Shown one piece after another: positions 1 through 32,000 of a stretch of 32,000 bases of DNA (positions within the stretch are counted from its first letter, which is position 1; the number at the start of each line of letters is the position of its first letter). The translations under genes were made by a program, and so were the position numbers. Under the pieces are notes generated by a model. That model was given only the letters and a program-made list of their open reading frames with translations, did not search any database and was not told where the DNA came from. Where the stretch lies: assembly GCF_000341895.1 (NCBI RefSeq), contig NC_020409.1:3302411-3334410 (forward strand). The letters are read 5' to 3'. Origin of the DNA: Pseudodesulfovibrio piezophilus C1TLV30 (GTDB lineage Bacteria; Desulfobacterota; Desulfovibrionia; Desulfovibrionales; Desulfovibrionaceae).

Positions 1-1666
1 CCACATGAAGCATGGTGCGTTGGGATTCAAGGATTTCGGTTTCATCGACAACGACTTCAAGGGCCCCGGCTATTTCTCCTTTATCGCCTTGCAGGGGAAT
101 GGCATATCCCTTGATATCCTTGGTGCCTGTTTGCAGATTAGCACGCATGGCACTGCTTTCACTCTGGACTTCATGCATCGCTTTGGAGCAGATACAGTTG
201 GTCGTTCGGCAGATGTCGGTATTGAAAACTTCGTGGCATTTGTGACCGACCAACACGGTGTCGGTTCCGGCATATTGGCTGGTTGTGCGATTGGCATAGA
301 GGAGATTGTACTGGGTATCGATAGTGAAAATGGGGAATGGGAATGTATCGAAAGTGGCAGTGAATGTCTCTGCCAGGGTATTCATACTACGAATCAGTTG
401 GGCATAAGCTCCTTCATATTTCGACTCGTCGCCTCGAGCTGTCAGATTTCCCTTGCGAACCTTGGCGGAAATGGCTTCGCAATCCGAGATGAGGTCAGAA
501 AGCCGGGCCGGGATCTGGCTCACGGATTGTCGGATACACCCAAGTTCATCTTGTGAATGTGATTCCATGTCTCGTGTCAGGTTACCTTTGGCGACGTCTT
601 CCGCAAAGAGGCAGATTCGGTTTAACGGCTTGAAAACGGCAAAGGGAAGAACTCCGAGGACAGAGAGAATGGGAATGAGTACAGAGAACAGGAAGATGCC
701 GAGCACAAGCATGGTTGCGCCGTCGAGAATACTGTTTTGGAGAGAAATGTCCTGTGCCAGGGCGATGACCCCTATGGGATGCCCTTGATAGTCGCTCACC
801 GGAAGATACGCTAGGGCGTAATCGCCTGAAACAGTGACAAATCGCTCTTTGACCCCCCGGCGCAAATTTCCCAGTGTAATGGCGTTGCTCACTGTCAAAT
901 TTTCTTTACCAGCCACACGAACAAAAGCGTTTTCAATGACGGGGTATTGTTTCGGGTTCTGCAATTTTGTTGTGGTTGAGAGAAGCGATGCGTCCATATA
1001 GAGCGAAAAGAATTGGTTTTCGTCCTTTTGCAACGATTTGAAGACATCCTCATAGCTTTTCAAGACTTCAACGGACCCGAGCTGGTGCCCGGTGGCGTCA
1101 ATAACCGGTGCCAAACCACGAATGGCGAAACCTCCTCGGCCAGGCTCTATTCCGCGCCGAGGTTTACCATCTCTGTTCACGTCAATGACCGTCTGTCTGA
1201 AACTGGAGATATCGTCTGAGATATCAACCCACTTTCCGTTTCGCTTGGCTTGTTTGTCACGCCACATGCGGACCAGGCTTCTTCCGTTGGGGAGATGGAA
1301 ATGCAGGCGAAGTTTTTCGCCGAGGGTCTTGTCGTATCCCGAGAGAACCGGGGCGAGAGTGTGCCTTAGATTGTCACGAGCCTGTTGCACTGTCAGGTCG
1401 CTTTCTGCGTTAATATTTCCTTCATGGGCCAGCTTGAATGCTTGGATAACCGAGGGCATTCGGCTGAATAAGGCGGCTTCTTCCAGCGCCCTGACAGAGG
1501 CTTCTTCGGTATTCAATTCCACTGTCTGGGCCACTCCGCCGACCAGCATCTGGGCAAAGGAAGCGCGCAGATCCCCGAATTGACCGGTGAGAAGAAAATA
1601 GCCGATCCCGCCCACAAGAAGGACCATGGGGAGAATAGGCAGCAGAATTTTATATTTGATACTCAT
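1..1666 (-). CDS. Sensory transducer, N-terminal part (TM, periplasmic Cache-like domain, TM, HAMP, PAS-like). Probably a methyl-accepting chemotaxis protein. The 3' end lies left of the window.
   Basis: Absent from the ORF track because there is no stop inside the window. The reverse strand is open from the ATG at 1666 down to position 2, and GGAGGAGATCACTT sits upstream of that ATG. Translation reads MSIKYKILLPILPMVLLVGGIGYFLL..., then HFHLPNGRSLVRMWRD, a second TM LVLGIFLFSVLIPILSVLGVL, HAMP-like AEDVAKGNLTRD, and a Cys-rich PAS-like segment. The + strand ORFs 5..556, 453..788 and 1092..1583 are shadows of this gene. The output domain is not visible, so MCP is a guess. Confidence 0.7.
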   Translation of the reverse strand, partial: MSIKYKILLPILPMVLLVGGIGYFLLTGQFGDLRASFAQMLVGGVAQTVELNTEEASVRALEEAALFSRMPSVIQAFKLAHEGNINAESDLTVQQARDNLRHTLAPVLSGYDKTLGEKLRLHFHLPNGRSLVRMWRDKQAKRNGKWVDISDDISSFRQTVIDVNRDGKPRRGIEPGRGGFAIRGLAPVIDATGHQLGSVEVLKSYEDVFKSLQKDENQFFSLYMDASLLSTTTKLQNPKQYPVIENAFVRVAGKENLTVSNAITLGNLRRGVKERFVTVSGDYALAYLPVSDYQGHPIGVIALAQDISLQNSILDGATMLVLGIFLFSVLIPILSVLGVLPFAVFKPLNRICLFAEDVAKGNLTRDMESHSQDELGCIRQSVSQIPARLSDLISDCEAISAKVRKGNLTARGDESKYEGAYAQLIRSMNTLAETFTATFDTFPFPIFTIDTQYNLLYANRTTSQYAGTDTVLVGHKCHEVFNTDICRTTNCICSKAMHEVQSESSAMRANLQTGTKDIKGYAIPLQGDKGEIAGALEVVVDETEILESQRTMLHV

Positions 1667-2126
1667 AAGTGATCTCCTCCAGTCGCCATTTGGATTTGAA
1701 GCAACTCCTTGGGAGTCACTTGTCCATTCGCGTCAGCGTCGTCTGGAATAGTCAGAAATCGGCGACAAGTTTGTCCGTATGTTCAGATATTCAGACCTGA
1801 TATACTGTTGATAAGTCTTCTGTACAGAACATGGAGGATTGTTCCAAAAGGAACAAATAAAATGAGGAAATGGTCGGATTTTCTACAATTCTCTCTCAAA
1901 AATTGTGAAAAAAAACACAACCCAACTTACTGATATAGTGTAGTTCTTATTACTACATGTATAAAAAATCAATGAAAAAAGGGTGTTCGAGTTGAGTTGT
2001 GGAAAAGGTGTTCTTAATGAGAGAGATTTCTCTTTGCAGGAATCGTTTTCGGCGTGATCCGGCTGGCAACAGGGAAACAAGAGACAGTGCTGTTTCGGTG
2101 AAAGCTCAGGAGATGTCATGCACCAT

Positions 2127-2160
2127 AAAACCGCGAGGAAGAAAAATTCCACGCGGTTTT
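2127..2160 (-). terminator. Hairpin with U-run downstream of the flavoprotein gene
   Basis: The minus strand reads AAAACCGCGTGGAATTTTTCTTCCTCGCGGTTTTATGG. This gives a 9-bp interrupted stem followed by TTTT, 23 nt after the stop at 2183. Confidence 0.55.
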
Positions 2161-2182
2161 ATGAACGAATCAGGCCAGAGGA

Positions 2183-2842
2183 TTATTGTGTTTCAATTGT
2201 CCCGGAACCGAGGCGTGTGCCGAGTTCGAAGGCGCGGCGACAGTCTTTGCCGAAAACAGCCTCACGATACTGCGCTTTTTCATCTTTATCAAATCCGGTC
2301 TCGTATTTGTCATAATCATCATACTGGGTCGTGTTCATGGCAAGGACGAGTTCAGATGCGCCAAATTGGCGTTCCAGATTTGAGCGGGTGCGTTCAAACA
2401 TGCTTTCATAGCCCATCTGTTCGATCATCGATTCAGGAATGTTCATGGTGTAAATAAGGCCAGTGGGAATGCGGCGTGGAAAATGAGAATCGGCATAGTT
2501 TTGATAATTCAGGTAGGGGAATTGTAACCGTTCCAAAAATGTCCGGGTACACGCTGTTTCAGAGCCAAAATAAACTGGTGTGCCGACAACCAGAGCATCT
2601 GCATCACGGATTTTTTCAAGCACTGGTGCCAGTTCGTCTTTGAGAACACACACTCCGGTCTGTTTTCTGTCATGCCTTTTGCAAGCGAAACAACTGGCAC
2701 AGCCCTTGAAATCCAACGGGTAGAGATGAATCAATTCGACTTCTGCTCCAACGCTTTTGGCCCCTTCGAGGGTGTGCTCCAGCATGGTAACCGTATTCCA
2801 TTTTTTCTTTCGTGGACTTCCATTAAAGGCGAGAACTTTCAT
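2183..2842 (-). CDS. Flavodoxin-like NAD(P)H-dependent FMN reductase / iron-sulfur flavoprotein-like protein
   Basis: MKVLAFNGSPRKKKWNT..., a CASCFACK Cys motif and ADALVVGTPVYFGS are typical of the FMN_red / Isf-type fold. I chose the internal ATG at 2842, preceded by CAAGGAGATACC, over the longer track ORF that runs to 2977. Confidence 0.8.
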   Translation of the reverse strand: MKVLAFNGSPRKKKWNTVTMLEHTLEGAKSVGAEVELIHLYPLDFKGCASCFACKRHDRKQTGVCVLKDELAPVLEKIRDADALVVGTPVYFGSETACTRTFLERLQFPYLNYQNYADSHFPRRIPTGLIYTMNIPESMIEQMGYESMFERTRSNLERQFGASELVLAMNTTQYDDYDKYETGFDKDEKAQYREAVFGKDCRRAFELGTRLGSGTIETQ

Positions 2843-2925
2843 GGTATCTCCTTGTGTTGTGCGACGTGCTTGTCGCTGTGTGGATTGTAAACATCGAAAA
2901 CCTTCGAAGTAATAACTCAAAAAAA

Positions 2926-3270
2926 TTATCCGTGAAGAATATGGCGAAGTTTGCGGGCCGCTTCTTGATTGACCCAAAACAGGACATCCTTGCCATCTCG
3001 CTTCATGTGGACAAGGCCTGCTTCACGCAGTTCCTTGAAATGGTGTGAGACCGTGGAAGGAGCCAGCCCGAGCCGCTCTGCAAAGCCGCACTGGCAATTC
3101 TGAAATTCTTCCGGCAACCGTTTGGTAATGGGCTCATGCACGCAGGCTGCGAGTTCACTGTATATACGGAGACGGTGGGGATTGGAGAGCGCCTTGAACA
3201 TGCGTGCCATTCTGTCCAGGTCTGCGTCCGTTTTGGAGGAAACGGTTTGGTCCTCTGTTTTCTTCGACAT
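2926..3270 (-). CDS. ArsR/SmtB-family transcriptional regulator
   Basis: FKALSNPHRLRIYSEL ... LAPSTVSHHFKELREAGLV forms a winged HTH. The track ORF starts with TTG at 3306; the first ATG is at 3270. The start is uncertain (3306, 3270, or the Met at MARMFKAL). Confidence 0.8.
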   Translation of the reverse strand: MSKKTEDQTVSSKTDADLDRMARMFKALSNPHRLRIYSELAACVHEPITKRLPEEFQNCQCGFAERLGLAPSTVSHHFKELREAGLVHMKRDGKDVLFWVNQEAARKLRHILHG

Positions 3271-3384
3271 GTTCTGGACACTATGTCGCTCTCCAGTGGC
3301 TGTCAACGGAGGAAGGTCCGTCGGGGCGGATAGACCATGCTTCCCATTCTTTGTCCAAGAATGTTTTGCGTGGAAGGCTGATAA

Positions 3385-3416
3385 ATGAAAACCCCACTTT
3401 GGTGGAGTGGGGTTTG
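3385..3416 (-). terminator. Rho-independent terminator of the 3477..3845 gene
   Basis: The minus strand reads AAACCCCACTCCACCAAAGTGGGGTTTTCATTT. This is a 9-bp stem (3389-3397 / 3407-3415) followed by a U-run. Confidence 0.7.
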
Positions 3417-3476
3417 ATTCGCGACCTACACTTCTCCTGCGGTGGAGATGTGCGCTGAAGCAGAGGGGACGCGTTG

Positions 3477-3845
3477 TTATTTTTGTCCTTCCAACAGTTC
3501 GGGTTTGACATATTCAGTGATATCATTGCCGAAGTGGACATAGACGTCGTCAACGCCATCGACAGGAATCCAGTAACCATCCATGAACATGTTCGAATAG
3601 CTGGAGAACGCGAGTTGGCGGACACCTTCATTCTTTTTCAGGGAAACATTGGCCTTGCATCCAGGGCAGACTTTCTGGTTTTCGCACAGGGAGTGACATT
3701 TGATCCCAGCATTGATCCCCAAGCCTTGAGCCGCCTTATTGGTTGCCAGGATATCCCTGTCCTTGTGGACGAGGAAGACCGGTGACGGATACAGATTCCA
3801 CATCAATTTGAAACTTTCCAGGATTTCGGGTTGAACGTGTGCCAT
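3477..3845 (-). CDS. Hypothetical cytoplasmic Cys-containing protein (122 aa)
   Basis: ATG at 3845 preceded by AAGGAG. Cys motifs KCHSLC and VCPGCK are present. I recognised no family. It is the last gene of a tightly packed four-gene cluster. Confidence 0.6.
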   Translation of the reverse strand: MAHVQPEILESFKLMWNLYPSPVFLVHKDRDILATNKAAQGLGINAGIKCHSLCENQKVCPGCKANVSLKKNEGVRQLAFSSYSNMFMDGYWIPVDGVDDVYVHFGNDITEYVKPELLEGQK

Positions 3846-3867
3846 TATAAACTCCTTGTTCTGTTAT

Positions 3868-4308
3868 TTATGATCCATGAGCCAGCAGCATCTCGATGAG
3901 AAAAGAGAATGCCGTGCAATTGAAACCGTAGACAGCCATGTAGGCCGTTGTTTTGCCTCGTACGCCTGTCAGCGAGCGGAAAATGAAAATCAATAGGTAG
4001 AAAAGCCATATTGCAGAAGGGAGTATCAGCCTGATCGAAGTCAGGTTTACACTGCCGTACATGGCTTTTTGTGCCAAAACGCCAAGAGGGATCCCTAGTG
4101 AGAGAAAAGCGAATCCGATTGACAGTGAGAGAAAGAGCATCTGTTCAAGTTCGTTGAGACTGAAGGGAAAAGAACTGCTCAGTTTTATGCGCTTGGATTT
4201 GATCGCCCGTTCTTTGCCAATGTAAACACAGGCGATCATGAAGGCGCACATGAAGAGAATATAGCCAAGTGAGCAGGCCGTGATATGAATAATCAGTAGA
4301 TTTGACAT
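3868..4308 (-). CDS. Integral membrane protein (about 4 TM, 146 aa), function unknown
   Basis: ATG at 4308 preceded by GAAGGAAAGAGGG. It is hydrophobic throughout. There is a loose resemblance to the C-terminal half of YpjD/CcsA-like proteins, but no WWD haem-handling motif is seen. Confidence 0.65.
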   Translation of the reverse strand: MSNLLIIHITACSLGYILFMCAFMIACVYIGKERAIKSKRIKLSSSFPFSLNELEQMLFLSLSIGFAFLSLGIPLGVLAQKAMYGSVNLTSIRLILPSAIWLFYLLIFIFRSLTGVRGKTTAYMAVYGFNCTAFSFLIEMLLAHGS

Positions 4309-4325
4309 CCCTCTTTCCTTCTCTC

Positions 4326-4478
4326 TTAATCCTCTTGGGGGGCCACAGGGCGATGGTCTCCATGCTTGCCGTCATGGGATGGTGTTTGATTTGGTTCCTG
4401 TTTTCGTTTGATCGATCTGCGATACAGAAAACGACCCAGCAGCCCAGCAATCACCGTTGTTCCGAAGACGACACCCAT
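4326..4478 (-). CDS. Small single-TM protein (50 aa), translationally coupled to the upstream gene
   Basis: The internal Met of track ORF 4326..4595 gives MGVVFGTTVIAGLLGRFLYRRSIKRK... Its ATG (4478-4476) overlaps the TAA stop (4480-4478) of the preceding ORF as TAATG. Confidence 0.4.
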   Translation of the reverse strand: MGVVFGTTVIAGLLGRFLYRRSIKRKQEPNQTPSHDGKHGDHRPVAPQED

Positions 4479-4687
4479 TAGCGATTCTGCCAATAGCCGC
4501 GAAGACTTCCAACTGGTGGCGCAGCTTCGCCATGTTCCCACTTTGTCCTGACGTAGCGTTTCCAGCCAGGACAGAACCGGGTATGCCAAATCCATATTTT
4601 ACCGAGGAATGACGCAGATGCCTTCTCTGCTTTTTCTCGAAATCGACATGTGTCGCATGACATTTGAGGACGTTTCTCCGTATCCAT
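4478..4687 (-). CDS. Small Cys-motif protein (69 aa; CxxC ... WH..CPGWK.Y)
   Basis: MDTEKRPQMSCDTCRFREKAEK...IWIWHTRFCPGWKRYV. ATG at 4687 with GGAG 9 nt upstream. It is the first gene of the four-gene cluster. Family not recognised with certainty. Confidence 0.5.
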   Translation of the reverse strand: MDTEKRPQMSCDTCRFREKAEKASASFLGKIWIWHTRFCPGWKRYVRTKWEHGEAAPPVGSLRGYWQNR

Positions 4688-4811
4688 ATGTATTTGCTCC
4701 GTGGTGTGGTGTGGCTATGACTGTCGTCAATCGTGAGCAAAGAGTACACCTGATGCAAAAGAATTCCTCTCAGGTCTGCAACGAGATGTAACAAGATGTA
4801 TCCTGCCCTTC

Positions 4812-4830
4812 GAAACATTTGGAAACATTT
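4812..4830 (+). promoter_or_regulatory. Tandem direct repeat GAAACATTT-g-GAAACATTT; candidate OmpR-family response-regulator binding site
   Basis: Two exact 9-mers with 10-bp periodicity, about 80-100 nt upstream of the LTxxQ gene start (4912). The gene heads an operon that encodes an OmpR-type regulator. Confidence 0.4.
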
Positions 4831-4911
4831 CGTTGCTAAGAAGAAAAGCCTTGGGCGCTGATATTCGGTAGAAGGAAAGAATAATAACCATCAGACACCA
4901 AGGAGTATGTG

Positions 4912-5370
4912 ATGAGAAAAGTGATAATTATCGGAATGTTAGTTTGTGTCGCCGTTATCGGGGCATGTACTCGCTACGCTGCGATGAAAGGCCCGTTTGA
5001 TGGAGAAGCCATTAACACGGCTTTTTTGGAATTCGTGGTGGACAAGGCCGATGACAAGCTGAACCTGACAGACTCACAGCAGATAGAATTGAGTGGTCTT
5101 GTCGAAAAGATGTTGTTGACCGCATTGGAGCAGCGGCCGCAGGCTGACGCTCTTCGTAAGGAACTTGCCACGCAAATGCTCAATGAGGAACTTGATATGG
5201 ACGCAGTGGAAGCAATCATTGCCAAGCGAATGCAACTGTATCACAGTGTGTTGGAAATCGGAAAATCTGAATTGGTGGCTTTCCACGGAACATTGACCGA
5301 TGAGCAGCGCACGGAACTTTGCCGCTTCATCATGGAACATGGCAAGCACGGGTGGCACGGCAGCAAGTAG
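4912..5370 (+). CDS. Periplasmic LTxxQ-motif (CpxP/Spy/ZraP-like) lipoprotein
   Basis: AGGAG lies 6 nt upstream of the ATG at 4912. Signal peptide with lipobox VIGAC. Two LTxxQ motifs are present (LNLTDSQQIEL and LTDEQRTEL). Confidence 0.75.
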   Translation: MRKVIIIGMLVCVAVIGACTRYAAMKGPFDGEAINTAFLEFVVDKADDKLNLTDSQQIELSGLVEKMLLTALEQRPQADALRKELATQMLNEELDMDAVEAIIAKRMQLYHSVLEIGKSELVAFHGTLTDEQRTELCRFIMEHGKHGWHGSK

Positions 5371-5437
5371 TGTTGCCCGGTTGCCACTGGACCAATTGTG
5401 GTGGACAGTGGCAACGTTACGAATATCAGGGGAGTTT

Positions 5438-6130
5438 ATGGCCGACACCATCTTGATCATTGAGGATGACCCGGATTTGCAGGATTTGCTCCGTGAGTAT
5501 CTGGGCGGATTCGGTTTTGTGGCCCATGCGGAAGGGTATCCGGAGGAGGGATTGAAAACATTCAAGATGCTCGCCCCGGATCTGGTCATACTTGATGTCA
5601 TGCTTCCCGGCATGAACGGATTTGAGGTTTGTCGGCGTATTCGTCAGGAATCAGAGACTCCGATTATCATGCTGACGGCACGGGGTGATGTCATGGATAG
5701 GGTGGCAGGGCTGGAAATAGGCGCAGATGATTATTTGCCAAAACCCTTCGAACCTCGTGAATTGGTGGCTCGAATACAGTCCATATTGCGCCGCAGTCAA
5801 CGTGGCTCGGTTCGTGATATGGGTGAATTTGGCCGTCTGCGGATTGATTTTGATTTGCGTGCAGCTTCAGTGGATGACAAGGATGTTGGTTTGACGACAA
5901 CGGAATTCAATGCCCTAGCCTTGTTGGCGCGAAGACCGGGAAAGACGTTCAGTCGGGATGATCTGATGCAGGAATTACGCGGATTGGACAGTGACTCGTT
6001 TAATAGGTCCATTGATATTACCATGAGTCGGGTCAGGCAGAAGCTTGGTGACGACCCCAAAGCCCCGACATTCATCAAAACCGTCTGGGGAGCGGGGTAT
6101 GTCTTTATTGCTCAGGGGCACCATGATTAA
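5438..6130 (+). CDS. OmpR/PhoB-family response regulator (REC + winged helix), CpxR-like
   Basis: MADTILIIEDDPDLQ ... LVILDVMLPGMNG ... LPKPF ... a C-terminal trans_reg_C-like segment, IKTVWGAGYVF. ATG at 5438 follows AGGGGAG. The upstream part of the track ORF is out-of-context read-through. Confidence 0.9.
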   Translation: MADTILIIEDDPDLQDLLREYLGGFGFVAHAEGYPEEGLKTFKMLAPDLVILDVMLPGMNGFEVCRRIRQESETPIIMLTARGDVMDRVAGLEIGADDYLPKPFEPRELVARIQSILRRSQRGSVRDMGEFGRLRIDFDLRAASVDDKDVGLTTTEFNALALLARRPGKTFSRDDLMQELRGLDSDSFNRSIDITMSRVRQKLGDDPKAPTFIKTVWGAGYVFIAQGHHD

Positions 6131-7427
6131 TTTTCTTCGTCTTGTTTTCCGTTCGTTATTCACTCGTCTGGCGGCGGTCATGTTTTGTGCTGTCATTGGC
6201 ATAAATGTGATCACTTACTCTCTGTATGTTGGTTTGGAATTCGGCCATGAGACGACCATTAACAGAAGCCTCATGGAATATGCCCGGTCCATGGCCAATG
6301 CGATTGGCGTTCCCCCTGACATTGCGGTGGCGCGCCAGTTGGCTGAAGAGCGCATCATGCGCATTACTGTGGATGGTTCGACTTCCTTTGTGGTCGGTGA
6401 GACGCAGAGACGATTCCCGGATCGATTCCTGAAGCCGCGGTTTGCTGTTGACGGTATGGAAGTCTCCAGTCTCCATGGGTTTTATCGAGTCAAGGTGCCT
6501 GTTGCGCCGGATGTGAGCATAACCTTTGATTTGTTCCCGACGGCTGAGGAGAATGCCGCACTGCATACATACGGGATTATTTCCCTGGTCGGCACATGTC
6601 TGATCATGTTCGCGCTGTATCTTGCCGTGCGGTATCTTTTGCGCCCTGTGGGGTGGTTGACCAAGGGGGCGGCCGCTGTTCGGGATGGAGAATTGGGAAG
6701 CCGTGTGCCTGAGAAGAGCAGCGGGGAACTGAGAGAACTTTCCGAGACCTTTAACCAAATGGCAGCCCGTCTTGAATCCCTGATAGACGGCCATCAAAAA
6801 TTGCTTCTTGGGGTCAGTCATGAATTGCGGACTCCACTGACTCGGCTCAAACTTCGATTGGCTATGTTGGGTGAAGCCGTCAACATCGACCCCATCTGCA
6901 AGGACATTCGCCAAATGGAAACGATGATCGCCATTCTGCTTGATGCCGCCCGTATGCGGCATGACACCATGACGCTCAATCTTGAATCCGTAGACATGGC
7001 GGATTTGTTGAGCGATGCAGCGACTCTCTATGGAGACTCTCCTCCCGGTGTCAGGTTTGTCTCGCCCGGAATTCCGGTCGTCGCCACCGTTGATCGATTG
7101 CGGATGGAAGTGTTGATCAGTAACCTCATTGATAACGCCATCAAATATTCAGCTCGGGAGAGCGCACCAGTGGAGTTGCTCTTGTCACACACTGATGAGG
7201 GTGTAGAATTTTCAGTGTCTGATCAGGGGATAGGTATTCCGGATGACGCCTTGGAGCATCTTTTCGAACCTTTTTACAGGGTCGATGAATCTCGGACACC
7301 CCGGACCGGGGGCTATGGTCTTGGATTGTATATGTGCCAGGCCATAGCCGAGGCCCATGGCGTGGTCATCAAGGTCGAGAGTCGATTGGGAGTTGGTACG
7401 ACCATGCGAGTCGTCATTCCTGGCTAA
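6123..7427 (+). CDS. Sensor histidine kinase (2 TM, HAMP, HisKA, HATPase_c), CpxA/EnvZ-like
   Basis: H-box GVSHELRTPLT, N-box ISNLIDNAIKY, G-boxes SDQGIGI and GYGLGL. The ATG at 6123 overlaps the regulator gene's stop by 8 nt. Confidence 0.9.
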   Translation: MINFLRLVFRSLFTRLAAVMFCAVIGINVITYSLYVGLEFGHETTINRSLMEYARSMANAIGVPPDIAVARQLAEERIMRITVDGSTSFVVGETQRRFPDRFLKPRFAVDGMEVSSLHGFYRVKVPVAPDVSITFDLFPTAEENAALHTYGIISLVGTCLIMFALYLAVRYLLRPVGWLTKGAAAVRDGELGSRVPEKSSGELRELSETFNQMAARLESLIDGHQKLLLGVSHELRTPLTRLKLRLAMLGEAVNIDPICKDIRQMETMIAILLDAARMRHDTMTLNLESVDMADLLSDAATLYGDSPPGVRFVSPGIPVVATVDRLRMEVLISNLIDNAIKYSARESAPVELLLSHTDEGVEFSVSDQGIGIPDDALEHLFEPFYRVDESRTPRTGGYGLGLYMCQAIAEAHGVVIKVESRLGVGTTMRVVIPG

Positions 7428-7479
7428 AGCGTGTCCTTTCTCTGCTGTCTTCGTTGCAGCAAGTTTTTTCCTCTTCCGA

Positions 7480-8709
7480 TTAACCGGTCAAAGCGGTTTC
7501 TTTCATCTCATCCAGTCTTTCCAGATAGGCTTGTTGATAGAGTGGGCCGTTTGCAGTGAACTGCATTGCTGCTTTTTTATGCGCGTCACACCATTCCGCC
7601 AGTGCCGGATTGCGTTGAATGCGGCCATAGGCTTTGACCATGTGGAGTGTCATATGACAAACAGGCATCGTTTCCTTTGCCTGTACCAGCAATTTTGTCT
7701 GATCCTTTGCCAGATTCAGAAAAAAAGAAGCCACTGCTTCGGCACAATGATAATTGGCTCCTGATTTCAGTTTTTCCTGCACAGAAGGGATATCCAAAGA
7801 GGTGATGCGCCAGTGTCGCTGCCACTCGGCCGGGATGGTCTCTGACTGGCCGTATTCAATGGTCCCGGTCTTGAGAAAATGTTCCAGTTTAACAGCCATT
7901 CTCTCTGGCATTGGTCCGATGTGCTCAATATCGCGGCGGGCGTGAAGGGACGTGACAAGGCCGTCTTTTTCTTCCAGGCGAATCTTGAGGAAGGGACAGT
8001 GCTCCTCGATTTTTTTGGTGGAATCTGACCAGATGCCGCCGAAGACCGAGTCCATGTCAAGGATGTGCACGTCATCAAAAGCTTTTTCCCAGGCTGAAAG
8101 TATTGCCTTGCCTTTCATCCACAAGGTGCCCCAGCCATCCAGATAGGAAAAGGGGTCTGGTCCAAAGGCGGGGTAATGGGACAGTCGGGCGAGAATGACG
8201 ATGGGAACACCGGGGTTTTCCGCCCTGATGCGAACCAGCATTTCCCGGTATCTGTCCAGATATGTTGATGGGTTGGGTTTGAACATCCTGCAGTTGTTTT
8301 GTGCCCACGTCATCAGGTCCGGATTGTCAGTTAATCCTCTGGGGTCCATGAAGAAAACATATTTCTCTCGATCATGCAGAAAAAGAGGGGTGTTTTCATG
8401 GAAAAGACTCAGCACAATGAGTTCCGGAGCGGAGCTGTTCGCATCCAACGGGGAAAATTGGTGTGACAATATTCGGCCATGGAGATAAGGCTCAATCCCG
8501 AATTGTGATTCTATCTCTTCCAGGGACGGAGGTATACGTCCTGGATGGCTGGGATATGTCAATGGCGAAGCAAGAACCTTGTACACGGTTTCGTGCCCAC
8601 GCGCCGCCATGGCCCGGCTGAGAAAATCTGCTTGGCAGTTGCCGAGAAAGTAAATCACGTGATACTCCTCAAAAGTAAGTGTTCCAGACCCTCTTTTTAC
8701 GGGATACAT
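7480..8709 (-). CDS. Hypothetical protein (about 410 aa) with an N-terminal GNCQ motif (possibly WcbI-like)
   Basis: Long clean ORF. The track start at 8769 is TTG; the first ATG is at 8709 (MYPVKRGS...). YFLGNCQADFL resembles, from memory, the N-terminus of WcbI-type capsule-associated enzymes. The remainder is unrecognised. Confidence 0.55.
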   Translation of the reverse strand: MYPVKRGSGTLTFEEYHVIYFLGNCQADFLSRAMAARGHETVYKVLASPLTYPSHPGRIPPSLEEIESQFGIEPYLHGRILSHQFSPLDANSSAPELIVLSLFHENTPLFLHDREKYVFFMDPRGLTDNPDLMTWAQNNCRMFKPNPSTYLDRYREMLVRIRAENPGVPIVILARLSHYPAFGPDPFSYLDGWGTLWMKGKAILSAWEKAFDDVHILDMDSVFGGIWSDSTKKIEEHCPFLKIRLEEKDGLVTSLHARRDIEHIGPMPERMAVKLEHFLKTGTIEYGQSETIPAEWQRHWRITSLDIPSVQEKLKSGANYHCAEAVASFFLNLAKDQTKLLVQAKETMPVCHMTLHMVKAYGRIQRNPALAEWCDAHKKAAMQFTANGPLYQQAYLERLDEMKETALTG

Positions 8710-8782
8710 GTCATATCGGTTGGGAAACAGGAGAACGTAAGGGGAAGTTTGAAAAATTATAAAACTCAAGCAGTTCAGGAAT

Positions 8783-8829
8783 TGTTACATGTCACCAAAG
8801 CGTAACAATCGGCACATTGTGCTGTAACA
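8783..8829 (+). promoter_or_regulatory. Cluster of TGTNAC/GTAACA repeats upstream of pstS; candidate Pho-box-like operator
   Basis: TTGTTAC (8783-8789) and GTAACAA (8802-8808) form a 7-bp inverted repeat. GTAACA recurs at 8824-8829, 22 nt (two helical turns) after the 8802 copy. TGTCAC is at 8791-8796. Confidence 0.25.
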
Positions 8830-8901
8830 GTCTTTCTCTAGTGTCTGCCCAAGCAAAATTGGATTTTCGTTTTTCAATAACCCTGTTGAGGAGACAGCTA
8901 A

Positions 8902-9945
8902 ATGCCTAAATTTATGAAAATGCTCGTTGTCGCCGCTGCCATCGTCGCTTTCGGCGCTGGCATGGCCCAGGCTCGCGATCAGATCAAGATCGTCGGTTCT
9001 TCCACCGTTTACCCCTTCTCCAGTTATGTTGCTGAAGAACTGGGTGCTACCACCAAATTCAAGTCTCCCGTTGTCGAATCCACCGGCTCCGGTGGCGGGC
9101 ACAAGTTGTTTGGTGCAGGTATCGGTCTTGATACCCCGGACATTACCAACTCTTCACGCCGCATGAAGGCTTCCGAGTTCGAGAAGGACCAGAAAGTCGG
9201 CATCACCGAGATCACTGAAGCCTTGATCGGCTACGATGGAATTGCGGTTGCCCAGAACGGTGCAAACCCGGAATTCTCTCTTACCAAAGATGAGCTGGCC
9301 ATGGCTGTCGCAGAGATGGTTCCAATGGATGGCAAACTGGTCAAGAATCCTTACAAGACCTGGAATCAGATCAACGCAAAATTCCCCAATCGTAAAATCC
9401 TTTTCTACGGCCCGCCGACCTCCTCCGGTACCCGCGACGCCTTTGGTGAAATGGTCCTCGGAAAGTTCGCCAAAAAGCATAAAGACCTGTACGCTGCAGT
9501 TTCTCCCAAAGGAAAAGCCGACAAGTACGAATCCGTTCGTCAGGATGGAGTCTATGTTCCTGCTGGGGAGAACGACAACCTGATCGTTCAGAAACTGACC
9601 AAGGACAAGAATGCTTTTGGTATCTTCGGATACTCCTTTCTGGAAGAAAACTCCGATCGCATCTCCGGTGCCAAGATCAATGGCGTTTCTCCTGAGCCGA
9701 CCACCATCGCCAACGGTGAGTACCCCATTTCCCGTTCCTTGTACTTCTACATCAAGAAAGCTCACATGGATAAGGTCCCTGGCATGAAGGAATACATCGA
9801 GTTGTTCATGTCCGATAAGATGATCGGTCCCAAGGGATTACTCAAGCGTATCGGTCTGGTTCCCCTCGGTGATGACCTGCGCAAGCAAGTTCAGAAAGAT
9901 GTCCTTTCCTACAAGAACCTGACCCTGGAAGACCTGAAGCACTAA
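8902..9945 (+). CDS. pstS: Phosphate ABC transporter substrate-binding protein PstS
   Basis: Signal peptide, GSSTVYPF, STGSGGG and DITNSSRRMK motifs. GAGGAG RBS lies 8 nt upstream. Confidence 0.9.
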   Translation: MPKFMKMLVVAAAIVAFGAGMAQARDQIKIVGSSTVYPFSSYVAEELGATTKFKSPVVESTGSGGGHKLFGAGIGLDTPDITNSSRRMKASEFEKDQKVGITEITEALIGYDGIAVAQNGANPEFSLTKDELAMAVAEMVPMDGKLVKNPYKTWNQINAKFPNRKILFYGPPTSSGTRDAFGEMVLGKFAKKHKDLYAAVSPKGKADKYESVRQDGVYVPAGENDNLIVQKLTKDKNAFGIFGYSFLEENSDRISGAKINGVSPEPTTIANGEYPISRSLYFYIKKAHMDKVPGMKEYIELFMSDKMIGPKGLLKRIGLVPLGDDLRKQVQKDVLSYKNLTLEDLKH

Positions 9946-9962
9946 TTACGAAACGTTCGAAT

Positions 9963-9993
9963 GAGACCGATCCGGTAAGGATCGGTCTCTTTT
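9963..9993 (+). terminator. Intra-operon hairpin with T-run between pstS and pstC (attenuator / partial terminator)
   Basis: GAGACCGATCC-ggtaa-GGATCGGTCTC followed by TTTT. Confidence 0.7.
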
Positions 9994-10002
9994 GGCGTCT
10001 TA

Positions 10003-11238
10003 ATGGGGATTGCCGTGACTACGGGAAGCATACTTTTATATCTGCTCTGCGGCTTGGTGCCGTTGTCCATCGTCGCTTATTTCCTGGCGACCAAGAAAAC
10101 CTTTTCGGTCAAATACGAAGGGGAAAAATTTCATTCCACCCCAGGGAGCTACGGATGGTACGCCATTATCTGTACCTTGTCTCCGGCTCTTCTGGCGTCA
10201 TTTATCGCCGTGCTGCTTCAGCTCTCCGGCCTGGTCGAGGTTCCGGGGACAGCTTTTGTGGCAACAGGTATCCTTTTCGCCGCTCTGGGACTTTGGCTCG
10301 GGGTTCAGACCATCAAACCAAGGCTCAAGGCGCGCAGCATTGTGGAGCAACTGATTGTCAAAATGTTATTCGTTGCTTCGCTTGTTTCCATTTTTACGAC
10401 TATCGGCATTGTTATTTCCGTGACCTTTGAGGCCATAAAGTTTTTTGATATCGTGAGCTTGTGGGATTTTGTCACAGGAACAACCTGGAACCCGGATGAA
10501 GCGGTGACCGGCAGTGATGTCCAAGGCGTTTTCGGGTCCATTCCTCTCTTTGCCGGTACATTCATGATTACGGCCATTGCTATGTTGGTGGCTGTTCCAG
10601 TTGGTCTCTTTTCAGCCATCTGTATGGCAGAATACGCAACGCCTTCATTCAGAAAAGTTGCCAAGCCTGCTTTGGAAATTTTGGCCGGTATCCCCACAGT
10701 TGTCTATGGTTTCTTTGCTGCCATCACCGTCAGTCCACTTGTGGTCAACATAGCAGAATATCTTGGACTTCAGGCTGATTTCACCAATGCCTTATCGCCG
10801 GGGCTGGTCATGGGGGTCATGATCATTCCTCTGATTTCTTCCTTGTCGGATGATGTCATCACCTCGGTTCCCAATGCTTTGAGAGAAGGCTCTCTCGCCA
10901 TGGGAGCCTATCGTTCGGAGACGATCAAAACCGTGGTCCTGCCAGCCGCTTTGCCCGGTATTGTTTCTGCTTTTTTGCTGGCCGTCTCTCGAGCTGTCGG
11001 TGAGACCATGATTGTGGTCATGGCTGCGGGTTTGCGGGCAAATCTTACATGGAATCCTCTTGAAGGGATGACAACAGTGACTGTTCGGATTGTCGATGCC
11101 TTTACGGGCGATCAGGCTTTTGACAGCCCCGAAACGTTGTCCGCGTTCGGGCTTGGTCTTGTCTTGCTGGTGGTTACTCTGGTCCTCAATGTCATCTCCC
11201 TGGTGGTCATCCGTCGATTCCGTCAACAATACGAATAA
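10003..11238 (+). CDS. pstC: Phosphate ABC transporter permease PstC (long form, 411 aa)
   Basis: EYATPSFRKVAKPALEILAGIPTVVYGFF EAA-loop region and multiple TM helices. About 100 aa of extra N-terminal TM region compared with short PstC proteins. Confidence 0.85.
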   Translation: MGIAVTTGSILLYLLCGLVPLSIVAYFLATKKTFSVKYEGEKFHSTPGSYGWYAIICTLSPALLASFIAVLLQLSGLVEVPGTAFVATGILFAALGLWLGVQTIKPRLKARSIVEQLIVKMLFVASLVSIFTTIGIVISVTFEAIKFFDIVSLWDFVTGTTWNPDEAVTGSDVQGVFGSIPLFAGTFMITAIAMLVAVPVGLFSAICMAEYATPSFRKVAKPALEILAGIPTVVYGFFAAITVSPLVVNIAEYLGLQADFTNALSPGLVMGVMIIPLISSLSDDVITSVPNALREGSLAMGAYRSETIKTVVLPAALPGIVSAFLLAVSRAVGETMIVVMAAGLRANLTWNPLEGMTTVTVRIVDAFTGDQAFDSPETLSAFGLGLVLLVVTLVLNVISLVVIRRFRQQYE

Positions 11239-11247
11239 GAGAAGAAT

Positions 11248-12408
11248 ATGTCGTTTATACTGGATCATAAAAAAATGAAGGGGCGGGCCAACCGCGACAG
11301 ACGTTTCAGGATATACTCCTACTCAGCTATTTTCATGGCAGGAGCGTTTCTGGTTTTCTTCTTTGCCGATATCACCGCTACTGCTTGGTCTGCCTTTGAA
11401 CAGGCAGAGTTGCGAGTGGAAATGAACTATAATGAAGATGCCAAAACCATGGGGGATTATGCTTTTGATGATAATATCAGTTATCTTGTCAGTCGTGGAG
11501 TGACCCGCCTTATCCCCAATCAGATGCGGGAGGACCGCTCGCTTTTGGGAACTTCCGTCGAAAAATGGATTTTGGCTGACTCGGAAGTTGACCAATATCT
11601 CAAGGGAAAACCCAATAGATTGAGAAAGGACGAGCGCAAGTTGGTCGATACAATGCGGGCCGAAGGGCGGGCCAGACTCGCTTTCAATAACGGTTTTTTC
11701 TTTAACGGTGATTCCAAATTGCCGGAAATGGCCGGAATCTGGGCTGCAGCAGTCGGTTCTTTCTATGTTTTGATTATTACGCTCCTTTTCAGTTTCCCGC
11801 TGGGAGTTGCCACAGCCATTTATCTGGAGGAGTTCGCACCTGATAACCGGTTGATGCAGGTCATTGAAGTCAATATCAATAACTTGGCTGCGATTCCATC
11901 CATTCTGTTTGGCTTGCTCGGGTTGTCCATTTTTATCAACTTCATGGGGGTACCTCGATCCTCTGCTTTGGCTGGCGGGTTGACCCTGTCTCTGATGACG
12001 TTGCCCGTCATCATCATTTCCACTCGCGCTTCCATTCTTGCCATCCCGGACACCATCCGTGAAGGTGCTCTTGCTCTGGGCGCTACTCGGTGGCAAATGG
12101 TCATGACCAATGTCTTGCCGTTGTCATTGCCCGGCATCCTGACCGGTACGATTATCGGGCTGGCTAGGGCGATTGGTGAGACCGCGCCGTTGATGATCGT
12201 CGGCATGATGGCATATATTCCTGAAGCGCCGGATGGCTTTACCAGTGCTGCGACCGTATTGCCTGCACAGATATATACATGGTCATCCGATTCCATGCGT
12301 GCCTTTACCGAGCGGACATCAGCAGGCATCATCGTACTCCTCGCTGTCATGCTGGTGATGAACGGTATCGCTATTCATATGAGGAATAAGCACGAAACCA
12401 AGTGGTAA
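11248..12408 (+). CDS. pstA: Phosphate ABC transporter permease PstA (long form with a large periplasmic loop)
   Basis: YLEEFAPDNRLMQVIEVNINNLAAIPSILFGLLGL and ALGATRWQ motifs. A loop of about 130 aa follows TM1. Confidence 0.85.
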   Translation: MSFILDHKKMKGRANRDRRFRIYSYSAIFMAGAFLVFFFADITATAWSAFEQAELRVEMNYNEDAKTMGDYAFDDNISYLVSRGVTRLIPNQMREDRSLLGTSVEKWILADSEVDQYLKGKPNRLRKDERKLVDTMRAEGRARLAFNNGFFFNGDSKLPEMAGIWAAAVGSFYVLIITLLFSFPLGVATAIYLEEFAPDNRLMQVIEVNINNLAAIPSILFGLLGLSIFINFMGVPRSSALAGGLTLSLMTLPVIIISTRASILAIPDTIREGALALGATRWQMVMTNVLPLSLPGILTGTIIGLARAIGETAPLMIVGMMAYIPEAPDGFTSAATVLPAQIYTWSSDSMRAFTERTSAGIIVLLAVMLVMNGIAIHMRNKHETKW

Positions 12409-12422
12409 TCTCTGTTCTCTTC

Positions 12423-12470
12423 AGACACCAAAGAGAGGCGTCCCATGTGGGGCGCCTCTCTTTGGTGTCT
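12423..12470. terminator. Long hairpin between the convergent genes pstA and nadK
   Basis: AGACACCAAAGAGAGGCG ... CGCCTCTCTTTGGTGTCT forms an 18-bp perfect stem, plus inner CCC/GGG pairs. No strong U-run on either side. Confidence 0.6.
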
Positions 12471-12501
12471 TCAAGTCGTTTGAAAGTTTTTCAGAATTAA
12501 A

Positions 12502-13266
12502 TCAGGAAAATTGTTCGTTGAAAATTCGTTCTTCCAATGAATGGCCAGGATCGAACAGGACCGTGGCATATTGGCTGGTGTCTTCCGTCACGATGACGTG
12601 ATTGACGTCCCGGACTTCAAAGGAATCTGCGGAAGCGCCGACAGGGCGTTTCTGATGGTTGATGATGTCGAATTCCACTGTGGCTGTGTGGGGGAGCAAT
12701 GCTCCGTCCCATCGTCTAGGGCGGAATGGGCTGACTGGGGTCAGAGCGAGCACGTTGGAGCCAAGAGGGATGATTGGTCCTCGAGCGGAAAGATTGTACG
12801 CAGTTGATCCGGCCGGTGTGGCAAGCATGATTCCGTCGCATATGAGCTGGTCAAGTCTGATTTGGCCATTGATACTCACCCGGATATGGGCAGATTGTTG
12901 GGAATATCGAAGCAACGCGACTTCGTTGAAAGCGAGGGCTGTCAACCTGTGTCCAGAAGAGGACGTCGCAGTCATTTTCAAGGGGTAGAGAGTATGTCCC
13001 TGTGCCGAGTTGAGTCTTTCTTCCAGAGCATTCTGGGAGAATTCGTTCAGCAGGAACCCGACGGTGCCCCTGTTCATGCCGTAAATGGGCACTCCGAAGT
13101 GCAGGTACTCATGCATGGTTGCCAAGAGAAACCCATCTCCCCCGAGAGCAACGATCACGTCAGCTTCTTCCACCGGGACAAAGGAATATCGTTTGGCAAG
13201 GCTTTCAAGTCCTTTTCGTGCCTTGGTAGAGCGGGAAGCTATGCATGCAATTTTGTCAAATGCCAT
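12502..13266 (-). CDS. nadK: NAD+ kinase
   Basis: VALGGDGFLLATMH, GMNRGTVGFLLNEF and ATPAGSTAYNLSA motifs. Confidence 0.9.
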   Translation of the reverse strand: MAFDKIACIASRSTKARKGLESLAKRYSFVPVEEADVIVALGGDGFLLATMHEYLHFGVPIYGMNRGTVGFLLNEFSQNALEERLNSAQGHTLYPLKMTATSSSGHRLTALAFNEVALLRYSQQSAHIRVSINGQIRLDQLICDGIMLATPAGSTAYNLSARGPIIPLGSNVLALTPVSPFRPRRWDGALLPHTATVEFDIINHQKRPVGASADSFEVRDVNHVIVTEDTSQYATVLFDPGHSLEERIFNEQFS

Positions 13267-13407
13267 GGTTCGGTTCCATGTATCCTTGTGGCTGAAGAAG
13301 ATTTCTTTGGAAATTCTTACACCGCATGAAAGGGAAGGTAAAGGGAGCTTGAATTCATTGGTAAAAAAATATCATGAAAATGAGAGTGCATCAGCCTCAT
13401 ACGAATT

Positions 13408-13436
13408 CCCCCCCTCGCGTCTCGCGCGAGGGGGGG
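13408..13436 (-). terminator. GC-rich hairpin downstream of gltA
   Basis: CCCCCCCTCGCG-tctcg-CGCGAGGGGGGG, a 12-bp stem located 75 nt after the gltA stop. No clear U-run follows. Confidence 0.5.
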
Positions 13437-13510
13437 ATGAATAATCGTTACAGACAGGTTTCATGGCTCTGGTTTGAAAGCGAGAGAAGCCGTGAACCCT
13501 GAAGTGATGC

Positions 13511-14845
13511 TCAGGGATCAAGACGCATATCGAGGGGGATATAGGGTCTGGATTCGTGCCCTGTATATATCTGGCGTGGGCGGTGAATTTTAGTCGTGCC
13601 ATCGGTATTTGTCTCGTTCCAATGAGCAATCCAGCCAGGCATCCGTCCGATGGCGAACATGACCGGGAACATATTCACAGGGATACCCAGTGCGCGAAGG
13701 ATGATACCGGAGTAGAAGTCGACATTGGGGTAGAGTTTACGCGAAGTAAAGTATTCGTCATTGAGAGCCACCTCGGCCAGTTCCAATGCAATGTCGAGAA
13801 GTGGATCATCATACCCGATGGAGTCGAGCATGTCGTGTGCGGCCTGGCGCAATATCTTTGCACGAGGATCAAAGCTCTTGTATATACGATGCCCGAATCC
13901 CATGAGACGGCATTCCTTGCGTTTAACCCGCTCAATATATTGGCCTATAGTCGCTTCCCCGTCACGGATATCTTCGAGCATCTTGACGACACCGGCGTTG
14001 GCCCCTCCGTGCAACCGTCCCCACAGAGCGCAGATACCTGCGGATACCGAGGCAAAAAGATTGGCCTCAGTGGATTGAACCATGCGCACGGTGGAGCATG
14101 AGCAGTTCTGTTCGTGATCAGCATGGAGCAGGAAGAAAAGTGTCAATGCCCGAACCTGTGCGTCCGTTGGTTCGAAGTTCCTGTTTGGTACCGAATGCAT
14201 CATGTGCAAGAAGTTTCGGCAGTAAGACAGCTTTGGGTCCGGGTACATGAACGGGAGCCCTTGCGCTTTCCTATAGGACCACGCGGCAATGGTCCTGACT
14301 TTGGATATGATTTTGGCGGCAGCACGCAGGAAATCATTGGTACTCGTAATTTCGAGCAGGTCGGGATGATAGCAGCCGAGAGAGTTGATGACAGCTGACA
14401 AAATAGCCATGGGATGTCCATTGGATGGAAATCCTTCGAAATGATGGCGCAATCCTTCGTGCAGCAATTCTTGTTCACTGAGTAAATCGCGAAATTCCTG
14501 GCGCTGACTGCGCGTCGGCAGTGCGCCGAAGATCAAGAGATAGGCGGTCTCGATGAATGTCCCCTGGGCGGCCAGTTCCTCGATGGGATATCCTCGGTAT
14601 CGGAGAATACCGTTCTCTCCATCAACATAGGTGATGGCACTGGTACATGCGCCGGTGTTCCCGAATCCGGGATCATACGTCACGTACCCTGTTTCCTTGC
14701 GCAGACATGATATATCGACCGCGTGTTCGTTTTCGGTCCCGACGATTACCGGTAGTTCGTACGTGGTACCGTCCAGAATCAGATATGCGGTCTTGCCTTT
14801 GCCTTCCTTGCTATCCTTCAGCATGGTCAAACCCCTTGATGTCAT
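13511..14845 (-). CDS. gltA: Citrate synthase
   Basis: GFGHRIYKSFDPRA, HADHEQNCS and LDGTTYELPVIVGTENE motifs. An alternative start at 14824 (MLKDSK...) is preceded by AAGGGG. Confidence 0.9.
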   Translation of the reverse strand: MTSRGLTMLKDSKEGKGKTAYLILDGTTYELPVIVGTENEHAVDISCLRKETGYVTYDPGFGNTGACTSAITYVDGENGILRYRGYPIEELAAQGTFIETAYLLIFGALPTRSQRQEFRDLLSEQELLHEGLRHHFEGFPSNGHPMAILSAVINSLGCYHPDLLEITSTNDFLRAAAKIISKVRTIAAWSYRKAQGLPFMYPDPKLSYCRNFLHMMHSVPNRNFEPTDAQVRALTLFFLLHADHEQNCSCSTVRMVQSTEANLFASVSAGICALWGRLHGGANAGVVKMLEDIRDGEATIGQYIERVKRKECRLMGFGHRIYKSFDPRAKILRQAAHDMLDSIGYDDPLLDIALELAEVALNDEYFTSRKLYPNVDFYSGIILRALGIPVNMFPVMFAIGRMPGWIAHWNETNTDGTTKIHRPRQIYTGHESRPYIPLDMRLDP

Positions 14846-15134
14846 AAGTGGAGCCCCCCTCGCGGCATCAGATACAAAATAATATTTGGTAATATGCCTC
14901 GCGCCAAAAGAAATTTCAGCGTTTGGCCCGTCGATGCGACAGATGTAAAAATGGGGAGCAGATCAATATTTCAGCTTGGGGGACAATAGCAAAATTGGGG
15001 GAAAAGTCAATCATCGCGTTTTTCCTGAAGTGACAAAATTTGAATGATTGAGGTCGATTGGTCAATTTTGCCTGCAAGATCAGTCGATAACGAGTGTGTT
15101 TGATTGTTTGATCAATCGGCTATGTGAAAACTCG

Positions 15135-15165
15135 TTGACACGCTCAAGATACCCCCATAGGGTAT
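15135..15165 (+). promoter_or_regulatory. Sigma-70-like promoter (TTGACA-N17-TAGGGT) overlapped by the palindrome ATACCC-ccata-GGGTAT
   Basis: TTGACA at 15135-15140. Palindrome at 15149-15165, about 60 nt upstream of the Fe-S protein gene. From memory, the palindrome resembles CsoR-type operators (ATACCC...GGGTAT). Confidence 0.35.
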
Positions 15166-15223
15166 GCGCGAAGGGAGAGGGTAGAGGTGGGCCATTGCAT
15201 CTTCAACAAAAATGTAGTGAATA

Positions 15224-16258
15224 ATGAACAAGAAACGACAATCCTCTGTGGGCGTGAGCAGAAGAGGTTTTCTCAAAGCATTCGGTATGGGCAGTGCTGC
15301 TGCGCTCCTCCCTGGAAATTCGCTGGCTCGGGAGCGGGTGTCAACGGCATCAGAAGGGGAATTGGCAACGCTGCTTGATCTCTCAAAATGTATTGGCTGT
15401 GGCGAGTGTGTTGCCGCATGTCGGGAATCGAATGCCGTCAAATTTCCTGAGCCAGTCAAGCCTTTCCCGGAAATGCATCCTCGCGGTCGGGCAAAGCCTG
15501 AAGATTGGTCTGATAAGCGCGAGAGGGATGACCGTTTGACACCCTACAACTGGCTTTTTCTTCAGACGGCCCGAGGACAGTACAAGGGACAGGATTTTGA
15601 AATCACTCTCCCTCGACGATGTATGCATTGCCAAAACCCGCCCTGTTCGCACCTCTGTCCGTTTGGCGCGGCGGCAAAGCAGGCAAATGGCATAACTCGG
15701 ATTTCTGCCCGGTTGTGCATGGGAGGAGCCAAGTGCAAGGCTGTCTGCCCATGGCATATCCCTCAACGTCAATCCGGTGTGGGGTTGTACCTGCATCTTA
15801 TGCCGCGGTTTGCCGGGAATGGGGTTATGTACAAATGTGACCGCTGTTATCAACGCATCGACAAGGGAGAGCTCCCTGCCTGTATCTCAATATGCCCGGA
15901 AAATGTCCAAACCATAGGTGTCAGGAAGGACATTGTGGTTCAAGCCAAGGCGTTGGCTGAAGAAATGAATGGGTTTATCTATGGTCTTGACGAAAATGGC
16001 GGCACGAATACCCTCTACGTGTCGCCGGTTCCGTTCGAAGTGTTGAATGAAAGTGTGGACAAGGGGGCAGGCAAGCCTCATTTAAAGCCCGTTGCGGATT
16101 CCATGAGCGATGAAACCACCCTTGCGAAAGCAACTCTGCTTGCTCCCATTGCTGGTGTGATGGCCGGTTTGGCGGGAATCGGAGCCAGATTGTATTCAGG
16201 GTATTCCAACCGGGAAAAAGCGTTGCCAAGGTCCAAGAAGCAGGGAGGCACACCCTGA
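15224..16258 (+). CDS. Tat-exported poly-ferredoxin (DmsB/HybA/HmcB-type four-cluster protein) with a C-terminal TM anchor
   Basis: Twin-arginine signal SRRGFLKAFGMGSAAALL. Cys groups are CIGCGECVAAC, CMHCQNPPCSHLCP, CMGGAKCKAVCP (second Cys replaced by Gly) and CDRC...CISICP. C-terminal helix ATLLAPIAGVMAGLAGIGA. Confidence 0.8.
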   Translation: MNKKRQSSVGVSRRGFLKAFGMGSAAALLPGNSLARERVSTASEGELATLLDLSKCIGCGECVAACRESNAVKFPEPVKPFPEMHPRGRAKPEDWSDKRERDDRLTPYNWLFLQTARGQYKGQDFEITLPRRCMHCQNPPCSHLCPFGAAAKQANGITRISARLCMGGAKCKAVCPWHIPQRQSGVGLYLHLMPRFAGNGVMYKCDRCYQRIDKGELPACISICPENVQTIGVRKDIVVQAKALAEEMNGFIYGLDENGGTNTLYVSPVPFEVLNESVDKGAGKPHLKPVADSMSDETTLAKATLLAPIAGVMAGLAGIGARLYSGYSNREKALPRSKKQGGTP

Positions 16259-16716
16259 TGCAGAGAATTATATCACCCTGGATTTCACGCCTTTTCGTGC
16301 TGTTCATGGCCGGGCTTGCGGCAACGGGACTGATGCAGATGCCACTTGCCAAACGGTATTATGTGACCACGCTGCCGGGCTTGGGGTGGACTGGGGATTT
16401 CTATTTTGTGCACAAGCTCCACTACATTTTTGCCGCGTTATTGCTTTTCCTTCTTGGTGTCGTTGTTGTGACCTGGTTTTTATACTGGCGGAACCGTGTG
16501 ACTCTGACAGGTCTTGGAGGAGTACGGTGTGTTCTTGTTGGCGGGTTGATCCTCAGTGGTGGCTTCCGTGTTTATCGGAATATTCCCGATGTCACATTCG
16601 ATCCGACAGTCGTTCTTCTGATAGAGTGGGTTCACCTTGGCTTGTTCATAGTCATGGGGCTTGTGGCGTGTCTCGCTTTAGTCCAAGGGCGCTCCAGATA
16701 TATGAGGGGCCGATGA
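16258..16716 (+). CDS. Small 4-TM membrane protein with conserved-looking His residues; possible b-type cytochrome or quinone-interacting partner
   Basis: Its ATG overlaps the upstream stop as TGATG, and GGGAGG lies upstream. Four hydrophobic helices. His residues in FVHKLHYIF and IEWVHLG. Confidence 0.65.
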   Translation: MQRIISPWISRLFVLFMAGLAATGLMQMPLAKRYYVTTLPGLGWTGDFYFVHKLHYIFAALLLFLLGVVVVTWFLYWRNRVTLTGLGGVRCVLVGGLILSGGFRVYRNIPDVTFDPTVVLLIEWVHLGLFIVMGLVACLALVQGRSRYMRGR

Positions 16717-16835
16717 TTCCCACCTCGCCAGTGCCCATTTCTCACTTAGGGAATGAGGTTCTGATTCGGTAGGCGCCTCAGCGTGGCTGGACTGATGAGG
16801 GATGGCCATGATACTTTGGTATCAAGGAAACTGAC

Positions 16836-17642
16836 ATGCACTCGTCCTTGATAGAATATCGTCATCCCCCCGGATTGACAGGGGTGGAGTTACTCTGCCT
16901 TTCTGACCCCCACTTCGAGTTTACATCGCATATTCATGATGCGTACGTCTTTTGGTTCAATGGAGAAGGGGGTGAGCGAGTCAGTCTTCGAGGTGCTTCA
17001 GACATCCTTCAACCGGACAGTTTCGGCATAGTCGCTCCGGGTGAAGTGCATGCCAATCATGCTATAACGCATTTTCGTACGCTGGAATCACTTTATGTTG
17101 ATCCGGAGACTCTTCAGACATTTGTTCAAGGGTGCGGCGGCCGTCTCACTGGTTTTCGAAGTCGTTTGCAAAAGGATCAACACTGTCGTCAGGCATTGGC
17201 TTTTCTTCATGGTGTCCTCATGAAGACAGATGATCCGTTTCTGGCTGGTGAAGTCTTCCATGAGATCTTTTACCTGCTGCTGAAACGTCATGGGGAAGCC
17301 GTGTTGCCGGAAGAGAAACTGCGAGCCCCGGCCAAGGTGCGACTGGCCCGAGAGTTCATGCATGAGCACTTTGCCGAGTCTTTCAGTCTCGAGATTCTGG
17401 CGGAGTACTGCCATTGTTCCCCATGTCATCTTATTCGGTTGTTTCGTCGCGAAATGGGGCTGCCCCCGCATGCGTATCTTATGGAATTACGGCTTGCTCG
17501 AGCCAGAACACTCTTGAATCACGGCGTCGGGATCGGGCAGGCGGCTCAGGAAGTCGGCCTGACCGATCAAAGTCATCTCACTCGTCGTTTTCGGACTCGG
17601 TTCGGCCTGACACCAGGGCAGTATCGCAAGCAGATATCATGA
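16836..17642 (+). CDS. AraC-family transcriptional regulator (cupin-like N-terminal domain + HTH_18)
   Basis: C-terminal region LAEYCHCSPCHLIRLFRREMGLPPHAYLMELRLARARTLL ... DQSHLTRRFRTRFGLTPGQYR. Confidence 0.85.
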   Translation: MHSSLIEYRHPPGLTGVELLCLSDPHFEFTSHIHDAYVFWFNGEGGERVSLRGASDILQPDSFGIVAPGEVHANHAITHFRTLESLYVDPETLQTFVQGCGGRLTGFRSRLQKDQHCRQALAFLHGVLMKTDDPFLAGEVFHEIFYLLLKRHGEAVLPEEKLRAPAKVRLAREFMHEHFAESFSLEILAEYCHCSPCHLIRLFRREMGLPPHAYLMELRLARARTLLNHGVGIGQAAQEVGLTDQSHLTRRFRTRFGLTPGQYRKQIS

Positions 17643-17722
17643 AAGAGATCAATTCCGTACAAGATCAGTCTCATGAGGTGTGTTAGCACTCAGGAGTTCA
17701 ATGCACACTGTTGGAGGAAAAG

Positions 17723-18058
17723 ATGGCAACTATTGAATGGAATGATTTTGAAAAAGTGGAATTGCGGGTGGGAACCATTGAAAAAGTGGAATCTTTTCCC
17801 GAGGCACGGAATCCCGCCTATATTCTTTGGGTCGATTTTGGCGAAGCAATCGGAATGCGTAAATCCAGCGCACAGATCACGGCCCTGTATTCCCCGGAGG
17901 AATTGCTCGGAAAGCAGGTTGTGGCGGTTGTGAACTTCCCGCCCAAACAGATAGGTCCCATCAAGTCTCACTGCCTGGTCACAGGCTTTTATCGTGAGGA
18001 CGGAGTAGTGCTTGCTGTGCCGGATAAGCCAGTTTCCAATGGACTCAAACTCGGGTGA
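17723..18058 (+). CDS. tRNA-binding domain protein (CsaA/YgjH family)
   Basis: [19 protein letters not shown]...[13 protein letters not shown]...[17 protein letters not shown] at 17723 follows GGAGGAAAAG. The track start at 17711 is TTG. Confidence 0.8.
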
Positions 18059-18191
18059 TTCTACTCGATTGTTCGCTTGGACTAAGGGCCATTCTCGCCA
18101 CACTGAAAGTGTGGGGTGCGCTGGGGGGGCCGGTGATCGGGGGAATACTTTTCATCTGCAGTGAATCAAACTGCGATGTGTGAACAATCCG

Positions 18192-18220
18192 GGACCGTCA
18201 TTCATGGTGGATGACGGTCC
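18192..18220. terminator. 10-bp hairpin between the convergent genes csaA-like and 18231..18761
   Basis: GGACCGTCAT-tcatggtgg-ATGACGGTCC. No strong U-run. Confidence 0.45.
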
Positions 18221-18230
18221 TGTGATGGAT

Positions 18231-18761
18231 CTAAAGTGTTCCGAAGAATCGGTGGCGAATGCCTGCTAGCCCGAGAAGGCCCGAGCCAAGTAAGAAGAGA
18301 GCGCCTGGGAGTGGGGTGGCGCGGGTAAAGGTGCCGGAATAAAAGTGTGTTCCGATATCCCCCGAGCCATATTTATAGTGGATGCTTCCGGTCAGGAGAA
18401 AGCTGAGAGCATTGTCGAATGTCACGAGTCCACTGGTAAGCCAATCGGCCGTATCCTGCGCAAAGACAACAGAGTCGGCAAAACCTGTGTTGACCCCAAA
18501 GTAGCTGATCCAATCCGAGGAACTGGTCCACACCCCTCCCCATGATGCGGTGTCTGGAGCGACATAGACATATAAGTCGGTTCCAGAGAGAGAGTGATGC
18601 GAGATATCATCTCCTATCTCGATAGTCAGCTCCGTGGATGCGGCAGTCGAGAACAGGGTACCTGTATAGACCCCATACATCCCGGTGTTATCAACTGTGG
18701 CAAATGCCAGACTTGTGGAGAGCAGAATCGTAGAAAAACATACCAGCATTACTCTGAACAT
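18231..18761 (-). CDS. Secreted protein with a PEP-CTERM-like (VPLPA-type) C-terminal sorting signal
   Basis: ATG at 18761 preceded by AAAGGAGGTGAT. Signal peptide MFRVMLVCFSTILLSTSLAFA. The C-terminus TPLPGALFLLGSGLLGLAGIRHRF has a Pro motif, a Gly/Leu-rich helix and a basic patch. The track ORF extends upstream to 18938, but that stretch contains the promoter. Confidence 0.75.
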   Translation of the reverse strand: MFRVMLVCFSTILLSTSLAFATVDNTGMYGVYTGTLFSTAASTELTIEIGDDISHHSLSGTDLYVYVAPDTASWGGVWTSSSDWISYFGVNTGFADSVVFAQDTADWLTSGLVTFDNALSFLLTGSIHYKYGSGDIGTHFYSGTFTRATPLPGALFLLGSGLLGLAGIRHRFFGTL

Positions 18762-18791
18762 TGTAATCACCTCCTTTATTGTTTCACCTGA

Positions 18792-18807
18792 AGCAAAGCG
18801 CATACCA
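18792..18807 (-). promoter_or_regulatory. Sigma-54 (-24/-12) promoter of the 18231..18761 gene
   Basis: The minus strand reads TGGTATGCGCTTTGCT, with GG-N10-GC spacing and a -12 TTGCT. The 3' end of the element is 31 nt from the ATG. Confidence 0.65.
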
Positions 18808-19408
18808 TTCATTTTTCCTCTTATATAACAGATTCTTGAGGGTTCAGATCCATTGCTGGAAATTGTTTTCCGGTTTTCCTGGTCGAGCATTGAATTTTGG
18901 GTATCATCACTCACAAAAAGGGACAGTAATGAAAACACAGGCGGTTCTTATCACCTGGGATGGTCGGCGATGAATCATACGAGCCGTTTACACAGGTGGA
19001 TCTGACCTATGTGAGATCGCATACGAGCAGTCAAAAAGCGTTTGGAATGGTCGAGGGAGAGCCGAAGCCCTATGTCCGAAGCCTCTTCGCCATGTGTGGT
19101 GATGTGGTTCCGATAAATCCGGACATTTGGGATTGCTCTGATCGTGGTGGGCGAATTGTCCTGGTGTGAACGTCTGTCGATATTCATGGGAGGCTGGTTT
19201 CAAGAGTACCTCTTCTTGTAATCAATTGAGGGTAAGCGAAAATCTTGTCAAAATGTTTTGCAGTCTGGCCTTGCTCCTGCCACAAAGGTGGATGGTGTGT
19301 GGGGATAAAATTGACAAGTTGGAAATGCTCCGGCTAAGAGCGGGGCGCGGCTGGAGTATCAGCCCATCCATTACAATAGAAAGAATGAGCCTGTCGGCAT
19401 ACCCGAGA

Positions 19409-22054
19409 ATGAAGTATCCTGAAATTATGAAGACCCTGTGCTGCCTCATCCTGACCATGAGCATGGTCTGCTTTGCGTGTGTTGCGTCTGCGGCCACAGG
19501 ACGCAAGCAGGTACTGTATATCAATTCCTATCAAAACGGGTATGCTTGGTCGGACAACATCCTGGCAGGGATTCGTGAGAGGCTGAGGGAGAGTGACTAC
19601 ACCATTGACCTTCAGGTGGAGTACATGGATGCCAAGAAACATCCGGCACGGTCCAACCGAGCCTTGTTGAAACGGCTTTTTGCCAATAAGTTCGCCGAAT
19701 CCAGATTTGATGCAATCATCTGTTCGGACAACGATGCCTTTCAGTTCATGCTCTCCTATCATGATGTTCTGTTTCCTGGCGTGCCGGTGGTTTTTTGCGG
19801 GGTGAATGACTGGCAGCCGGAAGTGTTGGAACGGCAGCAGGGCGTGACCGGTATTGTTGAACGATTGGGTATTCGTGAAACTCTGGAAACAGCATTGCGT
19901 CTTAACCCGTTGAAGCGGAAAGTCATCGTTGTTGGCGATCCCTCGCTGACATCGCGGGCAATTGCAGCCCAGATAAAGGCTGTTGTGCCGGATTTTATCG
20001 ACCGGCTGGAGTTTTCTTTCTGGGAGAATATCCCTCTCAATGAACTGCTTTCGCGCAGCCGAAATCTTCCCGACGACACGCTTCTCTTTTTCATCCCTGT
20101 CTATGTGGAATCCGAGGGCAAGTACCTTTCGGCAGGAGAGGTTGTTGAAGCCCTGTATGAGAATGCCAATGTCCCTATCTATGGCGCATGGAAGTTCCTT
20201 CTGGGGCACGGCATCGTCGGTGGGCATCTGCTGGACGGTGTGGGGCATGGCAAGGCTGCTGCAAATATGGTTCTGAAAATTCTGGACGGTCTGTCTCCTG
20301 CGGATATTCCCACCGCTTACGGTGCACCATCGGGGTCAGTGTTTGATTGGAAGGTCCTGGAGAAATTCGGCATGGACATAGCGGTACTTCCATTTGATGC
20401 GCAGTTCATTAATCGGCCGGAATTGACGTACCAGCTTGAAAAAAGGGTTGTCTGGACTGTGGGGGTTGCTCTGTGTGTCTTGACACTGTTTACGCTTTTG
20501 TTGGGAGCGAGTCGTAATCGAGCGCTCCGGGCCGAACGTGAATTGGCTTTGTCCAGGGCAATGTTGCGCTCAATCATTGATACCATCCCGCAACTGCTCT
20601 ACTGGAAGGATTCCGATAATCGATTCAAGGGCGTCAATAGGCGTTTTGCGGATTTTTTTGGGCTTTCCCGGTTGGAGGAAGCTGAAGGAAAACGGAATAA
20701 CGATGTCATTCATGAAAAACAGTTTTCAAGAAAGAGTGATGATCTGGATCGAATTGTCATGGATCGGGGACTGCCTGTCCTGCGGGAGATTCTGGAATAT
20801 GATGCTCCCGATCGTCCCGGAATGGTCTTTGAAATGAGCAAGATTCCCTTGCATGATGACAAGGGAAATATTTCAGGTGTCTTATCCACTGCGGAGGACA
20901 TCACGGCTCGTGTGGTTCTGGAACAGCAGCTTATTCAGTCTCAAAAGATGGAGGCTGTCGGGACTTTTGTTGGAGGTATTGCACATGATTTTAATAATTT
21001 GCTGACAACAATTATCAATTCGACTGAACTTGCATTGATGGAAATAGAAGCTGTTGATGCGGCAGAGGATGTGCTGCGCGCCAAGTTGGCCGCACAGCAG
21101 GGGAGTCAGCTTGTGAGCCAGCTTCTGACATTCTCAAGGCCATCGAACAGGGATGCCATGCGTATGGATGCGGCGGAAACTGTCACGAAAGCACTGAATC
21201 TTGTCGCTCCATTGCTGCCGGACTCTATTGTTTTGAAAAGAGATATTCCTCCCGACATATTGGAAGGTGTTGCTGATCCTTCTCAATTGCAGCAGGTCGT
21301 GATGAACCTCTGCACCAATGCTATCCACGCGTTGAAGGAGTCCGGTGGAGTCCTGATTGTTTCTGTGTCAGTGGATGAGGGCCGTCAGCGAAACGCGCAA
21401 TCCGGACTTGCGGGCAGACGGCTCCTTCGGCTCAAGGTCCGGGACAATGGACCAGGTATTTCTCCTAATGTCCGGGACAGAATTTTCGATCCGTTTTTTA
21501 CTACCAAGAAAAAGCATGAGGGAACCGGTTTAGGATTGGCTATTGTTCAGGGGATTGTGCACGGACATGGTGGGCACATTCGGCTTGTCAGTCATCCAGG
21601 GCTGACGCTTTTTGATATTGCAATTCCTTTCGAGAAGGGGGAATCAGCTCCGGTTATTTCGAATACGACGAACTTTGGAGGCGAAGAGAGAATTCTCTTT
21701 GTGGAAGATGATCCGGAGCAATTGGTATTGATTCCGCGTGCCCTGTCACTCCTCGGGTATAAGGTGACAGCGGTCCAGGGCGGGCGTGCCGCATTGGATG
21801 TTCTCATGGGAGGGACCCGATTCGACATGATTGTCACGGATTTTGATATGCCGGGGTTCGACGGTGTGGAGTTGGCCAGAACCGTGCGGCAACTTTTTCC
21901 TGGTATTCCCGTGATTCTTGTTTCAGGCGGGCAGGATGCAGTGGCTGCGGCTGATGGAGATCCAGGGATCATCGATGTTTTGATGAAACCGTACACCGGA
22001 AGTGCTTTGGCAGAGCGCATGAGACGTCTCTTTGATGTCGACAGCAATGCTTGA
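19409..22054 (+). CDS. Hybrid sensor histidine kinase (periplasmic ABC-substrate-binding-like domain, TM, PAS, HisKA, HATPase_c, REC)
   Basis: Signal/[39 protein letters not shown] is a periplasmic-binding-like motif. [41 protein letters not shown]-box [11 protein letters not shown]. Also [16 protein letters not shown] and [22 protein letters not shown]...[11 protein letters not shown]...MKP. Start is 19409 or 19427; the track start at 19166 is GTG and probably read-through. Confidence 0.85.
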
Positions 22055-22079
22055 GTTGATTGTGAAGGAACAGAGAGAC

Positions 22080-23492
22080 ATGGCAACAGTACTGATACTT
22101 GATGATGATCTGCGTTTGAACCAAACCATGGTCCGCATCATGGGCCGGATGGGACTTGAAGCCGATTCCGCTGCGACCATTGCGGAGGCTCGGGAGCTTA
22201 TGCAAGGCAGGGCGTATAAACTCGTCTTTTTGGATGTCCGGCTCCCTGATGGTAATGGGTTGGATATTTTACCGGAAATTCTGGACACGCCATCCCGGCC
22301 AGAGGTTGTCATTCTGACAGGAAAGGGAGACCCGGATGGTGCGGAACTGGCTATCCACGCCGGAGCCTGGGACTACCTTCTTAAACCGTCTTCCGTGAAG
22401 CAAACCATGCTTTGTGCCGAGAGGGCGCTCAAATATCACAAGCAGAAACTTGTTGTCGAACCTGCGTCCAAAATCGACCTTGGCAGCCTGGTGGGTGTCA
22501 GTCCCAAGATGGAAGCCTGCTATGAGCAGATAGCACTTGCTGCGCGGTCGGATTCCAATGTTTTGATTACTGGAGAAACCGGGACTGGCAAGGAACTCTT
22601 CGCACAAACGATTCACAAGAACTGTTCCCGAAGAGAATTCGAGTTTGTTCCGGTGGACTGTGCGTCTCTCAACAAAGAATTGATTGAGAGTGTGCTTTTC
22701 GGTCATAAGCGCGGCGCATTCACCGGAGCGGAGCGGGACCGAGTCGGACTGGTCAAGGTTGCCGATCGGGGCACCTTGTTTCTGGATGAAGTCGGGGACA
22801 TGAATCTTGATATTCAGAAGACCTTTCTCAGAGTCCTTCAGGAGCGAGCATTTCGCCCTGTCGGGGATACAAAGGAAGTTTCGAGTAATTTCCGCTTGAT
22901 GGCTGCCACAAATCGAGATCTTGATGCTGATATTGATCAGGAAATGTTTCGCCAGGATCTTCTGTACCGTCTCAAGACCATTCATATCAAGTTGCCTCCT
23001 TTGCGAGAGCGTGACGGAGATATCAAGTTGCTGGCCTTGTTTCGGGTCAACCAGCTTGCTCGGCAGTATGATCGGGAAATGACCCTGGCCCCGGAATCTT
23101 TCGATGTCCTGAGCGCCTATGCCTGGCCCGGCAATGTGCGTGAATTATTTGCAGTCATTGAAACCGCATTTCTTCATGCAGATGGTGCGGCGCAGATTAT
23201 TCCCCGCCATTTACCCTCTCAATTGCGTGTTGCCGCCATGAGGGCACAGGTTGCTCGTGTTGACGGCTCTTCTGTCGTTTCAGAACGAGAGAGCGGTCCG
23301 GATTCTCTTGGTATGGAAGCTGTCAAGCAGGGAGTCTCGTTGAAAGGGTTCAAGGGAGACATGGAAAAACATTATCTTGAAGAACTCAGGACTGTTACAG
23401 GAGGTGATATTAAGCGTATGATCGAAATCTCCGGATGTTCACAATCACATCTCTATTCCTTGCTGAAAAAAGCTGGCCTTTCTCTCAAATAA
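22080..23492 (+). CDS. Sigma-54-dependent response regulator (REC + AAA+ enhancer-binding domain + Fis-type HTH), NtrC family
   Basis: REC VLILDDD...FLDVRLPDGNG...LKP. Walker A GETGTGKE, GAFTGA loop and Walker B LFLDEVGDM. C-terminal HTH ISGCSQSHLYSLLKKAGL. ATG at 22080. Confidence 0.9.
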   Translation: MATVLILDDDLRLNQTMVRIMGRMGLEADSAATIAEARELMQGRAYKLVFLDVRLPDGNGLDILPEILDTPSRPEVVILTGKGDPDGAELAIHAGAWDYLLKPSSVKQTMLCAERALKYHKQKLVVEPASKIDLGSLVGVSPKMEACYEQIALAARSDSNVLITGETGTGKELFAQTIHKNCSRREFEFVPVDCASLNKELIESVLFGHKRGAFTGAERDRVGLVKVADRGTLFLDEVGDMNLDIQKTFLRVLQERAFRPVGDTKEVSSNFRLMAATNRDLDADIDQEMFRQDLLYRLKTIHIKLPPLRERDGDIKLLALFRVNQLARQYDREMTLAPESFDVLSAYAWPGNVRELFAVIETAFLHADGAAQIIPRHLPSQLRVAAMRAQVARVDGSSVVSERESGPDSLGMEAVKQGVSLKGFKGDMEKHYLEELRTVTGGDIKRMIEISGCSQSHLYSLLKKAGLSLK

Positions 23493-23743
23493 GTTTCTGA
23501 TTGGAATTTCTAAAAAAAAGAAAATTTTTTTATTTTGTTATTGCAGTGTGTTATAGTAGTTCTGTAAGGGCTTTTTTGAAAGACGGATACTAAATATAAC
23601 TATATTTGTGGACTTTATCGTTTATATTCAGTGGGATATCGTTGTGCTACGCTTGATTCTTTTTTTTAGGAAAAAAAAGGCAGGTCTGAAATAGCAGACG
23701 AATTGTTTAATTAATAAACCGCTGTAATAATAAAGAATAATCT

Positions 23744-23759
23744 TGGCACAACTCTTGTT
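23744..23759 (+). promoter_or_regulatory. Sigma-54-like promoter in front of a non-coding region
   Basis: TGGCACAACTCTTGTT has a perfect -24 TGGCAC and correct spacing, but the -12 is TTGT rather than TTGC. A sigma-70-like alternative, TTGTTT-N17-(TGt)AATAAT at 23703-23731, lies just upstream. Confidence 0.45.
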
Positions 23760-23769
23760 ATGATGAGGT

Positions 23770-23948
23770 TGACCTCAGTCACACCAGGGGTTGTGAAGTC
23801 CGCAAGCTTCATAACCGCAAGGTACCGGGTGGCGCTCTGCGCATCACCTCCTTGTCGTGGAGCGCCACCTTGCTTATGGCATAATAACGCCACAAAAAAA
23901 GACCTCAACTCCTGTATATGCAGGAGTTGAGGTCTTTTTTTGTGGCGT
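23770..23948 (+). ncRNA. Candidate ~175-nt small RNA with an anti-Shine-Dalgarno loop
   Basis: Bounded by the promoter motifs above and a perfect intrinsic terminator. A 10-bp stem, GGTGGCGCTC / GAGCGCCACC (23828-23837 / 23860-23869), has a 22-nt loop containing ATCACCTCCTT (23843-23853). There is no RBS-preceded ORF and no downstream + strand gene. The 5' end is not determined. Confidence 0.4.
23887..23948. terminator. Bidirectional intrinsic terminator (28-bp perfect palindrome with internal A7 and T7 runs)
   Basis: ACGCCACAAAAAAAGACCTCAACTCCTG-tatatg-CAGGAGTTGAGGTCTTTTTTTGTGGCGT. It serves the convergent 24009..24632 gene and the + strand candidate sRNA. Confidence 0.85.
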
Positions 23949-24008
23949 TTGGGCGCTCATTCTCAAGAGCGTTTCTTTACCATGACTCTCTCACATACCA
24001 TCTCTATC

Positions 24009-24632
24009 TCAGGATAAACGGCGTTTGATGCCGATTAGCCCAAGGAGTCCTGTGCCGAGGAGGAGAGCCGCACCCGGGATCGGAGTGGGCGAAACAGAAA
24101 CATTGCTGAAAATACTGGTGCTGATACCATCACCGCCAGCCGAGCTGACATGGTCATCATCATTGATGAAGACAAGGTAATCAAATGCATCGCCTATATT
24201 GAGAAAGTCCGTCAGGTTAATGGTATACGTCGTGAAACCGCTGCCTTCCGTATACAAGGTGGAATAGATGAATTCAGGCCAGTTATTGCCCTGTGTGCCG
24301 CCTATCTTGACAGCGTTTTTGGCATCGAGTGCATAATCGAATGACCTATCGGTATCAAAGCCAATGGCTGCTATTTCAGGGATGGAATCGCTTTTGTAGG
24401 TAAATGTCAGGACGCTGTCAGCTTTGACTGTATAAGTGGAATCAAAAGCATAGGCAGTCCAAATATTATTGGACAAGGTCAGTGTTGATCCACTGGCAGA
24501 TGCTGTGCCTGTGGTTGGTTGGCCGGAATATGACAGCGGATTGCTGAAGTCGATAAGGGCAGCGGTCGCAAAGCCGGGTGAGCCTAAGTGGCAGAGTACG
24601 GTACAGAAAAAAAGTATTAGAAAACGTTTCAT
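24009..24632 (-). CDS. Secreted protein with a PEP-CTERM-like (VPLPA-type) C-terminal sorting signal
   Basis: Signal peptide MKRFLILFFCTVLCHLGSPGFA. C-terminus TPIPGAALLLGTGLLGLIGIKRRLS. GGAG RBS. Apart from the two termini, there is no obvious similarity to the 18231..18761 protein. Confidence 0.8.
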   Translation of the reverse strand: MKRFLILFFCTVLCHLGSPGFATAALIDFSNPLSYSGQPTTGTASASGSTLTLSNNIWTAYAFDSTYTVKADSVLTFTYKSDSIPEIAAIGFDTDRSFDYALDAKNAVKIGGTQGNNWPEFIYSTLYTEGSGFTTYTINLTDFLNIGDAFDYLVFINDDDHVSSAGGDGISTSIFSNVSVSPTPIPGAALLLGTGLLGLIGIKRRLS

Positions 24633-24662
24633 GTGTGCTCCAGTGTGTTTTTTCTTCCTTTG

Positions 24663-24678
24663 AGCAAGACCTGGACCA
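24663..24678 (-). promoter_or_regulatory. Sigma-54 (-24/-12) promoter of the 24009..24632 gene
   Basis: The minus strand reads TGGTCCAGGTCTTGCT, with GG-N10-GC spacing and a -12 TTGCT. Its 3' end is 31 nt from the ATG, the same geometry as at 18792-18807. Confidence 0.6.
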
Positions 24679-25049
24679 TGTTGTTTATCTATCCGTTTTT
24701 AAATGGTAATTTGAGAAAAGAAGTATGCGATCAGCGCTTTTTATTCATCTTTCCGAAATAGTCGGACAGACCTTTTTTGTCAGATTAGTCGTTTCTTGCC
24801 GCAAGAGTGGGGTGAGCCTTTTCGATCTTTTGGGTGTTGTTCAAAGGAAAGAGACGATATTCCGAGGTTGAATATCTTTTTTCTGTGAAAAAAACAGGGT
24901 GGTTGGGCTGTTTGACTTTTTTCGAGTCTGTCCTGACTGAAGTTACATCCGGGAGAAGCAGACTTGTGAGGAAGGAAAAAACTTTTCCCACGAATGAAGC
25001 GAATGCCAATTTTGAGCGAAGCGTGAATCGAGGCAGTGTCTTTTTGCGT

Positions 25050-25083
25050 ATGTGCCCCTGGTCCGTGAGGACCAGGGGCACAT
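25050..25083. other. 15-bp perfect hairpin with a GTGA (GNRA-type) tetraloop in a non-coding region
   Basis: ATGTGCCCCTGGTCC-gtga-GGACCAGGGGCACAT. No flanking T-run, so it is not a classic terminator. Confidence 0.6.
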
Positions 25084-25212
25084 CTCCGGGGGGTCAGTAC
25101 CCTTTCGGGATACAGGAGTTTGAGGGGGGGTGAAACCCTCAAGGGACGTATCTGTTCTGGTCCGTAGCACGTCAGACCAAAACAAGAGTTGTTCAGTGAC
25201 GAATAGTCACAT

Positions 25213-25241
25213 GCACACCGGAAAATCCGGTGGCTTTTTTT
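25213..25241 (+). terminator. Rho-independent terminator oriented for the + strand
   Basis: CACCGG-aaaat-CCGGTG, then GC and seven T residues. The T-run is on the + strand side only. rnfB, on the minus strand, ends 88 nt to the right. Confidence 0.6.
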
Positions 25242-25328
25242 ATATCAGTTCAACGTGTCAACATGGCGAACATGTGTTTTCGAGTCGATGACAGAGCTTC
25301 GTCTAAAACCGGAACCGTTGTGTTGACA

Positions 25329-27443
25329 TTACTTCTTGCTGATTTCTTCGAATGGTTGCACATCGGTATCCTGAGCGTATTCGGCTCCTGCCTCGGAGTC
25401 GTAGCAGGTCAGGCCGCAGCGGAGGCAACGGCTTCCTTCCTTTCTTGCTTCTTCGTAGGCAATGCCGCCCTGAACTTCTTCCTTGAAGGTGCACTTGCGT
25501 TCTTCCACGCTGATCTCGGGGACCTGAATGCGGGGGATGGAATACGTCACATGCATATTCTTGAGGATGGATTCGGGAATAACTCGAAGTTGCGGATTCT
25601 TTGGCTCAGGAATGGTTCCCTCGGTTATGGAGTGGTGGATGGCACGAGCCGCACGGCGACCATCGGCAACAGCCTGGATCAGGATGTTGCGTCCTGTATG
25701 GGCTTCGCCACCAGTGAACACATTGGGGATGCTGGTTTGCAGCGTCGTGGCATCAGCCTTGATTCCACCGGTTTTTTTATCCATCTCAAAGAGAGGGGAA
25801 CCTTCTGCATTCATCAATGAACCGGCACCGGACATGCGATCCGTCGCGACGATGATCATGTCGGCTTCAAGGTTTGCCTCGGTTCCATCGACGACTTTGG
25901 GGGTACCGGTGGCTTTTTTGGGATCGGCATACGCCAATTCGCAATAATCTATACCTGTAACCTTTCCATTTTCAGCCGTGATGGCTGTTGGAGTCGTGAG
26001 GTATTTGAGGTCTGCACCGAGTTCGGCAGCACGTTTGACTTCATTCTTGTTCGCAGCCATTTTCCGGTCATTGCAGGCAATGAGGGAAGAGACGTCAGCT
26101 CCGAGGCGAATGGCGCTCCGCACGACATCCATGGCCGTGTTGCTATCTCCGACCACAACGACTTTCTTTCCTTTGAGGTCGGTATATGTTTCACCAACCT
26201 GTTCCAGGAAAGAGATCGAATCGACCACACCGTCAGCGGTATCGTTTTCGATTCCCAGAGCCGGGACTTTCCAGGCTCCTGTCGCCATGAAAACGGCTTC
26301 GAATCCTTCCTCTTCCAAATCGGGAAGGGTGAAATCCGTGCCGAATGTCATGCCGGTACGAATGTCTACACCAAGGTCGAGAATAGTCTGGATTTCCCAG
26401 TCAACCACTTTGTGCGGGAGTCTGTATTCGGGAATGACGCCGCGCATCATGCCACCGACCAGGTCACGCTTTTCGAATATGACCGGTTCGTGCCCGATTC
26501 GTCGCAGGAAGTATGCGCAAGACAGACCAGCAGCACCACCACCTATGATCGCCACTCGGTGACCTGAAGGGGGATTGCAGTTGAGTTGGACTCGTGCGCC
26601 GGAGTTCATTTCCCAGTCAGCGACAAAACGGTGCAGGGTATGAATAGCCACGCCGTTGTCGGCTATCTTGCGGCGGCAAATGTTTTCACAAGGGGCAGGG
26701 CAGAGGCGGCCGACAGCCAGAGGCAGGGGATTGCGTTCCTTCATGGTCAGAAGTGCGCCGCGCATGTCGCCCTGTTTCATTTGTTGAATATAGGTACGAA
26801 CATCCACCTGGGCCGGGCATTTCTGCATGCAGGGGGCCAGGCAGTCATCAATCTTGTTCAGGTGTAGCAGATCCATGGTCATGCCTGAAATGCGGATGGC
26901 TCCGGTCGGGCAGACTTCCGCGCATTTTCCACAGGATCGGCAGGCGTGCCAGTCCACGACAGGGAGTCCGTTGTCATCAAGTCGGATAGCATCAAAACTG
27001 CACACCTTGACGCAGGTTCCCATGCCGATGCAGCCGAGACCACATGATTTCTCGCCACCATAGAGTAGAGCTTCAGCGCGGCAGTCCTCGACTCCTTCGT
27101 AGTCAAAGAGCAGATTGGCGCGGGATCCGCCAGTACAAATGTTTGCCGCGACTTTGGGTTCCTTGAAAGTAACTTCGGTTCCCATGATTGCCGCAATAGC
27201 GGTTGCGATCTCCGGGCCTCCGGCCACGCATATTTCAGGGGCTGCATCGCCTTTGACGATAGCTCCGGCAGCGGCAGAGCAGCCGGGATAGCCGCAGCCT
27301 CCGCAGTTGGCACCGGGAAAGCATCCCTCAACCGCTGCGATGCGGGGATCTTCTTCAACATGAAGGACTCGGGACGCGGCAGCCAGAACTGCGGCAGCGC
27401 CAAGACCTAGTAAAAACAGGACCAGTATGGAAGTGGTAGCCAT
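25329..27443 (-). CDS. rnfB: RnfB fused to a GltD-like (glutamate synthase small-subunit type) FAD/NAD(P)H oxidoreductase, 704 aa
   Basis: N-terminal TM, then the RnfB Fe-S domain GANCGGCGYPGC...C, then two ferredoxin motifs (CGLGCIGMGTCVKVC and CRSCGKCAEVCP). Next comes the GltD N-terminal Fe-S region CLAPCMQKCP...NPLPLAVGRLCPAPCENICRR, the dinucleotide folds VAIIGGGAAGLSCAYFL and KKVVVVGDSNTAMD, and a C-terminal CLRCGLTC. Confidence 0.85.
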   Translation of the reverse strand: MATTSILVLFLLGLGAAAVLAAASRVLHVEEDPRIAAVEGCFPGANCGGCGYPGCSAAAGAIVKGDAAPEICVAGGPEIATAIAAIMGTEVTFKEPKVAANICTGGSRANLLFDYEGVEDCRAEALLYGGEKSCGLGCIGMGTCVKVCSFDAIRLDDNGLPVVDWHACRSCGKCAEVCPTGAIRISGMTMDLLHLNKIDDCLAPCMQKCPAQVDVRTYIQQMKQGDMRGALLTMKERNPLPLAVGRLCPAPCENICRRKIADNGVAIHTLHRFVADWEMNSGARVQLNCNPPSGHRVAIIGGGAAGLSCAYFLRRIGHEPVIFEKRDLVGGMMRGVIPEYRLPHKVVDWEIQTILDLGVDIRTGMTFGTDFTLPDLEEEGFEAVFMATGAWKVPALGIENDTADGVVDSISFLEQVGETYTDLKGKKVVVVGDSNTAMDVVRSAIRLGADVSSLIACNDRKMAANKNEVKRAAELGADLKYLTTPTAITAENGKVTGIDYCELAYADPKKATGTPKVVDGTEANLEADMIIVATDRMSGAGSLMNAEGSPLFEMDKKTGGIKADATTLQTSIPNVFTGGEAHTGRNILIQAVADGRRAARAIHHSITEGTIPEPKNPQLRVIPESILKNMHVTYSIPRIQVPEISVEERKCTFKEEVQGGIAYEEARKEGSRCLRCGLTCYDSEAGAEYAQDTDVQPFEEISKK

Positions 27444-27470
27444 TGTTATATCATCCTTTGGCTTGTTCGT

Positions 27471-28046
27471 TTAGGCGGCCATGCCCTTGAAGGCGAAAAA
27501 GACCAATGACATGACACCAGCCATGATCAGGGCCACCGGAACGCCACGGAATACCGCCGGAACCGGCGAGATATCCAAACGTTCTCTTATGGACGAAATG
27601 ATGACCAGGGCAATGAGAAAACCGATGCCGGAAGCCAGGCTGAAAACCATGGACTTGAGGAAGGAGAACCCGTTGCGTTGGACCATGATCGCCACACCCA
27701 TCACCGCACAGTTGGTCGTGATCAACGGCAAGAACAAGCCCAGTGATTTGTAGAGGGGAGGTATCAGCTTGCGCAGAAACATCTCTACGAATTGCACCAG
27801 GGATGCGATGACCAGAATAAAGACAATGGTCTGGAGGTATTCGATGCCATTGGGGATCAGGACGAACTGATGCAGGGGCCAGGTAATGGCTGTGGCCATG
27901 AGCATAACGAAGATGACTGAGCCACCCATGCCAATCGCCACATCAGTGGATTTGGAGGTGCCCATGAAAGGACACGTTCCGAGATATTGTACCAGGACGA
28001 TATTATTGATGAATATCGCCGAGATAAAGAGCAGGAAGTATTCCAC
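27471..28046 (-). CDS. rnfA: Rnf complex subunit A
   Basis: (GTG)EYFLLFISAIFINNIVLVQYLGTCPFMG... with 6 TM helices. GTG start preceded by AAGGGAGAG. Confidence 0.9.
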   Translation of the reverse strand: MEYFLLFISAIFINNIVLVQYLGTCPFMGTSKSTDVAIGMGGSVIFVMLMATAITWPLHQFVLIPNGIEYLQTIVFILVIASLVQFVEMFLRKLIPPLYKSLGLFLPLITTNCAVMGVAIMVQRNGFSFLKSMVFSLASGIGFLIALVIISSIRERLDISPVPAVFRGVPVALIMAGVMSLVFFAFKGMAA

Positions 28047-28058
28047 GTTCTCTCTCCC

Positions 28059-28736
28059 TTATTTGTCGTTGCAAAGGTTGCAGGCACCGCACGAAGCGCA
28101 GGAGGAGTTTTGTGGTATGGTCACCTTTTCTCCTTTCTTGCGGCTCTGGTAGCGGTTGATGGCGTTCATGCCAGCCAGGATCATGCCGAGACAGATGAAG
28201 GCTCCGGGGGCCATGACCATGAACTGGGCTGGCTGGAAGGACTCCCACATGACGGGTATGCCGAATATGGTGCCGTTCCCGAAGATCTCACGAATGGCAC
28301 CCAGAAATGTCAGGGATGCCGCAAAGCCGATTCCCATGCCCAGTGCATCGGCAATGGACGGGATGACTCCGTTTCTGGAAGCGAACGCTTCGGCTCTGCC
28401 CAAAATCAGGCAGTTGACAACAATCAGCGGAACGAAGATTCCGAGTTTTTGGTAAAGTGGGTAAGTGTATGCCTGCATGAGCAGCTCAACCGCGACCACG
28501 AGTGAAGCGGTGATGACGATAAAGCAGGCAATGCGGACCTTGGCAGGAATAATCTTGCGCATGGCCGAAATGATGATGTTGGAAAGGGTGAGCACAAAAA
28601 TGACTGCCGCCCCCATGCCAAGACCGTTTTCTGCGGTGGAAGTCACTGCCAGTGTGGGACACAGGCCGAGCAGCACCCGAAACGGTGGCAGCTCAGCCCA
28701 GAGACCCTTGAGGAATTCCTTACTGATAGAACTCAT
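28059..28736 (-). CDS. rnfE: Rnf complex subunit E with a Cys-rich C-terminal tail
   Basis: MSSISKEFLKGLWAELPPFRVLLGLCPTLAVTS... ATG at 28736 preceded by TAAGGAGGAATACA. The tail is ...NSSCASCGACNLCNDK. Confidence 0.9.
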   Translation of the reverse strand: MSSISKEFLKGLWAELPPFRVLLGLCPTLAVTSTAENGLGMGAAVIFVLTLSNIIISAMRKIIPAKVRIACFIVITASLVVAVELLMQAYTYPLYQKLGIFVPLIVVNCLILGRAEAFASRNGVIPSIADALGMGIGFAASLTFLGAIREIFGNGTIFGIPVMWESFQPAQFMVMAPGAFICLGMILAGMNAINRYQSRKKGEKVTIPQNSSCASCGACNLCNDK

Positions 28737-28747
28737 TGTATTCCTCC

Positions 28748-29317
28748 TTAGGATGCCTGCCACATGGTGGCGATTTGCGGCTTGATGCCCTGATAGATTT
28801 CAATGGCCTTGCGAACAGCGTCCACGGTTCCGATGGATGAAAAGGTCGCGCCTGAGACACCGTCTATATCGCCGCCACGCTTTGCCAGATCCATGGATTC
28901 AATGCCGTGGTTTCTAAACTGTCGGGTGAATGACGGTTTGGTAACCTTGGTGCCGAGGCCTGGGGTTTCGGTTTGTGTGGTGATGCCGACGCCCATCAGC
29001 ACATCATTTTCAATATTGAATCCGACGATAACGCCAATGTCGCCAGAGTAACCGGGAGCAAAAGCTTCCAGGGCAATGCCGACGAGTTTGCCGTCTTGTT
29101 TGGCCGGGAAGACCATGACGTCATTAATCAATTTGCGTTCGGCGATAGGATCGTTATCACAGTCGTTCAGTACTGATCTCAGAGCCGGACCCTGCACGTA
29201 TGTCAGGACCTGCTGTTCGATCTGGCTGTGGGTGGCTTGTTTCAGATTCACCAGAATCGCGCCGGACGTGGCACAGATCAATGAAAGCACCACAAGCATA
29301 TGGAGTATTTCACGCAT
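28748..29317 (-). CDS. rnfG: Rnf complex subunit G (FMN_bind domain)
   Basis: N-terminal TM helix. The flavinylation motif DIDGVSGATFSS is present. Confidence 0.9.
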   Translation of the reverse strand: MREILHMLVVLSLICATSGAILVNLKQATHSQIEQQVLTYVQGPALRSVLNDCDNDPIAERKLINDVMVFPAKQDGKLVGIALEAFAPGYSGDIGVIVGFNIENDVLMGVGITTQTETPGLGTKVTKPSFTRQFRNHGIESMDLAKRGGDIDGVSGATFSSIGTVDAVRKAIEIYQGIKPQIATMWQAS

Positions 29318-29320
29318 GAT

Positions 29321-30292
29321 TTATTTGCCTCCGAAGAATTTGGGGCGCACACGCTCAAGGAGCGGGCTCAACAGATTTGCCACCATGATGGCAAATGGCA
29401 CGCCGTCCGGGTATGTCCCGTAGACTCGAATGACCACGACCATTGCTCCTGCGATGAGGCCGAAGAGGATCTGCGGTATCATGCCTACCGGGCTGGAAGC
29501 AGCGTCAGTGGCGAGGAAGAATGCACCGAAGACCGTGCTGCCTGCCAGGATGTGGAAGAGAGGGCTGGCATACATGGTGGGGTCTATGGACCAGAAGAGT
29601 GCTGCCGTTGCAGCCACGCCTATCAGATAGGCGACCGGGATGAATGCGCGAATCCAGCCTCGGGCGATCAGGAAAATGCCGCCGAGAGCCAGAGCCAGGA
29701 CCTGGGATGATCCCAGTCCTCCGAGTTGATGACCGAGAAGAAGGTCTCCCAGATCGAATTGCTGGAGTGAGTCAACGCCGAAGTACATCAGCTGGTCAAC
29801 AGGACTGTTCAACAGAAAGTGGGACAGGTTCAGGTCGATGTCCATTGCATTGGGCCAGGACAGACGGCAGAATGCCCATGCCACCAAGGGGGCGCAAACC
29901 GGGTTGCAGCCGAATCCGCCAAAGACCGTCCGACCAAGGATGATAGTGACTGCTGCTCCGATGGAGACCAGCCACCAGGGGGCTGTTGCGGGTAACAGGA
30001 AAGCAAACAGGACACCGGCATACAGTGCGTTGAAATTGTCGATGTCAAGATCGCGGTTTTGAAGGCGCAGGCAGAGAGCTTCTGTCAGGGTCGCGGCAGC
30101 TCCGGCCAATCCAATGACCGCTGCTGCATGCAGCCCGTATATATATATCGCCATGGCAGCGGCTGGAGCCAGGGCCAGCAGGTGCGCCTGCATCATGCCT
30201 TTGATGGTTCGTCCGCTCCGCCAATGAGGCGGCGGGGAGACCGTCAATCTTGTGGCAATGTCGGACATCGCCTTGATTATGGGAGGAGTCAT
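29321..30292 (-). CDS. rnfD: Rnf complex subunit D
   Basis: VSPPPHWRSGRTIKGMM... with polytopic NqrB/RnfD-like helices. ATG at 30292 preceded by AAGGA. The track start at 30316 is TTG. Confidence 0.85.
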   Translation of the reverse strand: MTPPIIKAMSDIATRLTVSPPPHWRSGRTIKGMMQAHLLALAPAAAMAIYIYGLHAAAVIGLAGAAATLTEALCLRLQNRDLDIDNFNALYAGVLFAFLLPATAPWWLVSIGAAVTIILGRTVFGGFGCNPVCAPLVAWAFCRLSWPNAMDIDLNLSHFLLNSPVDQLMYFGVDSLQQFDLGDLLLGHQLGGLGSSQVLALALGGIFLIARGWIRAFIPVAYLIGVAATAALFWSIDPTMYASPLFHILAGSTVFGAFFLATDAASSPVGMIPQILFGLIAGAMVVVIRVYGTYPDGVPFAIMVANLLSPLLERVRPKFFGGK

Positions 30293-30337
30293 TATCTCTA
30301 ATCCTTGTATTTTCAAAAAGGGTGTTTTCGGTCTGAA

Positions 30338-31483
30338 CTAAGCCTGTTCGCCGTGTCCGCTGGCCTGCAATTGAGCCTTGGCAAACCGGATATACTGCAA
30401 CAGCGGACGCCGGGAGAAGCAGTTGAATGAGCATAAACCGCACTCGAAGCAGCTATTGAGGCCATGCTTCTCGGCTTGTTCGAATCGTTCGTATTCGGCA
30501 TAGCGACTGATGAGATGCGGTTGGACGCGTGCCGGGCATTGCAGGACACATTCCCCGCAATTGATACAGGGAGCATCCTGAACAGCCGGGAATTGGCTTG
30601 CAGGAATGATGAAGAGGCCATAGTCGGTTTTTTTGACCCCTTCATCCAGACTGTAGACGGATTCGCCTTGGAAGGGACCACCCAGAACCACGATGTCAGT
30701 GGAAGCGACCGGCAGATCAAGAGTCTGAAGCAAGTGCTTGATGGGGGTGCCGAGAGGAACGCGGTAATTGCGACCGGCAATGGTCATGATGGTGTCCGTG
30801 ATCGGTTGTCCGGAGACTGCCACGCGGCCGAGGTCATACAGGTCCATGACGCTGATGACTTTGGTATCGGACGGGAATTCTTTACCAGTGACGGCGCGGA
30901 CCACCAGAGCATCCAGCGAAGACGGGTATTTGGCCTTTACTCCCACAGTCTCTGCGCCGGGAATGGCGGACTTGTCTCCCTTGGCAACAGCCAGAACGGT
31001 ACGGCCGGGGGTGATGAGTTTGCGGGCCAGCTCCAAGCCGGCCTTCAGATATTCGCCGCCGTCTTTCAATATTTGCTGGGCGGCTGAAATACCCGGCTCA
31101 GGATTCATACCGTTAATGATCAGTACGTCTGCCCGCCCGGAAAGGGGGGCTACGTGGACTCCCAGTCCCTGAAGTGTGCGCAGCAGTTCCTTGCCGGTTC
31201 CCATGGATTGCACGTCCAGAGGCTCCACGGAGGTTTCGCTGTCACTACATTTAATGGTCATATGATGGTAATTGACCTTCATGACCTTACCACAGGCAGA
31301 GGCGTGGTAGGCTCCACCAAAAGGGGACGGGGCTTCGGCGAGGATGTCGCCCTTGTTAATCAGGGCCCCTTTCTTTGTCCTCAGAACGAGGTTCCGCACC
31401 TGAATATTCAATTCTGCCGGAGCAGGGATTTCCAAAATTTCATTATGAAGTTCGGAATCGAGGGAATAGTGTATTTTAAGCAT
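30338..31483 (-). CDS. rnfC: Rnf complex subunit C (short form, with degenerate flavin/NADH motifs)
   Basis: C-terminal 2x[4Fe-4S] motifs CINCGECVLQCP and CFECGLCSFNC, plus KYPSS. The ATG at 31483 lies 2 nt after the cytochrome gene's stop. The expected GGAGFP motif is GVHVAPL, and AAECEPY is GMNPEPG. Confidence 0.85.
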   Translation of the reverse strand: MLKIHYSLDSELHNEILEIPAPAELNIQVRNLVLRTKKGALINKGDILAEAPSPFGGAYHASACGKVMKVNYHHMTIKCSDSETSVEPLDVQSMGTGKELLRTLQGLGVHVAPLSGRADVLIINGMNPEPGISAAQQILKDGGEYLKAGLELARKLITPGRTVLAVAKGDKSAIPGAETVGVKAKYPSSLDALVVRAVTGKEFPSDTKVISVMDLYDLGRVAVSGQPITDTIMTIAGRNYRVPLGTPIKHLLQTLDLPVASTDIVVLGGPFQGESVYSLDEGVKKTDYGLFIIPASQFPAVQDAPCINCGECVLQCPARVQPHLISRYAEYERFEQAEKHGLNSCFECGLCSFNCFSRRPLLQYIRFAKAQLQASGHGEQA

Positions 31484-31485
31484 GT

Positions 31486-31980
31486 CTACCTCGCGTGGCA
31501 CTGGTAACAGGAATCGTCGCCGTACGGGCCACCGTTTTCTTCGTGACAGCCCATACATTGTGTATGAAATGCTTCGGCTCGAAGAGGGATGTTCTCGATA
31601 TCCGGTCTCTCATCTTCGGCAAGCGGGGCGGTGGGAACATCGTCATGACAGCGCAGACATGCTTCATCACTGGGGAATGCTTTTTGATGATTGACCCGGA
31701 AGTCATCATTGAATTCCGCAGGGTGGCAGGTTCCGCACGCAAGAAAGGTGTCTGAACCGATATCATCGTGATGACAGTCGATACAGTCGAATCCGTAATC
31801 CTCGGCATGGGCCTGGTGTGAAAAAATGACACGTCCGCCTGTGTTGTCCATGACAATTCTCGCCGGGACATCCTGCTTTTCGACGGGGATCATATATCCC
31901 GCAATCGCGATGACGAAGAGTGCCGCAATGATTGCCGCAATGGTTAAATATCTTCTCTGCAACAGTTTTACCTCGTTCAT
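31486..31980 (-). CDS. Membrane-anchored multihaem cytochrome c (five CxxCH motifs), first gene of the rnf operon
   Basis: N-terminal anchor YLTIAAIIAALFVIAIAGYMI. Haem motifs CIDCH, CGTCH, CLRCH, CMGCH and CYQCH. A c3-like VIFSHQAHAEDYGFDCIDCHH segment is present. Confidence 0.85.
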   Translation of the reverse strand: MNEVKLLQRRYLTIAAIIAALFVIAIAGYMIPVEKQDVPARIVMDNTGGRVIFSHQAHAEDYGFDCIDCHHDDIGSDTFLACGTCHPAEFNDDFRVNHQKAFPSDEACLRCHDDVPTAPLAEDERPDIENIPLRAEAFHTQCMGCHEENGGPYGDDSCYQCHAR

Positions 31981-32000
31981 GAAGGTGTTAGGTCAGTGAA

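Follow-up and report, generated by a model that had tools for sequence, protein, structure and literature searches.

Two genes with PEP-CTERM-like tails around a hybrid kinase and an NtrC-type activator in Pseudodesulfovibrio piezophilus: candidate members of a small sigma-54 regulon

In a 32-kb stretch of DNA from the deep-sea sulfate reducer Pseudodesulfovibrio piezophilus (the window), genes for a hybrid histidine kinase and an NtrC-type response regulator (EBP) lie between two minus-strand genes, A and B, whose products carry sorting-type tails. This arrangement raises the question of how A and B are transcribed, and whether the regulator encoded between them is their activator. A preliminary description had regarded the locus as an island and as a possibly new module; all of the elements that it listed were recovered at the same positions. 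Gene anatomy, promoters, palindromes with their spacing, and domain content could be read directly in the sequence.

Secreted products with tails of a Glu-less kind

18231-18761, minus strand: gene A, 176 aa, single-gene unit
18699-18761, minus strand: signal peptide of A, MFRVMLVCFSTILLSTSLAFA followed by T (ending AFA before the T)
18234-18317, minus strand: sorting-type tail of A, TPLPGALFLLGSGLLGLAGIRHRFFGTL
24009-24632, minus strand: gene B, 207 aa, single-gene unit
24567-24632, minus strand: signal peptide of B, ending GSPGFA before T
24012-24086, minus strand: sorting-type tail of B, TPIPGAALLLGTGLLGLIGIKRRLS

Gene A has a strong Shine-Dalgarno sequence (AAGGAGGTGA, 7 nt before the ATG), and no homologue of its product besides itself was found among 5.8 billion proteins, leaving its body an orphan. 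The product of gene B was 100% identical to a P. piezophilus protein with the UniRef name PEP-CTERM sorting domain-containing, and four homologues were found besides this self-match. The homologue at locus L098 is 55% identical and is encoded by a single-gene unit. A structure model of the B product (pLDDT 64, pTM 0.60) showed a beta-sandwich body, the top fold matches of which were the carbohydrate-binding modules CBM29, CBM16, and CBM11; judging from this model, the protein looks like a carbohydrate-binding beta-sandwich.

The two products had been described as sharing only a signal peptide and a tail, and indeed their bodies were unrelated (BLASTP E 0.22). Both tails follow the plan (S/A)(P/A)TP(L/I)PGA, a Gly/Leu-rich helix, and a basic cluster, which was seen in no other ORF of the window. 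They could be aligned free of gaps with annotated D. vulgaris PEP-CTERM tails (TPEP...), with T-P-x-P, L, G, and GL invariant, whereas the near-invariant Glu of the PEP motif was replaced by Leu or Ile. Every score of A and B against the PEP-CTERM, VPLPA, and VPDSG models was under the curated cut-off; the tail of A reached 18.8 bits with PF07589 (GA 20.7), 15.9 bits with TIGR03370 (cut-off 25.35), and 22.8 bits with EDSAP-1 (cut-off 100). The motif had been called VPLPA-like, which is borne out insofar as both products are secreted and end in a Glu-less tail of the PEP-CTERM type. It was also confirmed that the 32-kb window contains no exosortase or EPS gene.

The tails may be unprocessed, either serving simply as C-terminal membrane anchors or surviving from an exosortase system that has been lost, in which case A and B would be inner-membrane-tethered periplasmic proteins and not displayed on the surface. 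The scores under cut-off and the missing Glu are consistent with this explanation. Furthermore, the 120 best XrtA homologues included proteins of several congeners and none of P. piezophilus, and the TP(L/I)PGA variant was seen beside XrtA at none of 80 XrtA loci. There is also a precedent in Chlorobium tepidum, whose genome encodes PEP-CTERM proteins and lacks EpsH (Haft 2006, PMC1569441). However, a species missing from a list of the 120 best homologues does not equal a gene missing from its genome, and the tail is kept in detail on unrelated protein bodies in at least three organisms, which favours recognition by a dedicated partner over a generic anchor. Glu-less variants with an exosortase of their own also exist, VPLPA-CTERM (TIGR03370 of NCBIfam) being paired with a dedicated one. 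We consider it unlikely that the tails are unprocessed.

Sigma-54-type promoters and an upstream palindrome

18792-18807, minus strand: sigma-54-type promoter of gene A, GG-N10-GC, TGGTATGCGCTTTGCT
24663-24678, minus strand: sigma-54-type promoter of gene B, GG-N10-GC, TGGTCCAGGTCTTGCT
18869-18883, no strand assigned: degenerate palindrome copy proximal to gene A, 2 mismatches, minus-strand reading ACCAGGAAAACCGGA
19108-19125, minus strand: candidate UAS of gene A, perfect TCCGR-N5-YCGGA palindrome, TGTCCGGATTTATCGGAA
19118-19132: overlapping palindrome copy with 1 mismatch, beside the distal site of gene A
24751-24768, minus strand: candidate UAS of gene B, perfect palindrome, TGTCCGACTATTTCGGAA

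The promoters were said to be identical in geometry, and in both genes the final base of the TTGCT element was found 31 nt from the A of the start codon. With two TGG-N8-TTGCT matches in the window against 1.23 expected, the count is not above chance; the placement is, since these sole two matches lie on the correct strand, at the same offset, before the sole two tail-bearing ORFs. The L098 homologue is preceded by a canonical promoter, TGGCAC-N5-TTGCT (TGGCACGCGGGTTGCT), and the gene pair at locus L003 by TGGCAC-N5-TTCCA.

Upstream of these promoters, exact TCCGR-N5-YCGGA palindromes were found twice in 32 kb against 0.29 expected, with a pattern derived in part from the same sites that were scored. 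Both lie within the 1.3 kb of sequence that precedes the A and B promoters, and the extended 18-nt form TGTCCGR-N5-YCGGAA was perfect at these two sites of the window only, on the strand of the genes in both cases. The distance from the palindrome centre to the -24 TGG was 81 nt for gene B, 80 nt at L098 (perfect palindrome), and 81 nt at L003 (1 mismatch). The perfect site of gene A is centred 309 nt before the -24 element of that gene and about 290 nt before the kinase ATG, and the degenerate copy is centred 69 nt before the -24 TGG; of 16 positions compared with the L098 site, the latter copy matched 14, a level reached by 0 of 40 shuffles. The 647-bp divergent region 18762-19408 had been thought large enough for enhancer sites, and the large intergenic regions do appear, by sequence, to hold an enhancer-like palindrome with conserved spacing.

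It could be argued that the -24/-12 matches arose by chance and that A and B use ordinary sigma-70 promoters or read-through, B being read from the rnf operon. The chance-level count, a weak sigma-70-like match over the gene A leader (18787-18760), and the position of rnf, which lies upstream of B on the same strand, could be cited for this. However, 696 bp with hairpins separate rnf from B, the 31-nt offset is repeated before the only two tail-bearing ORFs, the L098 homologue has a canonical sigma-54 promoter, and the palindrome keeps a constant distance of 80-81 nt in three organisms. An origin by chance is thus highly improbable, and these sequence features indicate that A and B are very probably transcribed from sigma-54 promoters.

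The kinase/EBP pair and the activator of A and B

19409-22054, plus strand: hybrid histidine kinase, 881 aa
22080-23492, plus strand: NtrC-type response regulator EBP, 470 aa
23744-23955, plus strand: candidate sRNA, promoter-like TGGCACAACTCTTGTT at 23744-23759, then about 185 nt with three hairpins
23886-23949, no strand assigned: 32-bp perfect hairpin with an A-run before and a T-run after, bidirectional intrinsic terminator

The kinase consists of an N-terminal signal/TM segment, a periplasmic ABC_sub_bind-like domain (aa 49-322), a second TM segment (about aa 347-369), and PAS (385-502), HisKA (518-579), HATPase_c (623-742), and receiver (762-871) domains; no HPt domain was found in its domain content. 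The EBP has a receiver (aa 4-108, with the Asp in FLDVRLPD), a sigma-54 AAA+ domain (aa 137-303, GAFTGA at 22713-22730), a lid (aa 309-388), and a Fis-type HTH (about 23358-23483). The two genes are separated by 25 nt, and with the alternative EBP start at 22047 they overlap at the kinase stop; they presumably form a co-transcribed operon.

Neither protein was accepted as a member of the PrsK/PrsR pair, the kinase scoring 68 bits with TIGR02916 (PrsK, cut-off 300) and the EBP 295 bits with TIGR02915 (PrsR, cut-off 502.6), in agreement with the different architecture noted before. The EBP was 31% identical to the pDV1 EBP beside EpsI, and its DNA-binding domain was nearest to that of DVU3220, a nitrogen-related regulator. 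Two points of the preliminary description did not hold. The kinase sensor is not unusual, its domain being matched by 12,290 cluster representatives, mostly long signalling proteins. Nor is the island a conserved unit: the kinase orthologue of a relative (P0127 at locus L100, 64% identical) keeps the left-hand synteny with a PAS kinase in the place of gene A, indicating that kinase and cargo are not inherited as a unit.

Just 3' of the EBP gene, the sequence suggests a sigma-54-dependent sRNA. The loop of its middle hairpin carries AUCACCUCCUU and its last hairpin is the terminator, which largely accounts for the low folding energy (MFE -107 kcal/mol, z -12). No Rfam family was matched, and no palindrome copy was found upstream of the promoter-like site. 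The hairpin at 23886-23949 is the predicted terminator of both the gene B transcript (minus strand) and the candidate sRNA (plus strand).

The mechanism that we infer from the sequence, including sigma-54 dependence in vivo, the identity of the EBP at these sites, the signal sensed, and exosortase processing, would be as follows. Transcription of A and B would need an NtrC-family activator on the TGTCCGR-N5-YCGGAA palindrome. Gene B and its homologues have this palindrome centred about 81 nt ahead of the -24 element, and gene A is preceded by one degenerate copy nearby and one perfect copy farther away. The likeliest activator would be the EBP encoded between A and B, which the co-transcribed hybrid kinase would phosphorylate once its periplasmic solute-binding-type domain has detected a ligand; direct phosphotransfer from kinase to EBP is assumed here, the kinase having a receiver and no HPt. 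After Sec export, the C-terminal helix would hold the products, and with a matching exosortase in the genome they would be cleaved at TP(L/I)P and transferred to the cell surface or matrix.

Proximity suggests that the local EBP drives A and B. In D. vulgaris, EBP regulons mostly comprise 1-4 operons, and many listed EBP targets have locus tags near that of the EBP itself (Table 1, PMC4641369). Against this model, the perfect site of gene A is 309 nt away and the proximal one has 2 mismatches. Since the L100 kinase orthologue has no adjacent gene A, it is adjacency that links the EBP to the promoters. The palindrome with its spacing is also shared by the B homologues at L003 and L098, loci without an adjacent EBP (none in 17 kb at L003), so that the protein binding it need not be a neighbour. 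The activator may therefore be encoded elsewhere, one example being a PrsR paralogue that specifically serves proteins with the TP(L/I)PGA tail, with the position of the local pair incidental; the pair would then have other targets, such as the candidate sRNA or its own operon. The D. vulgaris EBPs DVU0679 and DVU0653, whose listed target is an ncRNA encoded immediately after the regulator gene, the TGGCAC-N5-TTGTT site with hairpins and terminator just 3' of the EBP gene, the lack of a palindrome copy before that site, and the likeness of the EBP DNA-binding domain to that of DVU3220 all point in this direction. On the other hand, both exact palindromes of the 32 kb flank the kinase/EBP operon, L003 and L098 are short contigs whose genomes may encode an orthologous EBP elsewhere, and the sRNA-like site has GT instead of GC in its -12 element. 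An activator encoded elsewhere is a serious but less probable explanation. Our preferred reading, to which we assign a probability of about 0.5, is that A and B both belong to a small sigma-54 regulon restricted to their lineage, with the local EBP as the likeliest activator.

Comparison with known systems

In D. vulgaris, the EBPs DVU0679 (target Dv_sRNA2) and DVU0653 are listed as acting on an ncRNA encoded immediately 3' of the regulator gene, and DVU0943 is given with a predicted promoter having TTGT at -12 (PMC4641369). By analogy, the stretch 23744-23955 may be of the same kind, with an NtrC-type gene, a sigma-54-type promoter, and a short structured terminator-ended sequence, although the DNA-binding domain of the EBP is closer to that of DVU3220 and the -12 element is GT.

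The tails of A and B resemble VPLPA-CTERM (TIGR03370) in having a motif of the P-L-P type that lacks Glu and precedes a helix and an Arg-rich terminus. Among domain-type models, TIGR03370 ranked first for gene A and for its fellow hits P0002 and P0003, both homologues, and narrowly second for the 232-aa protein of L003; all four scored 10-20 bits, under the 25.35-bit cut-off. The motif of A and B is, by contrast, TP(L/I)PGA, and the Gly/Leu-rich helix after it is of the kind usual in PEP-CTERM tails of deltaproteobacteria.

According to Haft 2006 (PMC1569441), a PEP-CTERM gene typically stands alone after a long intergenic stretch, in which a sigma-54 motif is preceded by an activator site. 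The Desulfovibrionaceae form of the PEP-CTERM/exosortase (XrtA/EpsH) system with PrsK-PrsR-PrsT is the DVUA0057 regulon of D. vulgaris Hildenborough (PMC3333781, PMC4641369). The present locus is alike in its secreted products with signal peptide, C-terminal P-x-P, hydrophobic helix, and basic cluster, its single-gene units behind large non-coding regions, its -24/-12 motif preceded at some 60-80 nt by an activator site, and its pair of kinase and NtrC-type response-regulator EBP. The gene A promoter is similar to the predicted promoters of the DVUA0057 regulon (GGTATGC/GGAATGC...TTGCT; supplement 6, PMC4641369), and the left half-site TGTCCGR to the half-site TGTCGGA. The whole upstream site differs, being TGTCCGR-N5-YCGGAA here and TGTCGGA-N5-TTTACA there. 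Leu or Ile also replaces the Glu of PEP with the curated models under cut-off, the kinase and EBP fall outside PrsK/PrsR, the kinase having a periplasmic solute-binding-type sensor, PAS, and receiver, and PrsT, EpsI, exosortase, and EPS genes are absent from the 32 kb.

In the floc-forming bacteria Aquincola tertiaricarbonis and Zoogloea resiniphila, transcription of pepA, a single gene for a PEP-CTERM cargo with a predicted upstream enhancer, has been proved by experiment to depend on RpoN (PMC9850573). This gene is betaproteobacterial, has a canonical PEP motif, and is genetically linked to prsK/prsR/prsT and a large EPS cluster, and the protein bodies are unrelated, the floc_PepA model giving 11-16 bits on A and B, in the tail only for A. 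Its RpoN-dependent mechanism is the one that we propose for A and B. Since lone genes behind large intergenic regions, with both a sigma-54 motif and an activator site, are the published norm (PMC1569441, PMC3333781, PMC4641369, PMC9850573), the notion of a possibly new module was overstated: A and B with the kinase/EBP pair are a variation on the sigma-54/PEP-CTERM paradigm known from Haft 2006 and from DVUA0057 of D. vulgaris.

Layout of the locus

Two minus-strand genes, A and B, encode secreted proteins with sorting-type tails (the cargo), and between them lie the genes of a hybrid histidine kinase and an NtrC-type enhancer-binding protein (EBP). All elements named in the preliminary description (two tail-bearing genes, kinase, EBP, and promoters) were found in the sequence at their places, and the features of the region are as follows.

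18231-18761, minus strand: gene A, 176 aa
19109-19123: perfect palindrome in the divergent region from gene A to the kinase gene
19409-22054, plus strand: hybrid kinase, between A and B
22080-23492, plus strand: NtrC-type EBP with an exact GAFTGA motif, between A and B
23744-23955, plus strand: candidate small RNA, putatively sigma-54-dependent, immediately after the EBP gene
24009-24632, minus strand: gene B, 207 aa
24752-24766: perfect palindrome upstream of the gene B promoter

The rest of the window contains pst transport genes, an OmpR-type two-component system, genes for citrate synthase, an Fe-S oxidoreductase, and an AraC regulator, and the rnf operon. As had been claimed, no exosortase or EPS gene was present among the genes of the 32-kb window. 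Base composition gave no hint of recent import for A or B.

The region had also been described as a compact island, which did not hold up as a conserved unit. A comparison contig, L100, carries a full-length kinase orthologue (64% identity) with the same left-hand neighbours as in the window (an Fe-S protein, a 153-aa protein, AraC, and a tRNA-binding protein); a PAS kinase occupies the position held by gene A in the window. Furthermore, the comparison locus L003 has no EBP within 17 kb, despite the presence of the palindrome and cargo genes. The island is therefore not inherited as a unit.

The gene B product matches a protein of Pseudodesulfovibrio piezophilus at 100% identity, which places the window in this deep-sea sulfate reducer, and contigs nearly identical to the window occur in two JGI samples. 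Automatic gene calling in the JGI contigs set the starts too far upstream, by 43 codons for gene A (219 aa; window 18231-18938) and by 39 codons for the kinase (920 aa; window 19166-22054); as gene A is called too long, its sigma-54 promoter is hidden within the called ORF.

Sorting-type tails of the cargo proteins

The features common to the products of A and B were limited to a signal peptide ending in (A/G)FA|T and a C-terminal tail in which TP(L/I)PGA is followed first by a Gly/Leu-rich helix and then by a basic patch. Hydrophobic cores leading to AFA|T in A and GFA|T in B predict an N-terminal signal peptide, and the extreme C terminus of each protein carries the three-part domain of P-x-P, hydrophobic helix, and basic cluster. 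Only these two ORFs in the window fit the sorting-tail pattern. The tails were aligned with those of three proteins annotated by NCBI as PEP-CTERM on pDV1, the plasmid of Desulfovibrio vulgaris Hildenborough. No gap was present inside the sorting domain, T-P-x-P, Leu, Gly, and Gly-Leu were invariant, and the sole systematic difference was Leu or Ile where TPEP has Glu. The near-invariant Pro-Glu-Pro is missing from A, B, and all homologues, which have TPLP or TPIP for TPEP.

All curated models that matched A, B, or their homologues did so on the C-terminal tail and below cut-off. PF07589 gave 18.8 bits for A and 10.9 bits for B (cut-off 20.7), and TIGR03370 (VPLPA-CTERM), with a cut-off of 25.35, gave 15.9 bits for A, 10.4 for B, 20.1 and 17.7 for the homologues P0002 and P0003, and 17.3 for a 232-aa protein of L003. 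Several full-length PEP-CTERM families scored 11-23 bits on A, B, and the homologues against cut-offs of 65-125, and no NCBIfam PEP-CTERM model reached its cut-off on A or B. Thus, the earlier assignment to a PEP-CTERM or VPLPA-like signal is upheld by the three-part Glu-less tail and its gap-free alignment with pDV1, but by none of the PEP-CTERM or VPLPA model scores. These results suggest that the tails are very probably of PEP-CTERM type: the tail is built, and is predicted to work, like a PEP-CTERM signal, yet it lacks the Glu and scores below the model cut-offs that define formal membership.

The TP(L/I)PGA variant was seen only in P. piezophilus and three metagenomic contigs, where at least four proteins with unrelated bodies carry it. 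Among 5.8 billion proteins, only four homologues of the gene B product and none of the gene A product were found. The predicted structure of the gene B product was a beta-sandwich of moderate confidence (pLDDT 64, pTM 0.60), with CBM29, CBM16, CBM11, and CBM86 as the best structural matches (E ~1e-3, TM ~0.5 on target). These matches hint weakly at a carbohydrate-binding-module-like fold, which would fit a matrix- or surface-associated role. The model of the gene A product was unusable (pLDDT 41). Tandem pairs of TP(L/I)PGA-tailed genes with unrelated bodies are present in two further organisms (L003 9232-10609 and L099 65-1063). The L003 pair lies tail-to-tail with another hybrid kinase, which has a periplasmic SBP_bac_3 sensor and shares only 26% identity with the kinase of the window, over the core.

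A search for the exosortase XrtA seeded with the pDV1 exosortase returned 2,158 matches, of which the best 120 included several Pseudodesulfovibrio species and no P. piezophilus protein. XrtA-EpsI-PrsK-PrsR clusters were found in several Pseudodesulfovibrio species and on a compositionally similar JGI contig, L016. This contig (tetranucleotide r 0.95 with the window) was rejected as the source-genome exosortase locus, since it belongs to another species and has an XrtA cluster without an NCBI member. A metagenome scan with a Pseudodesulfovibrio XrtA alignment gave 80 loci, all outside the samples holding P. piezophilus, and no report of a P. piezophilus exosortase was found in the literature.

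Promoters, palindrome, and candidate regulators

The two -24/-12 elements of identical geometry that the preliminary description had noted are present, TGGTATGCGCTTTGCT for gene A and TGGTCCAGGTCTTGCT for gene B, and in both cases the ATG lies 31 nt from the end of the element. Each has GG and GC exactly 10 nt apart, upstream of the gene and with an EBP-type site farther upstream, and A matches 10 and B matches 9 of the 12 sigma-54 consensus positions (TGGCAC-N5-TTGCW). The count of the promoter pattern in 32 kb was at chance level (2 vs 1.23 expected). It is the placement that is not chance: these are the sole matches, and both precede the sole two tail ORFs on the correct strand with an identical offset. 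Sigma-54 dependence of the cargo genes is further supported by the promoters of homologous loci. At L098, a homologue of B (55% identical) forms a single-gene unit behind the canonical TGGCACGCGGGTTGCT, and at L003, TGGCAC-N5-TTCCA precedes the tandem pair of tail-bearing genes. We estimate the probability that A and B depend on sigma-54 at about 0.85.

Direct comparison of the two window upstream regions for shared k-mers and shared inverted repeats gave chance-level matches only, and the palindrome TCCGR-N5-YCGGA emerged once homologous loci joined the comparison. The window has exactly two perfect matches (0.29 expected), and only these two also fit the asymmetric 18-nt form TGTCCGR-N5-YCGGAA without mismatch, both on the minus strand like A and B. 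The upstream non-coding regions of A (647 bp) and B (696 bp) contain the -24/-12 sites and the palindromes; the 647-bp divergent region, proposed to be large enough for enhancer sites, indeed holds the perfect candidate at 19109-19123. Measured between the centre of the palindrome and the -24 TGG, the spacing was 81 nt for B, 80 nt for L098 (perfect site), and 81 nt for L003 (one mismatch). Such spacing, fixed in three organisms, would be expected if the palindrome is a real activator site. A simple calculation puts the chance of a copy with no more than one mismatch lying within ±1 nt of a set position at ~3e-4; this value is indicative only, because the sites themselves had in part defined the pattern. 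For gene A, copies lie at distances of 69 nt (two mismatches), 309 nt (perfect), and 318 nt (one mismatch, overlapping the perfect copy). No site of IHF consensus was found between the palindromes and the promoters.

A pair of 15-nt inverted repeats on either side of gene B (23748-23762 / 25178-25192) was dismissed as chance, since a 7.4-kb stretch is expected to contain ~1.6 pairs of this kind. At L003 9885-9900 and L099 371-386, the tail codons for GSGLLGL (TCC GGN CTN CTC GGA) reproduce TCCGR-N5-YCGGA; genome-wide scans for the enhancer motif will therefore give false positives in tail-coding sequence. Hairpins occur in the 696-nt interval between rnf and gene B (window 24780-25328): a perfect one of 15 bp (25050-25083), another one of G/C type (~25120-25145), and, beside the rnf stop codon, a plus-strand terminator-like one with a T-run (25216-25241). 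Neither a convincing ORF nor an Rfam match was found there.

The EBP has a PF00072 receiver (71 bits) with its phospho-acceptor Asp, a PF00158 AAA+ domain for sigma-54 interaction (215 bits), and GAFTGA at aa 212-217, as in the NtrC family. Pfam HTH_8 was not detected in the EBP; its C terminus, taken as a Fis-type HTH, aligns by eye with the DNA-binding domains of D. vulgaris EBPs (SQSHLYSLLKK vs SRSHFYALLKK), and the nearest match to this helix is that of DVU3220, a regulator without a known motif. The PrsR equivalog model (TIGR02915) gave the EBP 295.1 bits against a cut-off of 502.6, not above its AtoC and NtrC scores, and it was 31% identical to the pDV1 EBP beside EpsI. The kinase scored 68.3 bits against 300 on the PrsK model (TIGR02916), by its catalytic core only, and its architecture is ABC_sub_bind-PAS-HisKA-HATPase-REC, unlike that of PrsK. 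The pair is therefore not PrsK/PrsR, which agrees with the earlier claim for the kinase and extends it to the EBP. The kinase architecture, which had been called unusual, is not so in general: the periplasmic PF04392-type sensor is matched by 12,290 cluster representatives (3,777 at E <= 1e-30), mostly in an N-terminal position in proteins of 600-1,500 residues.

In D. vulgaris, most EBP regulons comprise only one to four operons, and many listed EBP targets have locus tags near that of the EBP itself (Table 1 of PMC4641369). This target pattern, the adjacency of the genes, and the location of both 32-kb palindromes on the flanks of the EBP operon are the grounds for assigning the local EBP to the A and B promoters, for which its role as the activator has roughly an even chance. 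A weak GG-N10-GC site, TGGCCTTGCTCCTGCC, with a poor consensus match lies at 19266-19281 (plus strand), where it precedes the kinase ATG by 128 nt and follows the perfect palindrome (19109-19123) at ~150 nt; it could indicate autoregulation of the kinase/EBP operon. In supplement 2 of PMC4641369, the DNA-binding domain labelled DVU0110 has exactly the C-terminal sequence of the EBP next to EpsI on pDV1 (L015 28687-30117), which is DVUA0057 in Haft's table; the two labels may have been swapped in that supplement.

Directly downstream of the EBP gene, between its stop codon and the gene B terminator, TGGCACAACTCTTGTT is located at 23744-23759 (plus strand). Three hairpins span the ~185 nt that follow: the third is a 32-bp bidirectional terminator, and the middle one has in its loop AUCACCUCCUU, complementary to strong Shine-Dalgarno sequences such as AAGGAGGTGAT of gene A. 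In D. vulgaris, the EBP response regulators DVU0679 and DVU0653 are each listed with a target ncRNA that directly follows the regulator gene, an arrangement paralleled by this candidate small RNA; the same study predicted a sigma-54 promoter with TTGT at -12 for DVU0943 (PMC4641369). Rfam contained no family for the candidate and gave only spurious miRNA matches on the terminator hairpin. No palindrome copy was found ahead of TGGCACAACTCTTGTT, and motifs common to its upstream region and those of A and B were at chance level only. In duplex prediction against translation-initiation regions, neither A nor B stood out, and the energies looked unreliable. The segment can alternatively be read as a minus-strand transcript (window 23672-23908) from a sigma-70-like TTGAGG-16-TATTAT inside the big terminator. 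A second minus-strand intrinsic terminator (GTCTGCTATTTCAGAC + T8) lies at 23699-23672, so that two minus-strand terminators stand in tandem ~190 nt apart (fold z -3.4).

Overall reading and relation to known systems

Taken together, these findings point to sigma-54/EBP-dependent expression of two PEP-CTERM-variant cargo genes via a conserved palindromic enhancer as the most likely mechanism. The original interpretation is partly supported: sigma-54/EBP-type expression of such cargo is retained, and the unusual nature of the kinase is not. A more far-reaching proposal, which we consider unlikely as a whole, is a PrsK/PrsR-independent signalling-to-surface module. Here, a periplasmic solute-sensing hybrid kinase and the EBP would act through an undescribed enhancer (TGTCCGR-N5-YCGGAA, ~81 nt from -24) on TP(L/I)PGA cargo for an undescribed dedicated exosortase subtype (or none), together with an anti-Shine-Dalgarno-type small RNA downstream of the EBP gene. 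If confirmed, the locus would provide a second regulatory route within the sigma-54/PEP-CTERM theme, in which both the kinase/EBP pair and the enhancer sequence differ. It would also give Desulfovibrionaceae a defined tail variant that lacks Glu, and offer a compact promoter-enhancer pair for the study of surface or matrix remodelling in a piezophilic sulfate reducer, as one cargo looks CBM-like. The general picture would be unchanged, as sigma-54/EBP control of PEP-CTERM cargo has been predicted since 2006 and one RpoN-dependent case has been proven elsewhere.

In 2006, Haft et al. reported that more than 65% of proteobacterial PEP-CTERM genes are single-gene units whose non-coding upstream DNA exceeds 200 nt and carries a sigma-54 motif plus, ~63 nt farther upstream, another motif that was attributed to PrsR (PMC1569441). 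A and B show the same pattern of a single-gene unit, a large upstream region, and sigma-54 and activator motifs. RpoN dependence of a PEP-CTERM gene was experimentally shown in Aquincola (PMC9850573). Since this layout and this dependence were already known, the present case is a variant. The DVUA0057 (PrsR) sites listed for Desulfovibrionales are TGTCGGA-N5-YYKACA (PMC4641369, supplement 4), from which the window palindrome TGTCCGR-N5-YCGGAA differs. No PrsR-type site (motif 1, ...TTTACA; TGTCGGA-N5-YYKACA) was plausibly placed at either cargo promoter; the only intergenic matches with at most two mismatches were at 19392-19408, abutting the kinase ATG ~590 nt upstream of the gene A promoter, and at 25256-25272, ~580 nt upstream of the gene B promoter. 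Compared with PEP-CTERM/PrsR systems, the locus thus has a Glu-less tail, another enhancer sequence, and a candidate regulator pair of another family, and this pair adjoins the cargo instead of an EPS/exosortase cluster.

Follow-up and report, generated by a model that had tools for sequence, protein, structure and literature searches.

What is made from the stretch that follows a sigma-54 enhancer-binding protein (EBP) gene in Pseudodesulfovibrio piezophilus C1TLV30, and what might a hairpin loop that copies the tail of 16S rRNA be doing there? The initial annotation of this DNA proposed a candidate sigma-54-dependent small RNA that could block the Shine–Dalgarno (SD) sequence of a neighbouring gene. 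The window, that is, the whole stretch of DNA that was analysed, comprises 32,000 nt (NC_020409.1, positions 3,302,411–3,334,410 of the forward strand; GCF_000341895.1), and all coordinates given here refer to it. Orthologous loci (L numbers) were gathered by protein search followed by contig look-ups. The reading that we favour, and to which we give about an even chance of being right, is that the interval would specify a ~177-nt, EBP-adjacent, sigma-54-dependent sRNA that carries an anti-SD seed and descends from the leader of a permease mRNA.

The Two-Component System and the Putative Sigma-54 Promoter

A pair of genes encoding a two-component system precedes the interval.

19166–22054, + strand: hybrid sensor histidine kinase (HK), partner of the EBP, with an ABC_sub_bind periplasmic domain and PAS, HisKA, HATPase and REC domains (Pfam).
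22032–23492, + strand: sigma-54 enhancer-binding response regulator (EBP, CCH50286.1) with a GAFTGA motif; likely start at ATG 22047.

The kinase has the same architecture in relatives. In NCBIfam, the EBP matches NtrC-, AtoC- and PEP_resp_reg-like families, every score falling under the curated cut-off. It shares ~55% identity with the ortholog at the LurR position in Pseudodesulfovibrio sp. F-1 (L014), which is located upstream of por and a lactate permease gene, and its DNA-binding segment is nearer to that of DVU3220 (23 of 42 positions identical) than to that of DVU3023. A scan of genome contigs with the EBP gave just one relative (48%) and one unrelated match.

The region between the EBP gene and the predicted transcript contains four features.

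23744–23758, + strand: sigma-54-type -24/-12 element TGGCAC-AACTC-TTGT (TGGCACAACTCTTGT), with GG at 23745–46 and GT at 23757–58.
23684–23699, unstranded: 16-bp perfect palindrome GTCTGAAATAGCAGAC, a candidate LurR-type enhancer (UAS), 60 nt upstream of TGGCAC.
23507–23522, unstranded: A/T-rich box 1 (TTTCTAAAAAAAAGAA), an inverted repeat aligning with the TTTTTCTGAAAA box that relatives carry just 3' of the EBP stop codon.
23657–23672, unstranded: A/T-rich box 2 (TTCTTTTTTTTAGGAA), aligning with the conserved TTTTTCAGAAAA box of relatives.

A -24/-12-like motif directly 3' of the EBP gene had been noted from the start, and it is indeed present: this element is the single zero-mismatch match to TGGCAC-N5-TTGY in the window, it has the GG and the 10-nt dinucleotide spacing of the consensus, and the sequence TTGGCAC-N5-TTG after the EBP gene is invariant across all orthologous loci. 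The -12 dinucleotide is GT, the canonical one being GC; -12 TTGT is also found in published sigma-54 promoters of D. vulgaris, namely DVU3025 (ATTGGCACATTTCTTGTTA), DVU3302 (CTTGGCACGGGGCTTGTTA) and DVU0943 (PMC4641369 supplement).

The promoter is accompanied by an enhancer-like palindrome at a fixed distance. GTCYG-N6-CRGAC occurs without mismatch only once in the window, at 23684–99, and the palindrome lies exactly 60 nt upstream of the -24/-12 element both here and in six other distinct lineages (L004, L006, L008, L011, L040 and L053). The same position is occupied in the truncated locus L054 and the divergent L059; L010 has a weaker version, and in L003 the palindrome is eroded. In zrk46, the erosion amounts to five mismatches, which could reflect decay. 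Matches to the LurR motif TGTCYG-N6-CRGACA are found in the window (GGTCTGAAATAGCAGACG), L006 (TGTCTGAAAACACAGACA) and L004 (CGTCCGGGATTCCGGACA), and the window palindrome matches the LurR sites in print, which include TGTCTGAAAAACCAGACT and TGTCTGCAATGTCGGACA (PMC6456213; PMC4641369 supplement). A/T-rich box 1 is possibly an extra protein-binding site.

We infer from this arrangement that the interval is transcribed under the control of the EBP: the LurR-like, lactate-type regulator would bind the palindrome 60 nt upstream and activate the sigma-54 promoter, which would yield a non-coding RNA of ~177 nt.

The Predicted RNA and Its Hairpins

The RNA belongs to a family of eight distinct sequences, those of P. 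piezophilus and zrk46 and six that are linked to a permease gene. Its parts in the window are as follows.

23770–23946, + strand: predicted transcript of ~177 nt, with the start placed 12 nt past the -12 element and the end at the terminator U-tract.
23771–23777, + strand: 5'-terminal GACCUCA, a second exposed CCUC motif; GACCTCA is found in the same place in seven of the eight family members.
23783–23823, + strand: hairpin P1/P1a with the core GAAGU-CCGCAA-GCUUC (MFE fold).
23827–23870, + strand: hairpin P2 (MFE fold, covariation), with the anti-SD-like loop AUCACCUCCUU at 23843–53.
23886–23949, unstranded: bidirectional intrinsic terminator with 32-nt arms (23886–23917 and 23918–23949), 97% complementary, with A7 and T7.

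The limits of the transcript are those that promoter geometry and terminator would impose. The GC-rich stem that was said to present an 11-mer in a 22-nt loop is where it was placed: the P2 arms GGTGGCGCTC (23828–37) and GAGCGCCACC (23860–69) flank 22 nt that hold ATCACCTCCTT (23843–53), and in the MFE fold the stem is lengthened to 23827–23870 and the loop brought down to 9 nt (UCACCUCCU). This 11-mer is the conserved 3' end of bacterial 16S rRNA.

Conservation of the stem-loop in relatives, proposed earlier as a check, is supported by covariation in both hairpins. The P2 helix has 14 pairs, seven of them changed on both sides, and 92% of its cells are paired. When P1 and P2 are combined, 10 of 19 pairs are changed on both sides, a count reached by none of 500 shuffles, and 91.8% of the cells are paired versus 41–49% in slid controls. 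P1/P1a keeps the consensus GAAGYCCGCAAACUUC with compensatory changes (GGAG/CUCC and AAAG/CUUU); the family P1 is rearranged in the window copy. The CCUCCU loop is kept in seven of the eight members, zrk46 having CUCCUU. About eight cells across the structure are G-U wobbles on the + strand that would be A-C mismatches on the opposite one; since these pairs suit the + strand alone, a minus-strand structure is disfavoured. The minus-strand reading, in which an SD and an ATG lie opposite the loop, was also rejected on account of its too short spacing and the lack of the ATG in L008 and L040.

For the 181-nt stretch, the folding energy is −105.4 kcal/mol (z = −12.7 versus shuffles), most of it contributed by the terminator. 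A palindromic terminator ending in T7 had been described after the promoter motif, and this too stands: in its core, T7 follows a GC-rich stem, and the terminator is situated 60 nt from the stop codon of the convergent gene 24009–24632. It is bidirectional because of the A7 on its opposite side and, as far as its sequence can tell, it ends the RNA and also serves that convergent PEP-CTERM gene. A repeated mobile palindrome was considered and rejected, there being no further copy within the window.

Coding Potential and Known RNA Families

Two ORFs overlap the stretch, one of 56 aa (+; 23760–23930) and one of 65 aa (−; 23711–23908). Neither is conserved or has a Pfam match, and ATG 23760 lies upstream of the predicted start at ~23770; the small-protein reading was therefore rejected, in agreement with the original statement that the interval holds no credible ORF. 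Indels among the RNA loci of relatives are not multiples of three.

No family in Rfam 15 matched any part of the window at its gathering score. At E ≤ 10, matches in the window with E < 0.01 were confined to the terminator palindrome, where miRNA-precursor models stayed far under their gathering scores, and the full L040 leader gave nothing but a chance snoRNA match at E ≤ 5. With nothing explanatory at E ≤ 10, the first impression that the RNA fits no known family is borne out. A covariance model built for the family (R1) scores its members at 80–105 bits and the next-best match at no more than 18 bits, and it finds one copy in the window. A DNA-pattern scan of metagenomes yielded 37 loci, of which two are true (L031 and L040); the others fail both the hairpin check and the covariance model. 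The family is narrow.

A Proposed Path from Permease Leader to Stand-Alone RNA

In six of the eight members, the RNA precedes a lactate permease gene as its ~195-nt 5' leader, in the order HK–EBP–RNA–lactate permease (L006, L008, L010, L011, L040/L055 and L053). The gene directly downstream belongs to PF02652 in these six leader-bearing relatives and also in L004 and L059, a tunisiensis-like lineage that keeps the UAS, promoter and permease and has a different leader without the loop. The full leader folds into four helices; P1, P2 and P3 show covariation, 16 of its 50 pairs have changes on both sides, and its place is without exception between the sigma-54 promoter and the start of the permease gene. 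Only in P. piezophilus and zrk46 is the permease absent and the RNA closed by a terminator, and a stand-alone RNA is therefore expected in these two only. The claim of a stand-alone small RNA would thus hold for the window and zrk46 and fails for the other six members, where the RNA is part of the permease mRNA. It is likewise in the window and zrk46 only that the generic traits of a trans-acting sRNA occur together: its own promoter, a terminator, a conserved exposed seed and no conserved ORF.

The two permease-less genomes differ in the genes that flank the RNA, and their terminators are unrelated to each other and found at a similar distance. Neither genome contributed a permease ortholog to the best 120 matches, in which identity ran down to 58%. 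The window departs here from a LurR-type regulon, in which a lactate transport or oxidation gene is the one regulated: the predicted transcript terminates, and neither a permease nor a remnant of one follows. Past the terminator, alignments to the 3' leader and the permease did not surpass those of shuffles, and a remnant was rejected.

In our reading, the RNA has its homologue in the 5' domain of the ~195-nt permease leader of most related Pseudodesulfovibrio. This domain carries GACCUCA free at its 5' end, the hairpin P1/P1a, and P2, whose loop is CACCUCCUU. In P. piezophilus, the permease would have been lost and the leader closed by an intrinsic terminator, with independent termination in zrk46, and the 5' domain would therefore be made as a small RNA in its own right. 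By analogy with sRNAs that have anti-SD loops, the exposed CCUCC loop would most likely pair with the SD regions of target mRNAs and lower their translation. Several observations count against this reading: the GT at -12, the eroded palindrome of zrk46, the narrowness of the family, the different, loopless leader of the tunisiensis-like lineage, the weak pairing of the loop with permease SDs, and the low target specificity of an anti-SD seed.

A Possible Relic or Cis-Acting Leader

One should keep in mind that a promoter and the first half of a leader might simply have been left behind when the permease was lost, in which case any transcript would be inert and the terminator would belong to the convergent PEP-CTERM gene. 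We consider such a non-functional relic unlikely, yet worth serious attention. It is what one might expect from an RNA that is a permease leader in six of eight lineages, from a genome without a permease ortholog among the best 120 matches, and from a symmetric terminator 60 nt past the stop codon of 24009–24632; the eroded zrk46 UAS and the rearranged window P1 also suit it. It sits poorly, however, with HK and EBP genes that are intact in both permease-less genomes and have the RNA promoter as their sole adjacent target, and with the perfect UAS and promoter of the window. Nor does decay readily agree with a P2 stem and CCUCC loop that are kept between the window and zrk46 by compensatory substitutions (GGCGCUC/GAGCGCC versus GGCGUCCCGG/CCGGGACGCC), next to unrelated terminators at a similar distance, when nothing is left of the 3' leader or the permease.

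The covarying four-helix fold of the leader, and its constant place between promoter and permease start, would suit an element that controls the permease mRNA in cis, through stability, translation or the binding of a protein or metabolite; a stand-alone copy would then keep just the module for the protein or ligand and, if active, would titrate the same factor, which fits the earlier idea that the RNA titrates an RNA-binding protein. We regard this as rather improbable. The consensus fold leaves the SD of the permease unpaired, and pairing between this SD and the loop in cis was rejected as weak (−6.6 to −11.1 kcal/mol, in four of six cases no better than random coding windows). The permease leaders have no terminator/antiterminator alternative, their range is very narrow by riboswitch standards, and no candidate binding protein is encoded nearby.

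The stand-alone sRNA reading can be extended to every member, permease-linked ones included, if the 5' domain is released or otherwise acts as a trans-regulator with a loop that copies the 16S anti-SD tail. This broader version is a long shot. Were it true, a lactate-sensing two-component system would link substrate uptake either with repression of a set of strongly translated mRNAs at their SDs or with the titration of a factor recognising the 16S 3' end; having lost the transporter, P. piezophilus and zrk46 would retain the regulatory arm alone.

The Shine–Dalgarno Match

The proposed target lies upstream of the two-component genes.

18766–18776, − strand: SD AAGGAGGUGAU of the PEP-CTERM-like gene 18231–18761, the exact complement of the loop 11-mer.

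The 11-mer does recur as was noticed: an exact second copy at 18766–76 (+) corresponds to the SD AAGGAGGTGAT, which the minus-strand gene 18231–18761 has at a distance of 4 nt from its ATG. Allowing up to one mismatch, there are four matches in the window versus 0.72 expected, and four were reached in 1 of 100 shuffles. The initial annotation suggested a feed-forward or incoherent loop in which one EBP would activate this surface-protein gene and also the RNA that occludes its SD. The exact 11-nt complement (−18.5 kcal/mol) would favour such a loop, as would the -24/-12 elements that both flanking PEP-CTERM-like genes carry at the right distance, the window having no TGG-N8-TTGCW match besides these two. 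We nevertheless find it very unlikely. The SD is predicted to bind the 16S tail itself more strongly than the RNA loop (−20.6 versus −18.5 kcal/mol; 13 predicted pairs with the tail, one of them a G-U wobble), which speaks against specific occlusion, and its complementarity to the RNA ends where the identity of the loop to the 16S tail ends; the 11-nt match is owed solely to the SD of this gene being perfect. For the other PEP-CTERM gene, pairing with the RNA is poor (−7.0 kcal/mol), and a duplex scan of the window singled out no target. Co-regulation by the same EBP loses its footing, since upstream of the two PEP-CTERM promoters we found neither a copy of the palindrome nor a motif common with the RNA promoter, and so does a link by synteny, the PEP-CTERM genes being missing from every related locus that keeps the RNA. 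We judge the SD of 18231–18761 to be a generic perfect SD rather than a demonstrated component of this system.

An anti-SD seed alone confers little target specificity. We recommend caution in target prediction wherever an anti-SD-like seed meets a perfect SD, as their complementarity carries almost no target information.

Resemblance to 16S rRNA

In the window RNA only, there is collinear similarity to 16S rRNA upstream of the tail (GUCACACC, GAAGUC and UAACCG.A.GG.ACC). A local alignment to 16S without the tail scores 22.5 versus a mean of 14.9, a value reached in 23 of 2000 shuffled sequences and by 14 out of 2000 segments of genomic DNA (p ~0.01). In L003, L004, L006 and L010, the extended similarity is no better than that of shuffles, and Rfam gave no SSU rRNA match even at E = 10. 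A 16S fragment or pseudogene, or extended mimicry of the 3' domain, was rejected as marginal, specific to the window and without an SSU match. We give hardly any credence to the notion that the RNA mimics the 16S 3' end as a decoy for a factor recognising that end, and not for mRNAs: the 11-nt identity with the universal tail and the collinear similarity of the window copy would fit, but the extended similarity is not common to the family, Rfam sees no SSU, and the tail is enclosed in a hairpin loop with no free 3' end.

Significance

If the sRNA reading is right, the sigma-54 regulome of sulfate reducers would gain a family of structured RNAs that is undescribed and has no entry in Rfam. The RNA would provide a natural example of an mRNA leader turned stand-alone small RNA that is still attached to its own two-component system. 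It would also make it possible to test what, apart from transport, is controlled by the LurR-like systems with which deep-sea Pseudodesulfovibrio sense lactate.

Comparison with Known Systems

The closest parallel is the LurR (DVU3023) regulon of D. vulgaris, in which sigma-54 promoters serve the lactate utilisation operon and the lactate permease DVU2451 (PMC6456213, PMC3333781, PMC4641369). Both systems have a two-component sigma-54 EBP adjoining its target, a 16–18-bp palindrome of the form TGTCYG-N6-CRGACA as the (here putative) binding site and a -12 TTGT, as in the DVU3025 promoter; in relatives, the target is a lactate permease with its promoter ~210–230 nt before the start codon (DVU2451: −211). 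They differ in that the window promoter would drive a terminated, putative non-coding RNA and no permease, and in that a structured leader or anti-SD loop is undescribed for LurR targets. The EBP also departs from LurR, being ~55% identical to the LurR-position ortholog of L014 with a DNA-binding helix more like that of DVU3220 than that of DVU3023.

In layout, the RNA resembles the sigma-54-dependent ncRNAs located directly downstream of the D. vulgaris EBP genes DVU0653 and DVU0679 (the latter = Dv_sRNA2; PMC3333781, PMC4641369), which likewise combine an EBP gene, a palindromic UAS, a -24/-12 promoter and a short ncRNA. The DVU0653 site (TGTCCGCnATCGCGGACA) and promoter (CTTGGCACGCTTCTTGGTA) are similar to those of the P. 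piezophilus family. A leader origin, proposed for the RNA described here, is not reported for these ncRNAs.

As for mechanism, sRNAs with anti-SD loops silence mRNAs by occluding ribosome binding sites (PMC4615179, PMC10746234). The cuckoo/alpha-r14 sRNAs of Alphaproteobacteria (NfeR1, RSs0680/CcsR) also have a C/U-rich, anti-SD-like hairpin loop on a stem that varies by compensatory changes, and they act by pairing with ribosome-binding sites; the P. piezophilus RNA would be alike in its proposed mechanism only. Their motif CCUCCUCCC is repeated in two to four adjacent hairpins, whereas the P. piezophilus RNA has the single loop CACCUCCUU and a single-stranded 5' GACCUCA. Membership in this group was rejected, given the one loop and a different phylum, promoter type and origin.

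Sigma-54-dependent sRNAs that sit beside their activator genes and carry the output of a two-component system are familiar from Qrr1–luxO, CrcZ–cbrB and GlmY–glrR. These work by Hfq-dependent pairing outside the SD, or by titration of Hfq/Crc or RapZ. The EBP–sRNA adjacency would be the same here; similarity in sequence or structure is lacking (no Rfam match).

Finally, small RNAs derived from leaders or riboswitches have precedents, with SreA and SreB of Listeria among them. D. vulgaris supplies another in its SAM-I riboswitch/sRNA (bioRxiv 10.1101/803072). In these cases, as proposed here, a cis-acting leader element is also present or active as a terminated small RNA, but in the P. piezophilus RNA family the cis and stand-alone forms are found in different species.

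Gene content of the locus

The conserved, structured, sigma-54-linked RNA element 3' of the enhancer-binding protein (EBP) gene is very probably genuine. It represents a previously undescribed family of EBP-adjacent, sigma-54-driven regulatory RNAs with an anti-Shine–Dalgarno (anti-SD)-like seed, and its unusual trait is that most species have it as the leader of a lactate permease gene, whereas in two it is terminated and stands alone. The EBP of the window is 100% identical to CCH50286.1 (3,646,098-bp contig, P. piezophilus C1TLV30). The surrounding features are as follows:

19166-22054: hybrid histidine kinase (HK) with periplasmic ABC_sub_bind, PAS, HisKA, HATPase, and REC domains
22032-23492: sigma-54 enhancer-binding response regulator, GAFTGA motif present
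18231-18761 and 24009-24632, minus strand: genes with PEP-CTERM-like tails, both flanking
18792-18807, minus strand: -24/-12 element TGGTATgcgctTTGCT of PEP-CTERM-like gene 18231-18761
24663-24678, minus strand: -24/-12 element TGGTCCaggtcTTGCT of PEP-CTERM-like gene 24009-24632
25050-25083: perfect 15-bp hairpin ATGTGCCCCTGGTCC / GGACCAGGGGCACAT in the long intergenic region that separates the PEP-CTERM gene from gene 25329-27443

Predicted promoter and enhancer site

The sequence features named in the initial annotation (promoter motif, stem, 11-mer copies, and terminator) are all present, while its interpretation is supported in part. The -24/-12-like motif 3' of the EBP gene lies at 23744-58 (TGGCACAACTCTTGT); no other sequence in the window matches TGGCAC-N5-TTGY exactly. 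TTGGCAC-N5-TTG is invariant at this position across all orthologous HK-EBP loci recovered by protein search and contig look-ups (EBP identity 65-77%), namely those of strain zrk46 (L003), P. tunisiensis (L004), and the metagenome lineages L006/7/31, L008/9, L010, L011-13, L053, and L054, and equally in L040, found by a DNA-pattern scan, and in L055-58, reached via the permease.

Exactly 60 nt 5' of TGGCAC, the window has a GTCYG-N6-CRGAC palindrome, which is shared by six other distinct lineages (L004, L006, L008, L011, L040, and L053) and the truncated L054; L059 differs from it by one mismatch, L010 has a weaker version, and in zrk46 it is eroded. The palindrome agrees with the experimentally validated DNA motif of the D. 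vulgaris sigma-54 lactate regulator LurR (DVU3023), of which GTCCGCTTTTTCAGAC, TGTCTGCAATGTCGGACA, and TGTCTGAAAAACCAGACT are published examples (PMC6456213; PMC4641369 supplement). The non-canonical -12 TTGT of the window promoter (CTTGGCACAACTCTTGTTA) is likewise found in the published D. vulgaris sigma-54 promoters of DVU3025 (ATTGGCACATTTCTTGTTA) and DVU3302 (CTTGGCACGGGGCTTGTTA). Because element and palindrome are conserved and have these parallels, the predicted sigma-54 promoter 5' of the RNA is well supported at the sequence level.

An A/T-rich inverted repeat (TTTCTAAAAAAAAGAA / TTCTTTTTTTTAGGAA) occurs at 23507-23522 and 23657-23672; all relatives have conserved counterparts, the TTTTTCTGAAAA and TTTTTCAGAAAA boxes, located 3' of the EBP stop codon and 5' of the palindrome, which may serve as further sites for protein binding (half-sites for the EBP, or sites for IHF or some other regulator). 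Elsewhere, ACAACTCTTGTTTTG (25178-25192, minus strand), about 550 nt upstream of PEP-CTERM gene 24009-24632, has 13 nt in common with the core of the RNA promoter (ACAACTCTTGTT) but no -24 GG; it is a degenerate copy of that promoter or else a match by chance.

RNA structure and family

The GC-rich stem has its arms at 23828-37 and 23860-69; in the MFE fold this hairpin, P2, reaches 23827-23870 and leaves UCACCUCCU unpaired. The terminator is a palindrome at 23886-23949 with 32-nt arms, and since it carries both A7 and T7 it should be able to work both ways. An Rfam search of the RNA interval, as the initial annotation had suggested, returned no family and no alternative explanation, sub-threshold matches being limited to miRNA-precursor models on the terminator palindrome.

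Eight distinct sequences (the window, L003, L006, L008, L010, L011, L040, and L053) have a 5' domain in common, comprising a 5'-terminal GACCUCA, hairpin P1a (GAAGYCCGCAAACUUC, within the P1 helix in most members), and P2 with the loop (U)CACCUCCUUG, shortened to GCUCCUUG in zrk46. Aligned together with L004, a divergent sequence, the eight had standard pairs in 91.8% of pair cells, and 10 of 19 pairs showed both-sided changes, values matched by none of 500 column shuffles; slid controls were only 41-49% paired. About eight G-U cells would become A-C mismatches on the opposite strand, so the RNA is assigned to the + strand. With a covariance model of the eight family sequences, members scored 80-105 bits and no other sequence exceeded 18 bits; the window holds one copy. 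The RNA family is real but narrow.

Upstream of the 11-mer, the window RNA (23778-23842, +) bears a collinear likeness to the 16S rRNA 3' minor domain (GUCACACC, GAAGUC, UAACCG.A.GG.ACC). Once the tail is left out, 23/2000 shuffles and 14/2000 genomic segments reach the score of the alignment, which is marginal (p about 0.01); this likeness is not common to the RNA family, and Rfam gave no SSU match. Beyond the 11-mer it is probably coincidental.

Relatives and the permease leader

The proposal of a stand-alone small RNA fits the window and zrk46, where the RNA is terminated, but not six of the eight lineages. In these, the RNA makes up the first half of a structured, roughly 195-nt leader belonging to a lactate permease gene (PF02652). 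That leader runs through P1/P1a, P2, a long P3, an unstructured A-rich stretch, and the SD GGAGAC directly into the permease. The permease is missing only from the window and zrk46, and the best 120 permease homologs (down to 58% identity) included none from either genome. The palindromic terminator cuts the window leader after P2, with no detectable remnant of P3 or permease 3' of it; zrk46 has a different, ordinary terminator about 260 nt after the promoter. Because both have kept HK, EBP, promoter, loop, and P2 stem (the last via compensatory substitutions) despite entirely different flanking genes, comparison of the two makes a retained function more likely than a decaying relic.

The tunisiensis-like lineage (L004 7727-8146, L059 1180-1442) keeps the palindrome, 60-nt spacing, sigma-54 promoter, and lactate permease, but its leader is unrelated or strongly diverged and lacks the CCUCC loop, so the leader RNA has been replaced within the genus. 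Pseudodesulfovibrio sp. F-1 (L014 7137-7342) has a 55%-identical HK-EBP pair upstream of por and lactate permease, the classical LurSR position, and carries GTCCGTTTTTTCGGAC and TGGCATggatgTTG with only a short leader, without the window-type RNA.

The flanking PEP-CTERM genes

The 11-mer ATCACCTCCTT occurs exactly twice, at 23843-53 and 18766-76. On the opposite strand, the copy at 18766-76 reads AAGGAGGTGAT, the SD located 4 nt 5' of the start codon ATG in minus-strand gene 18231-18761. From this match a feed-forward loop had been proposed. The loop pairs with that SD at -18.5 kcal/mol, limited to the 11 nt identical to the 16S tail, while the generic 16S tail reaches -20.6 kcal/mol (13 predicted base pairs, one G-U wobble); the match therefore holds no independent information, as any perfect SD would give it. 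In a duplex scan of the window, this site was not among the 14 best-scoring for the whole loop, and the second PEP-CTERM gene pairs poorly (-7.0 kcal/mol).

Both PEP-CTERM -24/-12 elements, the only TGG-N8-TTGCW matches in the 32-kb window, lie at the right distance, about 30-45 nt before the genes. Upstream of them there is neither a LurR-type palindrome nor a motif common with the RNA promoter, and PEP-CTERM-like genes are absent from every related locus compared. With a generic SD match, no shared upstream motif, and no such genes in related loci, the feed-forward loop is unsupported, and the neighbouring surface-protein gene is very unlikely to be specifically linked to the RNA. A further match to the loop region, GCGCATCACCTCTTTGG (7791-7807, minus strand; 16/17 nt, same sense), is probably a coincidence because it lies within a coding sequence (peptide ...HWRITSLD..., no Pfam match).

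Proposed mechanism and known systems

The adjacent two-component system would switch the RNA on, its signal probably being lactate or a related acid, since the regulated gene in relatives is a lactate permease. The exposed, conserved CCUCC loop, perhaps together with the 5' GACCUCA, would then pair with SD regions and lower translation. We put forward only tentatively that the RNA acts in P. piezophilus as such a trans SD-occluding sRNA. In the ancestral, permease-linked leaders, the loop pairs with its own permease SD at -6.6 to -11.1 kcal/mol, within background in four of six, and that SD is free in the consensus fold; any cis role of the 5' domain is thus not accounted for by such pairing. 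In every member, a 5' fragment released by processing might act in trans; alternatively, the domain might bind a protein.

The proposed SD pairing is the established mechanism of the cuckoo/alpha-r14 sRNAs (e.g., NfeR1), whose hairpin loops present CCUCCUCCC (PMC4615179, PMC10746234). In gene layout the locus matches two sites in D. vulgaris, where sigma-54-dependent ncRNAs directly follow the EBP genes DVU0653 and DVU0679 (PMC3333781, PMC4641369).

What the first reader, a model, noticed from the sequence alone, without database searches (positions are those of the whole stretch)
25329..27443. RnfB fused to a GltD-like FAD/NAD(P)H oxidoreductase module
Seen in the sequence:
- The first ~190 aa (about 26846-27443) form a normal RnfB: a membrane anchor, the CGGCGYPGC Fe-S domain and two ferredoxin motifs.
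- The reading frame then continues for ~500 aa (25329-26845).
- That extension has the hallmarks of the glutamate synthase small subunit / NADPH-dependent oxidoreductase family: the CX3CX3C...NPLP...GRLCP.PCE..C Fe-S region and two Rossmann GxGxxG/A motifs.

Established knowledge: canonical RnfB proteins are ferredoxin-like only, and the pyridine-nucleotide site of Rnf sits on RnfC.

Inference: this complex may carry a second, or relocated, NAD(P)H site on the ferredoxin-facing subunit. That could change its substrate specificity, for example NADPH versus NADH, or a bifurcating-type input.
Basis: partly seen in the sequence, partly recalled or inferred. Interest (0 to 1): 0.7.

Follow-up and report, generated by a model that had tools for sequence, protein, structure and literature searches.

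The report
RnfB fused to iron-sulfur flavoprotein
A sulfate-reducing deep-sea bacterium has welded an NADPH-oxidoreductase-like flavoprotein onto the electron-entry subunit (RnfB) of a cytochrome-linked membrane ion pump, but in this particular copy the NADPH-binding signature has been rewritten, so its real partner is unknown.

Summary
The 704-aa ORF (25329-27443, minus strand) is real and uninterrupted. It is 100% identical to a Pseudodesulfovibrio piezophilus protein. It closes an operon of multihaem cytochrome c, rnfC, D, G, E, A and this rnfB fusion.

Residues 1-190 are a normal RnfB. Residues ~200-690 are an NfnL/StnC-type module holding two [4Fe-4S] clusters and FAD.

The fusion is not an artefact. 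More than 150 full-length homologues share the same junction, and all that could be checked sit at the end of rnf operons. It arose once and split into two clades:
- Clade F2 keeps the canonical NADPH fingerprint (GGGNTA...YRR...EMPA).
- Clade F1, which includes the window, has G[D/E/G][S/T]NTA, no YRR, and newly fixed basic residues (K461, R536, R585).

P. piezophilus carries both paralogues.

In all 80 related loci, RnfC lacks the FMN/NADH glycine loop. A "relocated" nucleotide site therefore fits the lineage better than a "second" one. For this copy, canonical NAD(P)H binding is doubtful.

The signature of a bifurcating Nfn is absent: no R333 equivalent and no NfnA/NfnS partner gene.

A 2024 comparative paper noticed the gene but described it as "rnfB lost". 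I found no biochemistry on it. I rate it a new variant of a known kind, of moderate to high interest.

The parts
25329..27443 (-). rnfB::nfnL-like fusion gene, 704 aa (clade F1)
   Evidence: ORF and translation; 100% identical to P0001 of P. piezophilus; Pfam and NCBIfam domains; AF2 model with pLDDT 85.6 and pTM 0.84
27366..27440 (-). N-terminal membrane anchor helix (res 2-26)
   Evidence: Hydrophobic stretch in the sequence; AF2 helix 2-26; aligns to the RnfB anchors of 9eri_B and 7zc6_B
27225..27317 (-). RnfB FeS domain PF04060 (res 43-73; Cys47, 50, 55, 72), one [4Fe-4S]
   Evidence: Pfam E=2.5e-10; the cysteines are invariant in 62 homologues
26892..27044 (-). RnfB ferredoxin domain, 2x[4Fe-4S] (Cys134/138/144/148 and Cys168/171/174/178)
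   Evidence: Pfam Fer4 families; invariant cysteines
26844..26891 (-). Fusion junction (res 185-200, ISGMTMDLLHLNKIDD)
   Evidence: Conserved in both fusion clades; also aligns to the linker before the NfnL-like domain of NfnA 9bov_A (res 86-99)
26601..26843 (-). Fer4_20 region (res 201-281), two [4Fe-4S]. Proximal cluster ligands are C209, C248, C252 plus His271, which sits at the Lys170 position of NfnA/StnC. The distal cluster uses C201, C205, C256.
   Evidence: Pfam PF14691. Ligands mapped through the HMMER alignments to 9bov_A and 8oh5_C and the ligand list in PMC11829005.
25689..26558 (-). Two-dinucleotide-fold flavoprotein core (res 296-585); FAD motif GGGAAG at 26526-26543
   Evidence: Pfam PF07992 E=1.6e-22. 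Foldseek: NfnA 9bov_A E=1.5e-47; NfnL 5jca_L target-normalised TM-score 0.79.
26133..26150 (-). Degenerate second dinucleotide motif G432-D-S-N-T-A437 (canonical form GGGNTA)
   Evidence: Alignments to PDB homologues; clade survey found 100 degenerate and 51 canonical
26049..26081 (-). Segment replacing YRRxxxEMPA (res 455-465, IACNDRKMAAN). It lacks the 2'-phosphate Arg pair and the R333 equivalent, and carries clade-specific K461.
   Evidence: role of R333 from PMC12221290
25404..25427 (-). C-terminal tail motif C673-x2-C676-x3-C680 (EA..RCLRCGLTCY), invariant
   Evidence: Invariant columns. Homologous to the segment that follows the NfnL-like domain in NfnA/StnC.
27471..28046 (-). rnfA
   Evidence: TIGR01943, 249 bits against a cut-off of 229
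28059..28763 (-). rnfE, with a C-terminal CxxCxxCxxC tail
   Evidence: NF009070 and TIGR01948 above their cut-offs; tail seen
28748..29317 (-). rnfG, Desulfovibrio type, with the SGAT flavinylation motif at res 155-158
   Evidence: NF045876 RnfG_DVU2794, 281 bits against a cut-off of 205; motif
29321..30316 (-). rnfD, lacking the covalent-FMN Thr motif of E. coli RsxD
   Evidence: TIGR01946 above its cut-off; alignment
30338..31483 (-). rnfC-like gene. It keeps 2x[4Fe-4S] but lacks the GGAGFP FMN/NADH loop. The likely start is MLKIHY at 31483.
   Evidence: Below the RnfC cut-offs (167.6 vs 245.95); 14-aa deletion relative to RsxC; the same in all 80 loci; the fold is still RnfC
31486..31980 (-). 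Membrane-anchored pentahaem class III cytochrome c, first gene of the operon
   Evidence: Five CxxCH motifs; Pfam PF02085; a 5-haem cytochrome precedes rnfC in 19 of 22 F1 loci

Best explanation
What it is (shown):
- This is the RnfB subunit of a Desulfovibrio-type, cytochrome-c-linked Rnf ion pump.
- An NfnL/StnC-type iron-sulfur flavoprotein has been fused to its C-terminus. That module comprises two [4Fe-4S] clusters, FAD, a second dinucleotide-fold domain and a Cys tail.
- The fusion happened once in Desulfovibrionales and then duplicated. P. piezophilus keeps both paralogous operons.

Likely electron path (inferred from homology to solved Rnf and NfnABC/Stn structures):
- The flavin sits at the cytoplasmic end of a single, non-bifurcating wire.
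- The wire runs FAD, proximal [4Fe-4S], distal [4Fe-4S], the RnfB dicluster, the RnfB N-terminal cluster, the [2Fe-2S] in RnfA/E, then the periplasmic FMN of RnfG.
- From RnfG, electrons most likely pass to the operon's pentahaem cytochrome c, coupled to Na+/H+ movement.
- They probably do not go on to NAD+ at RnfC. RnfC has lost its FMN/NADH loop and RnfD has lost its covalent-FMN threonine.

The two paralogues:
- In paralogue F2 the flavin is almost certainly an NADPH site. That would make an NQR-like NADPH:cytochrome c pump.
- In the window's paralogue F1 the NADPH fingerprint has been replaced by a differently conserved, more basic pocket: GDSNTA, no YRR, and K461, R536 and R585.
- I therefore hold that this copy no longer uses NADPH in the canonical way. 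It would serve as a flavin entry/exit or 2e-/1e- converter for another cytoplasmic partner, whose identity is not determined.
For: - Architecture and operon.
- The fusion is real, conserved and always terminal in rnf operons. Of the loci with an rnfB-type gene, 37 carry a fusion and 27 a short RnfB.
- Single origin and two sister clades: NJ tree and shared junction.
- The closest solved relatives are the non-bifurcating NADPH-entry domains NfnA and StnC, by sequence and by fold. Their role is described in PMC10482914 and PMC11829005.
- The FAD motif, the R239-equivalent Arg in IPEYRLP and all cluster cysteines are conserved.
- F1 versus F2 fingerprints: 100 versus 51 sequences.
- The dinucleotide domain has mean pairwise identity 0.47 in F1 and 0.67 in F2.
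- F1-specific fixed residues: R536 (100%), R585 (96%), K461 (82%).
- Among the 18 best-scoring of 1.84 billion representatives that I read, the degenerate motif occurs only in the three F1-type sequences: the full-length fusion P0073 and the fragments P0241 and P0244.
- Both paralogues are in P. piezophilus.
- RnfC lacks the Gly loop in 80 of 80 loci while keeping the RnfC fold.
- RnfD lacks the FMN Thr and RnfG keeps SGAT.
- A cytochrome c gene precedes rnfC in nearly every locus where upstream sequence is present: 5 haems with F1, 10 haems with F2 and with short RnfB.
Against: - There is no biochemical data for any member.
- Cofactor binding, the electron path and the cytochrome as acceptor are all inferred from homology.
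- A Ser or Thr in place of the second Gly does not prove loss of NAD(P)H binding. The retained N435, A437, D439, R442 and R446, together with the new basic residues, could form a non-canonical nucleotide site.
- RnfC keeps eight invariant cluster cysteines, so some electron traffic to RnfC is likely retained, and its purpose is unexplained.
- Physiological work on D. alaskensis G20 (short RnfB) has been interpreted as Fd:NAD+ activity (PMC4841214).
- I could not read model coordinates, so inter-cofactor distances and the location of K461, R536 and R585 relative to the flavin were not measured.
Confidence: 0.55

Rival explanations
1. The GltD-like module of this protein is a working NAD(P)H dehydrogenase. 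The complex would then have an NAD(P)H site on RnfB, replacing the one lost from RnfC, and would act as an ion-translocating NAD(P)H:cytochrome c (or NAD(P)H:Fd) oxidoreductase.
For: - The fold is fully retained, with high model confidence through res 420-530.
- Part of the nucleotide loop is still invariant (G432, N435, A437, D439, R446).
- Basic residues R460/K461 lie two to three positions after the lost YRR.
- Sister clade F2 has the canonical NADPH site.
- RnfC has no NADH loop.
Against: - The second Gly of GxGxxA is Ser or Thr in about 98 of the 100 F1 sequences, and an acidic residue precedes it in about 75%.
- Neither the NADPH (YRR) signature nor the NADH signature (an acidic residue at the end of strand beta-2) is present.
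- The domain is the least conserved part of F1 proteins.
- A canonical NADPH paralogue coexists in the same genome, which argues for divergence of function.
Confidence: 0.27
2. The flavoprotein module of the F1 clade is a vestigial or purely structural remnant. Precedents are the dead FDH-like domain of StnC/NfnA and the ADP-only domain of trimethylamine dehydrogenase (the latter from my own knowledge). Ferredoxin or flavodoxin would still dock on the RnfB ferredoxin domain, and the complex would work like the short-RnfB Desulfovibrio Rnf.
For: - Constraint on the dinucleotide domain is relaxed and the NADPH fingerprint is lost.
- Remnant domains occur in the closest solved relatives.
Against: - The Fer4_20 and FAD-binding parts are as conserved as the RnfB part (0.64-0.69).
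- All cluster cysteines and the FAD motif are invariant.
- New residues are fixed clade-wide around the former nucleotide/flavin site (R536 100%, R585 96%). That looks like retooling, not decay.
Confidence: 0.13
3. An Nfn-like flavin-based electron bifurcation at the fused FAD. One electron would go down the RnfB wire and one to a second acceptor.
For: - NfnL/NfnB of bifurcating NfnAB are clear homologues (4ylf_B and 5jca_L, E~1e-58).
- The R201/R239-equivalent Arg is conserved.
- An extra invariant CxxCxxxC tail could in principle hold another cluster.
Against: - The best matches are the non-bifurcating NfnA/StnC domains.
- The Arg333 equivalent (EMPAR), fully conserved in bifurcating NfnB, is Asn in both clades.
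- No NfnA/NfnS-type [2Fe-2S]/FAD partner gene is in or next to the operon. The only conserved downstream gene is apbE.
Confidence: 0.04
4. An assembly or sequencing artefact joined a separate rnfB gene and gltD-like gene.
For: None found.
Against: - The same ~700-aa ORF with a conserved junction occurs in more than 150 sequences from isolates and metagenomes.
- AF2 models a structured linker.
Confidence: 0.01

Closest known systems
Canonical RnfB of Fd:NAD+ Rnf complexes (A. woodii 9ERI chain B; C. tetanomorphum 7ZC6 chain B)
   Same: - N-terminal TM helix.
- PF04060 [4Fe-4S] domain.
- 2x[4Fe-4S] ferredoxin domain.
- Gene adjacent to rnfA.
- Residues 8-190 align with E of 1e-44 to 1e-46.
   Different: - Canonical RnfBs end in further ferredoxin-like domains only. 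The 2025 RNF/NQR review lists 2-7 extra clusters and no flavin.
- Here the C-terminal polyferredoxin part is replaced by a 500-aa FAD/[4Fe-4S] flavoprotein.
NfnL-like (GltD-like) domain of NfnA in NfnABC (9BOV, 9N5U) and of StnC in StnABC (8OH5)
   Same: - Best sequence and fold matches.
- Same C-x3-C-x3-C-P ... C-x3-C-x3-C cluster motifs.
- Same linker before the domain and same EA..RCLxCG segment after it.
- The flavin sits at the end of a linear Fe-S wire as an entry point, not as a bifurcation site.
   Different: - Those domains are fused to NuoG/FDH-like domains in soluble Bfu-type transhydrogenases.
- They keep GGGNTAMD, YRR and EMPA, and a Lys ligand (K170) on the proximal cluster.
- The window protein is membrane-anchored through RnfB. 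It has GDSNTA, no YRR, and His at the K170 position.
NfnB/NfnL of bifurcating NfnAB/NfnSL (4YLF chain B, 5JCA chain L)
   Same: Same fold (target-normalised TM-score 0.79), FAD site and two [4Fe-4S] clusters.
   Different: - No NfnA/NfnS partner gene.
- The Arg333 equivalent is absent.
- A Glu ligands the proximal cluster in NfnB, against His here.
NqrF of Na+-NQR (functional analogue only)
   Same: - An RnfB-position subunit that brings a flavin-based hydride-to-one-electron converter to the RnfA/E-type core.
- The RnfC homologue (NqrA) has lost its nucleotide site.
- This analogy was drawn in PMC11434368.
   Different: - NqrF is an FNR-type FAD/[2Fe-2S] protein that replaced RnfB. It is not homologous to the module here.
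- Here RnfB is retained and extended, RnfC keeps its two clusters, and the partner is a cytochrome c rather than a quinone.
Cytochrome-linked Rnf of Methanosarcina acetivorans (Rnf-MmcA)
   Same: - The rnf operon begins with a multihaem cytochrome c gene.
- The complex does not use NAD(P) at RnfC.
- RnfG-FMN is the proposed donor to the cytochrome (PMC4023990).
   Different: - An archaeal system with plain RnfB, ferredoxin as sole donor and methanophenazine as sink.
- No flavoprotein fusion.
Short-RnfB Desulfovibrio Rnf (DhcA-RnfCDGEAB-ApbE, e.g. D. alaskensis G20)
   Same: Same operon skeleton, the same RnfC without the Gly loop, the same RnfG subtype (NF045876) and a cytochrome gene upstream.
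   Different: - RnfB is 283-313 aa and ferredoxin-only.
- The cytochrome is decahaem.
- apbE usually follows.

Membership tests
RnfB (Rnf complex subunit B) | N-terminal single TM anchor | tested here: met
   Hydrophobic res 4-26; AF2 helix 2-26
RnfB (Rnf complex subunit B) | PF04060 FeS domain with CX2CX4C...C | tested here: met
   Pfam E=2.5e-10, above the gathering score; Cys47, 50, 55 and 72 invariant
RnfB (Rnf complex subunit B) | 2x[4Fe-4S] ferredoxin domain after the FeS domain | tested here: met
   Pfam Fer4 families at 138-184; eight invariant Cys
RnfB (Rnf complex subunit B) | Curated family score | tested here: met
   TIGR01944 rnfB scores 72.9 bits against a cut-off of 68.7. The longer PRK07118-type models fall below their cut-offs because the C-terminal half is replaced.
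RnfB (Rnf complex subunit B) | Encoded with rnfA/E/G/D/C | tested here: met
   Operon rnfCDGEA-B in the window and in every locus with a fusion
RnfB (Rnf complex subunit B) | Accepts electrons from ferredoxin | not testable with these tools
   Needs biochemistry
GltD/NfnL-type NADPH-dependent Fe-S flavoprotein module (PF14691 + PF07992) | Two [4Fe-4S] in the Fer4_20 domain | tested here: met
   PF14691 at 68.9 bits. C201, 205, 209, 248, 252 and 256 are invariant. The non-Cys ligand position holds His271.
GltD/NfnL-type NADPH-dependent Fe-S flavoprotein module (PF14691 + PF07992) | FAD-binding GxGxxG and the C-terminal GG(D/E) motif | tested here: met
   GGGAAG at 301-306; FTGGE at 576-580
GltD/NfnL-type NADPH-dependent Fe-S flavoprotein module (PF14691 + PF07992) | NAD(P)H-binding GxGxxA plus the YRR 2'-phosphate site | tested here: not met
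   GDSNTA, and ACN in place of YRR. Both are met in paralogue P0468 and in clade F2.
GltD/NfnL-type NADPH-dependent Fe-S flavoprotein module (PF14691 + PF07992) | Overall fold | tested here: met
   Foldseek: 9bov_A E=1.5e-47; 5jca_L target-normalised TM-score 0.79; 6s6s_E 0.77
Bifurcating NfnAB | NfnA/NfnS partner with [2Fe-2S] and a second FAD, encoded adjacently | tested here: not met
   No such gene in the window operon. apbE is the only conserved downstream family in 64 loci.
Bifurcating NfnAB | Arg333 (EMPAR) next to the flavin | tested here: not met
   Asn at that position in both F1 and F2. The criterion comes from PMC12221290.
Canonical Fd:NAD+ Rnf complex | RnfC with the NuoF-like FMN/NADH site (GGAGFP loop, ECEP motif) | tested here: not met
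   The 14-aa loop is deleted, and NGMNPEPG stands in place of NAAECEPY, relative to E. coli RsxC. The loop is absent in 80 of 80 loci. PF01512 scores below its cut-off.
Canonical Fd:NAD+ Rnf complex | Covalent FMN sites on RnfG and RnfD | tested here: inconclusive
   RnfG has SGAT at 155-158. RnfD lacks the Thr motif aligned to RsxD 'SQATPL', but non-covalent flavin cannot be excluded.
Canonical Fd:NAD+ Rnf complex | RnfA/RnfE cysteine pairs for the intramembrane [2Fe-2S] | tested here: met
   RnfA has Cys25 and 113; RnfE has Cys35 and 118. Assigning these by position to the cluster is my inference.

The most novel reading that the evidence does not exclude
Desulfovibrionaceae may have built a previously unrecognised class of ion-translocating oxidoreductase. 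They would have done so by fusing an NfnL-type flavoprotein to RnfB and discarding the NADH site of RnfC.

The resulting pump would link a cytoplasmic flavin site to periplasmic multihaem cytochromes, a solution convergent with Na+-NQR.
- Paralogue F2 would be an NADPH:cytochrome c pump.
- The window's F1 paralogue would be a neofunctionalised version. Its retooled, more basic flavin pocket (K461, R536, R585) would bind a new substrate or partner that is not a pyridine nucleotide.
Probability: 0.3. Interest if true: 0.8.

Novelty: new variant of a known kind. Interest (0 to 1): 0.6.

Why it matters
- Rnf is a central energy-coupling site of anaerobes. Its textbook form has ferredoxin at RnfB and NAD+ at RnfC.
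- In a large group of mainly marine sulfate reducers, both ends look different. RnfC has no nucleotide loop, a cytochrome c gene leads the operon, and RnfB carries a flavoprotein.
- If the F2 form is an NADPH:cytochrome c pump, it would explain how these bacteria connect periplasmic H2/formate oxidation to cytoplasmic NADPH. It would also be a second, independent case of the evolutionary step that produced Na+-NQR.
- The F1 form in this window, with a rewritten pocket and a pentahaem partner, is a defined and testable case of paralogue divergence in a respiratory complex.
- Database names hide the family: 'FAD-dependent oxidoreductase', 'glutamate synthase beta-like', 'formate dehydrogenase beta'. 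The one paper that noticed it took it for loss of rnfB.

Tried and rejected
- **Frameshift or fusion artefact:** rejected because the ORF and its junction are conserved in more than 150 sequences.
- **Conserved partner genes downstream of the fusion, 64 loci clustered by BLAST:** only ApbE recurs (16 short-RnfB and 12 F1 loci, no F2 loci). The other 'families' were antisense shadow ORFs.
- **Proteins elsewhere with the same degenerate dinucleotide motif:** I ran phmmer with res 395-560 against 1.84 billion representatives and read the top 18. Only P0241, P0244 and P0073 carry the motif, and all three are F1-type sequences. The rest carry the canonical GxGxxA loop (mostly GGGNTA) and, except P0243, YRR. 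No characterised analogue was found.
- **Bifurcating Nfn reading:** rejected.
- **Literature:** searches for RnfB with glutamate synthase, NfnB, fusion, Desulfovibrio RnfC NADH binding, and piezophilus. Only PMC11434368 mentions the gene. The 2025 RNF/NQR review does not. Pereira et al. 2011 and the T. maritima NfnAB structure paper were not held.
- **Rfam scan of the whole window:** nothing found.
- **Promoter/terminator scan downstream of the gene:** one hairpin at 25216-25232, at chance frequency.
- **Limits:** I could not access model coordinates, so no cofactor distances or pocket geometry were measured.


Full report
**1. Observation**

The window holds one uninterrupted ORF at 25329..27443 on the minus strand, ATG to stop, 704 aa. 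It is 100% identical to a protein of Pseudodesulfovibrio piezophilus found on a 3,646,098-bp contig (P0001).

Pfam finds four domains:
- the RnfB-type FeS domain PF04060 (res 43-73);
- a 4Fe-4S dicluster (138-184);
- Fer4_20 PF14691 (202-281);
- Pyr_redox_2 PF07992 (296-585).

NCBIfam RnfB models cover res 1-192, and TIGR01944 passes its cut-off. The GltD-like models PRK12771 and PRK12814 cover res ~200-687. Solved RnfB chains 9eri_B and 7zc6_B align to res 8-190. The rest aligns best to NfnA of NfnABC (9bov_A, 9n5u_A) and to StnC (8oh5_C), then to NfnB/NfnL, GltD and DPD.

The second 'Rossmann' motif is G432-D-S-N-T-A437, not GxGxxG/A. The YRR that follows it in every solved homologue reads A-C-N.

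**2. Surroundings**

The gene is last in a minus-strand operon:
- a membrane-anchored pentahaem class III cytochrome c (31486..31980, five CxxCH);
- rnfC (30338..31483);
- rnfD (29321..30316);
- rnfG (28748..29317), which best matches the Desulfovibrio-specific model NF045876;
- rnfE (28059..28763);
- rnfA (27471..28046);
- the fusion.

No apbE follows. About 700 nt with no convincing ORF separate the fusion from a PEP-CTERM-like gene.

**3. Is the fusion real and how common is it?**

More than 100 full-length (~700 aa) homologues at 46-85% identity were returned. They come from Pseudodesulfovibrio, Maridesulfovibrio, Salidesulfovibrio, Desulfocurvibacter, Paucidesulfovibrio, Desulfobaculum and uncultured Thermodesulfobacteriota.

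I fetched 80 genome loci using an RnfC alignment and analysed them by script.
- In nearly every locus where sequence upstream of rnfC is present, a multihaem cytochrome gene precedes it.
- Of the 64 loci where an rnfB-type gene could be found, 37 carry the fusion and 27 carry a short, ferredoxin-only RnfB of 283-313 aa.
- The junction ...LLHLN..DCLAPC... is conserved in all fusions.
- A neighbour-joining tree of the RnfB N-domains puts all fusions in one clade, sister to the short RnfBs. The single apparent exception is cut off by a contig end.

The fusion is therefore a single old event, not an assembly artefact.

**4. Two clades with different nucleotide sites**

The fusions split into two sister clades.

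| Feature | Clade F2 | Clade F1 (includes the window) |
|---|---|---|
| Loci | 15 | 22 |
| Of 151 full-length sequences | 51 | 100 |
| Dinucleotide loop | GGGNTA(I/M)D | G[D/E/G][S/T]N[T/S/A]A |
| 2'-phosphate site | YRR | absent; consensus xCIQRKMSANK |
| Next segment | EMPA | KM(S/A)A |
| Position of StnC/NfnA Lys170 (ligand of the cluster next to FAD) | Lys | His, Gln, Glu, Leu or Met |
| Cytochrome | decahaem | pentahaem in 19 of 22 loci |

Conservation differs as well. The mean pairwise identity of the dinucleotide domain (res 401-545) is 0.47 in F1, against 0.64-0.69 for the RnfB, Fer4_20 and first FAD-domain segments. In F2 it is 0.67, in line with its other domains.

This is not simple decay. 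F1 has fixed new residues where F2 and all solved homologues have others:
- R536 (100%) against Gln;
- R585 (96%) against Pro;
- K461 (82%) against Glu;
- E580 against Asp.

By homology, the segment containing K461 is the one that carries Arg333 next to the flavin in NfnL.

I ran a phmmer search with the F1 dinucleotide domain against 1.84 billion representatives and read the 18 best-scoring hits. The degenerate motif occurred only in three F1-type sequences: the full-length fusion P0073 and two F1-like fragments.

P. piezophilus itself also encodes an F2 paralogue. P0468 is 701 aa, lies on the same chromosome-sized contig and is 47% identical to the window protein. It has GGGNTA, YRR, EMPAN and Lys, and it closes a second operon of cytochrome c3-family protein, rnfCDGEA and the fusion. 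Several other genomes carry F1 together with one or two F2 operons.

**5. The other end of the complex**

E. coli RsxC reads AGLGGAGFPTGVKLQ...NAAECEPY. The window's RnfC, and all 80 related RnfCs, lack the 14-residue glycine loop and read NG(L/M)NPEPG. PF01512 and the RnfC family models score below their cut-offs.

The fold is still RnfC, with query-normalised TM-scores of 0.67-0.70 to 8rbq_C, 8ahx_C, 8rbm_C, 9eri_C and 7zc6_C, followed by NqrA. The eight cluster cysteines are kept.

In solved Rnf structures, this NuoF-like region holds FMN and admits NAD+ (PMC9588780).

RnfD lacks the threonine motif aligned with the covalent-FMN site of RsxD (that site assignment is from my own knowledge), and it has a shorter periplasmic loop. 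RnfG keeps SGAT.

These features are shared by short-RnfB, F1 and F2 operons. They are a property of the Desulfovibrio-type Rnf, not a consequence of the fusion.

**6. Mechanism**

The closest solved relatives of the fused module are the NfnL-like domains of NfnA and StnC. In those proteins, FAD takes a hydride from NADPH and passes single electrons down a linear chain of [4Fe-4S] clusters. The flavin is explicitly non-bifurcating (PMC10482914; PMC11829005).

The AF2 model of the whole fusion is confident (pLDDT 85.6, pTM 0.84) and has a structured linker. Foldseek ranks NfnA and StnC first.

I infer the following wire: FAD, proximal cluster (C209, C248, C252, H271), distal cluster, RnfB dicluster, RnfB N-terminal cluster, [2Fe-2S] of RnfA/E, then RnfG-FMN. 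From there, electrons most likely reach the operon's cytochrome c. This follows the proposal for the cytochrome-linked Rnf of M. acetivorans (PMC4023990).

Bifurcation is unlikely. The Arg333 equivalent is Asn and no NfnA/NfnS-type partner gene is present.

For F2 the donor or acceptor is almost certainly NADPH. For the window's F1 copy, I conclude that the canonical NADPH site has been lost and retooled. The partner is unknown. The options are a non-canonical nucleotide site, a new anionic substrate or protein partner, or a flavin kept only as a relay. I weigh these in the rival explanations.

**7. What is known**

The 2025 RNF/NQR review describes RnfB C-terminal domains as carrying only 2-7 [4Fe-4S] clusters. 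It mentions neither Desulfovibrio nor any fusion.

[quoted passage not shown] It does not recognise that the RnfB part is retained. It does not separate the two clades or comment on RnfC.

I found no biochemical or structural work on the fusion. Public annotations vary between 'FAD-dependent oxidoreductase', 'RnfB', 'glutamate synthase beta-like' and 'formate dehydrogenase beta'.

**8. Verdict**

A nucleotide site on RnfB fits the family and 'relocated' fits the lineage. For this copy, however, the NAD(P)H fingerprint is degenerate, and bifurcation is disfavoured.
- I rate it a new variant of a known kind: common in its lineage, barely noticed in the literature and uncharacterised.
- Interest is 0.6.

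Noticed in passing
window 30338-31558 (-): RnfC lacks the GGAGFP FMN/NADH glycine loop (a 14-aa deletion relative to E. coli RsxC) and reads NGMNPEPG instead of NAAECEPY. All 80 related Desulfovibrionales loci show the same, whatever the RnfB type. The first ATG of the ORF (31558) overlaps the cytochrome gene, and homologues start at MLKIHY (31483).
   Followed up: yes
window 29321-30316 (-): RnfD lacks the threonine motif aligned with the covalent-FMN site of E. coli RsxD (SQATPL against SLQQFD) and has a periplasmic loop about 40 aa shorter. Most related loci are the same. A Desulfomicrobium locus (L056) keeps TSVTPL.
   Followed up: partly
window 28071-28100 (-), C-terminus of rnfE: RnfE ends in a Cys-rich tail (C222-x2-C225-x2-C228-x2-C231). 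At least a CxxCxxC motif is conserved at the RnfE C-terminus in nearly all related loci. It may be an extra metal or Fe-S site.
   Followed up: partly
window 31486-31980 (-); loci L002-L081: The type of cytochrome in front of rnfC tracks the RnfB type. Pentahaem proteins of ~165-200 aa go with F1 fusions in 19 of 22 loci. Decahaem proteins of ~250-320 aa go with F2 fusions and most short RnfBs. Mailhella loci have four haems.
   Followed up: partly
L082 4129-11106 (P. piezophilus, elsewhere in the genome): There is a second rnf operon in the same organism: a 268-aa c3-family cytochrome, rnfCDGEA, and a 701-aa fusion (P0468) with the canonical NADPH fingerprint.
   Followed up: yes
window 24633-25328: About 700 nt downstream of the fusion have no convincing ORF and no Rfam match. 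apbE follows directly in 12 of 22 F1 loci and 16 of 27 short-RnfB loci, but it is absent here and in all 15 F2 loci.
   Followed up: partly
window 24009-24632 (-): A 207-aa secreted protein with a PEP-CTERM-like C-terminal sorting signal (PIPGAALLLGTGLLGLIGIKRR). It has no Pfam match.
   Followed up: no
window 19166-23492 (+): A hybrid sensor kinase (962 aa, with a periplasmic ABC-substrate-binding-like domain and PAS) and a sigma-54-dependent response regulator (486 aa) lie next to the rnf region. The D. gigas genome paper also notes a sigma-54 regulator near its rnf operon.
   Followed up: no
window 12502-13266 (-) and 13511-14845 (-): NAD kinase and citrate synthase genes lie about 12 kb from the operon. 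No link to the finding was established.
   Followed up: no
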